Assembly: GCA_964291395.2 (NCBI GenBank)
Contig: OZ219858.1
Span: forward strand, 704,001 to 768,000
DNA from: Alphaproteobacteria bacterium
Lineage (GTDB): Bacteria > Pseudomonadota > Alphaproteobacteria > UBA2966
Length of the DNA stretch: 64,000 bases
Reading direction: 5' to 3'
The translations under genes were made by a program, and so were the position numbers. Below, one piece after another: positions 1 through 64,000 of this stretch. Position 1 is the stretch's first letter, and every line of letters starts with the position of its first letter. The notes beneath the pieces are model-generated. The model searched no databases. It was not told the DNA's origin and saw only the letters and a program-made list of their open reading frames with translations.

Positions 1-4
1 CCCG

Positions 5-889
5 CTAAGCGCCCAGGCCGGCACTCACGGGATCGTTGATCTGCCTGAGGATGGACGCACGTAGTTTCTTGAGCGCTTCCCGTTCAATTTGGCGGACGCG
101 TTCCTTGCTGATCCCCAACCGACGTCCCAAGACCTCCAAGGTAAGGCCATCCTCGCTGAGCCGCCGTTCTCGAATGATGGTCTGCTCGCGCGGGTTCAGC
201 TCGGCAACGGCATTGGCGATCCACTTGGAGCGCGCTGTCGTTTCCGAGTGCTCCGCCACGATTTCTTCCGGGCCAGGGCGTTCCTCGGCGAGCAGGTCCT
301 GCCACTCCTTCTCACCTGTCTCGCCCACCGGCGTGTTGAGGGAACTGTCACTGCCCGACAATCGGCTTTCCATCATGGACACGTCCCGGAGGCTCACTTT
401 CAGCTTGCAGGCAATCTGTTCCTTGCCGCTGTCATCGAGATAGGTCGCCCCGCTCCGGTCGATCCGTGCCTTGAGGCGGCGGAGATTGAAGAACAAGGAT
501 TTCTGGGCGGCTGTCGTTCCCGTTCGTACAATGGACCAGTTCCGCAGGACGAACTCCTGCATCGAAGAACGGATCCACCAGTTCGCATAGGTAGAGAATC
601 GAACCTTGCGGTCGGGGTCGAATCGGGCTGCGGCCTGCATGAGGCCCACGTTGCCTTCCTGGATCAGATCGCCCACGGGCAGTCCGTAGGAACGGAAACG
701 CGAGGCCGTGCTGATCACGAGGCGCATGTAAGGCGTTACCAGCCGCCACAGGGCAGTCTCGTCCTTCTGGTCCCGCCACCGGCGTGCCAGCTCAGATTCC
801 GTCTTCTCATCCAAGAGCGGAATCCTCATGGCCGACTTCATGAACCGTCGGTTGGCACGTTGCGTCTGCGGTGTATCGACGTATCCCAT
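5..889 (-). CDS. rpoH: RNA polymerase sigma-32 family factor (RpoH2-like)
   Basis: Sigma region 2 DLIQEGNVGLMQAAARFDP, RpoH box WSIVRTGTTAAQKSLFFNLR, region 4 TLEVLGRRLGISKERVRQIE. Confidence 0.93.
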   Translation of the reverse strand: MGYVDTPQTQRANRRFMKSAMRIPLLDEKTESELARRWRDQKDETALWRLVTPYMRLVISTASRFRSYGLPVGDLIQEGNVGLMQAAARFDPDRKVRFSTYANWWIRSSMQEFVLRNWSIVRTGTTAAQKSLFFNLRRLKARIDRSGATYLDDSGKEQIACKLKVSLRDVSMMESRLSGSDSSLNTPVGETGEKEWQDLLAEERPGPEEIVAEHSETTARSKWIANAVAELNPREQTIIRERRLSEDGLTLEVLGRRLGISKERVRQIEREALKKLRASILRQINDPVSAGLGA

Positions 890-1141
890 CGTGAGCTCGG
901 ATTACCTCAAGCTTCGAAACGCCCCATCTCGCTTCGTGAGGCGAGAGTGCGTCCACGTCAGCCCGTAAATCAGGTCACTCTTCCATATGATATTTCTTAG
1001 AATGATTTCAATATACAAATGAATGCATTACGGCCCCGAATTATTTCACCCGTTCCATATGTGGAGGATCATGGCGATGTGCGCGAATCACGTCTGATCA
1101 CGGTTTTGTGGGCACCAGTCGTGAACGACCGGGTGAGATTG

Positions 1142-1978
1142 CTAGATCTGAATCCAGTCGACCGGCCGACCGTCCAGCGTGAAACAGGCCGCCTGCAGGG
1201 CACCGCCATACCCGCAGCCTCCATCGAGGGTAGCCGTATGCGCGCCCATTTCAGGCCCCTGTCGTCGGCGGTCGTCACCTCGCACGACGCGGCTGAATCC
1301 ACAAAAGGGTTCGCTCATCGCGGTGAAATAGCCGGAACCCCACCAGAATGTGTCACCTTGCTCGGAGAGGGGTCGTGCGGGATCGACGCCGGCGGCGACG
1401 AAAAGAAGTTCTCCCTGCGGGGTATAGGCGGCGCGGCGCAGCGCCGCCATCAACTCGCCGTGGCCGGGCCGAGCATGCACGGTAGTCCGCACGGTGCTCG
1501 TGAACCTGGTGATTCCGAGCGTGCCTTCCCGGCAGACGCTGCGCGCCGCTTCGGGGTCTGCCCCGTACCCCAACAGGGTTGCGGCAACTCCCTGGCCGAG
1601 CATCCAGTCGAGGACCTCACGGGGATTCTGGGCGAATTGAAGTTCCAGGAAGCGACGCCACATTTCCTCCTGCGCGCCGCGCAGATAGACAACCGCAGAC
1701 GCGCAGAAACCGGGCCTTGCCAAGAGCTCCCTGCGAAACTTGAGCATGTCGTCCACAGTCCGGGGAACGTCGGGCCCGACACCCAGAAAGTTTCCCAGAT
1801 AGACCAAGCGGTCTCCGACTTCGATGCGCCCGCGGAGTTCGTCGTGAAGCTTCACGATGCGTTCCGCTTCACCCCGAACGGCCCCGACCGCCCAGACACG
1901 ACTGGCGCCCGCGAGGCTCGCGAATACCTGGGGTTCGGCCGGTATCGTGTTCAAAGCACGCGACCCTTCGAAAGGCAA
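1142..1978 (-). CDS. Calcineurin-like phosphoesterase homolog with degenerate metal-binding motifs
   Basis: Motif order and spacing match ApaH/PrpA-type phosphatases, but ligand positions read GAVRG, GNFLGVG, RGAQE, VAAG, VRGD. Confidence 0.75.
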   Translation of the reverse strand: MPFEGSRALNTIPAEPQVFASLAGASRVWAVGAVRGEAERIVKLHDELRGRIEVGDRLVYLGNFLGVGPDVPRTVDDMLKFRRELLARPGFCASAVVYLRGAQEEMWRRFLELQFAQNPREVLDWMLGQGVAATLLGYGADPEAARSVCREGTLGITRFTSTVRTTVHARPGHGELMAALRRAAYTPQGELLFVAAGVDPARPLSEQGDTFWWGSGYFTAMSEPFCGFSRVVRGDDRRRQGPEMGAHTATLDGGCGYGGALQAACFTLDGRPVDWIQI

Positions 1979-2035
1979 CGCGGTCCGTCGGCCTTTCCGG
2001 AGCGGCCCCGGTCGGGGTTCGACATCCCGATCAGC

Positions 2036-2740
2036 TCAGGCGGCCCGCAACATGCCTTCGAGACGTTCCGCGGCCGCCTCCTCGTCGATCCGCTCCACGG
2101 CCGCCAGCTCGCGCGCCAGGCGCTCCAGGGCCGCTTCGTAGATCTGCCGCTCGCTGTAGGACTGCTCGGGCTGGTTTGCCGAACGGTGAAGGTCGCGGAT
2201 CACTTCGGCGATCGAAACCGGGTCACCCGAGTTGATCTTGGCCTCGTATTCCTGCGCCCGGCGGCTCCACATGGTGCGCTTGATCCGTGCACGTCCTTTG
2301 AGTGTCGAGAGCGCCGTCGTCATTTTTTGTGGCGTGGACAGCTTGCGCATGCCGGATCCTTTGGCCTTCGCCACCGGTACGCGCAGCACCATCTTGTCCT
2401 TGTCGAACTCCACCACAAAGAGCTCGAGGTCCATGCCCGAGATTTCCTGCTGCTCCACGCCGGTGATCTTGCCGACACCGTGGGTGGGATACACCACGTA
2501 GTCATTCACCGCGAAAGGCAGTTTCGGCGCCTTGGGCCTGGGTGCCGCTTTCGCCGCCGTCTTCCTCACTTTCGGCGTGGCCTTTGCGGCAGCTTTTCGG
2601 GCCGGTTTGGCGGACGTCTTGGTCGCCGCCTTGGGTTTCGACTTGGCCTTTACCTTGGGTGCCGATGCCGCAGCCTTTGTCCGCGTTGTCCTGGGTGTGG
2701 CCTTTTTCCTGTCAGCCGTTTTGGCGGTCGCACTTGCCAT
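2036..2740 (-). CDS. carD: CarD/CdnL family transcription factor with a Lys/Ala-rich N-terminal extension
   Basis: VVYPTHGVGKI and RTMWSRRAQEYEAKINSGD motifs; AGGAG ribosome-binding site before ATG 2740. Confidence 0.92.
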   Translation of the reverse strand: MASATAKTADRKKATPRTTRTKAAASAPKVKAKSKPKAATKTSAKPARKAAAKATPKVRKTAAKAAPRPKAPKLPFAVNDYVVYPTHGVGKITGVEQQEISGMDLELFVVEFDKDKMVLRVPVAKAKGSGMRKLSTPQKMTTALSTLKGRARIKRTMWSRRAQEYEAKINSGDPVSIAEVIRDLHRSANQPEQSYSERQIYEAALERLARELAAVERIDEEAAAERLEGMLRAA

Positions 2741-3045
2741 GATCTCCTGTCTCTCGCAGTTCCTGTATTCGCACGGTCAGAGTGATGCACGGCTCGCAGG
2801 GATGGGCACGCCGAGGTCTTCGCCAATCAACGTCTGCCGCCGAACGTGTCGGGAGACGGCAGTTGAAAGGGCCAAGTTGTCTTGAGCCTGTCTTACAGAC
2901 TTCCCCGGGGCGTCACGCGGCGCATCTATCGGTCGCGCCTAACCCAGCGTCGTTACGCTCACAAGGTCCCATATAGCACAGTCCGGGGGCAAATTACAGG
3001 GTCAGGACTCCCGTTTGACGCCGAATCAAGCCATTTTCGGGCGAT

Positions 3046-3384
3046 TCAGCTACCCGAACCGGGGTTGGCGCTGAAATACTTCTCAAGTTTTCCGTCTTCG
3101 TCGGTGTAATCGTCCGCGTCTTCGGGCGAATCACCCTTTCGGGTGATATTCGGCCATTTCTCGGAATACTCGCGATTGAGCTCGACCCACTTTTCGACGT
3201 CGTCCTCGGTGTCGGGGATGATCGCTTCGACGGGACATTCCGGCTCGCATACACCACAGTCGATGCACTCGTCGGGATGGATGACGAGCATGTTCTCCCC
3301 TTCGTAGAAACAGTCGACCGGACATACCTCAACGCAGTCCATATATTTGCAGCGAATGCAGGACTCGGTGACGACGTACGTCAT
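3046..3384 (-). CDS. fdxA: 7Fe ferredoxin FdxA
   Basis: [29 protein letters not shown]...[12 protein letters not shown]. Confidence 0.95.
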
Positions 3385-3405
3385 ACTTGGCTCCACAAAC
3401 GAATA

Positions 3406-3903
3406 TTAGCGATGGGATTGCCTCCGGTGTGCCGCTTCCGTCCCGTCGATCCCGAGACGCTCCGTGACTCTCTTGCGCGCCGCGCCCCGATCACGGTCGG
3501 ATACATATATGAGGCCGCCGATGCGGCGCAACAGGTTTGCTTCATAGTCGTGCAACACGCCATCGGCGTAAACAACCTCCCAAAGCATCTCGATGATCGC
3601 GATTCGCTCCTCGGGGGGATAGGTCTCCTTGATCGTGCGCGTGAAGCGAACGAGATGGTTGCTGTCGTCGTGAACGGCTTCCGCCTCGGCGACAAGGTCG
3701 TCCGCCTCGGCATCATCCAGCCCGAAGTGTCTGATGACGAGCGACCGGATCGATTGCCGTTCCGACCGATCGAAGTCTCCGTCCAGCCGGGCCGCCTCGA
3801 CCATCAGGACCGCCGCCGCCAGCGCGTGAACCTCGACGGTGTCCTGCGCTTCCAGGTTTCCGGCGTCGATGCCGCTGAAGAGGTTCTTGATTCGATTGAT
3901 CAC
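3406..3903 (-). CDS. TerB family protein
   Basis: AAVLMVEAARLDG...LWEVVYADGVLHDYEANLLRRIGGL pattern. Confidence 0.85.
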   Translation of the reverse strand: MINRIKNLFSGIDAGNLEAQDTVEVHALAAAVLMVEAARLDGDFDRSERQSIRSLVIRHFGLDDAEADDLVAEAEAVHDDSNHLVRFTRTIKETYPPEERIAIIEMLWEVVYADGVLHDYEANLLRRIGGLIYVSDRDRGAARKRVTERLGIDGTEAAHRRQSHR

Positions 3904-3924
3904 GGTTTCCGCCTAACACAGTGC

Positions 3925-4177
3925 ACAGCGGGCATTCAAGCCAAGACCCGGCATCACGGGCTCGACCGGGTGGGCTGGATGTTCACCCTCACCGCCGCCC
4001 ACAACCTGGTCCGGCCACCCAAACTCATCGCCAAGGAACCGACGTGATGCCCGGGAGCCGCCCAACGCCCTCCCATCCCCGCCGCGATCGAACCCCGAAC
4101 CCAATCCACTCCATCAACAGCCCGTCCAAACCAACCAACCCGGGCCGCAAACCACCAGTTCTTCAGCACCCTGCTAG
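3925..4177 (+). mobile_element. Truncated IS5/IS1182-type insertion sequence remnant (transposase C-terminus plus right end)
   Basis: Frame ending at 4047 reads AKTRHHGLDRVGWMFTLTAAHNLVRPPKL, like IS5-family DDE transposase C-termini; terminal-repeat-like TTCTTCAGCACCCTG is followed by CTAG at 4174-4177; no left end seen. Confidence 0.75.
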
Positions 4178-4539
4178 CCCTTGCCCACGAACCTCATGAT
4201 GTCGCGTCGGTCCGCTTTGGTGGGTCGACCGGCGCCGCTGCCGCGGCGTGCCGGCCCAGTCTGATCAGGGTCCGACGGCCCGGACAGATCCTCGAACAGG
4301 GTTTTGGCCTCCGCCGCGGGGCCGCGGCGGAAACCGAGCTCCGCCACCCTGACGACGCGAATTTCACGGCCTTGGGGAAACGTCAGGACGTCGCCGGCCC
4401 GTACCCGATGATTGGGCTTGGTAACGATCGTACCATTCACACGAACCCGCCGTTCCGCACAAATCTTCGCCGCCAGAGAGCGACTCCTGAAAAACCGCGC
4501 GAACCAGAGCCAGCGGTCGATGCGCAGCGACTCGCTCAT
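4174..4539 (-). CDS. hslR: S4-domain ribosome-associated heat shock protein Hsp15
   Basis: RIDRWLWFARFFRSRS...GRPTKADRR; ATGA overlap with the helicase stop. Confidence 0.9.
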   Translation of the reverse strand: MSESLRIDRWLWFARFFRSRSLAAKICAERRVRVNGTIVTKPNHRVRAGDVLTFPQGREIRVVRVAELGFRRGPAAEAKTLFEDLSGPSDPDQTGPARRGSGAGRPTKADRRDIMRFVGKG

Positions 4540-7067
4540 TTCCTCCTTCGTTCGGCCGCCACCGCCAGTTCGCCCAGTGCGGCAAAAGGGGAGTCCGAAC
4601 TCGCGGAACCCCTCGTCGTCCGCTTCGTCACGGCTTTGGCTTTCGCCGGACGCCGGTATGATCTCATGAAGACCCCTGGCTGTTCCGGCTTCGGGCGATA
4701 TCCCAGGTCTCGCATCACCCGCGCGAATTCCTCTCCCGAGCACCCGGCCAACGCCGTCAGGTCCTCACTTTCGCGGACAACGGATTTCCGGGTTTGCTTA
4801 TGGACGGCACCCGTCAATCGTTCGGCAGCGTCGGCACGGATGGCCCGGCGGCCGAGGCGAACGTACCCCGCCGCTCCGTAAAAACCGGAAGGCACGCCTT
4901 TCTGGGCCGACACGGACTGTCGCGGCGCCGGAGTGCTCCGCGGTGTCGCGGCAGGATTCCGATGCAATTGCCAGAGCTGAGCCGCCAAAGCACTGCGCTC
5001 CGGTCGAAGCATGGCGGGCAGAAAAATGCTGTTCGCGCCGAACCGCACGCCCTGTCGCCGCATCGCCGCACGTTCCACCCTCGTGAGTTGGCTGAGCTGG
5101 TTCTCGACGGCCGGGCGAGGTAGAAGTCCCATCGATTCCCGCATCTGAAACAGAATGCCCCGGCCGGCAGCGTCCACCTCCGTCTCCGTCAAGCGGGCGA
5201 GCGGCCGGAGCGTGCGCCCAATGTAATCCACCAGCCAGCGCTCAAGCCGTTTCCGGACGTGTCGGGCCCATTCCCCGTCGAGTTCCGACGGAAGCAACGC
5301 GACGCCGGGATGGAGGGCATCCTTGCCCGGCGTCAGGCGCGCGAGCGGGGATCCTCTCCAGTCGAGAGTTCGGTCCGATGTCAGCGTGATCGCCTTGTCG
5401 CCAGCCGAGGCCAGCTCTTTGGCCCGTAACTGGATCTCCCGAGAAACAACGCGCGATGCCGCAGCGCGCAGGCCGCGATTCCCGGCCGGAAGCGCGGTGC
5501 GGTCGGGAACGAAGCGGAGCCCCTCGATATGCCCGAGGGCATACCCCTCCACGACGACCGCGTCATCATCGCCCACATGCCCATAGACGGGCTGTTTCCC
5601 GTTCATCCGACGCAACAGTGCCGAAGTGCGCTCGTCCACGAATCTCTGCGTCAGCCGATCGTGAAGGGCGTCGGACAGCCCGTCCTCGACCGCGCGGGAG
5701 CGTTCCTGCCAATGCCGCGCGTCGGACAACCATTCACTGCGATACGAGATGTACGTCCACGTTCGGACATGGGCGATCCGTGCGGCGAGCGTATCGATGT
5801 CCCCATCGGTCCGGTCGAGGCGGGAGACGTGATCAGCGACCCAATCCGTCGGAAGCACACCCGCGGGCGACATGACGTGCCGATAGATTCGGCCAAGCAG
5901 CCGTGTGTGCGCTTCCGCCATCGTCTTTCGGAAGTCGGGGATCTGGCACACCTCCCACAGCGTCTTCACGGCTGCGCGGCCCTTGGCAAGCGCTGAAATC
6001 TCGGGCTCCGCGACCAGCGACTTGAGCACCAAATAGTCATCGGCGTCGCGCGCTCGGGCGAGGACATTGCGATGGGTCGCGGGTGGCGCCGCCTCGAGGC
6101 TGGCTATCAGGCTGCGGGCGGACGTAACGTCAAGAGCTACGTTTCGCCACTGGATGGTCTCGACGCGACCGAACTGATGGTTTTCGACGCGCTCGACGAT
6201 CTCGGGCGCCATGGATCCGGAGTCAGCCGTGGTTCCGAACGTCCCGTCACGCATATGGCGTCCCGCCCGTCCGGCGATCTGGCCGATTTCAGCCGGGGTC
6301 AGATCGCGACGGCTGAAGCCGTCGTATTTGTCGAGCTCGGCGAACGCAACGTGGTCCACGTTCAGATTAAGGCCCATGCCGACGGCGTCCGTGGCGACGA
6401 GGTAGTCGACGTCGCCGGCCTCGAACATGGCGACCTGCGCGTTGCGCGTGCGCGGACTGAGGGCGCCGAGAACGACAGCCGCGCCGCCCCTGTGCCGGCG
6501 GATCAGTTCCGCTGTCGCGTAGACGCCGGGTGCGGAAAAGGAAACGACCACGCTTCGTTTCGGCAATCTCGAGAGTTTCTTCCGCCCCGTGAAGGTAAGC
6601 GTGGAAAACCGCGGGCGCGAAACGAATTGCGAGTCCGGAACCAAGCGTCTGATGATCGGGCGCATGGTCTCCGCTCCCAAAAACATCGTCTCTTCGATGC
6701 CGCGCGCCCTGAGCAACCGGTCGGTGAACACGTGCCCGCGTTCGCCGTCGGCGGTGAGTTGAATCTCGTCCACGGCGAGGAACGCGAACCGTCGGTCCAT
6801 GGGCATGGCCTCGACCGTGCACAGGAAATAGTCGGCGTTGGCGGGAACGATTTTCTCCTCGCCCGTGACCAGGGCGACGCGGGAGCGGCCTACGGACGCG
6901 GCCACCCTGTCGTAGATCTCCCTGGCCAACAACCTCAGGGGCAGCCCGATGATGCCTGTACGGTGGCCGAGCATTCGCTCCACCGCAAAATGCGTCTTGC
7001 CCGTGTTCGTGGGGCCAAGCAGGGCGGTGATCCGACCGGACGCGCCATTGGGACCAACGGAACTCAT
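4536..7067 (-). CDS. Suv3/MgpS-like SF2 ATP-dependent helicase
   Basis: LGPTNTGKT, DEIQ, ATDAVGMGLNL, QIAGRAGR motifs; start may be 7079. Confidence 0.9.
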   Translation of the reverse strand: MSSVGPNGASGRITALLGPTNTGKTHFAVERMLGHRTGIIGLPLRLLAREIYDRVAASVGRSRVALVTGEEKIVPANADYFLCTVEAMPMDRRFAFLAVDEIQLTADGERGHVFTDRLLRARGIEETMFLGAETMRPIIRRLVPDSQFVSRPRFSTLTFTGRKKLSRLPKRSVVVSFSAPGVYATAELIRRHRGGAAVVLGALSPRTRNAQVAMFEAGDVDYLVATDAVGMGLNLNVDHVAFAELDKYDGFSRRDLTPAEIGQIAGRAGRHMRDGTFGTTADSGSMAPEIVERVENHQFGRVETIQWRNVALDVTSARSLIASLEAAPPATHRNVLARARDADDYLVLKSLVAEPEISALAKGRAAVKTLWEVCQIPDFRKTMAEAHTRLLGRIYRHVMSPAGVLPTDWVADHVSRLDRTDGDIDTLAARIAHVRTWTYISYRSEWLSDARHWQERSRAVEDGLSDALHDRLTQRFVDERTSALLRRMNGKQPVYGHVGDDDAVVVEGYALGHIEGLRFVPDRTALPAGNRGLRAAASRVVSREIQLRAKELASAGDKAITLTSDRTLDWRGSPLARLTPGKDALHPGVALLPSELDGEWARHVRKRLERWLVDYIGRTLRPLARLTETEVDAAGRGILFQMRESMGLLPRPAVENQLSQLTRVERAAMRRQGVRFGANSIFLPAMLRPERSALAAQLWQLHRNPAATPRSTPAPRQSVSAQKGVPSGFYGAAGYVRLGRRAIRADAAERLTGAVHKQTRKSVVRESEDLTALAGCSGEEFARVMRDLGYRPKPEQPGVFMRSYRRPAKAKAVTKRTTRGSASSDSPFAALGELAVAAERRRK

Positions 7068-7249
7068 CCCGCTTAACATCGGCCCTCACGGCCCGAGATG
7101 CAACAATCGGCTCCGCGAGGACGTGATCCCCGGCCTGTCGCCGCGAATTTTCCCGAGCGGTGTGGAGGGTCTAGCCCTCGGGCCCCTCCCTCGAACCCGG
7201 TGCCGGCCATCGTCCACGGCTCATGAGCGCCGCCGATCGGTCGTCGGGA

Positions 7250-8134
7250 TCAGGCCAGCTTCGTTACTTCGAGCGCGCACAGGGTCTCGATGAGTTTCGC
7301 CATGTGGGACTTCACGGTCCGCATGCGAGGAAGCCGCCGGATTTCGGTTTCATCCATGTAGAGCGCCCGGTTGATCTCGATCTGAAGGGCATGCACGCCA
7401 TCCGCCGGCCTACCATAGTGGCGAGTGACGTAGCCCCCGGCGTAGGGCGTGTTGCGGCGTACGGCGTATCCGAGAGAGGTCAGCAATTCTTCGACGGCAT
7501 CCGTCAGAGCGGGCAGGCAGCTCGTGCCGTAACGGTCGCCCAAGATGACATCCGCCCGCTCGCGGCCCGAATCCTTGTCCATGGGGCCGCCTACGGAGGG
7601 CATCGAATGGCAGTCGATGAGCACCGCGTGCCTGAAGGCATGACGCGTCGATTCCAGCAAGTCGGCAAGGGCGCGGTGATAAGGCAGATAGAACTCGTTG
7701 ACGCGCCGCACGGCGTCCGAGAACCGGAGCTTACCACCGTAGATTTCCGCGCCGCTCGAGACGACGCGGGCGATGGTTCCGAGGCCTCCGGCCACTCTGT
7801 AGGATCGTGTGTTCACATAGTCCGGCAGCTCCTCCTCGAACATCGTCGGGTCGAGCTCCCAGGCCTCCCGGTTGACGTCCAGATAGGCGCGCGGGAAGTT
7901 CGCGCGTATCAGAGGAACGCCATGGGACGGCGCATCTCCGAACAGTTCATCGACGAAACTGTCCTCGGACTTTCTCAGACTGTGGGGGTCGAGGCGCGAT
8001 GCCGCGAGAAGATCGTCCGGGTAGTCGGAACCGCTGTGGGGTGAGGCGAAGACGTATGGCGACGACGCCCGCCGCGGTGTGAACACCTCAAACGGGGGCG
8101 GTGCAAAATCTATCACCGCCTCAGGCACAGCCAC
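7250..8134 (-). CDS. N-formylglutamate amidohydrolase family protein
   Basis: SPHSG, DVNRE, DCHSMPS, NTPYAGGY, LQIEINRALY motifs. Confidence 0.9.
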   Translation of the reverse strand: MAVPEAVIDFAPPPFEVFTPRRASSPYVFASPHSGSDYPDDLLAASRLDPHSLRKSEDSFVDELFGDAPSHGVPLIRANFPRAYLDVNREAWELDPTMFEEELPDYVNTRSYRVAGGLGTIARVVSSGAEIYGGKLRFSDAVRRVNEFYLPYHRALADLLESTRHAFRHAVLIDCHSMPSVGGPMDKDSGRERADVILGDRYGTSCLPALTDAVEELLTSLGYAVRRNTPYAGGYVTRHYGRPADGVHALQIEINRALYMDETEIRRLPRMRTVKSHMAKLIETLCALEVTKLA

Positions 8135-8240
8135 GACTTGACTATGTAGGCCGTGGCGTGCCCGCGGGCAAGCGAAAGCACGAGCGGGCCGGCGTTTTTT
8201 TGCACCTACCCCTGATTTGCGGACGGTGAAGACGCACCCC

Positions 8241-8269
8241 TTGCCTTGTCCGTGCGATCAAATTAAAAC
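8241..8269 (+). promoter_or_regulatory. Putative sigma70 promoter of tRNA-Val
   Basis: TTGCCT-N17-TAAAAC about 70 nt upstream of the tRNA. Confidence 0.45.
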
Positions 8270-8339
8270 GCGACTCCCGTGTATTGCCCGGCAAACTTCA
8301 TGCCTGTGCCGGGTGAACAAGCCCGGCAGCGCGGAGAAT

Positions 8340-8414
8340 GGGCGCGTAGCTCAGCGGGAGAGCACTTCGGTGACATCGAAGGGGTCGTAAGTTCAATCCT
8401 TACCGCGCCCACCA
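8340..8414 (+). tRNA. tRNA-Val(GAC)
   Basis: Acceptor GGGCGCG/CGCGCCC, D arm AGCTCAGCGGGAGAGC, anticodon stem CTTCG/CGAAG around GTGACAT, GTTCAA T-loop, encoded CCA. Confidence 0.97.
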
Positions 8415-8577
8415 CCTTCCTCTTGATGTAAGTCAACGGCGTCTTCGATCCCGGCCTTACGCCGGGCGTTCGGAAAGAGTCCACGCGGGAAGCTCCTGAG
8501 CGACTTCTTCCGGGAGGCGCGAGCGTGGCCGCCGCAGCCGGGCGCGGGTCGCGGAAACCTGACGGACGGGCGTCAAA

Positions 8578-8606
8578 CTTGACAGGCTCCGCCGCCCTAC
8601 CTATGT
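8578..8606 (+). promoter_or_regulatory. Putative sigma70 promoter of rpmJ
   Basis: CTTGAC-N17-CTATGT, one mismatch to the alphaproteobacterial CTTGAC-N17-CTATAT consensus. Confidence 0.6.
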
Positions 8607-8644
8607 TTCGCGCCCGTCCGAGGCCGGTTGGACGCCGTGAGCGC

Positions 8645-8770
8645 ATGAAGGTTGTCAATTCATTGAAGACCGCGAAGAAGCGGCACCGCAATTGCCGGGT
8701 GGTGCGCCGCCGCGGCCGCGTATACGTGATCAACAAGACGAACCGGCGATTCAAGGCGCGGCAGGGTTAA
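8645..8770 (+). CDS. rpmJ: 50S ribosomal protein L36, type B (Zn-independent form)
   Basis: [41 protein letters not shown]. Confidence 0.96.
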
Positions 8771-8795
8771 ACCCCACCTGCACCCGATCGGCTCG

Positions 8796-8824
8796 AACCG
8801 CGCCACGGGCGCGGTTTCATTTTG
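8796..8824 (+). terminator. Probable intrinsic terminator after rpmJ
   Basis: AACCGCGCC-ACG-GGCGCGGTT hairpin followed by TCATTTT. Confidence 0.55.
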
Positions 8825-9016
8825 TGTGGTCGCTGCGCGACATCGAATCCCCTGACACCCGTTCCCTCGGTGCGGATCGACGGTTCGCCGTCATGAGCGG
8901 CAAGGAACTCCGAGGCGACTCCGGTCAAACCGGAACCGCTCTGGCGATCCCAATCCCCCCGTCGTATGGTTCCGCAAAGCGGAACGTGTCACAGCGCATG
9001 TGGATGGGAGCGGATC

Positions 9017-10504
9017 ATGAGAATGCCGGAACCCGATGCCGACGTCATCGCCGGGCGAAACGCGCTTGTCGCCTCCCTTCGCGGTGTCCTGGCCGATGAG
9101 GGTGTGATCTGGAGCGACAACGAGCTCAAGGCCTATGAATGTGACGGCTTGACCGCTTACCGGCAGGTTCCTCTCGCCGTCGTGCTCCCGGAAAATACGC
9201 GGCAGGTATCGCAAGTCCTCGAGATTTGTTCCGAGCACGGCGCCAAGGTGGTTCCCCGAGGCGCCGGCACATCCCTGTCCGGGGGCGCCATGCCGCTGGC
9301 CGACGGCGTGCTCCTCGGCCTTGGAAAGTTCAATCGCATTTTGGAAGTCGACTATGAGAATCGCTGCGCGGTCGTGCAGCCGGGCGTTTCCAACCTGGCG
9401 ATCAGCGAGGCTGTGGCGGATGCGGGCTTTTACTACGCGCCCGACCCCTCAAGCCAGATCGTGTGCACGATCGGAGGGAACGTCGCGGAGAACTCCGGGG
9501 GCGTCCACTGCCTCAAGTACGGTGTCACGACCAACAATATCCTGGGCCTCGAAATCGTTCTCATGAACGGCGAGGTCATCCGCCTGGGCGGCAGGCACCT
9601 CGACCCGGAGGGCTATGACCTGATGGGGGTGGTGACGGGATCGGAAGGCCTGCTGGGCGTCATCACCGAGGTGACGGTACGGATTCTCAAGAAACCGGAA
9701 GTTGCCCGAGCAGTGCTGGTCGGGTTTCCCGATATCGAGGACGGCGGCCAGTTCGTGGCCGACGTCATCGCCGCGGGGATCATTCCCGGCGGCATGGAGA
9801 TGATGGACAAACCCGCAATCCATGCCGCCGAAGAATTTTGCCAAGCGGGCTATCCGATGGACGTGGAGGCCCTGGTGATCGTCGAGCTCGACGGTCACGC
9901 CATCGAGGTCGACCACCTGATCGAACAAGTCGAAAACATCGCCCACCAATGCCGCGCGTCTTCCGTACGGACCAGCCGGTCGGAGGAGGAACGCCTCGCA
10001 TTCTGGCTCGGACGCAAGTCGGCCTTCGGCGCGGTCGGACGAATTTCACCGGACTACTACTGCATGGACGGGACCATCCCGCGGCGCGCACTCCCGGAGG
10101 TCTTGCGGCGTACCGCCCAGATGTCGGCCCGGTTCGGTCTTCGCGTCGCCAACGTGTTCCACGCCGGGGACGGGAATCTGCATCCGCTGATCCTCTATGA
10201 CGCCAACGTGCCTGGCGAGCTGGAAAAGGCGGAGGAGTTCGGGGCCGAGATCCTGAAACTGTGCGTCGAGATGGGAGGCGTGCTGACCGGCGAACACGGG
10301 GTCGGCGTGGAGAAGCGGGACCTCATGGGCGAGATGTTCACCGACGCCGATCTGGAGCAGCAGCAGCGCCTGAAATGCGCCTTCGATCCTGAAGGATCGT
10401 TGAATCCGGGCAAGGTGTTCCCCACCCTTCACCGCTGCGCCGAGCTCGGCCGCATGCACATTCATCGCGGCCAGCTGCCGTTTCCCGACCTCCCGCGCTT
10501 CTAG
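9017..10504 (+). CDS. glcD: Glycolate oxidase FAD subunit GlcD
   Basis: PRGAGTSLSGG, APDPSSQ, HCLKYG, FHAGDGNLHP, GEHGVG motifs. Confidence 0.93.
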   Translation: MRMPEPDADVIAGRNALVASLRGVLADEGVIWSDNELKAYECDGLTAYRQVPLAVVLPENTRQVSQVLEICSEHGAKVVPRGAGTSLSGGAMPLADGVLLGLGKFNRILEVDYENRCAVVQPGVSNLAISEAVADAGFYYAPDPSSQIVCTIGGNVAENSGGVHCLKYGVTTNNILGLEIVLMNGEVIRLGGRHLDPEGYDLMGVVTGSEGLLGVITEVTVRILKKPEVARAVLVGFPDIEDGGQFVADVIAAGIIPGGMEMMDKPAIHAAEEFCQAGYPMDVEALVIVELDGHAIEVDHLIEQVENIAHQCRASSVRTSRSEEERLAFWLGRKSAFGAVGRISPDYYCMDGTIPRRALPEVLRRTAQMSARFGLRVANVFHAGDGNLHPLILYDANVPGELEKAEEFGAEILKLCVEMGGVLTGEHGVGVEKRDLMGEMFTDADLEQQQRLKCAFDPEGSLNPGKVFPTLHRCAELGRMHIHRGQLPFPDLPRF

Positions 10505-10519
10505 GGGCGCCGCGGCGAC

Positions 10520-11752
10520 ATGTCGGAGACCTTCCGACCGCGCGATGCCGACGAGGTCCGCGAGATCGTGGCGTGGGCGGCGGCAGAGGAACGCCCCCTG
10601 GAGATCCGGGGCCGCGGATCCAAGCGAGGCCTTGGGCGCCCAATGGCCAGCTGCGACGTGCTCGAGATCTCCGGTCTCAGCGGCGTGACCTACTATGAAC
10701 CGACCGAGCTGGTGCTGGCCGCCGCCGCCGGCACGCCCCTCGCCGCCGTCGAGTCGGAACTCGCCCAAAACCATCAGCGACTTGCGTTCGAGCCGGTGGA
10801 TTATGGCCCGGTCACGGGCGGACCGGCGGACCGCTCGACGATCGGGGGCATCGTCGCCTGCAACATCTCGGGACCGCGGCGAGTCCAGGCCGGAGCGGCG
10901 CGCGATCACTGCCTGGGCGTGAACGGCGTATCCGGACGGGGAGAAGCCTTCAAGTCCGGAGGGCGGGTGGTCAAAAACGTGACCGGTTACGATCTCCCGA
11001 AGCTGATGACCGGATCCTACGGCACTCTGGCGACTCTGACGGAGGTGACGTTCAAGGTTTTGCCAATTCCGGAGAAAACCCGAACCGTCCTGATCTACGG
11101 ACTCGACCAAGCCACGGGCATCGCGGCACTGGGCAAAGCCTCCGCGAGCGGCCTCGAACCGACGGCGCTCGCCCACCTGCCGGCGTCCGCGGCCTCCCGA
11201 TCAACGGTCGACCATGTCTCGGGGCCGGATAACAGCGTCACCGCGATACGAATCGAAGGCCTGGCTCCATCCGTGAAGGCGCGATGCGCATCATTCCGGG
11301 AATCGTTCGGGTCGGCAGGCGATACCGAGGAGCTTCACGGACACAACTCGGATACGTTGTGGCGGGAGATCGGTGACGTGAAGCTGTTGCCCGCAACCGA
11401 TGGCGTGTTGTGGCGCCTTTCCGTGCCACCGACGACCGCGGCCGGCGTCGTCTCGGAAATTACGGAGGCATTGCCGGAAGCAAGCGATGCCCACGCCATG
11501 TTCGATTGGGCGGGCGGCCTGATCTGGTTGACGATCGAGGGCGTCGAAGATGCGGCCCATGAAATCGCGCGAGGCGCCATTGCCGCCGGGGGTGGACACG
11601 CCACGCTGATTCGGGCGCCCGAGGAGATTCGGGGGCGGGTTCCCGTGTTCCAGCCCCGAGACTCCGGGCTCGCCGCATTGAACGCGAGAGTCAAAAAGGG
11701 ATTCGATCCGCGCGGCATCCTTAATCCCGGCCGCATGTCGGCCGACTACTGA
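10520..11752 (+). CDS. glcE: Glycolate oxidase FAD subunit GlcE
   Basis: SGPRR, GGRVVKNVTGYDLPKL, FDPRGILNPGR; follows glcD. Confidence 0.92.
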   Translation: MSETFRPRDADEVREIVAWAAAEERPLEIRGRGSKRGLGRPMASCDVLEISGLSGVTYYEPTELVLAAAAGTPLAAVESELAQNHQRLAFEPVDYGPVTGGPADRSTIGGIVACNISGPRRVQAGAARDHCLGVNGVSGRGEAFKSGGRVVKNVTGYDLPKLMTGSYGTLATLTEVTFKVLPIPEKTRTVLIYGLDQATGIAALGKASASGLEPTALAHLPASAASRSTVDHVSGPDNSVTAIRIEGLAPSVKARCASFRESFGSAGDTEELHGHNSDTLWREIGDVKLLPATDGVLWRLSVPPTTAAGVVSEITEALPEASDAHAMFDWAGGLIWLTIEGVEDAAHEIARGAIAAGGGHATLIRAPEEIRGRVPVFQPRDSGLAALNARVKKGFDPRGILNPGRMSADY

Positions 11753-11766
11753 GGGGTGGCGGAAAC

Positions 11767-13065
11767 ATGCAGACCCGCTTTTCCGAAGAACAACTTGCCG
11801 ACCCGCTGATCGCGGACGCGAACCGCGTGTTGCGGAAGTGCGTTCACTGCGGATTCTGTCTCGCGACCTGCCCGACCTATGTCCTGCTCGGGGACGAACT
11901 GGATTCACCGCGGGGACGCGTCTATCTCATGAAGGAGATGCTGGAAACCGGCGGTCCCCCTCCGGCGGAAACCGTCAAGCACATCGATCGCTGCCTCTCC
12001 TGTCTGTCGTGCATGTCGACATGCCCCGCCGGGGTCGACTACATGCGCCTCGTCGACCAGACGCGCGTCCATATCGAAGCGACATTCCGCCGGCCCTGGC
12101 AAGACCGCTGGTTGCGGCGCTTTCTGGGCTGGGTGCTGGTCAGGCCGCCGGCGCTTCGCATCGCCATGTCGGCGGGCGGCTTGGCGCGTTGGTTTGCCGC
12201 ATTGATACCGTCGCGCCTGGCGGTCTTGGCACGCCTGTCACCCGGCCTGGTCGGTGGTCCGGCACCGGTCGTCCGTGCCGGTCGCTATCCTTCGAAAGGC
12301 GAACGGCGCATGCGGGTAGCTCTGTTGACCGGCTGCGTCCAATCGGTGACGGGGACGGAGATCCACGAGGCGACGGTGCGCCTCTTGCGGCGGCACGGAT
12401 GCGAGGTGGTGATCACCGAAGGCGCGGGCTGCTGTGGTGCGGTCAATCTTCACCTCGGCGACGAACACGCGGCACTGCAGTCCGCGGAACGAAGCGTCCG
12501 GTCGTGGTGGCGTGAAATCCAGGGTTACGGTCTCGATGCGATCGTCATCAACGCTTCCGGGTGCGGCACCGTGATCAAGGACTATGCACACCTGTTCCGG
12601 AATCGCCCGGAGCTTCAAGAGGCCGCGTCGGCCGTGTCCGAGCGCGCCGTCGACGTCAGCGAGTTGCTATTGCGTCTGGGATTGAAACCGACGCCGGCCA
12701 AATCGAAGGTCGTGGCCTATCACGATGCTTGTTCCCTCCGCCACGGACAGCAACTTACGGAGCCGCCACGCCAGCTGCTCACGGAGGCGGGGTTCGATGT
12801 CCGTTCGCCAACCGAGGGGCACTTGTGTTGCGGTTCCGCCGGCACCTACAACATGCTTCAGCCGGCCATCGCGTCGCAGCTCGGATCGCGCAAAGCCGCG
12901 AATCTGGAACGGGTCGAACCCGATGTCATCGCGGCGGGCAACCTCGGCTGTATCGTGCAGATCGGAGCATATACCGATCTTCCGGTGGTCCATACGGTGG
13001 AACTTCTGGATTGGGCGACGGGCGGTCCCCCACCGCCCGCGATGTCGCAAGGGGCGCGCGCGTGA
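11767..13065 (+). CDS. glcF: Glycolate oxidase Fe-S subunit GlcF
   Basis: CVHCGFCLATCP, CLSCLSCMSTCP and two CCG motifs. Confidence 0.93.
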   Translation: MQTRFSEEQLADPLIADANRVLRKCVHCGFCLATCPTYVLLGDELDSPRGRVYLMKEMLETGGPPPAETVKHIDRCLSCLSCMSTCPAGVDYMRLVDQTRVHIEATFRRPWQDRWLRRFLGWVLVRPPALRIAMSAGGLARWFAALIPSRLAVLARLSPGLVGGPAPVVRAGRYPSKGERRMRVALLTGCVQSVTGTEIHEATVRLLRRHGCEVVITEGAGCCGAVNLHLGDEHAALQSAERSVRSWWREIQGYGLDAIVINASGCGTVIKDYAHLFRNRPELQEAASAVSERAVDVSELLLRLGLKPTPAKSKVVAYHDACSLRHGQQLTEPPRQLLTEAGFDVRSPTEGHLCCGSAGTYNMLQPAIASQLGSRKAANLERVEPDVIAAGNLGCIVQIGAYTDLPVVHTVELLDWATGGPPPPAMSQGARA

Positions 13066-13108
13066 AAGCGTACGTGGAAGTGAATTGGCCGCGACCGCCC
13101 GAGGAAGT

Positions 13109-13681
13109 ATGCTGGCGCGCATGCGGAAATGGCTCACGGCACTCGTCGTGGCGTTCGGTCTTTGGGGACTGACGGTGGCATCATCCGAGGCGCGGCAGGA
13201 AGATCCCCGCCTCGACGAACTCTTCGACCGTCTTCACAACGTCGAAGAGGGTACCGAGGCAAAACTCGTGATGACCCTGATCTGGCGGATCTGGTCGGAA
13301 TCGGGAAGCCCCACGGTCGATCTTCTGTTCTCACGCGGCATTCAGGCCATGAACCGGCAGGAGTTCGATACGGCTTTGGCCATGCTCAACGCCGTGGTCG
13401 AGATCGATCCCGAGTTCTCGGAAGGATGGAACGCGCGTGCGACCCTGCACTACATCATGGGGAACTACGAGCATTCGATTCGTGACATCGATCGCACGCT
13501 GGCGCTCGAGCCGCGCCATTGGGGAGCGTTGTCGGGCCTGGGCATGATCTACCAGGATACCGAACGCGAGAAGGAGGCCATCGAAGCCTATCGCCGCGCG
13601 TTGGCGGCAAATCCGCATCTGCCGGGCGCCAAGTCCGCCATTGAATTCCTCACCCAGAAGGTCAAAGGCCGCGAACTCTAG
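13109..13681 (+). CDS. Exported tetratricopeptide repeat protein
   Basis: Signal-peptide-like N-terminus; TPR-like EGWNARATLHY...LALEPRHWGALSGLG; start may be 13121. Confidence 0.8.
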   Translation: MLARMRKWLTALVVAFGLWGLTVASSEARQEDPRLDELFDRLHNVEEGTEAKLVMTLIWRIWSESGSPTVDLLFSRGIQAMNRQEFDTALAMLNAVVEIDPEFSEGWNARATLHYIMGNYEHSIRDIDRTLALEPRHWGALSGLGMIYQDTEREKEAIEAYRRALAANPHLPGAKSAIEFLTQKVKGREL

Positions 13682-13726
13682 AGCGGTTCCAGTTTGACCG
13701 GAACCGCCACGGAGCGGGTTTTCCCG

Positions 13727-15142
13727 CTAGGCAACCGAAGCGATATAGAGGGTATTCGTGGCACCGGGCGTGCCGAACGGTACGCCGTAGGTGACGACCA
13801 ACGTGTCCCCCGGCTTGGCGAAGCCCTGCTCGCGCGCGATGCGGCAGGCGCGCTCGTCCATGTCGTCAAAGTCCGTTGCATCGTCCGTGTGTACGCTATG
13901 CACGCCCCAGACAAGCGCGAGCTGCCTTGCCGTGCGAAGGTCGTGGGTTAGCGCCAGCACCGGCACACCGGGGCGTTTGCGCGCCGCCCGCAGCGCGGTG
14001 GCGCCCGTGGACGTGAAGGTCACCGCCGCAGCGGCGCCCAGGGTGTCCGCGACCTGGCGGGCCGCGGCGCTCAGCGCATCCACGTGGGTCGCCTCGGGCT
14101 CCGCCCATTCCGCGTTGAGGATCGGAAGATAGAGAGGATCCCGTTCCGCCTGTGCAGCGATGCGGCTCATCGTGGTCACGGTATCGACGGGATATTCCCC
14201 GGTGGCTGTCTCGGCGGAGAGCATCACCGCGTCCGCACCGTCATAGACGGCCGTAACCACATCGGAAACCTCTGCCCGGGTCGGGGTCGAGGCGTGAATC
14301 ATCGACTCCAGCATCTGTGTAGCGACCACCACGGGTTTTCCGGCCGTGCGGGCGGCGCGCACGATCTGCTTTTGCAGACCTGGAACCGTCTCAAGGGGAA
14401 GCTCGACGCCAAGATCGCCACGCGCGACCATGATGCCATCCGCCAGATCGATGATCTTCGCCAAGCCGTTGACGGCGGACGGTTTCTCGATCTTCGCCAT
14501 CAGTGCGGCGCGGCGCCCGACCAGTTTGCGCGCCTCCTCCACGTCGGCGGACTGCTGAACAAACGAGAGGGCAACCCAATCCACGCCCCGTTCGAGGGCA
14601 AACTCGAGATCGTCGCGATCCTTTCCGGTGAGAGGGGCGATGGGAAGCACGGCGCCGGGAAGATTCACGCCCTTATGTGCCGAAAGCTCGCCGCCGGATA
14701 TCACGACCGTCTCGGCCGTTGCTCCGGTCACCCGTTCGACCCGCAACCGGATGCGCCCGTCGTCTACCGATATGTGAGACCTCCGCTGCAGGGCCTGAAA
14801 CAGCTCCGGATGGGGAAGCGGCGCCCTGGTTTCATCGCCGGGCTCGTCGCTCGAATCGAGCGTGAACGAGGCACCTTTCTCGAGCGTGACCCTGTCGGAT
14901 TTCAGTTCGCCGATCCGTAGCCTAGGGCCCTGCAGGTCGACGATGATGCCGATCGGCCGGCCGGTGTCTTTCTCCACGGCCCGTATGGCGTTGAGCGCGG
15001 CCTCGTGAACGTCGTGCTCACCATGGCTGAAATTCAGCCGAAATACGTCGGCGCCCGCATCGAACAGCTCCCGAATGATCTCGGGAGTGCTGCTCGCGGG
15101 CCCGAGCGTCGCGATGATCTTTGCAGAGCGGAGGCGCCTCAT
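13727..15142 (-). CDS. pyk: Pyruvate kinase
   Basis: KIIATLGPAS, FRLNFSHG, MVARGDLGVE, ATQMLESM, MLSAETA. Confidence 0.96.
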   Translation of the reverse strand: MRRLRSAKIIATLGPASSTPEIIRELFDAGADVFRLNFSHGEHDVHEAALNAIRAVEKDTGRPIGIIVDLQGPRLRIGELKSDRVTLEKGASFTLDSSDEPGDETRAPLPHPELFQALQRRSHISVDDGRIRLRVERVTGATAETVVISGGELSAHKGVNLPGAVLPIAPLTGKDRDDLEFALERGVDWVALSFVQQSADVEEARKLVGRRAALMAKIEKPSAVNGLAKIIDLADGIMVARGDLGVELPLETVPGLQKQIVRAARTAGKPVVVATQMLESMIHASTPTRAEVSDVVTAVYDGADAVMLSAETATGEYPVDTVTTMSRIAAQAERDPLYLPILNAEWAEPEATHVDALSAAARQVADTLGAAAAVTFTSTGATALRAARKRPGVPVLALTHDLRTARQLALVWGVHSVHTDDATDFDDMDERACRIAREQGFAKPGDTLVVTYGVPFGTPGATNTLYIASVA

Positions 15143-15240
15143 CGCCACAGGTTAAGGTGCTGACGGGTTGCGAACCAGTGTCGAAGCACATCGCCAACAT
15201 GGAACTTGCGGCCACCTCATGGCCGGTTCGTGAGCGATGA

Positions 15241-16527
15241 CTATGTCGGATCGATGAGGATGGCTCGGAAATCGTTCACATTGGTGAGAGTGGGTCCCGG
15301 TTTCACCAGATCTTCAAGAAGGGCGAAAAATCCATACGAGTCGTTGTTGTCGAGGTATTTCTCCGGCTCGAGGCCCAGCGTTCGCGCCCGTGACAGCGTA
15401 TCCGGGAACACCATAGCTCCTGCATTGTCCCTACTGCCGTCGATTCCGTCCGTATCGCAAGCGATGGCCGAGATTCCATCGGCGCCTGACAGTTCGATTG
15501 CGAGTGCCAGCGCATATTCCGTGTTGGGGCCGCCGTCCCCGGTTCCCTGGATTGTGACCGTCGTTTCGCCGCCGGACAGCAGCACCAAGGCTTTTCCCCG
15601 TGCACCGTATTCCCGTGCCAGGACGCCGTGGGCCCGAGCCACCTCGCGCGCTTCGCCCTCGATCGCATCACCCAGCACGATCGTTTCGATTCCCGCCTCC
15701 TCCGCCACGCGTGCGGCCGCTGCGAGCGCACGGTCGGCGTCGGCGACGATGCGGAAACTCGCCGACTCCAGGCTCGGATCACCGGGCTTCGGTGTTTCGT
15801 CAGACGCTTTCCGAAGGTGGCGCGCAACGTGAGACAAGGGGTCGATACCGAATTTCTCCAGGACCTCAAGGGCGTCGGCGAAAGTTGTCGGGTCGGCGAC
15901 GGTCGGGCCGGATGCGATGACGGAGGGATCGTCTCCAGCGACGTCGGAAATAGCGAGCGTAACGATGGGCGCTGGATGGGCCGCAGCGGCCAAGCGCCCG
16001 CCCTTCACAGCCGAGAGATGCTTGCGGACGCAATTGATCTCGCCGATCGTCGCGCCGCGGGCGATGAGAGCCCGTGTCACCTTCTGCTTGTCGTCGAGGG
16101 ACAGTCCTGGAGCCGGCAGGCTCAGCAGGGCGGACCCCCCACCGGAGAGGAAGCAGAGGATCAAGTCCCGAGGACCGCAGTTCCGGACCAACTCCAGTAT
16201 CCGGTTTGCGGCGGTGACGCCTGCCTGATCGGGGATCGGGTGTCCGGCCTCGATGACGTCTATGCTGCCGATTCGGTTCTCCTTCTGGCCATGGCCGTAG
16301 CGCGTGACGACGACACCCCGGGCGATATCGCCGTATCGCTTCACGGCCACGCGCGTCATGGCAGTGGCGGCCTTTCCGGCACCGATGATGACCAAGTCAC
16401 CGGCAGGGATGTCGGGAAGGTGGGCGCCAAGGCACCGCGCCGGCTGGACCGCGTCGACAGCCCTCCGAAACATCTCACCCAGCAGTTCCGCTTCAGGCCG
16501 ACTCATGTCCTGGCGGGCCGAGGTCAT
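15241..16527 (-). CDS. MOFRL-family glycerate 2-kinase (TtuD-like)
   Basis: GAGKA, EAGHPIPD, SGGGSAL, KGGRLA, GGETTV, TDGIDG, TNVNDFR; start coupled to the upstream transporter stop. Confidence 0.9.
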   Translation of the reverse strand: MTSARQDMSRPEAELLGEMFRRAVDAVQPARCLGAHLPDIPAGDLVIIGAGKAATAMTRVAVKRYGDIARGVVVTRYGHGQKENRIGSIDVIEAGHPIPDQAGVTAANRILELVRNCGPRDLILCFLSGGGSALLSLPAPGLSLDDKQKVTRALIARGATIGEINCVRKHLSAVKGGRLAAAAHPAPIVTLAISDVAGDDPSVIASGPTVADPTTFADALEVLEKFGIDPLSHVARHLRKASDETPKPGDPSLESASFRIVADADRALAAAARVAEEAGIETIVLGDAIEGEAREVARAHGVLAREYGARGKALVLLSGGETTVTIQGTGDGGPNTEYALALAIELSGADGISAIACDTDGIDGSRDNAGAMVFPDTLSRARTLGLEPEKYLDNNDSYGFFALLEDLVKPGPTLTNVNDFRAILIDPT

Positions 16528-17456
16528 GCCGAACGCTGGTCCTCGTCCGTACCGTCGGTCGGTTCCAGGGTTGCCCGCCGGGCGACGACGATGGAGGCCA
16601 GAACTATCGCTCCGCCGGCCGCTTGCAGGGATCCGAGGAATTCGTCGAGGACGAACCAGGCGAGAATTGCCGCCGCCGGAGGCTCGAGAAGGATGACGAG
16701 CGACGAGAAACCGGCCGGCAGGTGAGCGAGCGCATAAGCGATGGCGCCCTGTCCCCCCGCGTGGGAGAGCCAGGCAAGCGCAAGAAGAATGCACCAGCCA
16801 TACAGGCTCGGGGCCATGAGACTCTCGCCGGACACGACAGCCAGTGGCAGAAGCGCCGCAGCCGTCACCAGACTGGACCACGCCATGATCGTCGCGGCGG
16901 AGAGGCGCGACCTCAGGTGTTTGACCGTAAGTTGGTAGGCCGCCCAGAACATGCCCGTCGCCACGCCAATCCCATCACCCAGGATGTGGGCGCGGTCGAG
17001 TTCGAAGCTGCTCCCGACTACCATCGTCGTGCCGAAAATGGCGATCAGCAGGGCCACTAGAAATAGCGGTGTGATCCGCTCGCCGAACACCACCCGAGCG
17101 CCGACGGTGACGAAAATCGGTGCAGTGTTGGCGAACAAGGTGGCGTTGGCGACCGAGGTTAGCGTCACCGACCAATGCCAGGTCACGAGGTCTCCGGCGA
17201 AGAATATCCCGGCCAGCACCAGCAGCCAGACGTCACGGCGACCGGGCCGCCGTGATTCAGATTCATTTGAATACGTGCCGCCGTTCTCGAGAGCCGTCCA
17301 AGCGAACAGCACGGGCAAGGCCAGGAATGCGCGATGGAATGCCGTGGCCGTCGGACCCAACTCGCTGAGGCGCACGAAGATGGGTGAAAGCGCGACGAGC
17401 AACGCACCGACGACAAGAATCATAAGCCCTGGACGGGCAGCCGATAAGTTGGCCAT
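16524..17456 (-). CDS. EamA/DMT family transporter
   Basis: About 10 hydrophobic segments in two repeats; NTAPIFV and LLEPPAA motifs. Confidence 0.88.
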   Translation of the reverse strand: MANLSAARPGLMILVVGALLVALSPIFVRLSELGPTATAFHRAFLALPVLFAWTALENGGTYSNESESRRPGRRDVWLLVLAGIFFAGDLVTWHWSVTLTSVANATLFANTAPIFVTVGARVVFGERITPLFLVALLIAIFGTTMVVGSSFELDRAHILGDGIGVATGMFWAAYQLTVKHLRSRLSAATIMAWSSLVTAAALLPLAVVSGESLMAPSLYGWCILLALAWLSHAGGQGAIAYALAHLPAGFSSLVILLEPPAAAILAWFVLDEFLGSLQAAGGAIVLASIVVARRATLEPTDGTDEDQRSA

Positions 17457-17631
17457 GGGAGCACGTGAACTCTCGCCACGAGTGGAGAGCGATCAATACT
17501 CCGACGGCCTCACCGGAGCCAGTAATTAACTCGGCCGGTCGACGGATCGCACCGCGCCATCGGCTTGCAAGGCTCGTGGCGGATCGTCTCGCCGCTTTGC
17601 GGCGCAGGCGATTCCAGTATCATACGGCGCC

Positions 17632-18459
17632 ATGACCGACGCATACGGACAGGCGGATGCCCTGGTCGAGGAGGTGGATGCCGATGCCTTCGCCGCCGAC
17701 CTATCCCCATTCGAAACGCTGAACGAAGCGGGAACGGCAAACATCCTGCTGGTTTGTGATCACGCGAGCAACGTCTTGCCCGTGACCTACGGCACACTGG
17801 GTCTCGATCCCGAACTATTGAGCCGTCATATCGCGTTCGATATCGGTGCGGCGGATATCACACGGCGTATGTCGAAGGCGTTGGACGCCCCGGCAGTTCT
17901 GTCCGGCTACTCACGCCTGCTGATCGACTGCAATCGTCAACCCGGACACGTGACGTCGATTCCCGAGATCAGTGACGGAATCGAAATTCCTGACAACAGG
18001 GGACTCGATGCCGCCGAGGTCGAACACCGCCAAGCCAGATATTTCCGCCCGTTCCACGGTGCGGTGGACGCGGCGTTGAAGGGATTTGTCGCCCGAGGCG
18101 TGGTGCCTGCCTATGTCGCCGTGCACAGCTTTACGCCGATCATGCACGGGTATGAACGGCCGTGGCACGTGGGCATCTTGTGGAACCGCGACCCACGCTT
18201 GGCGCGGCCGCTGATCGATGCGCTGTCCGAATGGCCGGACGTTGTCGTCGGCGAGAATCAGCCCTATTCGGGCAGGGACTCTCAGGGCTATTCGATCCAC
18301 GCGCATGGCGGCGACCGGGGCATTCCCAACGTGCTGATCGAGGTTCGGCAGGATCTCGTGGATACCCGTCACGGCGCGGAACTTTGGGCGGCGCGGATCG
18401 GGCAAACCGTCGCCGCCGTCGTGAGGCAGGAAGGCCCCTTCGAAATCGAACACTACTGA
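17632..18459 (+). CDS. N-formylglutamate amidohydrolase family protein (second subfamily)
   Basis: CDHASN, HIAFDIGA, SRLLIDCNR, HSFTP, NQPYSG, IEVRQDL. Confidence 0.9.
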   Translation: MTDAYGQADALVEEVDADAFAADLSPFETLNEAGTANILLVCDHASNVLPVTYGTLGLDPELLSRHIAFDIGAADITRRMSKALDAPAVLSGYSRLLIDCNRQPGHVTSIPEISDGIEIPDNRGLDAAEVEHRQARYFRPFHGAVDAALKGFVARGVVPAYVAVHSFTPIMHGYERPWHVGILWNRDPRLARPLIDALSEWPDVVVGENQPYSGRDSQGYSIHAHGGDRGIPNVLIEVRQDLVDTRHGAELWAARIGQTVAAVVRQEGPFEIEHY

Positions 18460-18470
18460 AGGAAGGCAAC

Positions 18471-19613
18471 ATGGCCCTCGCAGAGCCGGCGTTCACGATC
18501 GGGATCGAAGAGGAATACCTCCTAGTCGATCGGGAGACCCGCGACCTTTGCGCGGAGCCGCCGCCGTCGATGATGCAGGATTGCGAGAAAAGACTGACGG
18601 GTCAGGTGAGTCCCGAGTTCCTGCAGGCGCAGATCGAGGTCGAAACCCGCGTGTGCGGATCTATCGCCGAAGCCCGGGCCGATCTTTCGCACCTGCGCAC
18701 GACCGTAGCGGAGGTGGCCAACCAACACGGTCTCGCGCCGATCGCTTCGGCGACACACCCGTTTGCCCGCTGGCACGATCAAAAGCATACCGACAAGGAG
18801 CGCTACAACGTGTTGGCCAGGGATATGCAGGCTCTCGCCCATCGCCTGCTGATTTGCGGCCTCCACGTCCACATCGGAATTGAGGATGAGGACCTGCGCA
18901 TCGATCTGATGGGCCAGGCGCGCTATTTCATGCCCCATCTGCTCGCGCTGAGCTCGTCCTCACCGTTCTGGGAGGGACTGGAAACGGGCCTGATGTCCTA
19001 TCGGTTGAGCGTATTCGACGGGTTGCCGAGAACCGGCATTCCGGATCTGTTTGACAGCTACGGTGAATATCAGCGGCTCGTCAGCCAGATGGCGTCGGCA
19101 GGCCTGATCGAGGATGCCAGCAAGCTGTGGTGGGACGTGCGTCCCAGCGCCAGCTATCCCACGCTCGAGATGCGTATCTGCGACATGTGTACCCGTCTCG
19201 ACGATGCGGTCACGATCGCCGCCATCTACGTGTGCCTGATGAGGATGCTGTATCGCCTTCGCCAGGGAAACCAGAGCTGGCGCATGTATCCGCGAACTCT
19301 CATCCACGAGAATCGGTGGCTGGCGCAGCGCTATGGGCTGCGCGGGGAGCTCGTCGATTTTGGCAAGGGCGAATTGGTTCCCTACGCCGAACTTCTGGAA
19401 GAGATCATCGAGATCATTCGCGAGGACGCGGAGGAACTGGGCTGTGTCGCGGAGGTCGAGCATGCGCGTGACATCGTTGCTCGCGGAACGAGTGCGCAGC
19501 ACCAGCTCGCCGTTTACGAATCGGCATTGCGCGCGGGCGCGAATGCGGCCGAAGCACTGCGCTCGGTCGTCGACTGGTTGATCGAGGAAACCGTTGCCGG
19601 CGTCGGGGAATGA
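18471..19613 (+). CDS. Carboxylate-amine ligase (YbdK/GCS2 family)
   Basis: FTIGIEEEY, CGLHVHIG, LSSSSPFW, WWDVRP, TLEMRICD. Confidence 0.92.
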   Translation: MALAEPAFTIGIEEEYLLVDRETRDLCAEPPPSMMQDCEKRLTGQVSPEFLQAQIEVETRVCGSIAEARADLSHLRTTVAEVANQHGLAPIASATHPFARWHDQKHTDKERYNVLARDMQALAHRLLICGLHVHIGIEDEDLRIDLMGQARYFMPHLLALSSSSPFWEGLETGLMSYRLSVFDGLPRTGIPDLFDSYGEYQRLVSQMASAGLIEDASKLWWDVRPSASYPTLEMRICDMCTRLDDAVTIAAIYVCLMRMLYRLRQGNQSWRMYPRTLIHENRWLAQRYGLRGELVDFGKGELVPYAELLEEIIEIIREDAEELGCVAEVEHARDIVARGTSAQHQLAVYESALRAGANAAEALRSVVDWLIEETVAGVGE

Positions 19614-19780
19614 ACGCAGACCCTCCGCAACATCCGTGCCGGCCTCCGTATCGACCCGTCCCGCACATTTCATGTGCTGGCTAAGGGAAACGTACTTGAG
19701 GCGGAGGCTGTCGGGTGGTCTCGAGATCGATGTCGCGCTATGAGTCGGGAAGTTTCGAACGCCATTCACAGAGGTTCGAC

Positions 19781-20098
19781 ATGGACGAAAAGACACTGGA
19801 CGAAAAGACCCGTACGGAGCTTGAAGCGGCGGCATTCCGCACGCTCGTCGATCATCTGCGCGAGAGGACGGATGTTCAGAACATCGATCTCATGAATCTC
19901 GCCGGATTCTGCCGAAATTGTCTGTCGAAATGGTATCGCGCAGAGGCAGAGGACCAAGGTCTCGAGATGAGCTACGACGACGCTCGGGAAATCATCTATG
20001 GCATGCCGTACTCGGAATGGAAGTCCAAGTACCAAGCCGAGGCCACACGGCAACAGCTCGCAGCGTTCGAAGAGGCGTCGAAAGAGCCGCACTCATAG
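19781..20098 (+). CDS. DUF1244 family protein
   Basis: EAAAFR...RTDVQNIDLMNLAGFCRNCLSKWY...YGMPY. Confidence 0.88.
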   Translation: MDEKTLDEKTRTELEAAAFRTLVDHLRERTDVQNIDLMNLAGFCRNCLSKWYRAEAEDQGLEMSYDDAREIIYGMPYSEWKSKYQAEATRQQLAAFEEASKEPHS

Positions 20099-20285
20099 GT
20101 GGACTCGTATCGGGCAGCGCCTGCCGGGCTGTCCCCTGCCGCGTTCGGGTTTCGCGGCTTCCGGCGCTGCGAGGGAATTTCACCGACGCTCCGGTTGCAA
20201 TCGTATGGCATCGGTCGATTTGACTTGAGATCGGCATTTCCCATACTTGCCTTGGGCGGTCTTCGCGCATGCGGAAAGCAATGAG

Positions 20286-22433
20286 ATGAGCGACAGCACC
20301 GACGCCTCGATCGAAAACTGGCGCGCGCTGGCGGAAAGAGAACTCAAAGGACGCGTTCCCGACCAACTCGTGTGGACGACGCCCGAGGGCATCGATGTGA
20401 AGCCGCTCTATACCGCGGCCGATCTGGAACAAGTCGAGACCGGTGTGCTTCCGGGCTTCGCTCCGTTCACCCGTGGACCGCGCGCCACCATGTACGCGGG
20501 ACGGCCGTGGACGGTTCGGCAGTATGCCGGTTTCTCCACCGCCGAGGAGTCGAACGCGTTCTATCGCCGCAATCTGGCTGCCGGACAGAAAGGGCTGTCC
20601 GTCGCGTTCGATCTCGCCACGCACCGCGGCTACGATTCCGATCACCCGCGCGTGGTGGGCGACGTGGGCAAGGCCGGCGTCGCCATCGACTCCGTCGAGG
20701 ACATGAAACGCCTGTTCCAAGACATCCCGCTTGGCGAGATGAGCGTCTCCATGACCATGAACGGCGCCGTACTGCCGGTATTGGCGGGATACATCGTGGC
20801 CGCGGAGGAACAGGGTGTCGGCCAAGCCGAACTTACGGGGACCATCCAGAACGACATCCTCAAGGAGTTCATGGTCCGCAATACCTACATCTACCCGCCG
20901 GAACCCTCCATGCGGATCGTTGCGGACATCATCGCGCACACCGCCGCCAACATGCCGCGGTTCAACTCCATTTCCATCTCCGGCTATCACATGCAGGAAG
21001 CCGGCGCGACATCCGTGCAAGAGCTGGCGTTCACGCTGGCGGACGGCGTCGAGTACGTGCGCGCGGCCCTGTCCAACGGTCTGGACATCGATGAGTTTGC
21101 CCCGCGCCTGTCGTTTTTCTTCTGCATCGGCATGAATTTCTTCATGGAGATCGCCAAGCTTCGGGCTGCCAGGAAGCTCTGGGCTGAACTCATTGCGCCG
21201 TTCAACCCCCGAGACCCGCGCTCGTTGATGCTGCGGACCCACTGCCAGACCAGCGGGGTCTCGCTCACGGAGCAGGACCCTTACAACAACATCGTCCGCA
21301 CGGCCTATGAAGCCCTTGCGGCCGCGATGGGCGGGACGCAGAGCTTGCACACCAATGCCTTCGATGAGGCTCTGGCCCTGCCCACGGAGGCATCGGCGCG
21401 CGTCGCCCGGAACACGCAGCTGATCCTGCAGGAAGAGACGGGCATCACGAGAGTCGTCGATCCTCTGGGCGGCAGCTACTACGTCGAGTCATTGACTCAT
21501 TCGATGGTCGTGGAGGCGAAGAAGATTATCGACGAGGTCGAAGCTCTGGGCGGCATGACCAAGGCCGTCTCCGAGGGAATGCCCAAGATGCGCATCGAGG
21601 AAAGCGCGGCACGGAAACAGGTGCGTATCGACCGTGGCGAAGAGGTAATCATCGGCGTTAACAAGTACCTTTCCGAGGAAAGCTCGGCCGATGTCGAGCT
21701 TTTGGAGATCGACAATGCCGAGGTTCGGCGACAACAGATCGAGCGTTTACGGCAGGTGCGCCACTCGCGCGACAATGCCGCGACCGAGGCCGCACTCCGG
21801 GCTTTGGAGAATGGCGCGCGGCAGAACGGTAATCTTCTGGCACTTTCCATCGAAGCGGTTCGAGCCCGTGCCACTGTCGGCGAGGTGTCGGACGCGCTCG
21901 AACGCGTCTTCGGGCGCCATCGGGCAGAGTCCCGGAGCGTGACCGGCGTGTACGGCGGCGCTTATGCGGAGGATGACGGCTTCGTCCGCATTCAGCGTGA
22001 AACGGAGGCTTTTGCGAGAGACGAGGGCCGGCGTCCGAGAATCCTGGTCGCCAAGCTCGGACAGGACGGGCACGACCGGGGCGCGAAGGTGATTGCGTCC
22101 GCGTTCGCGGACATCGGGTTCGACGTCGACATCGGGCCCCTGTTTCAAACACCGGAAGAGGCCGCCAGGCAAGCCATCGAGAACGACGTGCACGTCATCG
22201 GTGTTTCCTCGCAGGCGGCCGCGCACAAGACGCTGGTGCCGCAACTCATCGATGAGTTGAGCGCGCAAGGAGCCAGGGACGTCGTCGTGGTGGTCGGTGG
22301 CGTCGTGCCCCCGAAGGACTACGACGAGTTGAAGTCCGTCGGCGTCTCCGCCGTCTATGGACCGGGCACCAATATCACCGAGGCGGCTTCGGAGGTCATC
22401 GGACTCATTCAACGCCGCGCCCAGGCAGCGTAG
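20286..22433 (+). CDS. scpA: Methylmalonyl-CoA mutase (B12-dependent)
   Basis: [44 protein letters not shown]12-binding motif. Confidence 0.96.
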
Positions 22434-22575
22434 CCCCTCCGCCCTCGAACCGCCTCGGGCCCGAGTCATCCGCGGGAGGGCGCCTGGTTTTCGACAGCCG
22501 GGAGCGTGCCGTCGTGGCTCGACAGGCGATCGGATCGGTTCGATCGCATGCCCGACTGACCGGGCCGATGGTCGG

Positions 22576-23208
22576 TTATTTCGTTCCGTAAAGCCGGTCC
22601 CCGGCATCCCCAAGGCCGGGAATAATGTAACCGTGGTCGTCCAGGTGGTCGTCGATTGCGGCCGTGAAGATCGGTACGCCGGGATGGGCCTCCTGGAATG
22701 CCATTACGCCCTCGGGCGCAGCAAGCAGGCACAGGAACTTGATGCTTTTTGCGCCCGCCTCCTTGAGGCGCGCCACCGCGGCAATCGCGGAATTCCCCGT
22801 CGCGAGCATGGGATCAGCGACGACGACCATGCGATCCCCGAGATAGCCCGGCACCTTGAAATAGTATTCGACCGCCTCCAGGGTTTCCGGATCACGATAG
22901 AGGCCTATGTGTCCGACGCGAGCCGCAGGCACGAGGTCCAGCAAACCATCGAGGAGCCCGGTTCCGGCTCGGAGGATGGAAACCAGAACCAGTTTCTTGC
23001 CTTCCAGTTTCGGCGACTCCATCGGCGCCAGAGGCGTCTCGATCATCTGCATGGTGAGCGGAAGATCGTGAAGGACTTCATACCCCAGAAGCAACGCGAT
23101 CTCGCGGAGCAGTTGGCGGAATTCCGCAGTTCCCGTGTCGCCAGCCCGCATCAGCGTTAGTTTGTGCCTGACCAGTGGATGATCGACGACAGTGACGTCC
23201 CGGGACAT
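22576..23208 (-). CDS. upp: Uracil phosphoribosyltransferase (URC6-like)
   Basis: [33 protein letters not shown]. Confidence 0.95.
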
Positions 23209-23237
23209 GTTTCGTTTCCTTCCGGTTTCGAAATTTT

Positions 23238-24488
23238 CTAGAACACGGTACCATCTCTCAAGACCTGGATCGGTGGTGCGCCGCCCTCGCGCCGCCCTTC
23301 CGCGATGCGGCGCCCAGCCTGCCACGTACCCCCCTCCAGGACCTTGACGAGCGGAAATGCCTCCGCATCGACCCCCAGATTGCGCCGAAGCGGGTCGGCG
23401 ATTCGGTCGAGCAGAGCGACGGTCAGCGCCCGCCATTCGACCACGATCTCCGAGTCGACCGCATGCGCTTCGGCGGTCACTGCCTTGTGCTTCGGTTGCA
23501 GCACGTTCAGATCGACGAAGAGGCCGCCATTACGGTATTCCGCCAGGCCGGTCAGGTCGTCGAGGCCGATGACGGTTACACCTGCCTCCTCCAGCGGCTC
23601 GATGAGGGAGTAAGTCAGCCATTGCGATAGCTTGTGGAAAGGAACGAAGCCGTTGCTTGGGTCGTCGGCATGGACTGCCGAGTGCCGCCATGTGTCCCCG
23701 AGATTAACGCCCCCCAACTCGAGGCGACCGGGCCATAGTTGTCCCAGCCCCTCGAGGACTACGTTCAGAATCTCGCTGGCGCGGATCGATCCGTCCTCGG
23801 CGCACGCGACGAGCCGATCGAACAGGCTCCCAAGACGTGCCTCCCTTCCCTCATCACCGCCAAAGAAGTCGGAGCGCTCGCGAATTACGTGAGCCAGTCG
23901 ATGCAGAAGGTGGGTGCGGCTCTTGAGTCCAACCAAAGGATTCTCGGCGGTTACTTGAAATGCCGTCGCGAGATCCTGCTCCGTGAGCGCTGCCAGCGCG
24001 TCGGGGTTGACGCGAAACGGGGCATCGGCGTCCGAGGACAACAGACCGGACGTGAAGAGGTCGATGCTCGCGACTGCAAGCCCCTCGGATCGGGAATATA
24101 CTTCTCCCGAGTCGGGTTCAACGTAGCGCCACTCGGTCCCCGCTCCGGCATCGAGCAAGGTGCTTATGACCGCGAGATCAAGCCGGGTCCGACCGACCTC
24201 AAACGTCGTGGCGCTATCCAGGCGGTCATGAATTCCTTGCCACCTGTCGCGGCCGCTCACCGAGAAATGTCGCCAACGGCTGTGTAACGGCACGACGAGC
24301 CCCGGATATCTCTCCCGGACCACATCGGCGACATATGCGGCCGCGTCGTCGATTCGGTCAAAGTCCAGCGCAAAATGAGTTAGCCTGTTCCCTTCTGCGG
24401 CCGCAAGCACCTGAGCGGCGCGTTGCCGAACCGCCGGAGCGGTCATCAAGCGTGCCGCTGCGGCGCGGTCGTCTTCAGCGTCCGTCAA
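23238..24488 (-). CDS. DUF1688 / URC4-like uracil catabolism protein
   Basis: [52 protein letters not shown]. Confidence 0.88.
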
Positions 24489-24502
24489 CGGGCCGGCCCA
24501 GC

Positions 24503-25756
24503 CTAATCGTGCAGATCACGGCCTTTCGCTTCGGCCAGTTCTTCGTCCGTCGGCGGACCATCGTGGCTGAAATACCCGGCAGCCTTCTTCGCTTCGATTT
24601 CAACTTGGGCATCCATGGGCACGAGTTCGTCTGGAATGGGAATGCGTTCGACGATATCGATCCCTTGCCGAGTGATCGCGCCATGTTTGGCGTCGCTCAT
24701 GGACACGAACCGGTCGATCCGAGTGACACCAAGCCAATGCAGGACGTCGGGCATCAACTCTTGGAAACGCAAGTCCTGGACTCCGGCGACGCATTCGGTA
24801 CGCTCGAAATAAGTCTCGGCCCGGTCGCCACCTTTCTGCCGCTTGCGAGCGTTGTAGACGAGAAATTTCGTAACCTCGCCGAGCGCGCGCCCCTCCTTGC
24901 GGTTGTAAATGATGAGCCCGGCACCACCTTCCTGCGCCGTCTCGATGCAGACCTCGACGCCATGGGCAAGATAGGGCCGACAGGTGCAGATATCGGAGCC
25001 GAACACATCGGATCCGTTGCACTCGTCGTGCACGCGGCAGGCCAGCTTGCCGGCAGATGAAGTCAGCGCAGCCATGTCGCCGAAGCAGTACACCGTGATG
25101 CCGCCGATGGGTGGCAGAAACACCTTGAGGTCGCGACGGGTAATGAGCTCCGGGAACATGCCGCCGGAGTGCTCGAACAGACTCCGCCGAAGATCACTTT
25201 CAACCACGCCAAAGCGCTCGGCGATGCCGGGTAGGTACCAGACGGGCTCAATCGCCGCCTTCGTCACGCGCGCGCTTCCCATGTCGATCAGGATGTCGCC
25301 GTCGGCTTTCAACCGACCTTCGCGCATTGCCTCCTTGATCTCCGGCATGTTGACGCGAGCTCGGGTCACAGCAATGGTGGGGCGAATGTCCCACCCTTCT
25401 TCCAATTGATCGGCGAAGGCTTCACTCACAACGTGTCCATAAGGGTCGAGGGAGACGATTTTCTCCGGCCGCCGCCATTGTGGATGCGGTCCGATTGGTT
25501 CTGCCGGGGCGGTGTCGGTCAGATCGGGGACGTGCACGGGATTAAGCGTCCCGGCGGCGACGGCCACGGCTCGGTAAAGGCCGTAAGCTCCAGAATGGGT
25601 TCCGATTACATTGCGCCGGGCGGGGCCGGCTAGCGAGGATACGATGGGGCCTCGCTCCCCAGGCGAGGTCGCCCCCCAATTGACGGGTGGCGGTTTGTCG
25701 CCAGTACCGCCCGGGTGGGAGGCGAGGACGATGTGCTTCTTCGTTGCGGATGTCAT
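24503..25756 (-). CDS. URC1-like GTP cyclohydrolase II family protein
   Basis: Long N-terminal domain (RNVIGTHSGAY) plus RVHDECNGSDVFGSDICTCRP and KEGRALG; start may be 25765. Confidence 0.9.
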   Translation of the reverse strand: MTSATKKHIVLASHPGGTGDKPPPVNWGATSPGERGPIVSSLAGPARRNVIGTHSGAYGLYRAVAVAAGTLNPVHVPDLTDTAPAEPIGPHPQWRRPEKIVSLDPYGHVVSEAFADQLEEGWDIRPTIAVTRARVNMPEIKEAMREGRLKADGDILIDMGSARVTKAAIEPVWYLPGIAERFGVVESDLRRSLFEHSGGMFPELITRRDLKVFLPPIGGITVYCFGDMAALTSSAGKLACRVHDECNGSDVFGSDICTCRPYLAHGVEVCIETAQEGGAGLIIYNRKEGRALGEVTKFLVYNARKRQKGGDRAETYFERTECVAGVQDLRFQELMPDVLHWLGVTRIDRFVSMSDAKHGAITRQGIDIVERIPIPDELVPMDAQVEIEAKKAAGYFSHDGPPTDEELAEAKGRDLHD

Positions 25757-26186
25757 CGCATTCATGACAGACCTCAATGGCCGACGGTCGATAGCGGTCG
25801 CGCGCGATACCCTCGTCATTCCCGGCACGAATTCGGTGCGGGAGGCAGAACTCTAGGTGAACGGTGCCAAAACCGCTAACTGAAAAGTTCAAGACCCAGA
25901 GCTACTTAGCACCAAAATATAAAGAATCGACGATTCATCCGGCAAATTCCTCGACCGCTACTCGATGCCCCGCACCTCCGACCGGTGGATTGAGCAAATG
26001 AATCTCAGTCCAACGGAAAACGTCGTCCTGTCTTGAAACAGCGGACTGTCCTCGACGGACCGGTACGGGAACTCTCGCCGTGCCTGCCTACCCGCCGACG
26101 CACGATCGCTTGTCATGAATCATCGGTAGGGGCATGCTATTCCCTGCGATTGTGGGGTTTTCTACGCCCACGGGGCTGAGGCTTCG

Positions 26187-29100
26187 ATGTTGGACAAGGC
26201 GCGCGACCGCAAGACGGAACGCATCAAGCAGATCGTCGAACACCTGCGGGCGCGCATGGACAAGAAGCGGGCTCCGTCCGTGGAGCGGTTCGTTCGTCTG
26301 TTTTATCAACGGGCGACGGCGGCCGACTTAGCAGAGAACTCGGCGGAGAATCTCTACGGCGCAGCCTTCAGCCTCTGGAAATTTGCGGAACAAAGGGACC
26401 CCGGCGTTCCGAAGGTTCGTGTCCTCAACCCGCGCGTCGACGAGCAGGGGTGGAAGTCCGCGCATACGGTTATCGAAATCGTCAACGACGACATGCCGTT
26501 CCTGGTCGATTCGATCACCGCCAATCTCAATCGTAAGGGCTACACCGTCCACTTGGTGATCCACCCCATCGTGCGGGTCAAGCGTGATGCCAAGGGTCAA
26601 TTGCTGGAAGTGGTCAGCGCGAAGTCGGGGTCCGAAGCGGCAAATGTCGTCGATGAATCCCATATGCACGTCGAGATCAGCGCGCAATCCTCACCGGAGG
26701 TGCTCGACGAAATCCAGGAGTCGATTCATAAGGTTCTCGTCGACGTTCAGCATGCGGTAGAGGATTGGCGTCCCATGCTGGCGAAGGTGGACGAAGCCAT
26801 CGCCGATCTGAGAGAAAACCCGCCACCAGTAACGGCGGAAGAGACCGAAGAGACAATCTCGTTTCTCGAGTGGTTGGCCGATAACCACTTCACCTTTCTC
26901 GGTTATCGTGAATACACCCACAGGTCGACAGCCAAACGCGCATCCCACAAGGCTGTCGCTGGTTCAGGACTCGGGGTGCTGCGCAATCCCGACTTTCACG
27001 TCTTGGCGGATACCAGGGGCGGTCTGACGGAGTTGTCACCCGAGGTTCAGTATTTTCTGGGCCTTTCCGAGCCCGTCATCGTCACCAAAGCCAATATCCG
27101 TTCCACGGTGCATCGTGCCGTCCACATGGACTACATCGGGATCAAGGCCTTCGACGAGAAGGGCAAGGTCATCGGGGAGCGTCGGTTCATAGGCCTTTTC
27201 ACCTCCGCGGCCTACAACCAGACCCCCGAACAGATCCCTTTCCTCCGGCGCAAGGTCCGACGGACGATCGAGATGTCAGGCCTCGCCGTCGCGAGCCACG
27301 ACGGGAAGGCCCTCGCCAACATCCTCGATACCTTTCCCCGCGACGAGCTGTTCCAGATTTCGGAAGAACAGCTTCATGACACGGCCATTGGAATTCTCGA
27401 AATCCACGAGCGTCCACGAATCAGCGCGTTCTACAGACGCGACCCGTTCCGTCGCTACGTTTCCTGTCTGGTGTACGTCCAGACCTATCGACACAGCACC
27501 GAACTCACCGAACTCATCGGAAAGGCCATCGCCCAGGCGTTCAACGGCTATGTATCGGTGTCCTTTATTCATGTCGGGGATTCACCTCTCGCGCGGATTC
27601 AGTACATCATCGCCACCAAGGAGAAGGAAAAACCGGAGCCGCCCCGCGAAGAACTCGAAGAGCTTCTTCGCGTCGTAGCCCGGACTTGGAGAGAGAATCT
27701 CCGCGATGAACTGCTCGAGCGGTTCGGCGAAGAACGCGGCATTCGACTCTGGCATAAGTATGGGACCGCGTTTCCCACCAGCTACGCAGAGGCGTTCTCC
27801 GCACAGGAAGCGACGTTCGACATCGACGAAATGGAGGGAGTCGTTTCTTCCGGCCGCATTGGCATGAACCTGTATCGGGCGATCGAAGCGCCGGAAAACG
27901 CCCTACGATTCAAGCTCTTCCATCAAGGCGGACCGCTACCGCTGTCGGACACGCTTCCCATGTTGGAGAACATGGGCTTCCGGGTCATCGAAGAACATCC
28001 CTTCGACGTTCGGCTTGAAAGTGACGGCACGTCGATCTGGATCCACGACTACGGTCTGGAGGTGCCGGCCGGCGTTCAATTCGATCTGCACGACATCAAG
28101 GAAAAGCTGCAGGAGGCGTTCGGGCGGGTTTGGTACGGCGAGCTCGAGAACGACGGGTTCAATCGCTTGGTTGTGCGGGCCGGTCTCGAATGGCGGGAAA
28201 TCGTCGTTCTGCGGGCATTCTGCAAGTACCTGAGGCAGACGGGAATCACATTCAGCCAAACGTACATGGAGAGCACGCTTGCCGCGAATGCCGGCATTGC
28301 CCGCGATATCGTCCGTTTGTTCAGGACCCGGTTTGATCCGCACGACCACAAGCGCGCGGCCCACGACGAGGTCTTGCTCGTTCTGAATATCGAGGTGGAA
28401 CTAGAGGCCGTCGTCAACTTGGACGAGGACCGGATTCTTCGGAGGTTCCTGAACCTGGTGCGCAGCATTTTGCGGACGAATTTCTTCCAGCCGGCCGACG
28501 ACGGCAGCCCCAAGCCGTACGTCTCTTTCAAGATCGACAGCCGGAATATTGATGAGCTGCCCCTTCCCCGCCCCTTCGTGGAAACGTACGTCTATTCGCC
28601 ACGCGCCGAGGCCATACACCTGCGTGGGGGGACGGTGGCGCGAGGTGGCTTGCGCTGGTCCGACAGACCGGAGGATTTCCGCACGGAGATCCTCGGCCTG
28701 TTGAAGGCGCAGATGGTGAAGAACGCAGTGATCGTGCCCGTGGGTGCCAAGGGCGGATTCGTGGCCAAGCGCCTGCCAACGGAAGGGGGGCGCGAGGCCG
28801 TCCAGGCTGAAGTCGTCGAGTGCTACAAAATCTTGATTCGTGGGCTCCTCGACCTGGCGGACAACAACGTTGACGGTAAGGTCGTTCCGCCGAAGGACGT
28901 CGTCCGGTTCGATGATGACGATCCCTATCTCGTCGTGGCCGCCGACAAGGGTACCGCGACTTTCTCGGATATCGCCAACGGGGTGGCGATCGACTACGGC
29001 TTCTGGCTGGGAGATGCGTTCGCCTCGGGCGGTTCTGAAGGATACGACCATAAGGGGATGGGCATCACGGCGCGCGGTGCGTGGGAATCGGTCAAACGTC

Positions 29101-31034
29101 ATTTCCGCGAAATCGGGCACGATACACAGACAGAGGACTTCACGGTCGTCGGCATCGGGGACATGTCCGGTGACGTATTCGGGAACGGGATGCTGCTTTC
29201 GCGGCACATCAAACTGATCGGCGCTTTCAACCACTTGCATATCTTCGTCGATCCGGATCCCGACCCCGCCAGGACTTGGACCGAGCGCAAACGGTTGTTC
29301 GAACTTCCACGCTCCGCGTGGACGGATTTCGACAAGAAGCTGATCTCGAAAGGGGGAGATGTTTTCGATCGTTCCGCCAAGTCCGTGAGGCTGACGCCCC
29401 AGATCAAGCGGGCGTTTGGAATCAAGGCGGAGTCGATGACGCCGAACGAATTGATCCACGCCATGCTGACGTCGGAGGTCGATCTTCTGTGGTTCGGGGG
29501 AATCGGGACGTACGTGAAATCTGAAGACGAGACAAACCTCGAGGTGGGCGATCGCGCCAACGATGCCTTGCGCATCAACGGCAAGGATTTGCGCGCCCGC
29601 GTCGTCGGAGAAGGTGCGAACCTGGGTGTGACGCAGCGTGGTCGTGTCGAGTACGCCTTCGCAGGCGGACGAATCAACACCGATGCCATCGACAACTCCG
29701 GGGGCGTCGATTGCTCGGATCACGAGGTCAACATCAAGGTTCTGTTGGACTCGGTCGTCTCCGCAGATGACATGACGCCAAAGCAAAGAGCGCAGCTTCT
29801 GGTGGACATGACTGACGAGGTCGCCGCGCTCGTATTGCGGAACAACTACCTTCAGACACAAGCCATATCGACCGTGCAGAGCCGCGGCACCGTGTTAATG
29901 GAGTCGGAGGTCCGCTTCATGCGTGCGCTGGAGCGCTCGGGTAAGCTGGACCGCGCAATCGAGTTTCTGCCTGACGAAGAGATGATTGCCGAGCGTGAGA
30001 CAAAAGGCCTTGGATTCTCGCGTCCCGAAATTTCCGTGCTTCTCGCGTACGGCAAGATGACGTTGTACGAGGAGCTGCTCGGGACCGACGTGCCCGAGGA
30101 TCCGTATTTCACCGCCGATTTGGTGGCATATTTCCCAAGCGCGCTCCACAAGAAGTTCGTCAAGTCGATCGGGGATCACAGTCTCCGACGGGAGATCGTG
30201 GCGACGCAGATCGCGAACTCGATTGTCAATCGAGCGGGGCTGACATTCGTCAACGACATCATCGAAGACACCCAAATTTCGATTGCCGATATCGCGCGAG
30301 CCTACGTTGCGACACGCGACGCGTTTGATCTCCGGACGCTGTGGGCGGACATCGCGAAACTCGACAACAAGCTCGACGCCGGCCTGCAAACGGAAATGAT
30401 GATCGCTGTCGAGGATCTCATCCGCCATGCGACGATATGGTTCCTCAAGAATGTGCCGCAGCCGATGAATATCTCGAACGTCGTGGAGACGTACGCGCCG
30501 GGCATTGCCGCGATGGCCAAAAGCTTGGACGGTCACCTCGCGGATCTCGAGGCGGCGGCGCTGCAGGAACGCGTATCCCGCTTCGTCGGGAAGGGTGTGC
30601 CGGTGAGCCTGGCGCGACGGGTCGCCGGCCTGGATACCATGCGATCGGTCTGTCATATCGTCCATACGGCAGCCAGCTCGGGGTGGCCGATCGACGAGAT
30701 CGGCCGAACTTACTTCGCGATCGGAGCCCGACTGGGTCTCGACTGGTTGCGTTTCGCCGCGGAGAAGATCGAATTGCAGAACCACTGGGAACGTCTTGCC
30801 GTTGGCGCCGTCATCGAGGACCTCTACGGCCAGCAGCGAACCCTGGTAAACCGGGTCGTGGATCGGGCGAATGGTGTCCTCGATGAGCAGGCCGTCACGG
30901 ACTGGGCGGATGCCAACAGCGCGGCCGTCACGAAAATGTCCGGCCTTATCAACGAGTTTCGTCTCGGTGGAAACGTCGGTCTCGCGCAACTGGCGATCGT
31001 CAACCGGCACATGGCGAGCATGCTGATCTCGTAG
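26187..31034 (+). CDS. Large NAD-specific glutamate dehydrogenase (GdhB/GdhZ type)
   Basis: 1615 aa; ARGGLRWSDR, KAQMVKNAVIVP, AADKGTATFSD, GIGDMSGDVFGNG, EGANLG. Confidence 0.95.
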   Translation: MLDKARDRKTERIKQIVEHLRARMDKKRAPSVERFVRLFYQRATAADLAENSAENLYGAAFSLWKFAEQRDPGVPKVRVLNPRVDEQGWKSAHTVIEIVNDDMPFLVDSITANLNRKGYTVHLVIHPIVRVKRDAKGQLLEVVSAKSGSEAANVVDESHMHVEISAQSSPEVLDEIQESIHKVLVDVQHAVEDWRPMLAKVDEAIADLRENPPPVTAEETEETISFLEWLADNHFTFLGYREYTHRSTAKRASHKAVAGSGLGVLRNPDFHVLADTRGGLTELSPEVQYFLGLSEPVIVTKANIRSTVHRAVHMDYIGIKAFDEKGKVIGERRFIGLFTSAAYNQTPEQIPFLRRKVRRTIEMSGLAVASHDGKALANILDTFPRDELFQISEEQLHDTAIGILEIHERPRISAFYRRDPFRRYVSCLVYVQTYRHSTELTELIGKAIAQAFNGYVSVSFIHVGDSPLARIQYIIATKEKEKPEPPREELEELLRVVARTWRENLRDELLERFGEERGIRLWHKYGTAFPTSYAEAFSAQEATFDIDEMEGVVSSGRIGMNLYRAIEAPENALRFKLFHQGGPLPLSDTLPMLENMGFRVIEEHPFDVRLESDGTSIWIHDYGLEVPAGVQFDLHDIKEKLQEAFGRVWYGELENDGFNRLVVRAGLEWREIVVLRAFCKYLRQTGITFSQTYMESTLAANAGIARDIVRLFRTRFDPHDHKRAAHDEVLLVLNIEVELEAVVNLDEDRILRRFLNLVRSILRTNFFQPADDGSPKPYVSFKIDSRNIDELPLPRPFVETYVYSPRAEAIHLRGGTVARGGLRWSDRPEDFRTEILGLLKAQMVKNAVIVPVGAKGGFVAKRLPTEGGREAVQAEVVECYKILIRGLLDLADNNVDGKVVPPKDVVRFDDDDPYLVVAADKGTATFSDIANGVAIDYGFWLGDAFASGGSEGYDHKGMGITARGAWESVKRHFREIGHDTQTEDFTVVGIGDMSGDVFGNGMLLSRHIKLIGAFNHLHIFVDPDPDPARTWTERKRLFELPRSAWTDFDKKLISKGGDVFDRSAKSVRLTPQIKRAFGIKAESMTPNELIHAMLTSEVDLLWFGGIGTYVKSEDETNLEVGDRANDALRINGKDLRARVVGEGANLGVTQRGRVEYAFAGGRINTDAIDNSGGVDCSDHEVNIKVLLDSVVSADDMTPKQRAQLLVDMTDEVAALVLRNNYLQTQAISTVQSRGTVLMESEVRFMRALERSGKLDRAIEFLPDEEMIAERETKGLGFSRPEISVLLAYGKMTLYEELLGTDVPEDPYFTADLVAYFPSALHKKFVKSIGDHSLRREIVATQIANSIVNRAGLTFVNDIIEDTQISIADIARAYVATRDAFDLRTLWADIAKLDNKLDAGLQTEMMIAVEDLIRHATIWFLKNVPQPMNISNVVETYAPGIAAMAKSLDGHLADLEAAALQERVSRFVGKGVPVSLARRVAGLDTMRSVCHIVHTAASSGWPIDEIGRTYFAIGARLGLDWLRFAAEKIELQNHWERLAVGAVIEDLYGQQRTLVNRVVDRANGVLDEQAVTDWADANSAAVTKMSGLINEFRLGGNVGLAQLAIVNRHMASMLIS

Positions 31035-31080
31035 AGCCTTGATTTCGCCTTCGCACGAACGTTTGTCTGGATAGGGAGAC

Positions 31081-32397
31081 ATGGGACAGAGGGAAGACCT
31101 CCGGACACCGGCGACACGTCGGGGCCTCATCGGCTGGGCGCTCTATGACTGGGCGAACTCACCCTTTACGACGCTCATCATTACCTTCGTATTCGCCGCG
31201 TATTTCAGCCGCGGCATCGTCGGTGATGAAGTTCAGGGCCAAGCGCTTTGGGGATACGTGGCCGGTATCAGCGCCGTGTTCGTTGCGATTTTGAGCCCGG
31301 TACTGGGCGCGGTCGCCGATGCCGGCGGACGCCGCAAGCCGTGGATCTGTCTGTTCAGCGGTCTTTGTATCGTCTGCTCCGCCCTTCTCTGGTACGCGGA
31401 ACCCGTGCCGAACGCCATTCCGCTCGCGATGGTCCTGGTGATCCTGGCCAATATCGGATTCGAGTTCGGCATCGTGTTCAACAATGCGATGCTTGGCGAC
31501 ATCGTTGGACGCGAACGCCTTGGCCGTTGGTCGGGGTGGGCCTGGGGAATCGGCTATATCGGCGGTCTGGCGGCGTTGTTCACCATGCTTTTCGGCTTCA
31601 TTCAGACCGACGAGCCCTGGTTCGGTGTGGGCAAGGAAAACGCGGCGAATATTCGCGTCGTGGGGCCGTTGGTGGCCTTCTGGTTTGCCATCTTCGTGAT
31701 CCCGCTGTTCCTGTTCACACCTGATCGCGACGTCAGCGCTCTGCCCTTGGGGCAGCGGATGAGGCAGGGCGTGAGCGCGCTCGGCACGACGTTGCGCGGA
31801 CTGACGGGCGAGCACGCCAACGCCATGCGGTTCCTCATCGCCCGGATGATTTACAACGACGGACTGGTGATCGTGTTTGCTCTGGGCGGGGTTTATGCCG
31901 CCGGGCGTTTCAATATGGAACAAGCCGAACTCATTCAGTTCGGAATCGTCATGAACGTCACAGCGGGGCTCGGCGCCATTGCGTTCGCTTGGTTGGACGA
32001 CTGGCGGGGTTCAAAGGCAACGATCACGATCTCCTTGATCGGCCTGTCGGGTGCCGGCGTCGGCGCGGTCACGGTGGAAGACGTAACCTGGTTCTGGATA
32101 TGGGGTGCGGTGCTCGGAATATTCGTGGGACCCGCCCAAGCTGCCAGTCGCTCGTTCATGGCGAGGGTCGCGCCGCCGGAGCTGCGCACCGAATTCTTCG
32201 GCTTGTTCGCCCTGTCGGGCAAAGCGACTGCATTCCTGGGGCCCATCGCCGCGGCCGCAATGACGTCGCTATCCGGTAGCCAGAGTCTTGGTCTCGGAAC
32301 CGCCGTCGTGTTTTTTGTGATCGGACTCGGCGTATTGATGACGGTGAAGGAACCGGAACGCCCGGAAACGAAAAGGGCTGCGTCGATCTTCCAATAG
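31081..32397 (+). CDS. MFS transporter (UMF1/ATG22-like)
   Basis: WALYDWANS, GAVADAGG, QAASRS, EFFGLFALSGK; about 12 TM segments. Confidence 0.88.
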   Translation: MGQREDLRTPATRRGLIGWALYDWANSPFTTLIITFVFAAYFSRGIVGDEVQGQALWGYVAGISAVFVAILSPVLGAVADAGGRRKPWICLFSGLCIVCSALLWYAEPVPNAIPLAMVLVILANIGFEFGIVFNNAMLGDIVGRERLGRWSGWAWGIGYIGGLAALFTMLFGFIQTDEPWFGVGKENAANIRVVGPLVAFWFAIFVIPLFLFTPDRDVSALPLGQRMRQGVSALGTTLRGLTGEHANAMRFLIARMIYNDGLVIVFALGGVYAAGRFNMEQAELIQFGIVMNVTAGLGAIAFAWLDDWRGSKATITISLIGLSGAGVGAVTVEDVTWFWIWGAVLGIFVGPAQAASRSFMARVAPPELRTEFFGLFALSGKATAFLGPIAAAAMTSLSGSQSLGLGTAVVFFVIGLGVLMTVKEPERPETKRAASIFQ

Positions 32398-32690
32398 CTC
32401 AGATGCTCTCTCAAATCGGTGCCGAGCCGACCGCCCCAGCGGCGCCTTCTTGAACTGCTTGAACAGGGCCGCTTCGGCAGCGCGCGGATGATCCTCGTCG
32501 AGGTGTCACATCGGATGGCCGTCGATCACGTCGTTGGGGCCGGTGACGGGAAAGGCGACCACCGGAAAACCGGGCATCGCATCGTTTGACCGTATCGCCC
32601 AACGTCCCGATGGCGCGGAATACGGAGACTTGCGTGCCTTGGCCCCGGGGCGGCATGGTCGGCGCACCGCCGGGAAGGGAGGGCTTGAAC

Positions 32691-33467
32691 ATGCAGTACG
32701 ACGTCGCCGACCGAAAGGTCCTGATCACGGCGGGAGCCGGTGGGATCGGCGCTGTCACCGCCCGCGAATTCCTCGAGCAAGGGGCGAGCGTGTACGTGTG
32801 CGACGTTTCGGGTGAAGCCGTCACACAGTTCCTGTCCGAACATCCCAAGGCCGGCGCCATGGTCTGCGACGTCGCGAATGAGCCGGCCGTCGGTGAGATG
32901 GTGGCGACCGCCGTCGACGCCATGGGAGGCATCGATGTGCTGGTCAACAATGCAGGCGTCGCAGGGCCGATCGCTCCCCTCGTCGATATAGACCCCGATG
33001 ATTGGCGGCGCTGTATCGAGGTCGATCTCAACAGCATGTTCTACACCTGCCGGCATGCCATTCCTCATATCGAGCAAGCCGGGAACGGCGTGATCGTCAA
33101 CATGTCGTCTGTTGTCGGCCATCTCGGCGCGGCGGAGCGCTCACCCTACGCCGCCGCGAAATCCGCTGTTGTCGGCTTTTCACGGGCCTTGGCCGTGGAG
33201 CTCGGTCCCAAGGGCATATGCGTCAATTCGATCCTGCCCGGATCGGTGGACGGCACCCGCATACGGCGCACGATCAAACGTCACGCCGTAGCCGCCGGTG
33301 TCGGCGAGAACCAGATGACCGAACAGTACGTGAGGGGAAATCTCCTCGGCACGATGCAACAACCCGAGGAGATCGCGGCGATGATCCTGTTTCTCAGCTC
33401 TCCCATGGGACGGTCGATCACGGGACAGTCCATCCACATCGATGCGGGCCATCAAACGTTGCGGTGA
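32691..33467 (+). CDS. Short-chain dehydrogenase/reductase (classical)
   Basis: TAGAGGIG, NNAG, YAAAK catalytic motif. Confidence 0.9.
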   Translation: MQYDVADRKVLITAGAGGIGAVTAREFLEQGASVYVCDVSGEAVTQFLSEHPKAGAMVCDVANEPAVGEMVATAVDAMGGIDVLVNNAGVAGPIAPLVDIDPDDWRRCIEVDLNSMFYTCRHAIPHIEQAGNGVIVNMSSVVGHLGAAERSPYAAAKSAVVGFSRALAVELGPKGICVNSILPGSVDGTRIRRTIKRHAVAAGVGENQMTEQYVRGNLLGTMQQPEEIAAMILFLSSPMGRSITGQSIHIDAGHQTLR

Positions 33468-33576
33468 GGGGTGGATTCGGTGATGTTACCGGACCGCTTT
33501 AGTTCCCCGACCCGCGTTTTGATCCGAGGGGCACGGGTGCTACCGTAGTTCTCAAAGCCTCAGGGAGGGCTGAGCC

Positions 33577-34869
33577 ATGGCCCAGGCCGAAGCCTACGAC
33601 GACGTCCAATCATTCGTGCCGCCGGAACCCGTCTGTTTCGTCAACCACGAGCGGGCGAAGGGAATCATGGCGGAGGACGGCCTCGACGCCCTGTTCGCGT
33701 CCGAGGACGTGAATCTCTACTACCTGTCCGGGCATGCGCCCGATTCGGTGCTGGCCCATTTCTACGAGCCGTGGGCGTGCGCCATCTACCCGCGCCACGA
33801 CGGCGTCCCGCCGACGCTGATTACCGGCGAATACGACATGACGTACTGCCTGACCCATCCGACGTGGATGGAAACACGCTTCTACGGGACGGAATGGACG
33901 GCGATCTCTACCATGCTCAAGAAGGTCCACGGAGGGATGGGACTCGGGACCGAACTGCACAAGCCTCTTCAGAAGCTCTACGAGACCACGCTGCCCAAGC
34001 GCAGGGCGACGTACTTCGATTCCGTGATCGATTTTATCGAGACGGAGATGCCCAAGGGCAACCTGCGCATCGGTTTCGACGACCTGCGCATGGGCAAGGA
34101 GGTCCGAGAAAAGATCGGCCCACGCCTGGAGGTCATCGACGGAAAACGGTCCTTCCGGCGTATCCGTCTGGTCAAGACCGAGCCCGAGATCGAGATCCTC
34201 AAGCAGGGAATGGTCGTCAACGAAAACGCCGTTCGCGCCGCAGGCGCCGCCGTCAGGGAAGGTCGTTCCTGCATGGAGATGGTCGACGCCTATCGTGACG
34301 CGGTGCAGCGCGGCGGCGGCAAGTGGCTGGGAGAGCGCGGCATGCTCTTCGGCGCCGGTCCGGACGGGGCGTTCGTCCTCGATCACGACTACACCGAGCG
34401 CATGACCTTCGAGCGGGGCCAGACGGTGATCCTCGACTGCATCTGCCTTTATCGCATGTATCACGCGGACAGCGCGCGAACCGCCAGCGTGGGCGAGCCG
34501 AGCGCCTACCAGAAGACGATGCACGAGGTCGTCAAGGAAGCGATCGCGGCGGGCGAGGACAACCTCAAGGCCGGCGCGCATTCCGCCGACCTCGAGCGCC
34601 TGGGCATGGAGGTGTTCGAGAAGAGCGCCCTGCCCACCGAGGGCGCCACGGTGATCTACCACCCGATCGGGCTCAACGTCTTCGATTTCGGGACACCGGA
34701 GGACGCCGCCGACGGCTGGGTCATGGAGACCGACACCATGGTCAACTTCGAGGTCTTCTACCGGCATCCCGAGCACGGCGGGATGCATATGGAGGATACG
34801 ACCCGCGTGACCGACACCGGGCTGGAGCGTTTCACGACGCTGCCCCACGAGATCATCGTCGCGGGATAG
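33577..34869 (+). CDS. M24 (Xaa-Pro peptidase/creatinase fold) hydrolase
   Basis: RLVKTEPEIE linker; metal-ligand positions in ILDC, HADSAR, HPIG, NFE, MED. Confidence 0.82.
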   Translation: MAQAEAYDDVQSFVPPEPVCFVNHERAKGIMAEDGLDALFASEDVNLYYLSGHAPDSVLAHFYEPWACAIYPRHDGVPPTLITGEYDMTYCLTHPTWMETRFYGTEWTAISTMLKKVHGGMGLGTELHKPLQKLYETTLPKRRATYFDSVIDFIETEMPKGNLRIGFDDLRMGKEVREKIGPRLEVIDGKRSFRRIRLVKTEPEIEILKQGMVVNENAVRAAGAAVREGRSCMEMVDAYRDAVQRGGGKWLGERGMLFGAGPDGAFVLDHDYTERMTFERGQTVILDCICLYRMYHADSARTASVGEPSAYQKTMHEVVKEAIAAGEDNLKAGAHSADLERLGMEVFEKSALPTEGATVIYHPIGLNVFDFGTPEDAADGWVMETDTMVNFEVFYRHPEHGGMHMEDTTRVTDTGLERFTTLPHEIIVAG

Positions 34870-34904
34870 GGGCGTCGACGGCGCACGCCACGAAGGATGC
34901 CGAC

Positions 34905-35693
34905 ATGGATTTCAGTCTCGCCGGCAAGATCGTCCTCGTCACCGCGGCGAGCCGCGGCCTGGGTTATGCCATCGCCGAAGCTTTCCTGGTCGAAGACGCG
35001 ACGGCGATCATTTCGGCCCGTAATCAGGACACCTTGGATGCGGCCGCAGCGAAGCTGAGGGAGGCGACCGGCCGGGAAGCCACGGCCATCGCCGCCGACT
35101 GCACCAGCCAGGACGATATCAGCTGGCTCGTCGGGACGGTCGAGGAGCGATTTGGCCGCATCGATGTCTTGATCAACAATTCGGCGGGCCCGCCCACCAA
35201 GCCGTTCGTGCAGCTTTCCGACGATGACTGGCGCGGCGCGCTGGAGGTCAAGTTCCTGCCGCAAGTGCGCTGCGCCCGGGCGGTCCTTCCCGGCATGATG
35301 GAACGGGGCTGGGGGCGGATCATCACGATCATCGGCACCCACGGCCGCCAACCGCACGCTTACGTCTTTACCGGGGGCGTGGTGAACGCGGCACTACTCA
35401 ACTTCAACAAGGCGCTGGCCGAAGAGGGGGCGCCGGCAAACGTGCTCGCGAATGCCATCAATCCAGGTCCGATCGATACGGAGCGCATGCGATATCTCGC
35501 CGAGGAGAAGGCGCGAGAAGAGGGAATCTCCTATGAGGAAGCCCGCCGGATTCAGACCGAGGAGACCATGCTCAAGCGCTTCGGTCAGCCCGCGGAGGTT
35601 GCCGCGGCGGCTGTGTTCCTCGCCTCCGACAAGGCAGGATTCATCACGGGCGCGACCCTCGATATCGACGGCGGCCAGACAAAGGGCGTTTGA
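34905..35693 (+). CDS. Atypical SDR lacking YxxxK
   Basis: TAASRGLG, NNSAG, NPGPIDTER; active-site helix reads GGVVNAAL. Confidence 0.85.
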   Translation: MDFSLAGKIVLVTAASRGLGYAIAEAFLVEDATAIISARNQDTLDAAAAKLREATGREATAIAADCTSQDDISWLVGTVEERFGRIDVLINNSAGPPTKPFVQLSDDDWRGALEVKFLPQVRCARAVLPGMMERGWGRIITIIGTHGRQPHAYVFTGGVVNAALLNFNKALAEEGAPANVLANAINPGPIDTERMRYLAEEKAREEGISYEEARRIQTEETMLKRFGQPAEVAAAAVFLASDKAGFITGATLDIDGGQTKGV

Positions 35694-35717
35694 CGCGCCA
35701 AGAGCCCGGAACGGAAG

Positions 35718-37010
35718 ATGGTCACCACCGCTCGGCACCGAGCGCAACTCGAAACTCCGCGGCCGGATATCGCGCTCGCCCAATCGCTGTTCGAGTCCCT
35801 GCACGAAGCGACCGCTGACGACGAGGGTGTGACGCGCGAGTCCTACGGGCCCGGTGAGAATGCGGCCCACGACATGGTTCGTGACGCGGCGCGGTCGGCG
35901 GGTCTCGAGACGGACGTGGATGCGGCCGGCAACCTCTACATGACCCTGCCCGGTCGTGACCGCACGGCCCCGCGCGTGTTGATCGGCTCGCATCTCGATT
36001 CGGTCCGCCGCGGCGGCAACTACGACGGCGCTGCGGGTGTGCTCGCAGGCCTGTCGGCCGTCGTCGGGCTGCAGCAGGCCGGCATTACGCCGGCGCAGGA
36101 CGTGACCGTGATGGCGATCCGGGCCGAGGAGAGCATGTGGTTCTCCGCCAGTTACATTGGCAGCCGCGCGGCCCTCGGCCTGTTGTCGCCCGGCGAGATC
36201 ACGCGTATCCGAAGAACCGATTCGGGACGTACCATCGCCGAACACATGGTGGACTGCGGCCTTGATCCGCATGCAGTCGCAACGGAACCGCCCCGTCTCC
36301 ATCCGGAGTCCCTGGCCGCCTATTACGAGGTTCACATCGAGCAGGGCCCAGTCCTCGAGGAGCGAGGAATTCCGGTCGGCATCGTCACCGGAATCCGGGG
36401 TAACTTCCGTTGCCGGGAGGCGCGGTGCACCGGCGAGTACGGTCATTGCGGCACGGTGCCGCGGTCACTGCGTCGGGACACGGTCGCGGCGGTCTCCGAA
36501 TTGATCTTCCGGACCGACGATTTATGGGCAGAGCTGGAGGCCGAGGGCCGTGACCTCGCCGTGACCTTTGGCGTGGTTTCAACGGACGCGGCGCTGAGCG
36601 CGGCTAGCAAGGTGGCGGGAGAGACCCGTTTCTCCATGGATGTGCGCAGCCAGTCGGTGGAAACGCTGGCGCGGATGCAGGGGCACTTCGACTCCACGAT
36701 CGCCGATATAGAGGACCGTCGCGGCGTGCGCTTCGACCTCGGACCCCGTTCGGAGACATCGCCCGCAGAGATGGCCCCCTCGCTGCGAACGCGGTTGGCG
36801 GAAGCGGCCGCCGCGCTGCGGGTGTCCGCCACGGACATGCCGAGCGGCGCGGGTCACGACGCGCTCGTTTTCGCCGGCCTCGGCGTGCCCACGGCGATGC
36901 TGTTCATCCGCAACGCCCACGGCAGCCACAATCCGCGCGAAGCGATGGAGATCGAGGATTTCGCGCAGGCGGCCGAGGTGCTAACGATGGTCCTCGCGGG
37001 CCCGGAATAG
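35718..37010 (+). CDS. M20 Zn amidohydrolase (allantoate/N-carbamoyl-amino acid hydrolase family)
   Basis: GSHLDSV, GGNYDG, AEE, EVHIEQGP, HCGTVP, SGAGHDA, SHNPRE. Confidence 0.9.
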   Translation: MVTTARHRAQLETPRPDIALAQSLFESLHEATADDEGVTRESYGPGENAAHDMVRDAARSAGLETDVDAAGNLYMTLPGRDRTAPRVLIGSHLDSVRRGGNYDGAAGVLAGLSAVVGLQQAGITPAQDVTVMAIRAEESMWFSASYIGSRAALGLLSPGEITRIRRTDSGRTIAEHMVDCGLDPHAVATEPPRLHPESLAAYYEVHIEQGPVLEERGIPVGIVTGIRGNFRCREARCTGEYGHCGTVPRSLRRDTVAAVSELIFRTDDLWAELEAEGRDLAVTFGVVSTDAALSAASKVAGETRFSMDVRSQSVETLARMQGHFDSTIADIEDRRGVRFDLGPRSETSPAEMAPSLRTRLAEAAAALRVSATDMPSGAGHDALVFAGLGVPTAMLFIRNAHGSHNPREAMEIEDFAQAAEVLTMVLAGPE

Positions 37011-37038
37011 GCAAGCGCGACTGCGTCTGGAGGGTGGC

Positions 37039-38145
37039 ATGAGTTTCCTCAACGTGGGCGGCGAGAGTTGGGAGGATCTGGCGCTCGACGAAGGCCTCGT
37101 GCACATGGGACACAACTGCAATCACCTCGAGCTCGATCCGGCCATCCACGAAACGATGATCCAAGCGATCGACAGCGGCGCCTACCGGAACTACACGCCG
37201 CCCTATGGTTTCGACGATCTCGCCGCACTCATGGCGGCGGACGTCGATGTTCCAGGCACCGAGGTGATGGTCACCCAGGGGGCCACGGAGGCGATCTACC
37301 AGGCGATGGCCGCGATCCTCGGTCCGGGGGATCAGACCATCGTTTCCGATCCCGGATGGCCGCACATCCCGAACTTCGCCCGCTCGCTGGGGTCGGAGGT
37401 CGTGTCCATTTCGGTGTATTCGCCGAATGCGGGCTGGAAACTCGTCCCGGAGGTGGTGCGGAACCATGTAACACCGCGCACCAGACTGATCACCGTGATC
37501 GACCCGCTCAATCCCCTGGGCTCATGCTATGACGAGGTAGAGATCAAGGCGCTCTGCGAGATCGCCGAGGCCAACGACGCCTGGCTGTTGCACGACGCCA
37601 CCTACCGGGATTTTGCGACCGACAGGAACTTTCCCGCACCGGACTATTCCGAGCGCGCCGTCATGAACATCAGCCTTTCGAAGATCTGCGGTTTCGCAGG
37701 CCTTCGCGTCGGCGCCTCCTTCGCGCATCCCGCTCTCATGGCACGGATCCGCGAGCACCAAGTCGACCGACTCGGGGGGAATTGGGTGGCTCAGCAGGGT
37801 GCCATCGCCGCGTTCCGGACGAAGCCGAAATGGAAACCCCGGGTGCTTGAGATGAACCGGCGTAATCAGGAAGCAATCAAGGCTTGCGTCGATTCCATCG
37901 ATGCGCTGGAGGTCATCTCCTGGCCGCCCGCGGCCAACTTCGTCGCCATCGATATCACGGGAACCGGTCGCGACTCCGAAGCCGTGGTGCGCGCAGTCCT
38001 CGACGAAGGGTTCGTCATCCGCTCGGGCAACTACACCTCAGATCTCTACGGCCCCAATTTCGTGCGTGTAACCACGACGGTTCCCGACGACGACGTCCGC
38101 CGGTTTTGCGACGCGCTGCCGAAAGCTCTGGACCGGGTCTCCTGA
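37039..38145 (+). CDS. PLP-dependent aminotransferase class I/II
   Basis: GATEA, DPLNPLG, HDATY, SLSKICGFAGLRVG (PLP lysine). Confidence 0.9.
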   Translation: MSFLNVGGESWEDLALDEGLVHMGHNCNHLELDPAIHETMIQAIDSGAYRNYTPPYGFDDLAALMAADVDVPGTEVMVTQGATEAIYQAMAAILGPGDQTIVSDPGWPHIPNFARSLGSEVVSISVYSPNAGWKLVPEVVRNHVTPRTRLITVIDPLNPLGSCYDEVEIKALCEIAEANDAWLLHDATYRDFATDRNFPAPDYSERAVMNISLSKICGFAGLRVGASFAHPALMARIREHQVDRLGGNWVAQQGAIAAFRTKPKWKPRVLEMNRRNQEAIKACVDSIDALEVISWPPAANFVAIDITGTGRDSEAVVRAVLDEGFVIRSGNYTSDLYGPNFVRVTTTVPDDDVRRFCDALPKALDRVS

Positions 38146-38157
38146 AGTCGCGTATCC

Positions 38158-39057
38158 CTACCCCTTCTTGTTCTCTCGCCAGATGTCGTTGACCACGTTG
38201 TAGAGGTCGCTCCAGTCGTTGTCGCCGTGGCCCCGCTCCAGGGCGGCGTCGTAGGCCGCCAGCGCGGCGGGCGCGGTATAGCAGGGAAAGCCCTCCCGCT
38301 CCATCACCATGCGCGCGATGTTGACGTCCTTGCGGGCATGCTTGACGGCGAAGCCGGGGTTGAGGTTCCCCGCCAGCGCCTTGTTCGGGAAATGCTGTCT
38401 CGAGTGTCCGTTGCCCGCGATGGTGCCGTTGATGACTTCGAGCGCCTTGTCGGGACCGACGCCGCCCGATTCGGCAAGCCGCAACGCTTCGGCGACCATC
38501 ACGGCGCCAACCGTCGACATGAAGTTGTTGACGATCTTGCAGGTCATGCCGTGACCCACGTCGCCGCAGTCGATGATCGTCGTGCCCATGGCCTCGAGCG
38601 CCGGCATCGCCGTGGCCTTGTCTTCCGCCGAACCCGCGACCATGAACATCGAGGTGCCCTGGCGGGCATCATCGGCCGTCCGGCCCACCGGCGAATCGAC
38701 ATAGCCCCAGCCCGCGGACTTCGCCTGCTCGGCGAACTCAAGGACGGCGCCCGGATCGATGGTGCACATCACCATGACGACGCGTCCGTCGCCGGGGCTC
38801 TTCAGCAGCCCGTCGTCGCCGTTCAGCACGGCGTCGACCTCGGGCACGTCCGGCACCATGACGATGACGAGCTGCGAGCCCTCGCCGGTGGCGCCGGGCG
38901 TGTCGACGATCTCGCCGCCGTTCGCCTTGACCCCGTCGCCGGCGCCGGGAAGGGGGTCATACCCTTTCACTTTGAAGCCTGCCTTGAGCAGGTTGTTGGA
39001 CATCGACGTGCCCATGAGGCCGAGGCCAATGAAACCAACTTGTTCGATCTTGCTCAT
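38158..39057 (-). CDS. Beta-hydroxyacid dehydrogenase, sulfolactaldehyde reductase (YihU)-like
   Basis: GFIGLGLMG, DSPVGRT, KIVNNFMS. Confidence 0.82.
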   Translation of the reverse strand: MSKIEQVGFIGLGLMGTSMSNNLLKAGFKVKGYDPLPGAGDGVKANGGEIVDTPGATGEGSQLVIVMVPDVPEVDAVLNGDDGLLKSPGDGRVVMVMCTIDPGAVLEFAEQAKSAGWGYVDSPVGRTADDARQGTSMFMVAGSAEDKATAMPALEAMGTTIIDCGDVGHGMTCKIVNNFMSTVGAVMVAEALRLAESGGVGPDKALEVINGTIAGNGHSRQHFPNKALAGNLNPGFAVKHARKDVNIARMVMEREGFPCYTAPAALAAYDAALERGHGDNDWSDLYNVVNDIWRENKKG

Positions 39058-39268
39058 GTGTCCTTCCCTTGACGGCTGCGCTTCTCTCGATCCGACCGGC
39101 GGACCGGGACGCGCGAACCTACACGGCGCGTGTGGGCACTTCAACGGCGCGCCGCGGCTTCCGGTCCGACGACTTACATGAGCCGTCCAGATGCCTCCCG
39201 GCGCACTTGGAAGCAGCCGGTCCCCAGCGGCGCTGTGTTCGAAATCGAACCGGTGCAGACGCGGAACG

Positions 39269-40075
39269 TCAGGATTGGGGGTCGACGTCGAGTCGGGCGA
39301 CCACGCCGCTCAGGTTGGATTTCGGTGCCGGGTAATAGGTCATGACGAGGGGGTCATGGCCCGGGATGACGTGATCGGCGCTCCCGGCCATGTCGTGCAT
39401 GCGCCGATGGCCTTCCAGCATGTCGGCGACGTTGTAGACAACGGGGAACGGCGCGCCGGCGTGCATGTTCTCGTAAAAGTGGGCGGCATCGGAGGCGAGC
39501 ACCAACGGGCCTCGCCTGGTCGTCACGCAAACGAACTGCATGCCCATGGTATGGCCGCCCACGTGATGAACCGTAATCCCCGGCGCCACTTCGCCATCGC
39601 CATCGTGAAACGCAACGCGGCCGGCGAACACGTTTCTCACCAGATCGACAACGTGATCGCAGGAGTAAGAGTGCCCGAACGTCAGCTGACACATGTGGCG
39701 TCCCGTGGCGTAGGTCACCTCACTGTCCTGGATATGGAACCTTGCGGCCGGGAAGTCGCCCAGGGTGCCAGCGTGGTCGTAGTGCAGATGGGTGATGATC
39801 ACGTCCTCCACTTTCGCGGCATCAACGCCGATCATCTCGAGCCCCTCGCGCGGCAGCCGCTCGATGGTGCGGTTGCGACGTACTCCCTCTTCGGCGTCGA
39901 AGCCCGTATCCACGACGACGGTTCGGTCGTCGTTCACGATGGCCCAGACGAAATAGTCGATCGGCATGCCCCCTTCGTGGGGGTCGGGCGGCGTGATGAA
40001 GTTGTCCCGTCGCAGGCGTTCAGCAAACGTCCCGTAACGGATGGCGTAGACCTCGTAGGTCTCGGAATTGCTCAT
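39269..40075 (-). CDS. Metallo-beta-lactamase-fold lactonase family hydrolase
   Basis: VDTG, THLHYDHAG, GGHT, SDAAH, PGHDP. Confidence 0.88.
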   Translation of the reverse strand: MSNSETYEVYAIRYGTFAERLRRDNFITPPDPHEGGMPIDYFVWAIVNDDRTVVVDTGFDAEEGVRRNRTIERLPREGLEMIGVDAAKVEDVIITHLHYDHAGTLGDFPAARFHIQDSEVTYATGRHMCQLTFGHSYSCDHVVDLVRNVFAGRVAFHDGDGEVAPGITVHHVGGHTMGMQFVCVTTRRGPLVLASDAAHFYENMHAGAPFPVVYNVADMLEGHRRMHDMAGSADHVIPGHDPLVMTYYPAPKSNLSGVVARLDVDPQS

Positions 40076-40199
40076 CGTGTCTTCACCTGTTCTCTGAGTT
40101 GATCCCGGGCGTGCGTTGCCGAGAGCCACCCATTATAAGAGCAGCGGATCGGCGAAAAGGCGAGCCGGCGTCCAAGCCGGCCCCATCGCGGGAGAGGAT

Positions 40200-41447
40200 A
40201 TGGTCAAGCTGAACGACGAAGAACGGGCGATGCTCGCAGGCCGGTTGGGCGAGCCGCGCAGACTCTCCATGGAACACATCCTTGAGGTGGGCCGGTTCTT
40301 CGATGCCGAGGATCTGGTGGAAGTCAGCCAGGTCCACCTCATGGCGGACACCGAATCCACCGGTGAAGCCGGACTCCAATACCTCGAGATGCTCGGTAAG
40401 TATCCCGAAGGCGAACGTCGGGTGCGGGTGCCGACAGTGACCGATCCGCTCGGATGCGACTTCGCCAAGGCGGACCGGATCAACCATCCGGAAGAGTTCA
40501 TCGCCCAGGAACGGCGCCTCAGCGCCGCCTTCCAGAGCCTCGGCATTCTCATCACCCAGACCTGTATCAACTATCAGACCATCCTGCCGCCGGTCCTGGG
40601 TGAGCATCTGGCTTACGGCGATACGGGGTCGTCGATCTACGCCAACAGCGTGATGGGCGCGCGTACGAACTTCCAAGGCGGACCTTCGGCTCTGGCGGCG
40701 GCGCTTACCGGCCGGGTGCCGCGGTACGGATTTCACCTCGACGAGCGTCGGCGCGGTACCAATCTCTGGGAGCTTCGATGCCGGCCCGAGTCCCTGTCGG
40801 ATTGGGGTGCCGCCGGGGCCATCATCGGCCGGGCGCAGGGTTCGTACTGGGAAGTGCCAGTGATCGTGGGCGTCGACGATGCGCCCACGTCCGACGAGCT
40901 CAAGCAGTTCGGCGCCGCGCTGGCCAGCTTCGGGTCGACGCCCCTCTTTCACATGGTCGGCATCACGCCCGAGGCACCGGACCTCGCGTCGGTATTCGAT
41001 GGCCCGCCGCCCCACGCGACGGAGATCGCCCGCGCCGATATCGACGGGATCTACAGCGGATATCGGCCGGACGACGACAGGCTGGATGTGGTCGTCTTCG
41101 CCGCGCCGCAGTTGTCCCTGATCGAGATGCAGAAGGTGGGGTTGCTGCTCCGCGACCGCATGGTCCACCCCGACGTCACGGTGCTGGCCGCGACGTCGCC
41201 CGAAATCAAGGCTGCGTGCGACCGCATGGGCATCACCGAGATGATCGAGACCTCCGGGGCCGTCGTGCTCGAAGGGGTCTGCTTCTACCAGATGCATGCC
41301 CGGGAGATCGGCGAGGCCAACGGCTGGCGGCGCCTGATGAGCAACTCGGCCAAGATCGTCAACATCCTCGGCGGCTACGGCTATGAACCGGTGCTCGGCA
41401 CCATGGAACACTGTATCGACTCCGCTGTCGCGGGGAGGATCGCGTGA
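40200..41447 (+). CDS. Aconitase X catalytic subunit (DUF521)
   Basis: TCINY, YANSVMGARTN, LTGRVPRYGFHL, LKQFGAALASFG, LFHMVGITPEA, SNSAK. Confidence 0.88.
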   Translation: MVKLNDEERAMLAGRLGEPRRLSMEHILEVGRFFDAEDLVEVSQVHLMADTESTGEAGLQYLEMLGKYPEGERRVRVPTVTDPLGCDFAKADRINHPEEFIAQERRLSAAFQSLGILITQTCINYQTILPPVLGEHLAYGDTGSSIYANSVMGARTNFQGGPSALAAALTGRVPRYGFHLDERRRGTNLWELRCRPESLSDWGAAGAIIGRAQGSYWEVPVIVGVDDAPTSDELKQFGAALASFGSTPLFHMVGITPEAPDLASVFDGPPPHATEIARADIDGIYSGYRPDDDRLDVVVFAAPQLSLIEMQKVGLLLRDRMVHPDVTVLAATSPEIKAACDRMGITEMIETSGAVVLEGVCFYQMHAREIGEANGWRRLMSNSAKIVNILGGYGYEPVLGTMEHCIDSAVAGRIA

Positions 41448-41869
41448 TGGCGGACCGCGTCATCCGAGGCCATGTGGGGATCGGTACCAAGGTGGCGGGC
41501 GAGGCGCTGGTGGCCAACGACAACTTCAGCGCCCGCTATGATCTCGATCGCGTGAAGGGAGTCTTCTCCCGGCCGACACACAAGCTCGTCGGGCAGAGCT
41601 ATGTGGGCAAGGTACTGGTGCTCAACGTCGCCAAGGGCGGTGTGGCCACGGCGTGGATGCTGCGTGAGATGGCGGCCCGCGGGATGTGCCCCCTGGCCCT
41701 GCTGCTGAACTTCGCCAATCCGATCATGGCCCAGGGCGCGGCGTTCGGAGACGTCGCCCTGATCGACCGCTTCGAGGTCGACATCACGAGCGCGATCCGG
41801 ACTGGCGAGCGGGTCACGGTCGACCCGGAAACGGGCACGGTGACGGTCCACGGCGGAGGCCCGCGTTGA
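41447..41869 (+). CDS. Aconitase X swivel subunit (DUF126)
   Basis: GEALV...H-x-LVGQS-x-VGKVLV...KGG; start overlaps the stop of the large subunit. Confidence 0.85.
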   Translation: MADRVIRGHVGIGTKVAGEALVANDNFSARYDLDRVKGVFSRPTHKLVGQSYVGKVLVLNVAKGGVATAWMLREMAARGMCPLALLLNFANPIMAQGAAFGDVALIDRFEVDITSAIRTGERVTVDPETGTVTVHGGGPR

Positions 41870-41930
41870 CCCCGCCGGGTCTGATTCTTACAGTCCCAGG
41901 CAATGAATGAGACTCGGGGAGGATAGTGCC

Positions 41931-42392
41931 GTGAAGATCGAATCCCATTTCGAAAAGATCGAGCGGTTCGACGCGCTGAGGGAGCGTCTCGACCACTTCG
42001 AGGATTTCGAGATCTGGTTCTGGACCACCATGAACGCGGGCACCAACGCGGTGAACGCGGCATTACATGCCACGGGGATCACGGAGGACGGGTCCTGGTA
42101 TCCCCAGCAGCCCGGCGTCTACATGGTGGCGGACGACGAGCCCGGCACCTTCGTTCCCGCCTTCAAGCCGTTGGGCGACGTGCTGCACGTGGGCCGGCCG
42201 AAGATCGAGAAGCCGATCCCGGAGAAAGTCCAGCGCATCGCCGACCTCATGGACGTCATCGAAGAGTGGCGTGATCCCTGCGTGCGAGATGGCGAGCCCG
42301 TCACGCGGGAAATCGTCGACACGGTGGACACCGCCTACCGCGAGGTCGTCGCTCTGGCCCGCGAGGTGGCCGCCGAGGCGGCGGGAGGCTGA
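41931..42392 (+). CDS. Hypothetical protein, paralog of the next ORF
   Basis: GGAGG site upstream of GTG 41931; strong C/G third-position bias; motifs shared with 42394-42774. Confidence 0.75.
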   Translation: MKIESHFEKIERFDALRERLDHFEDFEIWFWTTMNAGTNAVNAALHATGITEDGSWYPQQPGVYMVADDEPGTFVPAFKPLGDVLHVGRPKIEKPIPEKVQRIADLMDVIEEWRDPCVRDGEPVTREIVDTVDTAYREVVALAREVAAEAAGG

Positions 42393-42393
42393 G

Positions 42394-42774
42394 ATGGACA
42401 GCAAGGGGCACCGGGAGTTCGCCGAACGCATCATGGGCACCCTGGAAAAGCTCGGACCCGAGGACTACGAGATGACCATCGAGGGTGCCATGCTCGCCGC
42501 CACCCATTGGGTGAATTATGCGCTGCACGAGTTCGGGGTCACGGACGCGGACGACGACGTCCAACACACCTACTTCCTGAGCGGCAACGACTGGCAGAAG
42601 TACGGAATCGTCGCCGAGGAACTGCTGCAGGCGCTTGACGAGATCGAGAAGACGAGGCCGATGTACGTGCGCGGCGACGTGGCGGGCGGCGAGAAAGCGG
42701 CTACCCGCGCCTGCGAACTGCTGGCCCGCTCGAAGGAATTGGCCCTCGCCGCGGAGCCCTTGTCCGCACTCTAG
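42394..42774 (+). CDS. Hypothetical protein, paralog of the previous ORF
   Basis: GGAGG site, ATG 1 nt after the upstream stop, coding-like bias. Confidence 0.78.
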   Translation: MDSKGHREFAERIMGTLEKLGPEDYEMTIEGAMLAATHWVNYALHEFGVTDADDDVQHTYFLSGNDWQKYGIVAEELLQALDEIEKTRPMYVRGDVAGGEKAATRACELLARSKELALAAEPLSAL

Positions 42775-42874
42775 TCACCGCGACTGTCGGCCCCGGCGTC
42801 GCGTCGTCGTATCGGGACGTGAGTCGCGCTCGGCGTTGCGGGGACCGTCGAGACCATACTGGGAGAATGGGATC

Positions 42875-43783
42875 ATGGAACGCATCGGATTCATCGGCAT
42901 CGGGACCATGGGACGGCCGATGTCCGCCAACCTCGTCAAGGCGGACTATCCCATGACCGTCTACGACGTCGTGGCCGACGCGACCAGGCCGGTCGTCGAG
43001 CTCGGCGCTCGTGCCGCGGGTTCGATCGCGGAACTGACCGAGGCCAGCGACATCATCTTCACGATGGTGCCGAACTCGCCCGACGTCGAGGCGGTGGTTC
43101 TCGGTCCCGACGGTATCGTGGAGAACGGCCGCGAAGGGGTCATGGTCGTCGACACCAGCACCATCTATCCGGAGGTTACGGACAGGGTCGCCGCGGGCCT
43201 CGCCGATAGAGGAATGGAGTTCGTCGACGCGGGAGTCGGCCGTCAGCAGGTGCACGCGGAGGCGGGCGAGCTGATGTTCATGGTCGGCGCCACTGACGAG
43301 GGCATGGCGCGCGTCCGGCCCCTGCTTGAAATCATGGGCGATACCATCGTCCACGTCGGTCCGCCCGGCCAGGGCATCCGCATGAAGCTGATCAACAATC
43401 TGCTCGCCGGTTTCACCAATCAGGCCAGCGCCGACGCTATCGCCTTTGCGCTCAAGCTCGGCCTGCCCTTCGACAAGGTTATGGAGGTCTTGACCGGAAC
43501 GGCCGCCCGGACCGGCCATCTCTCCATCACCTGGCCCAACAAGATCTTCAAGGGCGACGACACGCCCGGCTTCTCCATCGCGCTTCAGGACAAGGACGTG
43601 AACTTGGCGCTACGACTCGCCGAGAGCATCGGCGCGCCTCTCGATCTCGGCGAGGCGACCCGGAAATCCTTCGTGTCGATGATCGAGCGTGGGTACGGCG
43701 GCAAGGACTTCTCCGCCGCTTTCGCCGCCGCCTGCGAGAAGGCCGGCGTCCCCTTGCCACCGCCCGGCGCCGAGAAGGGGTAG
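42875..43783 (+). CDS. Beta-hydroxyacid dehydrogenase family oxidoreductase
   Basis: GFIGIGTMG, DTSTI, DAGVGR, KLINN, KD. Confidence 0.88.
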   Translation: MERIGFIGIGTMGRPMSANLVKADYPMTVYDVVADATRPVVELGARAAGSIAELTEASDIIFTMVPNSPDVEAVVLGPDGIVENGREGVMVVDTSTIYPEVTDRVAAGLADRGMEFVDAGVGRQQVHAEAGELMFMVGATDEGMARVRPLLEIMGDTIVHVGPPGQGIRMKLINNLLAGFTNQASADAIAFALKLGLPFDKVMEVLTGTAARTGHLSITWPNKIFKGDDTPGFSIALQDKDVNLALRLAESIGAPLDLGEATRKSFVSMIERGYGGKDFSAAFAAACEKAGVPLPPPGAEKG

Positions 43784-43831
43784 CGACCCTTCCCCCACAC
43801 CAGCCGTGCCGCCTGCACCCTTTTCCGATCT

Positions 43832-44908
43832 CTACATCACCGCCGGGATCTCGGTGTCGTCGAGGCCGGCGTCGCGCGCCACCTGACATATCTCGGCCCA
43901 GCTCACCGCGTCGATGGGCACACCCGACTCCGTCCGGGTCTTGAACGAGATCTGTTCCGGATCGCCCGGCACCAGGACCGCCTCTACGCCGGGGGCTGGG
44001 GGAGTCGATGTCAGGTATGCATAAAGCGCCTCGATCTCGGCGTCGTAGTAGGCGCGGTCGACCATGAGTTCCGGATCGAAGATTACCGACAAGAGTCCGT
44101 TGAGGGTGGCGCCGTCCCCATCCCGTTCCGCGAGCATCACGCCGCCGCCGGTGAGTGCGCCGGCGAACATCTCCGCCGCGACGCCAAGTGCGTAACCCTT
44201 GTGACCGCCGACGGGAAGCAGGGCTCCGGTAGGCGGTTCATAAAGGACGGCGGGGTCCGTCGTCGGATGGCCCTCGCTGTCGATGATCACGCCCTCCGGC
44301 ATGCGGTCTCCCCGATTGAGCGCCACGCGCACCTTGTTCATGGCGACGACGCTGGAGGCCATGTCGACGAGGATCGGCGGCGCGTTCCGCCGGGGAAAGG
44401 CCGCAGTGTAGGGCGCAGTCCCCATCCGGGGCGCGGCACCGCCGAAGGGCGCCACGATCGGCGGGCGATTCGTTCCGTTGGAGAAGTGCATGGAGACGAA
44501 CCCGGCTTCGGCGCACATTTCCGCCCACTCCCCGATGCGTCCGAGATGATGGGTATTACGGATGCCCATCAGAACGAACCGGTCGGTTCTCGCCTTGTCG
44601 ATGGCCAGGGCCATCGCCTCCCGGCCGACCGCCTGCCCATATCCTCTCTGACCGTCGACGATGAGGACCGGTCCTTCATTCTTGACGACCATGATGTTCC
44701 GGTTGGGCGCGATGCGTCCGTCGAGCGCCCGCTCCACATAGCGCGGCACGATGCTGACGCCATGGGAGTCGTGACCCATCAGCGAGGTCTCGACGAGCGA
44801 CGTCGCGATCGCCTCGGCCTCGGCGACACTGGACCCGATCCTCGTAAAGATTTCGCGGATGAAGTCGGTAAGAGCCGTGGGCTCGATATGGACGTCGGGT
44901 TGGCTCAT
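43832..44908 (-). CDS. Ldh_2 family (malate/lactate/ureidoglycolate-type) oxidoreductase
   Basis: GHDSHG, THHLGRIG, DMASS, GGHKGYAL. Confidence 0.9.
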   Translation of the reverse strand: MSQPDVHIEPTALTDFIREIFTRIGSSVAEAEAIATSLVETSLMGHDSHGVSIVPRYVERALDGRIAPNRNIMVVKNEGPVLIVDGQRGYGQAVGREAMALAIDKARTDRFVLMGIRNTHHLGRIGEWAEMCAEAGFVSMHFSNGTNRPPIVAPFGGAAPRMGTAPYTAAFPRRNAPPILVDMASSVVAMNKVRVALNRGDRMPEGVIIDSEGHPTTDPAVLYEPPTGALLPVGGHKGYALGVAAEMFAGALTGGGVMLAERDGDGATLNGLLSVIFDPELMVDRAYYDAEIEALYAYLTSTPPAPGVEAVLVPGDPEQISFKTRTESGVPIDAVSWAEICQVARDAGLDDTEIPAVM

Positions 44909-45080
44909 GAAAACTCGGGTCGAGGCTCCGGTCGGCGCTAGGGCTTACGGTGGCGGCCTGCATGAGGTCAAGCGCGTCGGAAGCCGGTCCGACTCGCCAC
45001 CATTCCCGGACCATGATAGCGTCTCGGCCAACGGGCGTCCGCGCGCCCGACCGCTGCACCCGAAGCAATGAGGGAACACG

Positions 45081-46394
45081 ATGGCTCAGGCTCTCACCAA
45101 TACTCTCGAACACCACTGGCTTCCGTTCACCGCGAACCGGCAATTCAAGGAAGAGCCGCGCCTGATGTCAAAGGCGGAGGGGATGTACTACTGGAATCAC
45201 AAGGGCGAGCGGATCATCGACGCATGTTCGGGACTGTTCTGCTGCGCCGCGGGCCACGGCCGCAAGGAAATCGCCGAGGCCGTCCAAAAGCAGTTGATGG
45301 AGATGGACTACGCGACGAGCTTCCAGCTCGGACATCCCTCGTCCTTCGAGCTCGCCTACCGGATCGCGGCAATGATGCCGGGAGACATCAACCGTGTGTT
45401 CTTCGCCAATTCCGGCTCCGAGGCTGTGGAAACGGCAATGAAGATCGCGTTGGCTTACTTCTGGGCCAAGGGCGAGGGCCAGCGTGTGCGCTTCGTCTCA
45501 CGCGAACGCGCTTACCACGGCGCGAACTTTGGCGGCACAGCATTGTCGGGCCTGGTCAAGAACCGCGAAGTTTACGGCACCGGCCTTCCCGGCGTGGTGC
45601 ACATGCGCCATACCCATCTGCCGGATCATGAGTTCGTCAAAGGACAGCCCGAGACCGGCGCCGAGATGGCCGACGATCTCTTGCGTTTCGTCCAGCTTTA
45701 CGGCGGCGGCACGATCGCGGCCTGCGTCGTGGAGCCGGCCGCGGGATCGACCGGTTGGCTGGTGCCGCCGAAAGGCTACCTCGATCGCCTGCGCGAGATC
45801 TGCGACGAGCACGGCATCTTGCTGATCTTCGACGAGGTCATCTGCGGATTCGGCCGGACGGGCAAGGCGTTCGCCGCACAGACCTTCGACGTGGTCCCGG
45901 ACATGATGATCATGGCCAAGGCGCTGACCAATGGCGCCCAACCGATGTCGGCGGCCGCCATCCGGGAGGAGATCTACGACACCATCGTCGATCAGGCGCC
46001 GGAAAACGCGATCGAGCTGTTTCACGGCTACACCTATTCGGCACATCCGGCCGCCTGCGCGGCCGCCATCGCGGCACAGGACATCTATGAGAAGGACAAG
46101 CTGTTCGAGCGGGGCGAGGAGATGTCGCCCTACTTCGTGGATGCCGTCATGGATCTCCGGGACATCCCGATCGTCGAGAACATCCGGGCACAGGGGATGA
46201 TGGCGGGCATCGATCTCGCGTCGGCCGAGCGGCCGGGAACCCGGGGGTTCGATGCGCAGATCAAGCTGTTCAATGCGGGCCTCCATCTCAAGACGACTGG
46301 GGACTGCGCCCTCGTGGCACCGGCATTGATCGCCGAAAAGAACCACATCGACGAGATATCCGGCGTGCTGCGGGACGTCCTGAGCAGCTACTAG
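45081..46394 (+). CDS. Class III aminotransferase (beta-alanine/omega-amino acid:pyruvate type)
   Basis: WLPFTANRQFK, NSGSEAV, RAYHG, FDEVICGFGR, AKALTNG, HGYTYSAHP. Confidence 0.9.
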   Translation: MAQALTNTLEHHWLPFTANRQFKEEPRLMSKAEGMYYWNHKGERIIDACSGLFCCAAGHGRKEIAEAVQKQLMEMDYATSFQLGHPSSFELAYRIAAMMPGDINRVFFANSGSEAVETAMKIALAYFWAKGEGQRVRFVSRERAYHGANFGGTALSGLVKNREVYGTGLPGVVHMRHTHLPDHEFVKGQPETGAEMADDLLRFVQLYGGGTIAACVVEPAAGSTGWLVPPKGYLDRLREICDEHGILLIFDEVICGFGRTGKAFAAQTFDVVPDMMIMAKALTNGAQPMSAAAIREEIYDTIVDQAPENAIELFHGYTYSAHPAACAAAIAAQDIYEKDKLFERGEEMSPYFVDAVMDLRDIPIVENIRAQGMMAGIDLASAERPGTRGFDAQIKLFNAGLHLKTTGDCALVAPALIAEKNHIDEISGVLRDVLSSY

Positions 46395-46444
46395 CCGGCG
46401 CGGCCGTCCGGGTCGCAGAGCGGAATTTGCTGCGGGGGATAGGA

Positions 46445-47230
46445 ATGGATCTCGGGCTCGATGGAAAAGTCGCGGTCGTCGCCGGCGGCAGCCGCGGCAT
46501 CGGCAAGGGGATCGCCCGCAAGCTGGCGGAAGAAGGCTGCGATCTTCTGCTGGTAGCGGTCACGGAAACGAACCTGAAGGCCGCGTGCGAGGAAATCGCG
46601 GCGAAGACCGATCGTCGGGTGGAGATCTGCGCGGTCGATCTCGGTGGCCCGAAGGGCGCGGATACGGCGCTCGACGTCGCAACTTCCACATACGGACGGA
46701 CGGACATCCTGGTGAATTCCGCCGGCGTCGCCGTCGGCGGCGCCTTTCTCGATCTCACGGACGAGGTCTGGCAGCGGGGCTTCGGACCCAAACTGTTCGG
46801 CACGGTCCGCATGTGCCAGCGATTCTGGCCCATGCTCAGGGAAGCGAACGGATCGGTCGTCAATATCGCCGGAACCCGCGGGAAGGTGCCCGCCCATGAT
46901 TTCATGGTCAATTCGGCGGTGAACGCCGCGTTGATGAATTTCACCAAGGCGCTCGCCGGTCTCGGCCTCATCGACGACGTGAACGTCAATTGCGTCATCC
47001 CTGGCCAGACCAAGACCGATCTCCTCTACGACAACTTCCGTCAGGCGGCAAAGATGGACAGCTCGACGCCCGAGGAGGTGGAGAAGAAGCGGATCGCCGC
47101 GACCGGACTGCGCCGCTTCGGCGAGCCCGAGGACATCGCAAATCTCGTGGCGTTTCTCGTCTCGCCCCTGGGCCGGCACGTGCACGGCGCCATGCTCCCC
47201 GTCGATGGAGGCACCGACAAGGCGCTCTGA
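46445..47230 (+). CDS. Atypical SDR lacking YxxxK
   Basis: AGGSRGIG, NSAG; active-site helix reads NSAVNAAL. Confidence 0.85.
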   Translation: MDLGLDGKVAVVAGGSRGIGKGIARKLAEEGCDLLLVAVTETNLKAACEEIAAKTDRRVEICAVDLGGPKGADTALDVATSTYGRTDILVNSAGVAVGGAFLDLTDEVWQRGFGPKLFGTVRMCQRFWPMLREANGSVVNIAGTRGKVPAHDFMVNSAVNAALMNFTKALAGLGLIDDVNVNCVIPGQTKTDLLYDNFRQAAKMDSSTPEEVEKKRIAATGLRRFGEPEDIANLVAFLVSPLGRHVHGAMLPVDGGTDKAL

Positions 47231-47239
47231 GCGCTCTCG

Positions 47240-48106
47240 CTAGATCTTCCCGCCCCTGACGAAGGGATAGATGCGCGTAATGTCGGCCTCCGGATCGGCG
47301 TCGTAGAACTCCCGGAAACCCTCGACGATCTCCTTGCTGACCCGGTCCGCCGTCCCGGCGTCGGTCTGGGCATCGCGATACAGGTCGATGTCCTTCTGCA
47401 ACAGCTTGGCGGTGAAACCCCGGTCGAACGTTCCCGGGATGATGTTCACGGGAAACTTGGTCACGGTGGCGTCGTTGCGTCCCGACGAGGAGTTGAGAAC
47501 GTCGACCATGAGCTCGAGGTCGAGCCCAACGGCCTCGCCGAAGGCGATGGCCTCGCTCGTCGCGATCATCGAAGTCGCCGACAGGAAGTTGTTAAGGATT
47601 TTCATGGCCTGGCCCTGGCCCGGTTCGGTACCCACCAGGAACGGCTTGCCGATGCTCTCCAGAAGCGGCTTGAGCCGCTCGAACGCCTCCTCCGGACCGG
47701 CGAACATGATGGCGATGGTGCCGGCGATGGCACCGGGGACGCCGCCCGAGACGGGCGCGTCGTAGAAGGCGATCTCCGAATCCCGGCAGCGGACGCTCGC
47801 GGTCCGGGCGGCGGCCACGCCGCTGGTAGAGACGTCGATGATCGTCGAAGTCCTGCGGTCGTTGGTCGCGATGATCTCTTCCGTGACCTCCTGCATCGCG
47901 TCCCCATCCGGCAGACTCATCATGACGATGTCGGACCGGGCCGCCACGTCGCCGGCGTCGCGACCCAACGTGGCGCCTTCCGGTAAGCGCTCCGCGGTGC
48001 CTGCGATGTCATAGCCGACGATGGGGTACCCGGAATTGAAGAGATTCGTCGAAATCGGCCTCCCCATGTTGCCGAGGCCGATGAACCCCACTGTCTCTTT
48101 GGTCAT
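47240..48106 (-). CDS. Beta-hydroxyacid (3-hydroxyisobutyrate) dehydrogenase family protein
   Basis: GFIGLGNMG, DAPVSGG, KILNN. Confidence 0.88.
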   Translation of the reverse strand: MTKETVGFIGLGNMGRPISTNLFNSGYPIVGYDIAGTAERLPEGATLGRDAGDVAARSDIVMMSLPDGDAMQEVTEEIIATNDRRTSTIIDVSTSGVAAARTASVRCRDSEIAFYDAPVSGGVPGAIAGTIAIMFAGPEEAFERLKPLLESIGKPFLVGTEPGQGQAMKILNNFLSATSMIATSEAIAFGEAVGLDLELMVDVLNSSSGRNDATVTKFPVNIIPGTFDRGFTAKLLQKDIDLYRDAQTDAGTADRVSKEIVEGFREFYDADPEADITRIYPFVRGGKI

Positions 48107-48116
48107 GCGACCTCCG

Positions 48117-48500
48117 CTACGATGACGGCTGCTCGTCGAGGACCTGCTTGGCGATGCGGAAGCTTTCCACACCTGCGGGGAAGCCGCAGTACAGCGAGAT
48201 CTGCAGCAATACTTCGTTGAGGTCCTTCAACGTCAGCCCGTTGCGCATGGCGCCCCGGAAATGGCCGGCGAACTCCTGGCTCTTGCCCATGGCCGCCAGC
48301 ATGCCGAGGTTGAGGATGCTGCGTTCCCGCTTGGAAAGACCGTCTTCACGCCCCCAGGCTCCACCCCACGCCATTTCGGTGACGTATTCCTGGAACTCCT
48401 TTCCGAACTCGCCGGCATTCTCCATGACCCGCGAAACGTAATCCTCGCCCATCACTTCCTTGCGCATTTTGAGGCCGCGTTCGTAGCGTTCCTTGTCCAT
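48117..48500 (-). CDS. Carboxymuconolactone decarboxylase family protein
   Basis: GLKMRKEVMG, AWGGAWGR, RSILNL, YCGFPA. Confidence 0.87.
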   Translation of the reverse strand: MDKERYERGLKMRKEVMGEDYVSRVMENAGEFGKEFQEYVTEMAWGGAWGREDGLSKRERSILNLGMLAAMGKSQEFAGHFRGAMRNGLTLKDLNEVLLQISLYCGFPAGVESFRIAKQVLDEQPSS

Positions 48501-48748
48501 CTCCGGCTCCTCCCTTCCGGTTTGCGGCTGGCATCCCGCGAGGATCGCGGGATTCGGCGCCATTATGGTACTCCCGCCCGTTCGGGCAAATCGGCGGCGC
48601 CCCGCACAGCCCGCTCCTCCCCGCTCAACCCGATAGGCGCCGCCGGTCTCATGGCTCCCGACAACGACTCGATATCGCCGTAATGAACGTATTTAATGCC
48701 ATCAGATACTAGCCTGTCCGTCTGGACGGCTTTCGCATTGGGAGGCGG

Positions 48749-49420
48749 ATGGCGGACTATCCCTTTCTCGTGCTCTCGGACGGCACCGTGACGATGCTCG
48801 CGCCTCATGTCTATCGGCGCCAGGATGCTTCCGACGATGAGATGTTCTATGCCGTTCCCCGTCTGGTGACGCATATCGATGACGGCGCGTGCACTGCCCT
48901 CGCCGCCTTTTACGAGGAAACCCTCGAGCCCGGCGCCGACGTGCTCGACCTCATGTCGAGCTGCGTCTCCCATCTGCCTGCCGGCGTGGCATACGGAGAC
49001 ATCGTCGGGCTCGGGATGAACCACACGGAGCTTCGGGAGAACCCCCGATTGTCGCGGCACGTGGTCCACAACCTCAATCGCGACACGCGGCTGCCGTTTG
49101 GCGACGACTCGTTCGATGCTTGCCTGTTGGCCCTGTCGATCCAGTATCTGGTGCGGCCCGTGGAGGTGTTCCGCGACGTGGGCCGCGTTCTGAGATCCGG
49201 CGCGCCGATGATCGTGTCCTATTCGAATCGCCTGTTTCCGACCAAAGCGGTTATGATTTGGCAAATGCTCCATGCCGTGGATCAGGGCCGTCTTGTCGCA
49301 CACTACTTCGAGGCAGCGGGGTGTTTCGATGCTCCCGATATCAAAGACCTCAGACCCGATCCGGGGAACTCGGATCCCCTGTACGCGGTCGTCGCGCGGC
49401 ACCGCGACTCCGTCGGCTGA
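48749..49420 (+). CDS. Class I SAM-dependent methyltransferase (type 11-like)
   Basis: FYAVPRLVTHID, VLDLMSS, SIQYL, SNRLFPTKAV. Confidence 0.8.
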   Translation: MADYPFLVLSDGTVTMLAPHVYRRQDASDDEMFYAVPRLVTHIDDGACTALAAFYEETLEPGADVLDLMSSCVSHLPAGVAYGDIVGLGMNHTELRENPRLSRHVVHNLNRDTRLPFGDDSFDACLLALSIQYLVRPVEVFRDVGRVLRSGAPMIVSYSNRLFPTKAVMIWQMLHAVDQGRLVAHYFEAAGCFDAPDIKDLRPDPGNSDPLYAVVARHRDSVG

Positions 49421-49444
49421 TGTCCACGTCTTGAGATCCTTTCG

Positions 49445-50341
49445 ATGACGATAAGCGTAACGCCCTTGGGCGAGTCGTTCGGCGCGGAAATCGGCAATGT
49501 CGATTTGACCGCGTCGCTGGACGAGGCGACGTTCTTGGAGATCAAGGGCGTTCTCGTCGAAAGGCAGGTCGCCGTGATCTCGGAGGTGCCCGCTGATGTC
49601 GAAGTCCTGGTCGGCTTCGGGCGCCGCTTTGGCACGTTCAGGCCTCACATTCTCACCCAGTATCGCCATCCCGAGGCCGACGAGATCGCGGTCATCTCCA
49701 ACGACCCCGAGTCCGGTTTCGGCCGCACGACGAAACGCCCCGCCGGCTCTTTCTGGCATGCCGACCTGACTTACGAGGAAAAACCGTGTGACGTCTCGTT
49801 TCTCTATTCGGTGCAGGTGCCGGAGGAGGGCGGAGATACCCGGTTCGCCGACATGGCCGGCGCTTACGATGCGTTGCCCAGCGCGCTCAAGGACAGGATC
49901 GAGGGTCTGACCGCGATTCATCGCTACGGTGGCCGCAATCCCAGCGACTCGATCGTGAAACTCTCGGACGAACAGCACGCAGCGCACCCCGAAGTGGAGC
50001 ACCCGGTCGTCAAGGCGATCCCCGAGACAGGCCGCAAGTCCCTCTACGTGAGTCCCGGCTGGACAGTTCGGATCGTCGGCTATTCGGAAGAAGACAGCGA
50101 CGACTTGCTCGAAGAGCTGTACCGGCACGCACTGCGACGCCGGTTCCAATACCGGCACAAATGGCGGGACCGCCAGATCGTATTTTTCGATAACCGGTCG
50201 ACCATGCACAGCGCCACACCCGACTATCCCGCCGATGCCAAACGGACGCTCTACCGCATGTTCGTGGCCTTCGACGACGATGCCCGAGCGGAGCGGGACG
50301 GAGACTCCCTGACGCCGTCCGCACGGGGCCACCGCGACTAG
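49445..50341 (+). CDS. TauD/TfdA family 2-oxoglutarate dioxygenase
   Basis: WHAD (HxD), GGDTRFAD, HPVV, DNRSTMH. Confidence 0.9.
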   Translation: MTISVTPLGESFGAEIGNVDLTASLDEATFLEIKGVLVERQVAVISEVPADVEVLVGFGRRFGTFRPHILTQYRHPEADEIAVISNDPESGFGRTTKRPAGSFWHADLTYEEKPCDVSFLYSVQVPEEGGDTRFADMAGAYDALPSALKDRIEGLTAIHRYGGRNPSDSIVKLSDEQHAAHPEVEHPVVKAIPETGRKSLYVSPGWTVRIVGYSEEDSDDLLEELYRHALRRRFQYRHKWRDRQIVFFDNRSTMHSATPDYPADAKRTLYRMFVAFDDDARAERDGDSLTPSARGHRD

Positions 50342-50415
50342 TCAACCTTCTTGAGACCAATTGGTGCAGATGGACGGCCAATAGACGCTTGTGCGACGAA
50401 CGGGGCTCGGTCACC

Positions 50416-51543
50416 ATGCCGTCCATGACTCCCTTCCGCATGGGCCACGCGGCATCGTCCGATTGGCACGGCGCTCTGCGGAGAGCGCTCATCATGGCGG
50501 ACATCCCGCGTGATCAGGCGAATGTTGGCTTTCTCTATGTCACGGATCATTTCGCCGACGACGTCCAGGACATCCAGGTCGAACTGCAGACCCGAACGGG
50601 AATCGAAACCTGGGTCGGCACGACAGGAATCGGGATATGTGCCACGGGCATCGAGTACTTCGATGAGCCCGCCCTTGCGCTTCTCGTTTGCTCGATCCCG
50701 GGTGAAGCGATTCATTTGCTCGATACGGGTTCGGATGCACCCGACGAGGCGTCGGCGAAGCTGGCGGGCGCGTTGGGAACGCGCGAAGGGCGGTTCGGCC
50801 TCGTGCACGCCGATCCTCACAATGCCGATCTGGGCGAATTGATCCCGGCGGTCGTCGAGGCCACAGGGGCTTTCCTTGTCGGGGGCCTGACATCGTCACG
50901 CGGCGCTCATCCGCAGCTCGCGGGCACGGTGACCGCGGGCGGCGTATCGGGTGTGCTGTTCGAACCGGACGTCGCCGTCGCGACGGGACTGACCCAAGGA
51001 TGTACCCCTATCGGTCCGGTACACGAGGTGACCGACTGTCAGGAGAACATCATCGTTACGCTGGATGAACGGCCCGCTCTCGAAGTTCTGAAGGAGGATA
51101 TCGGAGAAGTTCTGGCGCGTGATCTCCGGCGCATCGGCGGCTACATCTATGTGGCCTTTCCCGTAAGCGGGGCGGACCGGCCCGACTATCTCGTCCGCAA
51201 TATCCTCGCCGTCGATCCGGCCGCTCACGTGTTTGCCGTTGGCGCCGTTGTCGACAAGGGAGACACCATCATGATCTGCCGCCGAGACGGGCAGGCGGCA
51301 CATCTGGATCTCACGCGGATGCTCGAGGATCTCGGCCAGCGGGTCGGCGAATCACGGCCACGGGGCGGCATCTATCACTCCTGCTTGGCACGCGGGCCAA
51401 ATCTGTTCGGTTCTAACTCGGAAGAGCTTCGAACCATTCAGGACGCGCTCGGCGATGTGCCCCTCGTCGGCATGTTTTGCAACGGTGAGATCAGCCATCA
51501 GCGGCTGTACGGATATACCGGCGTCCTCTCGCTGTTCCTCTAG
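50416..51543 (+). CDS. FIST N/C domain protein
   Basis: WVGTTGIG, TQGCTPIG, YLVRN, SCLARG, GMFCNGEI, LYGYTGV. Confidence 0.88.
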   Translation: MPSMTPFRMGHAASSDWHGALRRALIMADIPRDQANVGFLYVTDHFADDVQDIQVELQTRTGIETWVGTTGIGICATGIEYFDEPALALLVCSIPGEAIHLLDTGSDAPDEASAKLAGALGTREGRFGLVHADPHNADLGELIPAVVEATGAFLVGGLTSSRGAHPQLAGTVTAGGVSGVLFEPDVAVATGLTQGCTPIGPVHEVTDCQENIIVTLDERPALEVLKEDIGEVLARDLRRIGGYIYVAFPVSGADRPDYLVRNILAVDPAAHVFAVGAVVDKGDTIMICRRDGQAAHLDLTRMLEDLGQRVGESRPRGGIYHSCLARGPNLFGSNSEELRTIQDALGDVPLVGMFCNGEISHQRLYGYTGVLSLFL

Positions 51544-51580
51544 TCGATGCTCCCGGTGGACCGCCGCGCCTGGGCCTTCG

Positions 51581-52561
51581 TCATGGAATCAAGACGCTGG
51601 AGCCGATGGTCTTGCGCGCTTCCAAGTCGGCGTGGGCGCGGGACGCTTCGTGCAGCGGATAGGTCTGATTGATTTCGATCTTGACCGCGCCGCTCTCGAT
51701 GACGTCGAACAAATCCCGCGCGGCGCCGAGAAGAGCTTCGCGCGTCTCGATGTATTGGTGCAAGCGCGCCCAGGTGAAGAACAGCGATTCGGGGGCGAAG
51801 ATCTTGCCGAGCTGTACCGGTTCGACATGACCGGACACGTTACCGAAACTGACAAGCATCCCGCGTGGCGCCAGCGCGCGGATGGATTCATTGAAAGTAG
51901 CCTGGCCGATGGAGTCGTAGACCACGGGGACGCCGCGACCATCGGTCAAGTCCCGGGCCAGTCCCGCGACGTCATCCTTGCCGTGAATGAGGACATGGTC
52001 CGCACCGTGGGCCAGCGCGGTCTCGGCCTTGGCCTCGCTGCCCACAGTGCCGATGGTCGTAACGCCCAAATGCTTGAGCCATTGACAGGCGATGAGCCCC
52101 ACACCGCCGGCGGCGGCGTGGAACACGACGACCTGACCGGGCTCCACGCGAAAGGTCTGGCGGATCAGGAACTGCACGGTGAGACCCTTGACCAGCGACG
52201 CCGCGGCGACCTTTTCATCGACGGAGTCGGGTAGCGGTACGAGCCGCTCCGCGGCGAGGACGCGTTCGTCGGAGTAAGCCTCGAGGGGCATGGCGGCATA
52301 GGCGATCCGGTCGCCGACCTTCACCTCGGTGACGCCGTCACCGATCTCTTCCACGAGTCCCGCCGCTTCGAGACCGAGACTACACGGGACCGGTGTCGGA
52401 AAATGATGGTCTCCCCGCCGCCGATGCACGTCCGTGAAGTTGAGCCCCACGGCGGCGTGGCGGATACGGGCTTCACCCGGACCGGGAGCGTCCAGATCCC
52501 GCTCCTCCCAGTTCAGAACTTCCGGGCCTCCAGTCTCATTAATCCGCATCCAGTGGCTCAT
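51581..52561 (-). CDS. qor: NADPH:quinone oxidoreductase (zeta-crystallin family)
   Basis: GGPEVL, GLNFTD, HAAAGGVG, YDSIG, FGNVSG. Confidence 0.87.
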   Translation of the reverse strand: MSHWMRINETGGPEVLNWEERDLDAPGPGEARIRHAAVGLNFTDVHRRRGDHHFPTPVPCSLGLEAAGLVEEIGDGVTEVKVGDRIAYAAMPLEAYSDERVLAAERLVPLPDSVDEKVAAASLVKGLTVQFLIRQTFRVEPGQVVVFHAAAGGVGLIACQWLKHLGVTTIGTVGSEAKAETALAHGADHVLIHGKDDVAGLARDLTDGRGVPVVYDSIGQATFNESIRALAPRGMLVSFGNVSGHVEPVQLGKIFAPESLFFTWARLHQYIETREALLGAARDLFDVIESGAVKIEINQTYPLHEASRAHADLEARKTIGSSVLIP

Positions 52562-52594
52562 ACCTTCTCTCTCCCCAGGGAACCGGACGGTGAT

Positions 52595-53665
52595 CTAGGA
52601 TAGTCGCACATCGAACGGCTCTCCCACCTTCTCGCCCGCTTCACGCAGTTCGGCGATGATCTCGGGCGGAATGGGAATCCCGTTCGCCGTCCTCTCCCGC
52701 TCCGTGTCGGCCGCCCGCTGGCCGGGAAGACGGCCGTCCGCGCCCGTCGCCGTCAGATATTGAGAAACCCAGCCTTCGACGTGACGCTCGAAAGTTTCAC
52801 GGCCGACAATGCGCTCTGGGTTTGCCACGAAAAAGAAAGCTCCGACGTGCATGGTGGCACTGCCGATCGCGGGGGCCACACCGCGCATGGTCGGCGCGAA
52901 GGTTCCCGACAGGCTGGCGGCCAAGCATTCGATCATCATGGCAAGCCCGATGCCTTTCGGTCCGCCGACCGGCAGCATGGCACCCAGCAGGGCCTGCTCC
53001 GCGTCCGTGGTTGGTTCGCCGTCGGGGCCTATAGCCCACCCCTCGGGAATGTCCCGGCCGGCCCGGTGCGCCATCAGGACACGGCCACGAGACGTGACGC
53101 AGGTCGCCATGTCAAACAGCAAGGGATCCCGTCCCGGAAGCGGCGTGGCGAAGGATATCGGATTGTTGCCGATCGACCTTCCTTTTGAGCCGGGCAGTGA
53201 CATGACCGGCGACGTCGCCTGCATCAGGACCGACACCATGCCTGCCTCTGCCGCGCGCAACGGAAAGACCCCGACGGCGCCGAGGTGACCGCCATCTCGG
53301 ATGAAGCACGGTACGAAGGCGGTATCACGAGCCAAGTCGATGGCGCGGTCCATGGCCCTGGGGCCCACGACCTGGCCGAGGCCGTCGTTCCCGTCGATGA
53401 CGAGAATGTTGTCGCGGCTCTCGAAGGTGATGTTGGGCGCGGGGTTGATCTCGCCGGCGGCGAACTTCTGGACGTACGTCATGACACGGGTCACGCCGTG
53501 CGTTTCGTATCCGCGGGCGTTGCAGCGGGCCATGACTTCGGCGGCCAACCGCGAGTCGTCATCGGGCATCCCGCAGGCCGCGAATACGCGGGCCAGCCAA
53601 GACGTCAACGCCTGGCGCGGAGCGCGCCGCGGACCGGCCGTTGCGTCGTCGAAAACCGCGGACAT
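52595..53665 (-). CDS. Ldh_2 family oxidoreductase (ComC sulfolactate dehydrogenase-like)
   Basis: GYETHG, HLGAVG, GNNPI, DMAT, GGPKG; directly downstream of an slcC-like gene. Confidence 0.82.
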   Translation of the reverse strand: MSAVFDDATAGPRRAPRQALTSWLARVFAACGMPDDDSRLAAEVMARCNARGYETHGVTRVMTYVQKFAAGEINPAPNITFESRDNILVIDGNDGLGQVVGPRAMDRAIDLARDTAFVPCFIRDGGHLGAVGVFPLRAAEAGMVSVLMQATSPVMSLPGSKGRSIGNNPISFATPLPGRDPLLFDMATCVTSRGRVLMAHRAGRDIPEGWAIGPDGEPTTDAEQALLGAMLPVGGPKGIGLAMMIECLAASLSGTFAPTMRGVAPAIGSATMHVGAFFFVANPERIVGRETFERHVEGWVSQYLTATGADGRLPGQRAADTERERTANGIPIPPEIIAELREAGEKVGEPFDVRLS

Positions 53666-53669
53666 CGAT

Positions 53670-54605
53670 CTAACCTCCCCGACCCAGGGCGTCGCGCACG
53701 GACTCGGCGATCATCAGGCTTGAGCGCAGCAGCGCCTCCTGCGTCAGCCCGGCACAATGGGGGGTCAGAGCCGCGTTGGGGACACCCTCGAACACGTTGC
53801 CTGCCGCCAAAGGTTCCTCCTCGAAGACATCGATGAATGCGTTGCCGATCTCGCCGTTCCTGAGTGCCACCGCCAAGGCCGCGTCGTCGACCACGCCACC
53901 CCGGGCCGTGTTGATGAGCATGGAGTCGGGTTTCATCTTCTTCAGCGCGTCGGCGTCGATGAGATGACGCGTGCCGTCGGTTCGGGGCACGCTCAGGCTG
54001 ACCACGTCGGCCTCGGTCAGCACGCCGTCGAGGGTCGCCGGGGCGACCCCGTACTCTGCCCACAGCGGGTCGTCGTCCTCGATGAACGGGTCGTATGCCA
54101 GTATCCGCATGCCGAACGCCTTCGCCCGTTTGGCAACCTCGCGACCGATGACGCCGAAACCCACCAGCCCAAGTGTCTGGCTCCTGGCTTCGCGACCTAT
54201 CACCTTCCTGCGCGGCCAGTTACCGGCGCGCACGTCCTCGGTTACGCCGTACATGGCCTGCCGAAGCATGACCAGCATGGCGCCCATGACGTACTCCGAG
54301 ACGGACTCCTCGAGCGTCCCGCGCGCCGGCTGGACCTTGACGCTTCGGATTTCGCAGGCACGCACGTCAATGTTGTCGAGCCCCACGCCCAGGCGGCCGA
54401 CGATGATCAGGTTCGGCGCCGAGTCGAGCAGCGGCGGCCGGACTTGGGTGCGATTCCGCACGATGAGACCCCGGCAATCCCCTAGCCGCGCGTAGAGTTC
54501 CTCGGTGCGATTAACCAGATCGGGGTCGTAGTAGACATCGAAGTCTGCAGACAGTCGATCGACTGCCTCTTCGTCGAGGAATTCACTGATGACGATGTCC
54601 GCCAT
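53670..54605 (-). CDS. D-2-hydroxyacid dehydrogenase, SlcC-like
   Basis: DIVISEF-x-DE N-terminus, IVRNRTQV, GRLGVGLDNID, NTARGG, DVFEEEP, TPH. Confidence 0.82.
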   Translation of the reverse strand: MADIVISEFLDEEAVDRLSADFDVYYDPDLVNRTEELYARLGDCRGLIVRNRTQVRPPLLDSAPNLIIVGRLGVGLDNIDVRACEIRSVKVQPARGTLEESVSEYVMGAMLVMLRQAMYGVTEDVRAGNWPRRKVIGREARSQTLGLVGFGVIGREVAKRAKAFGMRILAYDPFIEDDDPLWAEYGVAPATLDGVLTEADVVSLSVPRTDGTRHLIDADALKKMKPDSMLINTARGGVVDDAALAVALRNGEIGNAFIDVFEEEPLAAGNVFEGVPNAALTPHCAGLTQEALLRSSLMIAESVRDALGRGG

Positions 54606-54839
54606 TTGGCCTCCAGTACCTGCGATCCTTGAAATTCGTGCCGTGCGCCCGGCCGGCGGGCATTCAGGAGACCGGAACCGATTCTCCCATGTTTCTCCAA
54701 ATCGGCCACACGCCCCTCATTGCCAGTAACTTACGCGAACCATGCGGCGTGTGCAAAAAAATTTACCAATTCAGTAATTTTGTGGTGATCCGGACGAGCG
54801 ACAAACGTGGGAACGGTACCTGTTCCCGCACCGAGTCCC

Positions 54840-55535
54840 CTAGCCGGCCTCCAGAATGGGCGCCGAACGGGCGTAACCGCCGAACAGATCGAGAAGCCGT
54901 TCGCACCAATCCCGGATGGGGTCAGCCGGCTCGATCACGTCATATCGATTGACGAAGCGCGCGAACAGGAACGTGCCGAACACGATGTAGTCGGCGTAGG
55001 CGGGCGCCTCTCCGCCGAGGTAGGGTTGCGCGCGCAGCGTGGTCCGCAAGGGCTCCAGGCTCTGGCGCCACGGTCCGAGTTTCTCTTCCTTGCCCTGCCG
55101 GTACGCTTCGATCTTTCCGAACCGCTTCTCGCGGTCTTCCCGCCACCAGTCGCGGTCCGCCGGGTCCACGGCCATAAAGGCATCCCACAGGATTATGTTG
55201 ATCAACCCCGGGTTCTGAATCTGCTGGGTCCAGGCGTTGACGAACCGGGCTTCGGCGCGCGCCATGTCGCCGCCAAACAGGCTAGGACGATCCGGATAGG
55301 CGTCTTCCAGGTAACAGGCGATGTCCCACGAGTCGTTCACCCAGTGGTCACCGTCGACCAGGACCGGAATTCGTTCCTGGTTGCTGAAGGTGATGGGAGA
55401 GCGATCGCGGAAAGACACAGGAACCCGCTCGAAGTCGTCGAACCCTTTGTGTTTGAGGGCCAGCAGCGTACGCCAGCAAAAGGGGCTGAATCGCACGTCG
55501 CCGATCCCGTCAAGCTCATACACCGTAATCGTCAT
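54840..55535 (-). CDS. Glutathione S-transferase, LigE/beta-etherase-like subfamily
   Basis: FSPFCWRTLLALKHKG, IPVLVDG, DSWDIACYL, YADYIVFG. Confidence 0.85.
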   Translation of the reverse strand: MTITVYELDGIGDVRFSPFCWRTLLALKHKGFDDFERVPVSFRDRSPITFSNQERIPVLVDGDHWVNDSWDIACYLEDAYPDRPSLFGGDMARAEARFVNAWTQQIQNPGLINIILWDAFMAVDPADRDWWREDREKRFGKIEAYRQGKEEKLGPWRQSLEPLRTTLRAQPYLGGEAPAYADYIVFGTFLFARFVNRYDVIEPADPIRDWCERLLDLFGGYARSAPILEAG

Positions 55536-55595
55536 CGGCTTCTCCCTGTCCCGCCATGGTCATGATCGTGGGTGTCAGTATAGCGGGGCTCTCTA

Positions 55596-56288
55596 TCACA
55601 CGTCGTAACCGGGCTCGTTACGGGCCAGGCCATCGAAGAGATCGAGCATGCGTTCACGCCAGTGATAGACAGGATCGTCACTCTCCAGTAACCGATACGG
55701 GCTGACGCATCTCGCCCACTGGAAATGGCTGAAGACGATGAAGTCGGCGTACGTCGGCGCGCGTCCGCACAGGAAGGGGTGCGTGCGAAGCGAAGCACGC
55801 AAGGGGTCGAGATGGGTCCGAAAGCGGGGCAGCACGCCGTCGCGCCGGGCGTTTATCTCCTCCAACGTACAACCTGCCCGCGCCTCCCGGGATTGGCGGA
55901 AGTAATCGCTGTCCCGCGGGTGTGCGTGCCGCCAGGCGTCGTACACCAGCATCGGGACGAGGTCGCGGGATTGCACCTGATCGCCCCATTCATGGACGAA
56001 ACGGGCATGGGCCCGTGCGACGGGACCATCGAACAGCGCCGGCGTGTTCGGATAGGTCCCGTCGAGATAACAGGCGATGGCCCATGAGTCTGGGAGGATG
56101 GTGCCGCCATCGACGAGAACCGGCATCAAGGTCTGACCAGAGAAAGCCAAACTTTCCTTGTCACTGATTGGAAGGGCGATACGCTCTGCGGCCAAGCCCT
56201 TATGAGCGAGCGCCATCACGATGCGCCACGAATAAGGGCGGTTGCTGAAGGGGCGACGGTGATCGCCCGCAGCTTCATAGAGTTTCAT
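55596..56288 (-). CDS. Glutathione S-transferase, tandem paralog
   Basis: PYSWRIVMALAHKG, PVLVDG, DSWAIACYL, YADFIVF. Confidence 0.85.
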   Translation of the reverse strand: MKLYEAAGDHRRPFSNRPYSWRIVMALAHKGLAAERIALPISDKESLAFSGQTLMPVLVDGGTILPDSWAIACYLDGTYPNTPALFDGPVARAHARFVHEWGDQVQSRDLVPMLVYDAWRHAHPRDSDYFRQSREARAGCTLEEINARRDGVLPRFRTHLDPLRASLRTHPFLCGRAPTYADFIVFSHFQWARCVSPYRLLESDDPVYHWRERMLDLFDGLARNEPGYDV

Positions 56289-56355
56289 GCTTGCACGATC
56301 GAGGTTCTCCGGAACCTACTGCAGTGCTCCGCTGCCGGCAAAAACGAGGCTCAAG

Positions 56356-56432
56356 AAAAAAGGGTCCGATCGCCGTGGGGAGAGGGACAGCCCGATATAG
56401 AGCGGCGATCGGACCCCAGGGAGGCCCAATGA
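56356..56432 (-). ncRNA. Candidate small regulatory RNA with C/U-rich motifs and intrinsic terminator
   Basis: Perfect 14-bp inverted repeat 56362-56375/56403-56416 followed on the minus strand by U6; CCUCCC and CCCUCUCCCC motifs; 5' end is an estimate. Confidence 0.5.
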
Positions 56433-56615
56433 CTGAAAACTTAAGAAAACAATGCGACTGGAACTCGACGGAATAGGGGCGAAATTGGGGCACATAGAAT
56501 CGTCCCGGCATCGCAAGAGACGGCGTCTTCAAGCCACGATCTCCGAGGGGCGGCCCGGGTTTGACGGAGTGCCGCCTTTCTTACACCCTTAGCCGCCCTC
56601 GACGGGAAGAGCGCC

Positions 56616-56762
56616 ATGTCCCGCAAAACCCTTGGACTCGAGCAGCGGCTCCGGAAGTATGTCGTGCGCCGCGGCGCAGGCGGGCCTAAGGTGCCGGTGA
56701 AGGCACGGGAAAAAATCATCAAACTCCTCCTCGACCCGGCACGCGCGCAAGGGATCGCCTGA
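56616..56762 (+). pseudogene. 48-codon ORF resembling the N-terminus of a caffeoyl-CoA/MdmC-type O-methyltransferase
   Basis: MSRKTLGLEQRLRKYVV...AREK...ARAQGIA; purine-rich site upstream and TTGACG at 56561. Confidence 0.45.
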
Positions 56763-56782
56763 GCGATCCGTACACTCTTGCA

Positions 56783-57733
56783 ATGAGCGTCTTTCTCGCC
56801 AAACGGTTCGCCATCTTCGTCGCCACGTTGTTCGGCGCGTCGGTCGTCATCTTCCTGGCACTTGAGATCCTTCCAGGAGACCCTGCCTACGCTATTCTCG
56901 GCGCCGATGCGGAACCCTCGGCCTATGAAGCGTTGCGCCGGGAGTTGGGTCTGGATCGGCCCGCCGTCGACCGCTACTTCAGTTGGGTCGGCGGAATGCT
57001 GACGGGTGACTTCGGCGTGAGCTACACCTACTCCGTGCCCGTTTCCGAACTCGTGGTCGAGCGCCTTGCCCTGACCGTTCCCCTCGCCGTGATCGCCATG
57101 GCGTTGACCGTCGTCGTGGCCGTCGGCCTTGGACTCTACGCGGCCGCCCATCACAACAAGATCGGTGATTGGGGGGTGATGGTGTTCAGCCAGTTCGGTA
57201 TCGCCCTGCCGAACTTCTGGTTCGGCATTCTTCTGATCCTGTTCTTCTCGGTCTATCTGGGCTGGTTTCCGTCGGGCGGATTTCCGGGTTGGGGCGCCGG
57301 GACGTGGCCGGCGCTGAAGTCTCTGCTTCTGCCGGCGGTCGCCCTGGCGACGGTCCAGGCGGCCATCCTGGCGCGGGTCACGCGATCGAGCGTGCTGGAG
57401 ACGATTCGCGAGGACTATGTCCGGACCGCCCGCGCCAAGGGACTGACGCGAACAGCGACTTTGTGGCGCCATGTACTTCGGAATGCGCTCATACCCGTGG
57501 TGACCATCATGGGCCTTCAATTCGCCAACCTGCTCGCGGGCACGATCGTCATCGAGAACGTCTTTTTCCTTCCGGGGTTGGGCCGGCTGGTGTTCCAGGC
57601 TATCGCCAATCGGGATCTGGTCGTCGTCAAGGACGTCGTCCTGTTGCTCGCGGCCATGGTCGTGATCGTCAATTTCGTCGTGGATCTCGCCTACGCGGTG
57701 ATCGACCCGCGGCTCGGAGCGCGCGACGCATGA
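56783..57733 (+). CDS. Dpp/Opp ABC permease B
   Basis: PGDPA, GDFGVS, LPNFW, EDYVRTARAKG, HVLRNALIP, IDPR. Confidence 0.92.
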   Translation: MSVFLAKRFAIFVATLFGASVVIFLALEILPGDPAYAILGADAEPSAYEALRRELGLDRPAVDRYFSWVGGMLTGDFGVSYTYSVPVSELVVERLALTVPLAVIAMALTVVVAVGLGLYAAAHHNKIGDWGVMVFSQFGIALPNFWFGILLILFFSVYLGWFPSGGFPGWGAGTWPALKSLLLPAVALATVQAAILARVTRSSVLETIREDYVRTARAKGLTRTATLWRHVLRNALIPVVTIMGLQFANLLAGTIVIENVFFLPGLGRLVFQAIANRDLVVVKDVVLLLAAMVVIVNFVVDLAYAVIDPRLGARDA

Positions 57734-58602
57734 ACGTCTCCCGACGACCGGGGCTCCTTACCCTTGCGCTGCGTCATAGGAGTTTCCTGCTGGGCAGTGT
57801 TCTCGGCGGCCTCGTCGTGCTGCTTGCGTTGATCTCCCTGGTGTGGACGCCGCACTCGGCTTACGAGCTGGATATCGCCAACAAGCTGAAACCGCCGTCG
57901 CCGGCACACTGGTTGGGCACGGATCACTTTGGCCGGGACGTCACCTCGATGATCATGGTGGGTGCGCAAAACTCCCTGGTCGTAGGCGTCGTCGCGGTGG
58001 GCATCGGGATGGCGGTCGGAGTCTTGCTCGGTCTGTGGGCGTCGGCACAGCGGGGTTGGACCGAAGAACTGGTCATGCGGTTCTCCGATTTTACATTCGC
58101 CTTCCCGGCAATTCTGTCCGCGATCATGATCACCGCGATCCTGGGGCCGGGTGCCGTGAACTCGATTCTCGCCATCGGTATCTTCAACATCCCGGTGTTC
58201 GCGCGCATCACGCGGGGTTCCGCCAACGCCATCTGGGCACGGGAGTTCGTTCTGGCGGCCCGCGCGGCAGGCAAGGGCCGTGCCCGAATTACCCTGGAGC
58301 ATGTGCTGCCCAACATTCTCAGTGCGATCATCGTGCAGGCGACGATCTTCTTCGCCATCGCGATCCTCGCCGAGGCGGCCCTCTCCTACCTTGGACTGGG
58401 AACTCAGCCGCCGCAGCCTAGCTGGGGGCGTATGCTGAACGAGGCTCAGACCTTCCTCTATCTCTCTCCGCACCTCGCCTTGTTTCCCGGTCTGGTCATC
58501 GTGATTTCGGTATTGGGGTTCAACATGTTGGGCGACGGGCTGCGCGACCTCCTGGACCCGCGTCTGTCCCGGACGCGGTTGGCGGGATACTCGTCGCGAT
58601 GA
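57730..58602 (+). CDS. Dpp/Opp ABC permease C
   Basis: HWLGTDHFGRD, HVLPN, EAALSYLGLG, PSWG, GDGLRD. Confidence 0.92.
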   Translation: MNVSRRPGLLTLALRHRSFLLGSVLGGLVVLLALISLVWTPHSAYELDIANKLKPPSPAHWLGTDHFGRDVTSMIMVGAQNSLVVGVVAVGIGMAVGVLLGLWASAQRGWTEELVMRFSDFTFAFPAILSAIMITAILGPGAVNSILAIGIFNIPVFARITRGSANAIWAREFVLAARAAGKGRARITLEHVLPNILSAIIVQATIFFAIAILAEAALSYLGLGTQPPQPSWGRMLNEAQTFLYLSPHLALFPGLVIVISVLGFNMLGDGLRDLLDPRLSRTRLAGYSSR

Positions 58603-59587
58603 GCGTGCTCGAAGTCGATCGTCTTACCGTCGCGCTTCCCTTGGTAGCGGGCTTGGCGCGCGCGGTCCGCGATGTGAGTTTCAGGCTCGAACGCGGCGAA
58701 ACCCTCGGCATCGTCGGAGAGTCAGGATGCGGCAAATCGATGATGGCTCTCGCGTTGATGGGATTGCTGCCGGAGGGAGCCGATCTGCGAGGCGGCATCA
58801 CCCTGAATGGCTGCGATCTTCGAGCCCTCGACGAGAAAGCGATGTGCCGCGTTCGCGGCAACGCCATCGCCATGGTGTTTCAAGAGCCCATGACATCGCT
58901 CAATCCGGTGCACACCATCGGAAAACAAGTCATCGAACCTCTGATGCTGCACTTTGGCCTGGATCGTGACGAAGCCAACGCCGAGGCGCTGTCATTGCTG
59001 GAGCGCGTCGGCCTGGTCGACCCACGGCGATTCTACCGGGCCTATCCGCATCAGCTATCGGGTGGCCAACGCCAGCGCGCGATGATCGCGATGGCCTTGT
59101 CCTGCCATCCTGAGGTGCTGATCGCGGACGAACCGACGACCGCGCTCGACGTGACGATTCAGGGCCAGATTCTCGATTTGATCCGCGACGTCGTCAGCGA
59201 ACGTCAGATGTCACTCATTCTGATTTCCCACGATCTCGGCGTCATCGCCGAGACCGTCGATCGAGTCTTCGTGATGTACGGTGGCGCGGTGGTCGAACAG
59301 GGACCGACGCCGGACGTCTTCGCCAAGCTCGCCCACCCCTATACGCAGGGTCTTTTCGCCGCCGTGCCGCAGGTCGGCGAGGGTCGTCTACGGCTGCGCA
59401 CGATTCCCGGGACGGTGCCCGAGCTCGCCGACCTGCCCGGCGGCTGCACATTCGCCGACCGGTGCTCCCTGGCACATGAGACGTGCCGCTCGCAGGTCCC
59501 CGACATGCGTTCGGTCGGTGAAAATCACTCTGCGGCCTGCCTGCGGCTCGATGCCGCGACGGCATCGTCGTCCTTCGGGTCGCGCCG

Positions 59588-59591
<4 letters not shown>
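58599..59591 (+). CDS. Dpp/Opp ABC ATPase D
   Basis: [30 protein letters not shown]-terminal Cys motif. Confidence 0.93.
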
Positions 59592-60565
<974 letters not shown>

Positions 60566-60653
60566 TATGAAGCTGCTCTTCCTCCTTGTTCCGTCAACGC
60601 CGGGCGTGGCATGCTTTGTGATGGTATGATGACAACTCGGAGGGGCTGTTCAC

Positions 60654-61022
60654 ATGAGCGAGGTCGTTGCCTTCGAAGGGCACAAGCCCGTTCGGCCGAC
60701 GACGAGCGGCCGGGCGGGCAGAGCACCACTCGTCATTTTCAATCGCCACGAGCTCGACGCCATATTGCAGATGTACAGCCGCATGGTGAGAGCGGGAGAG
60801 TGGCGAGACTATTCCATCGAATTCGAACCCGACCGCGCCACCTTCTCGATCTTCCGTCGCACCTCGGAAGGCGCGCTCTACCGCATCGTCAAGACTCGCA
60901 AGGCGTCCCAGCGTCAGGGATCATTTTCGGTGATCTCGGCTGGGGGCCGGATTCTGCGACGCGGCCACGAACTCGGTCCCGTCCTTTCCGCGCTGAACGC
61001 CAAGCGGCTGAAGCTCGTATGA
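60654..61022 (+). CDS. DUF2794 family protein
   Basis: FNRHEL...YSRMVRAGEWRDY...FSIFRR...ILRRGHEL. Confidence 0.85.
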   Translation: MSEVVAFEGHKPVRPTTSGRAGRAPLVIFNRHELDAILQMYSRMVRAGEWRDYSIEFEPDRATFSIFRRTSEGALYRIVKTRKASQRQGSFSVISAGGRILRRGHELGPVLSALNAKRLKLV

Positions 61023-61026
61023 GATT

Positions 61027-62523
61027 CTAGAGGGCCAAGGGATCGAGCGGATAGATCGGCCGGCGCACGTTCTTGTAGTCGAGGATTGAGTTGTCCGAGG
61101 TGGTGACGCCCCGGCCATCACAGGTGACCGTGGCCTGGGCCATGTCCCCGAACCCCGCGCGATAGTGGATGCGGGACTTCAGCAGCAGGTAGGTCCGTTC
61201 TGCAGGTTCGATCCCGACATTCGTGAAAACGCCGACGTCCCAGGGTTCGTGGTGTCGAGACACGATGACGATCTCCATCTTGCCGGTGTCAAGCACCGCC
61301 GTTGGCCCCATGGCGACCTCGACACCGGTGTACATGGGTCCTTCGACGGTCCAGGTTCCATCGGTCAAGGCGCTAACGCATCCGCTCACGGCGAGGGAGG
61401 ATCCAGTTCCTCCGATGGATGGCATGTCGGTTCTGCCGCCGAGTTCCAATGTGATCTCGGCATTCAACCCGGCGGTCCGCATGCAGCGAACCGCATCCGG
61501 GTCCCAAACCGCCGCGACGGCGACGCGATCGAGACCCTGACGGAGGACCTCGGCGATGACCGTCATGTCGTCCTGGGTACCGCCCGACCCGCAGTTGTCC
61601 GCGTGATCGAGCAGCAGGACCGGACCGGACCGGCCGCGAGCGCGCAACTCCAGTCCGAGCCACTTCGCCCGCGCCACCGCATCCGAGAGCGGCTCTCCCC
61701 GGTAGACGAACGACTCGCGCCGTGCCCAAGCAGCATCCAGCATCTCTTCACAGACGCTGGCGGCGCGCGCCCGGTCTCCGTCCGTGACCACGACGGCGGA
61801 AACGCCGGCTTCCGGCATGTCGGCCATAGGGAATCCCCCGAATACGGTGGCCGCAAGCGCTCCGTCCTCCTCCGCGCGGCGGGCCATGGCGATCAGCGAG
61901 CGCATCGGTTCTTCATCAGTCCCCTGGCGTAGCGTTTGGGCGAGGATGGGGCGATTCCCCCAGGCCATGACCGGCTCGATCTCGCCCCGCAGGGACGCCG
62001 TCAGAATGCCACCGACCTGACGTCCGACGTCGTACATGTCCGTATGCGGGTAGGTCTTGTATCCGATCAGCGCCGTACAATTGTCGACCATGCGTCGCGT
62101 CAGGTTGCAGTGCAGATCACACGTCACCGCGATCGGCAGATCCGGCGTGATAGAACGAATGCGTTCGAGAAGCGCGCCTTCGCCGTCCAGCGTGGACTCG
62201 CTCACCATAGCCCCATGGAGATCGAGGAGGACGGCGTCGCAACCGGCGCTCACGGCATCACAGATGGCATCGGACATGAAGGCCTCGGCCTCGGCTGAAA
62301 CCGGCCCGGAGGGCATGGCTTCCGCGGCGATGGGCGTGACGATCTCCGCTCCCACCTCCCGTGCGATTTCCAGGTAAGCCCCCATCGGCATGCCGGTACC
62401 CTCGTAGGCCCGGCGCGCATCGTCGTTGAGGTGGGCGCCCCAATCCTCGAAGCGCGCCCACGGCGTGGCGATCGGCGAGAACGTGTTCGTCTCGTGTTTC
62501 ATCATCGCGATGACGAACCGCAT
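61027..62523 (-). CDS. M81 / MlrC family metallopeptidase
   Basis: HETNTF, LHGAM, DLHCN, YPHTD, DNCGSG, KSRIHYRA. Confidence 0.9.
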   Translation of the reverse strand: MRFVIAMMKHETNTFSPIATPWARFEDWGAHLNDDARRAYEGTGMPMGAYLEIAREVGAEIVTPIAAEAMPSGPVSAEAEAFMSDAICDAVSAGCDAVLLDLHGAMVSESTLDGEGALLERIRSITPDLPIAVTCDLHCNLTRRMVDNCTALIGYKTYPHTDMYDVGRQVGGILTASLRGEIEPVMAWGNRPILAQTLRQGTDEEPMRSLIAMARRAEEDGALAATVFGGFPMADMPEAGVSAVVVTDGDRARAASVCEEMLDAAWARRESFVYRGEPLSDAVARAKWLGLELRARGRSGPVLLLDHADNCGSGGTQDDMTVIAEVLRQGLDRVAVAAVWDPDAVRCMRTAGLNAEITLELGGRTDMPSIGGTGSSLAVSGCVSALTDGTWTVEGPMYTGVEVAMGPTAVLDTGKMEIVIVSRHHEPWDVGVFTNVGIEPAERTYLLLKSRIHYRAGFGDMAQATVTCDGRGVTTSDNSILDYKNVRRPIYPLDPLAL

Positions 62524-62552
62524 TTCGCGTCCCCCCGTCATCGGCGCGACGC

Positions 62553-62582
62553 AAAAGGCCCGACGCTGTCGCCGGGCCTTTC
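62553..62582 (-). terminator. Intrinsic terminator after yccA-like gene
   Basis: AAAGGCCCG (62554-62562) / CGGGCCTTT (62573-62581) inverted repeat flanked by A/T runs. Confidence 0.65.
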
Positions 62583-62608
62583 GAGGTCGATGTGTTATCC
62601 GCGGTGGC

Positions 62609-63328
62609 TCAGCGCCGTTCGCCGAACAGCCTGAGCAACATGATCATCAAGTTGATGAAATCGAGATAAAGCGTAAGCGCCCCCATAACCGCCTTCTTGG
62701 TGGCTACGTCGGCGCTGTCCGCCTCAAAGTACATGTTGCGGATCTTCTGGGTGTCGTAGGCCGTCAACCCCACGAACACGAGCACGCCGATCACGGAGAT
62801 GGCGAAATCCAGCGCCGACGACGCGAGGAAAATGTTCACGATGCTGGCGATGATGATGCCGATCAGACCCATGAACATGAAGTTGCCCACACCGGTCAGG
62901 TCGCGCTTCGTCGTGTAGCCGTAGAGGCTCATGGCACCGAAGGTCGCTGTCGTGATGAAGAACACCCGCACGATACTGGCGCCCGTATAGGCCAGGAAAA
63001 TCCACGAGAGCGAAGCGCCCATCACGGCCGCGAAGGCCCAGAAGAGGGCCTGCGTGGCCGTCGCGCTGAGCCGGTTCAGGCCGAAGCTGAGCACTAAGAT
63101 GAAACCCAGCGGGGCGAGCATGATGACCCAATGCAGACCCGTGCCGTAGATCGCCTGCAGCAACGCGGGCGAGGACGCCACGAGAGCCGCGACGATGCCG
63201 CTCAGCGCCACGCCGGACGCCATGTAGTTGTATACCCGGAGCATATAGGCGCGCAGACCTTCGTCGATCGCCGCCTTCTCCGCCGCGGTCGCGCCGAGCG
63301 AAAGGCGCGCCTTGATGTCTTCGGCCAT
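62609..63328 (-). CDS. Bax inhibitor-1 / YccA family membrane protein
   Basis: DEGLRAYMLRVYNYM, YGYTTKRDL, TAYDTQKI, GALTLYLDFINL. Confidence 0.93.
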   Translation of the reverse strand: MAEDIKARLSLGATAAEKAAIDEGLRAYMLRVYNYMASGVALSGIVAALVASSPALLQAIYGTGLHWVIMLAPLGFILVLSFGLNRLSATATQALFWAFAAVMGASLSWIFLAYTGASIVRVFFITTATFGAMSLYGYTTKRDLTGVGNFMFMGLIGIIIASIVNIFLASSALDFAISVIGVLVFVGLTAYDTQKIRNMYFEADSADVATKKAVMGALTLYLDFINLMIMLLRLFGERR

Positions 63329-63371
63329 GGTCTTCAGTCCCTTCGTCTGACCTTCCCAAAGTCAGAAAATA

Positions 63372-63400
63372 ATATTGGCGAAAACTCGTGGCAATTCAAG
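63372..63400 (-). promoter_or_regulatory. Putative RpoH-type promoter of the yccA-like gene
   Basis: CTTGAA-N16-CCAATAT on the minus strand, similar to the rhizobial RpoH consensus. Confidence 0.5.
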
Positions 63401-63521
63401 GACGGTTCCGGCCGCCAGTATGGTAGCGAGAAGACCGCGGTCGAGCGTCCAGGTGACGTCGCGGGCGATCCGATCCCGCAGCCGTGAAGGTGTCCTGGAT
63501 TCGGGCTCGCCGTACATACCG

Positions 63522-64000
63522 TCATTCCGCCCTGAGAACCGCCATGACATTTTCTCCAAGGGCCTTCCACGTGCCCGCGAAACCCAGCAGAACCGTCACG
63601 GCGATACCGGCGACGGCGGTCACGGCAACCGCGAGCGGATCGAACACCCAGTCGCCTTCCATGACGAAGTACATCACGGCATAGCTTGCGGTGGTGCCCA
63701 CGATCGCGGCAAGCAGTGCCGTTATGGACCCGAGGACGGCATACTCGGTGACGAACGCCCGCGTGACATCGGCCCGCGTGGCGCCGAGGACCTTAAGGAC
63801 CACGGCATCGTAGACGCGGCGGCGATACCCGGCGGCAACCGCGCCGGCAAGGACAAGGAGGCCCGCAGCGATGGTAACGCTGGCGCTCGCCCTGACCGCC
63901 CAGGCGATACGTGAGAACATGTCGGTCACCGTCTCCAGCACGTCGCGAACGCGGACCGCGGAGACGTTGGCGAACCGGTCGGTCACCACGCGATGGAGCC
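63522..64000 (-). CDS. FtsX/YbbP-like ABC permease (C-terminal part; runs off the window)
   Basis: FANVSAV...AVVLKVLGATR...EYAVLG pattern with terminal TM helices. Confidence 0.8.
   Translation of the reverse strand, partial: LHRVVTDRFANVSAVRVRDVLETVTDMFSRIAWAVRASASVTIAAGLLVLAGAVAAGYRRRVYDAVVLKVLGATRADVTRAFVTEYAVLGSITALLAAIVGTTASYAVMYFVMEGDWVFDPLAVAVTAVAGIAVTVLLGFAGTWKALGENVMAVLRAE

Follow-up and report, generated by a model that had tools for sequence, protein, structure and literature searches.

The operon for a two-subunit aconitase X (AcnX) in the alphaproteobacterial genome studied here is followed on the same strand by two small open reading frames (sORF1 and sORF2), which raises the question of whether all four products form one enzyme and on what substrate such an enzyme would act. 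The initial annotation of the window (the whole 64,000-nt stretch of DNA that was analyzed) had proposed an uncharacterized AcnX subfamily, possibly a four-component enzyme. A Pfam profile search and the ORF coordinates located all of the genes that it had named, and the locus is laid out as follows.

38158-39144, minus strand: beta-hydroxyacid (HIBADH-type) dehydrogenase a (PF03446 and PF14833)
39269-40129, minus strand: MBL-fold hydrolase (PF00753, E = 2.2e-16)
40200-41447, plus strand: AcnX large (catalytic) subunit (PF04412, E = 6.1e-107, 358.2 bits)
41444-41869, plus strand: AcnX small (swivel) subunit (PF01989, E = 5.5e-19, 68.2 bits)
41868-41894, plus strand: weak hairpin (41868-41881) and, at 41866-41894, a promoter-like site, both between the AcnX small gene and sORF1 and neither exceeding in count the shuffled controls
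41931-42392, plus strand: sORF1, 153 amino acids (GTG start, GGAGG upstream; 278 homologues)
42394-42774, plus strand: sORF2, 126 amino acids (ATG start; 52 homologues)
42875-43783, plus strand: beta-hydroxyacid (HIBADH-type) dehydrogenase b (PF03446 and PF14833)
43832-44908, minus strand: Ldh_2-family 2-hydroxyacid/2-oxoacid dehydrogenase (PF02615, 344.7 bits)

The overlap reported for the AcnX genes was confirmed, with the TGA of the large-subunit gene (41445-41447) overlapping the possible small-subunit starts (GTG at 41444 or ATG at 41447), as were the downstream dehydrogenase on the same strand and the divergent MBL-fold hydrolase upstream. The ATG at 40200 is directly preceded by GGGAGAGGA; the mechanical ORF begins earlier, at TTG 40116, and the orthologue in locus L002 (90% identical, 415 amino acids) has the same initiator Met. 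The likely starts of dehydrogenase a and the hydrolase are the Met of MSKIEQVGF (~39057) and the Met of MSNSETYEV (~40075), respectively. GC3 was 0.78 to 0.87 across the genes of the locus, matching that of their neighbors, so these are coding genes and not chance ORFs. Dehydrogenase a, retained in L001 to L006, belongs to the conserved core of the window's lineage; the hydrolase was retained in L001 to L004 and was not detected in L005 or L006, and both dehydrogenase b and the Ldh_2 gene, which is convergent with the AcnX operon, were retained in L002 to L006. The best NCBIfam match of dehydrogenases a and b was sulfolactaldehyde 3-reductase, at 227.5 and 271.2 bits, respectively, below the 348-bit cutoff, and the Ldh_2 protein passed NF007504 (387.1 bits; cutoff, 336 bits). 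N-acyl-homoserine-lactonase models scored the hydrolase far under their cutoff (65.7 versus 375 bits).

Contigs from RNA libraries span the junction of the AcnX genes (41379-41637) and that of sORF1 and sORF2 (42038-42448), and two more lie within the hydrolase gene (39441-39738 and 39814-40003). Parts of AcnX large, AcnX small, sORF1, and sORF2 are all touched, which fits coexpression of the four genes, although DNA can occur in such libraries. DNA of the window's lineage was found mostly in sponge-metagenome runs.

To which AcnX enzymes does the window protein belong? We aligned the large subunit to PDB entries 7cnr and 7cnp and the small subunit to 7cnr_B, with residue roles taken from the available excerpts of PMC8184944. 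The AcnX clade, comprising the window protein and 12 relatives at 53 to 90% identity, carries the following signature (AtAcnX numbering), which was invariant in all 13 members.

D203: M
N233: D
C273: C (kept)
E292-S293-N294: D-T-G (GDTG in the window protein)
S449: A
C508: C (kept)
C510: Y
K530: K (kept, catalytic Lys)
Y534: I

Two cluster cysteines are left in the window large subunit, within TQTC and GVCFY. When 26 small subunits or domains were aligned, AKGGVA[TS] and FSARY proved invariant throughout the clade, whereas the sequences that bear hydroxyproline landmarks retain GS[CS]S and SF[WC]G at these positions; in the window protein the catalytic Ser has become Gly (AKGGVAT), and the pocket Trp has become Arg (FSARY). 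Judged by these residues, the window AcnX is predicted to be a two-subunit iron-sulfur enzyme of an uncharacterized bacterial Type-II subclass with a rebuilt active site.

Comparison with the hydroxyproline dehydratases bears this out. They share with the window proteins both families (PF04412 and PF01989), a phmmer match across the whole large domain (E = 2.8e-37), the equivalents of Cys273, Cys508, and Lys530, and the expected chemistry, an alpha,beta-elimination at an Fe-S center. Landmark-bearing sequences are nevertheless only 27 to 33% identical to the window protein, and Ser70 (the base), Cys71, Thr72, and Trp35 are replaced by Gly, Val, Ala, and Arg. The DUF521 phylogeny that the initial annotation had suggested put the window AcnX outside the landmark-bearing hydroxyproline group: the window clade joined a Cys-less sister group with support of 100/100, and the landmark-bearing group was separate, with support of 99/98, in a tree that leaves out archaeal Type-IIb enzymes and in which a single reference (L121) passes the curated LhpI cutoff. 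The Ldh_2 gene that adjoins the operon could be read as encoding a reductase for pyrroline-2-carboxylate, the product of a hydroxyproline dehydratase, and having just two candidate cluster cysteines is a feature shared with Type IIa as described in the excerpts of PMC8184944. That assignment is almost certainly wrong: all of the landmarks tested (Asp203, Thr72, Trp35, Ile206, Ser293, Tyr534, and the base Ser70) have changed, the LhpI model gave the window protein 203.9 bits against a 700-bit cutoff and against 357 to 391 bits for two-subunit landmark-bearing forms, the clade is a separate one, and the hydroxyproline gene context is missing. As the initial annotation held, the window has no proline-racemase-family gene; the sole PF05544 match in the genome lies on another contig (C1:1261317).

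The best PDB sequence match was the Type-IIb mevalonate-5-phosphate dehydratase of Thermococcus kodakarensis (TK1249/TK1248, PDB 7CNR/7CNS), which likewise has two subunits (large, E = 8.9e-50; small, E = 1.4e-12). With residue roles as given in the excerpts of PMC8184944, its phosphate-binding residues Gly48-Val49-Ser50, Asn53, and Asn79 correspond to Ala, a gap, Asp, Ser, and Asp in the window protein; Cys283 is replaced by Ala, leaving two Cys residues, Ser62 of the small subunit by Gly, and Tyr365 by Ile. We reject a phosphomevalonate dehydratase identity. The Type-IIb enzyme is also archaeal, whereas the host here is bacterial, and mevalonate-pathway families, which the initial annotation had likewise reported missing, were not seen among the scanned window ORFs (those outside ~18.5 to 20.2, 22.4 to 26.2, and 34.9 to 35.7 kb). 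The description that does fit is that of Types IIc to IIf, which in the same excerpts are bacterial enzymes with separate small and large chains that lack the landmark residues and are uncharacterized; the match is to this c-to-f level and to no single letter. The proposal of an uncharacterized subfamily thus holds, supported by the replaced landmarks, the low LhpI score, and the separate tree group.

The retained cluster cysteines and catalytic Lys suggest that the two AcnX subunits would act as a hydro-lyase, in which the base Ser of the solved enzymes and their hydroxyproline- or phosphomevalonate-binding residues have been replaced. The Arg in the swivel subunit and the loss of the amine-binding Asp would fit a substrate that carries two anionic groups. 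Together with the gene context, these changes would suit a C3-C4 dicarboxylic or sulfonated hydroxy acid, from which water, or conceivably sulfite, may be eliminated or to which it may be added across the alpha,beta bond at the Fe-S center; the neighboring redox steps would then fall to the HIBADH-type and Ldh_2 dehydrogenases that flank the operon. A catabolic role on a hydroxy acid is plausible.

The two small proteins gave no Pfam or NCBIfam match. They are paralogues, as first described: BLASTP aligned their first 52 residues at 38% identity (E = 6e-6), and a profile-profile comparison of the two families gave a probability of 96.5% (E = 7.4e-10, 108 columns). The sORF1 family has 152 representatives in 1.84 billion proteins. 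Its invariant residues include H6, W29-F30-W31, N42, H46, Q60-P61, G82-D83, H86, G88-R89-P90, E111, R114, C117, and R119; those of sORF2 include H6, D24, E26, W39, N41, H45, D55, H58, E85, R88, and R93-G94. AF2 models (pLDDT of 90.9 for sORF1 and 94.7 for sORF2) showed a four-helix bundle, which in sORF1 carries a beta-hairpin insert that is missing from its paralogue. The top fold matches were HEPN proteins (2hsb, Z = 11.6; 1wol, Z = 11.1; 3o10, Z = 10.9). AF_0298 (2HSB), ST0689 (1WOL), TT1696 (1UFB), and the sacsin HEPN domain (3O10) are up-down four-helix bundles of similar size, matching sORF2 with Z scores of 11.6, 11.1, 10.0, and 9.9 over 111 to 117 residues and sORF1 with Z scores of 10.9 and 10.6, all below the level trusted for helical bundles; Foldseek probabilities reached 1.00. 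At the sequence level, neither Pfam HEPN nor any PDB chain was matched. The sORF2 start lay between -13 and +6 nt from the sORF1 stop in 72 of 77 loci. Both small ORFs belong to an unannotated HEPN-like four-helix-bundle family; they are translationally coupled, and the two proteins most likely form a heterodimer.

Resemblance to minimal HEPN proteins, and a PIN-domain gene close to the third pair of the same genome, might suggest a HEPN-type toxin-antitoxin or defense cassette inserted by chance beside a metabolic operon. The HEPN nuclease motif is Rx4-6H. Both sORF families instead carry E-x2-R-x4-R, the partner of each protein is a paralogue and not a nucleotidyltransferase, PADLOC models gave no match, the pair lies consistently inside catabolic clusters, and its GC3 is the same as that of its neighbors. 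We therefore regard such a cassette as very improbable.

Are the small proteins then subunits of AcnX? The close spacing on one strand (61 nt between AcnX small and sORF1 and 1 nt between sORF1 and sORF2), the adjacency retained in L001 to L006, and the RNA-library contigs on all four genes would suit a four-component enzyme with sORF1 and sORF2 as obligate extra subunits. The distribution of the genes argues against it. Among 80 genome loci holding sORF1, sORF2 follows in 78, but AcnX is nearby in only 7, of which 6 are from close relatives of the window; the 7 trace to one lineage and one looser case. The AcnX-adjacent copies of sORF1 (those of the six loci plus the window copy) form one clade of 7 rows in the sORF1 tree, with SH-like support of 93. 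Conversely, none of the 11 other AcnX-clade loci had the pair: 9 extended loci gave no sORF match at E ≤ 1e-3, and 2 plasmid loci had no pair within 9-kb flanks. The window's own genome has three sORF pairs and three AcnX large genes, which adjoin in the window alone, the two further pairs being distant from any AcnX. The AcnX clade is also far commoner than the pair family, with at least 8,000 small-subunit candidates at E ≤ 1e-10 versus 278 sORF1 matches. No fused sORF form occurred among the best 150 of the 152 representatives, and the solved AcnX enzymes are complete with one or two chains, according to the excerpts of PMC8184944. A four-component enzyme is accordingly quite improbable, and the conserved linkage of the small ORFs to AcnX on which it would depend is essentially missing. 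Within the window's lineage, AcnX and the pair stay adjacent in assembled genomes down to ~88% sORF1 identity, and, judging from contigs of equal length, their adjacency may reach ~73%.

The sORF pair is thus a separate, widespread module and not a set of AcnX subunits, and the locus is probably best explained as two separable gene modules that were joined in the window's lineage. The 61-nt gap with its hairpin and promoter-like site may be the module boundary. Around the 80 sORF1 loci, the usual neighbors were an Ldh_2 dehydrogenase (59 loci), a UxaA/SuyAB-type dehydratase (57 loci), a GntR regulator (53 loci), a TauD-type dioxygenase (51 loci), and a Zn-ADH/QOR (MDR-type) reductase (47 loci); AcnX (7 loci) is not among them. 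In such organic-acid or sulfonate catabolic clusters, the pair may act as a binder of an anionic ligand or as a small accessory protein or enzyme; its two members are ancient paralogues that lack the nuclease motif.

The neighbors of both modules hint at catabolism of sulfonated or dicarboxylic hydroxy acids, possibly with AcnX in place of a SuyAB-type lyase. Taken further, this would make the locus a single pathway in which AcnX is an Fe-S enzyme that acts as lyase or hydratase on a C3 sulfonate (either 3-sulfolactate or a product of hydration along a route from 3-sulfopropanoate), replaces the UxaA-family enzyme, and has the HEPN-like pair as an accessory to either lyase. We consider that unlikely, although several observations are in keeping with it. 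The pair's neighbors GntR plus UTRA, PF20629 plus PF04295, Ldh_2, and a TctC-type receptor include, by Pfam family, the regulator, SuyB, and ComC of a sulfolactate cluster described in PMC12421959. On a Variovorax plasmid, the order around a 71%-identical UxaA gene is GntR, hydroxyacid dehydrogenase, UxaA small, UxaA large, TctC, and Ldh. The window itself carries a TauD-family gene and, at 52595-54605, an Ldh_2 plus 2-Hacid_dh pair (ComC and SlcC families), the Ldh_2 member having L-sulfolactate dehydrogenase as its best NCBIfam match (200.9 bits; cutoff, 500 bits). AcnX-clade relatives lie beside sulfonate-type genes, namely, TauE/SafE (L104, L107, and L108), ComA (L108), an NMT1-like (NitT/TauT-type) binding protein with ABC genes (L104, L105, and L107), SulP (L092), and SDH-like and class-I fumarase-like genes (L104, L107, and L091), and the Arg-for-Trp and Met-for-Asp changes fit the anionic substrate group considered above.

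Against a single sulfonate pathway, all of these family matches are generic and fall under equivalog cutoffs. The window's own genome has 22 copies of TauE, so TauE adjacency there weighs little, and L104 and L107 are of the same genus. Of 5 AcnX-clade genomes checked, 2 carried xsc, in neither case adjoining AcnX; L110 (adjoining PrpF/PrpD) and L092 (adjoining malate synthase and glycolate oxidase) point to carboxylates. The pair stood with no dehydratase nearby in 18 of 82 rows of the sORF1 tree, and literature linking AcnX/DUF521 to sulfonates was not found among the matches listed. The gene cluster of Chromohalobacter salexigens and Paracoccus spp. that combines SlcC/ComC with SuyAB, the (2R)-sulfolactate sulfo-lyase, would be comparable only in how it works. 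Its SuyB (PF20629 and PF04295), ComC (PF02615), and GntR/UTRA families are the pair's commonest neighbors, its ComC and SlcC families have members in the window, and its lyase would share a type of elimination chemistry with AcnX, but AcnX is unrelated to the UxaA family in sequence and cofactor, and the genome's two SuyAB-type genes both lie outside the window.

The looser case is L073, from a distant genome (Xanthobacteraceae). There, a same-clade AcnX (54% identical) lies 4 kb from a pair (sORF1, 48% identical), and both lyase types stand beside that one pair; this arrangement suggests that the two modules may serve one pathway.

The gene arrangement described in the initial annotation, an aconitase X (AcnX) subunit gene pair followed by two paralogous small ORFs and a dehydrogenase gene, with a hydrolase gene divergent upstream, was found in full; gene positions, family matches, and the paralogy of the small ORFs confirm it. 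The window is GC-rich (~65%), and its coding frames were distinct by GC3 (0.78 to 0.87). The genes at the locus are as follows.

38158-39144, divergent, upstream: second HIBADH-type gene
39269-40129, divergent, upstream of the AcnX genes: MBL-fold hydrolase
40200-41447, + strand: AcnX large subunit (PF04412, 358.2 bits versus a 31.5-bit cut-off, profile positions 2-400 of 400)
41444-41869, + strand: AcnX small subunit (PF01989, 68.2 bits versus a 27-bit cut-off)
41931-42392, + strand: small ORF sORF1, 153 aa
42394-42774, + strand: small ORF sORF2, 126 aa
42875-43783, + strand: HIBADH-type dehydrogenase
43832-44908, convergent, downstream: Ldh_2 gene

The AcnX large and small genes overlap at GTGATG. 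Neither sORF1 nor sORF2 had a Pfam or NCBIfam match, and the two were related to each other by BLASTP (E 6e-6, first 52 residues) and by hhalign (probability 96.5%, E 7.4e-10). The gap between the AcnX small gene and sORF1 held a weak hairpin and a promoter-like site, with counts not above those of shuffled controls in the promoter/terminator scan, and no Rfam family matched 38000-46500 at E <= 0.1. The rest of the window is densely packed with catabolic genes: M24 and M20 hydrolases, class I/II and class III aminotransferases, SDRs, a third HIBADH-type gene, CMD, TauD, and FIST genes, a quinone-oxidoreductase-type reductase, an Ldh_2 plus 2-Hacid_dh pair, two GSTs, and a peptide-type ABC transporter. 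No mevalonate-pathway gene was found among the ORFs scanned, which covered part of the window.

Twenty public runs, drawn from 14 studies, contained the 5.75-kb region from 39200 to 44950; most were labeled sponge metagenome, and one was a coral metagenome run. Contigs from two metatranscriptome libraries matched parts of the MBL gene, the AcnX large gene, the end of sORF2, and the HIBADH gene; without differences, one contig crossed the AcnX large/small junction (41379-41637) and one crossed the sORF1/sORF2 junction (42038-42448). Such RNA libraries may contain DNA, and contigs cannot reveal transcript ends, so that these matches suggest only weakly that the locus is expressed. Because contigs alone were compared, gaps in RNA coverage are not a sign of silence.

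In sequence searches of the PDB, the AcnX large subunit aligned end to end with TK1249 of T. kodakarensis (E 8.9e-50) and with AtAcnX of A. tumefaciens (E 2.8e-37), and the small subunit aligned with TK1248 (E 1.4e-12). Reading these alignments with the residue roles given in PMC8184944, we found that the window AcnX retains the equivalents of Cys273, Cys508, and Lys530 (AtAcnX numbering) and that nearly all other substrate-contacting residues are altered.

Active-site residues of AtAcnX and their aligned counterparts in the window clade (the window AcnX and 12 relatives)
Trp35: Arg
Ser70 (proposed base): Gly
Cys71: Val
Thr72: Ala
Asp203: Met
Ile206: Thr
Asn233: Asp
Glu292-Ser293-Asn294: Asp-Thr-Gly
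Cys510: Tyr
Tyr534: Ile

The Gly at the base-Ser position lies in the motif AKGGVAT and is invariant in the 13 clade members and in 2 sister sequences. The hydroxyproline-binding residues Asp203, Thr72, Trp35, Ile206, Ser293, and Tyr534 read Met, Ala, Arg, Thr, Thr, and Ile in the window enzyme. It also differs from mevalonate-5-phosphate dehydratase (Type IIb), having Ala, a gap, Asp, Ser, and Asp (phmmer alignment with 7cnr_A) at the phosphate-binding Gly48-Val49-Ser50, Asn53, and Asn79 listed in PMC8184944. Against the three protein ligands of the Fe-S cluster (Cys273/Cys508/Cys510 in AtAcnX; Cys110/Cys283/Cys342 in the T. kodakarensis enzyme), the window AcnX has two Cys only, at the Cys273/Cys110 and Cys508/Cys342 sites, with Tyr for Cys510 and Ala for Cys283; Type IIa AcnX likewise has only two cluster Cys, according to PMC8184944.

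Relatives were sought in 400 other genomes of the same class (10 with a match at E <= 1e-80), among plasmids (164 records matched, every one below 60% identity), and in the window's own genome. References were found with the curated LhpI equivalog model NF051439, which represents the fused form and has a 700-bit cut-off; one sequence scored above it, and nine split forms that keep the hydroxyproline-enzyme landmark residues scored 357-391 bits. The window large and small subunits scored 203.9 and 21.2 bits on this model. In an alignment of 27 large subunits, all substitutions were shared by the 13 window-clade members (53-100% identical), and Asp203, Asn233, Cys273, Glu-Ser-Asn, Cys508, Lys530, and Tyr534 were retained in 10/10 references. 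The small subunits showed AKGGVA[TS] and FSARY in the clade versus GS[CS]S and SF[WC]G in the references. An IQ-TREE tree, which had no archaeal sequences and a single reference above the curated LhpI cut-off, resolved two groups, one made up of the window clade and a Cys-less sister pair (100/100) and the other of the references (99/98). On this evidence, the window enzyme is a genuine AcnX that lies outside both characterized functional types. The residue changes and the placement outside the landmark-bearing group in this phylogeny bear out the uncharacterized AcnX subfamily proposed earlier. Bacterial Type-IIc to IIf subclasses that await characterization are described in PMC8184944, and the window clade fits that description of these types as a set.

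In a metagenome search, relatives of the AcnX small subunit numbered at least 8000 sequence clusters at E <= 1e-10; among the 120 matches listed, all were at least 73% identical and were named only “DUF126” or “predicted aconitase with swiveling domain.” The window clade is therefore large and very common in metagenomes. To our knowledge, only two activities are known for AcnX. Because this clade has lost the residue proposed as the base, work on it could reveal a third AcnX chemistry and a different mechanism. We regard this abundant, uncharacterized AcnX subclass, with a rebuilt active site that lacks the presumed catalytic Ser, as the most interesting point of the locus.

The window's own genome has three AcnX large genes. 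The other two lie in tandem (G000:C1:892911-895940; 6882-9983 of locus L090), are 27-29% identical to that of the window, and have Glu-Gly-Asn for Glu-Ser-Asn and a Cys at the position of T. kodakarensis Cys283. A single small-subunit match was seen, between the two genes, and the tandem is flanked by an ABC ATPase gene on one side and by luciferase-like and OYE-type oxidoreductase genes on the other. The sister group of the window clade (loci L102/L103 and L111/L112 of genomes G262 and G098; 45% identity) has both remaining cluster Cys replaced, by Tyr and Glu, and GSTP for GDTG, and may on this residue pattern be an Fe-S-free AcnX; its neighbors include a type-I phosphodiesterase-family gene, a Crp regulator, a metallophosphoesterase, and AtuA-like genes.

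The initial annotation had also raised the possibility of a four-component enzyme in which both small ORFs are AcnX subunits. We compared 80 genome loci with an sORF1 relative, onto which the window, Cupriavidus, and Xanthobacteraceae proteins were mapped.

Neighbors in the 80 sORF1 loci (number of loci)
sORF2 next after sORF1: 78
Ldh_2: 59
UxaA-family dehydratase (PF20629 plus PF04295): 57
GntR/UTRA regulator: 53
TauD-family gene: 51
Zn-ADH/quinone-oxidoreductase-type gene: 47
Fused indolepyruvate-oxidoreductase-family gene: 42
TctC receptor: 40
AcnX: 7

Six of the seven AcnX-bearing loci are close relatives of the window (sORF1 identity, 88-95%). In the seventh, a Xanthobacteraceae locus (L073), 4 kb with a GntR gene and a TRAP transporter separate the pair from an AcnX of the window clade, and a UxaA-type gene is present in addition. 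The AcnX-adjacent sORF1 copies formed one clade of seven in the sORF1 tree, and more divergent pairs occupied other catabolic settings with porin/BON, TauD, MFS, TctC, SDR, CMD, or acyl-CoA ligase genes. From the AcnX side, no match to either small ORF at E <= 1e-3 was found in nine extended AcnX-clade loci or in two plasmid loci with 9-kb flanks. The stable adjacency of AcnX and the pair inside one lineage and their co-location in L073 are what a four-component enzyme would give, but both suit a shared pathway equally well; counts from the pair side (AcnX in 7/80 loci) and from the AcnX side (the pair in 0/9 extended and 0/2 plasmid loci) agree, and the four-component reading, though tempting, is therefore not supported. 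Linkage of the small ORFs to AcnX is confined to one lineage and the looser L073 case. The pair is normally accompanied by a UxaA/SuyAB-type dehydratase, Ldh_2, and TauD. The earlier interpretation was thus half right, in that the uncharacterized AcnX subclass with its rebuilt active site stands and the four-component enzyme gives way to an AcnX and a separate family.

Two further pairs occur in the own genome, distant from its two other AcnX large genes and from its two UxaA-type genes (C1:2136690 and C3:1241750; the window itself has no UxaA-family gene). They lie at G000:C1:1554023-1554942 (L088) and C1:2194305-2195134 (L089); one is divergent from a Zn-ADH gene and a TauD gene, and the other is 3′ of a molybdenum hydroxylase gene, near a PIN-domain gene. 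A solitary sORF2-like fragment was seen at C1:2197556-2197786. A conserved Burkholderiales cluster, seen in Cupriavidus necator A5-1 (L018, 931-15665) and ~40 similar loci, has a fused indolepyruvate-oxidoreductase-family gene, Ldh_2, GntR, and UxaA divergent from sORF1, sORF2, and further genes, which beyond sORF2 are a PIG3-type quinone oxidoreductase, TauD, PntAB, an SDR, and an APH-family kinase.

Homologues numbered 278 for sORF1 and 52 for sORF2, and named hosts of the pair family include Cupriavidus, Paraburkholderia, Caballeronia, Variovorax, and Hydrogenophaga. The sORF2 start lay -13 to +6 nt from the sORF1 stop in 72 of 77 loci, as is usual for genes whose translation is coupled. 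When the sORF1 profile was run with HMMER against all 1.84 billion representatives, 152 proteins matched at E <= 0.001; the best 150 of these 152, of which the four longest were checked, included no informative fusion. Of those candidates, P0233 was a chimera of P450 and SDR fragments, P0218 and P0185 had extra C-terminal stretches without a match to sORF2, and P0219 had no family match.

AlphaFold2 modeled sORF1 as four helices with a beta-hairpin insert (pLDDT 90.9) and sORF2 as four helices (pLDDT 94.7). HEPN proteins were the best fold matches of both models by Foldseek and by VIA-align. The Foldseek search of the PDB returned 1wol (probability 1.00, TM 0.62) with every E-value above 0.1 and nothing at E <= 0.001. 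VIA-align Z scores, which are unreliable for helical bundles below about 13, were 11.6 (2hsb), 11.1 (1wol), 10.0 (1ufb), and 9.9 (3o10) for sORF2 and 10.9 (3o10), 10.7 (Roquin), and 10.6 (2hsb) for sORF1. No HEPN sequence match was found in Pfam, NCBIfam, or PADLOC, and PDB profile searches with the sORF1 and sORF2 alignments gave nothing below E 0.3. Strongly conserved polar residues form a pattern common to both families, H...N...H...E-x2-R-x4-R. The Rx4-6H motif of the HEPN superfamily is absent from both; the corresponding positions hold E-x2-R-x4-R (E111/R114/R119 in sORF1 and E85/R88/R93 in sORF2). In the ESM Atlas, which has no entry for the window's sORF1 or for homologue P0150, homologue P0083 fell in its own 1051-member “hypothetical” cluster, with a HEPN cluster at 0.90, which we treat as a lead only. 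Given the subthreshold Z scores, the lack of a sequence match, and the missing Rx4-6H, the models point at most to a HEPN-like fold, and we stop there. The pair is a separate, conserved, and undescribed HEPN-like family without annotation. Culturable Cupriavidus, Paraburkholderia, and Variovorax carry it within catabolic clusters, and its function is open to genetic testing in these organisms.

Leads to a substrate came from the AcnX-clade neighborhoods. We scanned eight of the nine extended loci with Pfam (L106 was omitted as a near-duplicate of L105, from the same genus) and considered them together with the two plasmids.

Neighbors of AcnX-clade genes (loci)
Class-I fumarase-like subunits: L104, L105, L107, L091
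Succinate-dehydrogenase-like Fe-S or cytochrome subunits: L104, L107, L091
NitT/TauT-type binding protein and ABC genes immediately 3′ of the AcnX small gene: L104, L105, L107
TauE/SafE: L104, L107, L108
ComA and luciferase-like monooxygenase: L108
SulP, malate synthase G, and glycolate oxidase: L092
PrpF and PrpD: L110
2-Hacid_dh: L104, L107, L112

Such neighborhoods fit a substrate among the small anionic acids, whether sulfonated or di-/tricarboxylic, and the Arg-for-Trp and Met-for-Asp changes point in the same direction. Sulfolactate cluster genes are tabulated with their Pfam families in the supplement of PMC12421959, and there the regulator, SuyB, and ComC correspond by Pfam family to the pair's commonest neighbors. 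At window 52595-54605 (- strand), Ldh_2 and D-2-hydroxyacid dehydrogenase genes stand side by side, the families of the ComC/SlcC sulfolactate “racemase” pair (PMC12421959); in NCBIfam this Ldh_2 matched L-sulfolactate dehydrogenase best, with 200.9 bits where the cut-off is 500, and all sulfonate-family matches were likewise under their equivalog cut-offs. The sulfolactate sulfo-lyase SuyAB belongs to the UxaA family (large subunit, PF20629 plus PF04295), and the comparison is one of function only, with AcnX as the candidate lyase of the window. On a Variovorax plasmid, a 71%-identical UxaA cluster shows the complete gene order GntR, hydroxyacid dehydrogenase, UxaA small, UxaA large, TctC, Ldh and has no pair. 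Taken together, these contexts suggest that AcnX may stand in for a SuyAB-type lyase at the window locus.

The 4.16-Mb own genome is unusually expanded in several families, with 22 TauE/SafE matches and, by tblastn, ~26 TauD-like, 23 HIBADH-like, 17 Zn-ADH-like, and 15 DctM-like genes, and the 22 TauE genes weaken TauE adjacency as a sign of sulfite export. The gene xsc lay beside AcnX in none of five AcnX-clade genomes checked and was present above cut-off in two of the five. No literature link between AcnX or DUF521 and sulfonates was found among the matches listed, and the PMC12421959 supplement does not mention aconitase, DUF521, or DUF126. The HIBADH genes beside AcnX do not mirror SlcC, because SlcC belongs to PF00389/PF02826 in that supplement.

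A joint sulfonate reading, in which the AcnX clade is a new Fe-S enzyme of organosulfonate breakdown and the HEPN-like pair is an unrecognized accessory to both lyase types, strikes us as improbable, though worth setting out. AcnX, in which Gly replaces the catalytic Ser, Asp-Thr-Gly replaces Glu-Ser-Asn, and the pocket gains an Arg, would be a sulfo-lyase or hydratase that takes the place of the unrelated SuyAB lyase. Its substrate would be 3-sulfolactate or a hydration product from a 3-sulfopropanoate route. The pair would be common to C3-sulfonate catabolic clusters with either lyase, including those of sponge-associated bacteria. If true, this lead would fill a gap in C3-sulfonate mineralization by marine and host-associated bacteria.

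Elsewhere in the window, a methyltransferase-like gene, a TauD-family dioxygenase gene, and a FIST-domain protein gene lie in a row at 48749-51543 (+ strand), and an ordinary-looking bacterial NAD-specific glutamate dehydrogenase of 1615 aa, with the full set of ACT and helical-motif domains, is encoded at 26187-31034.
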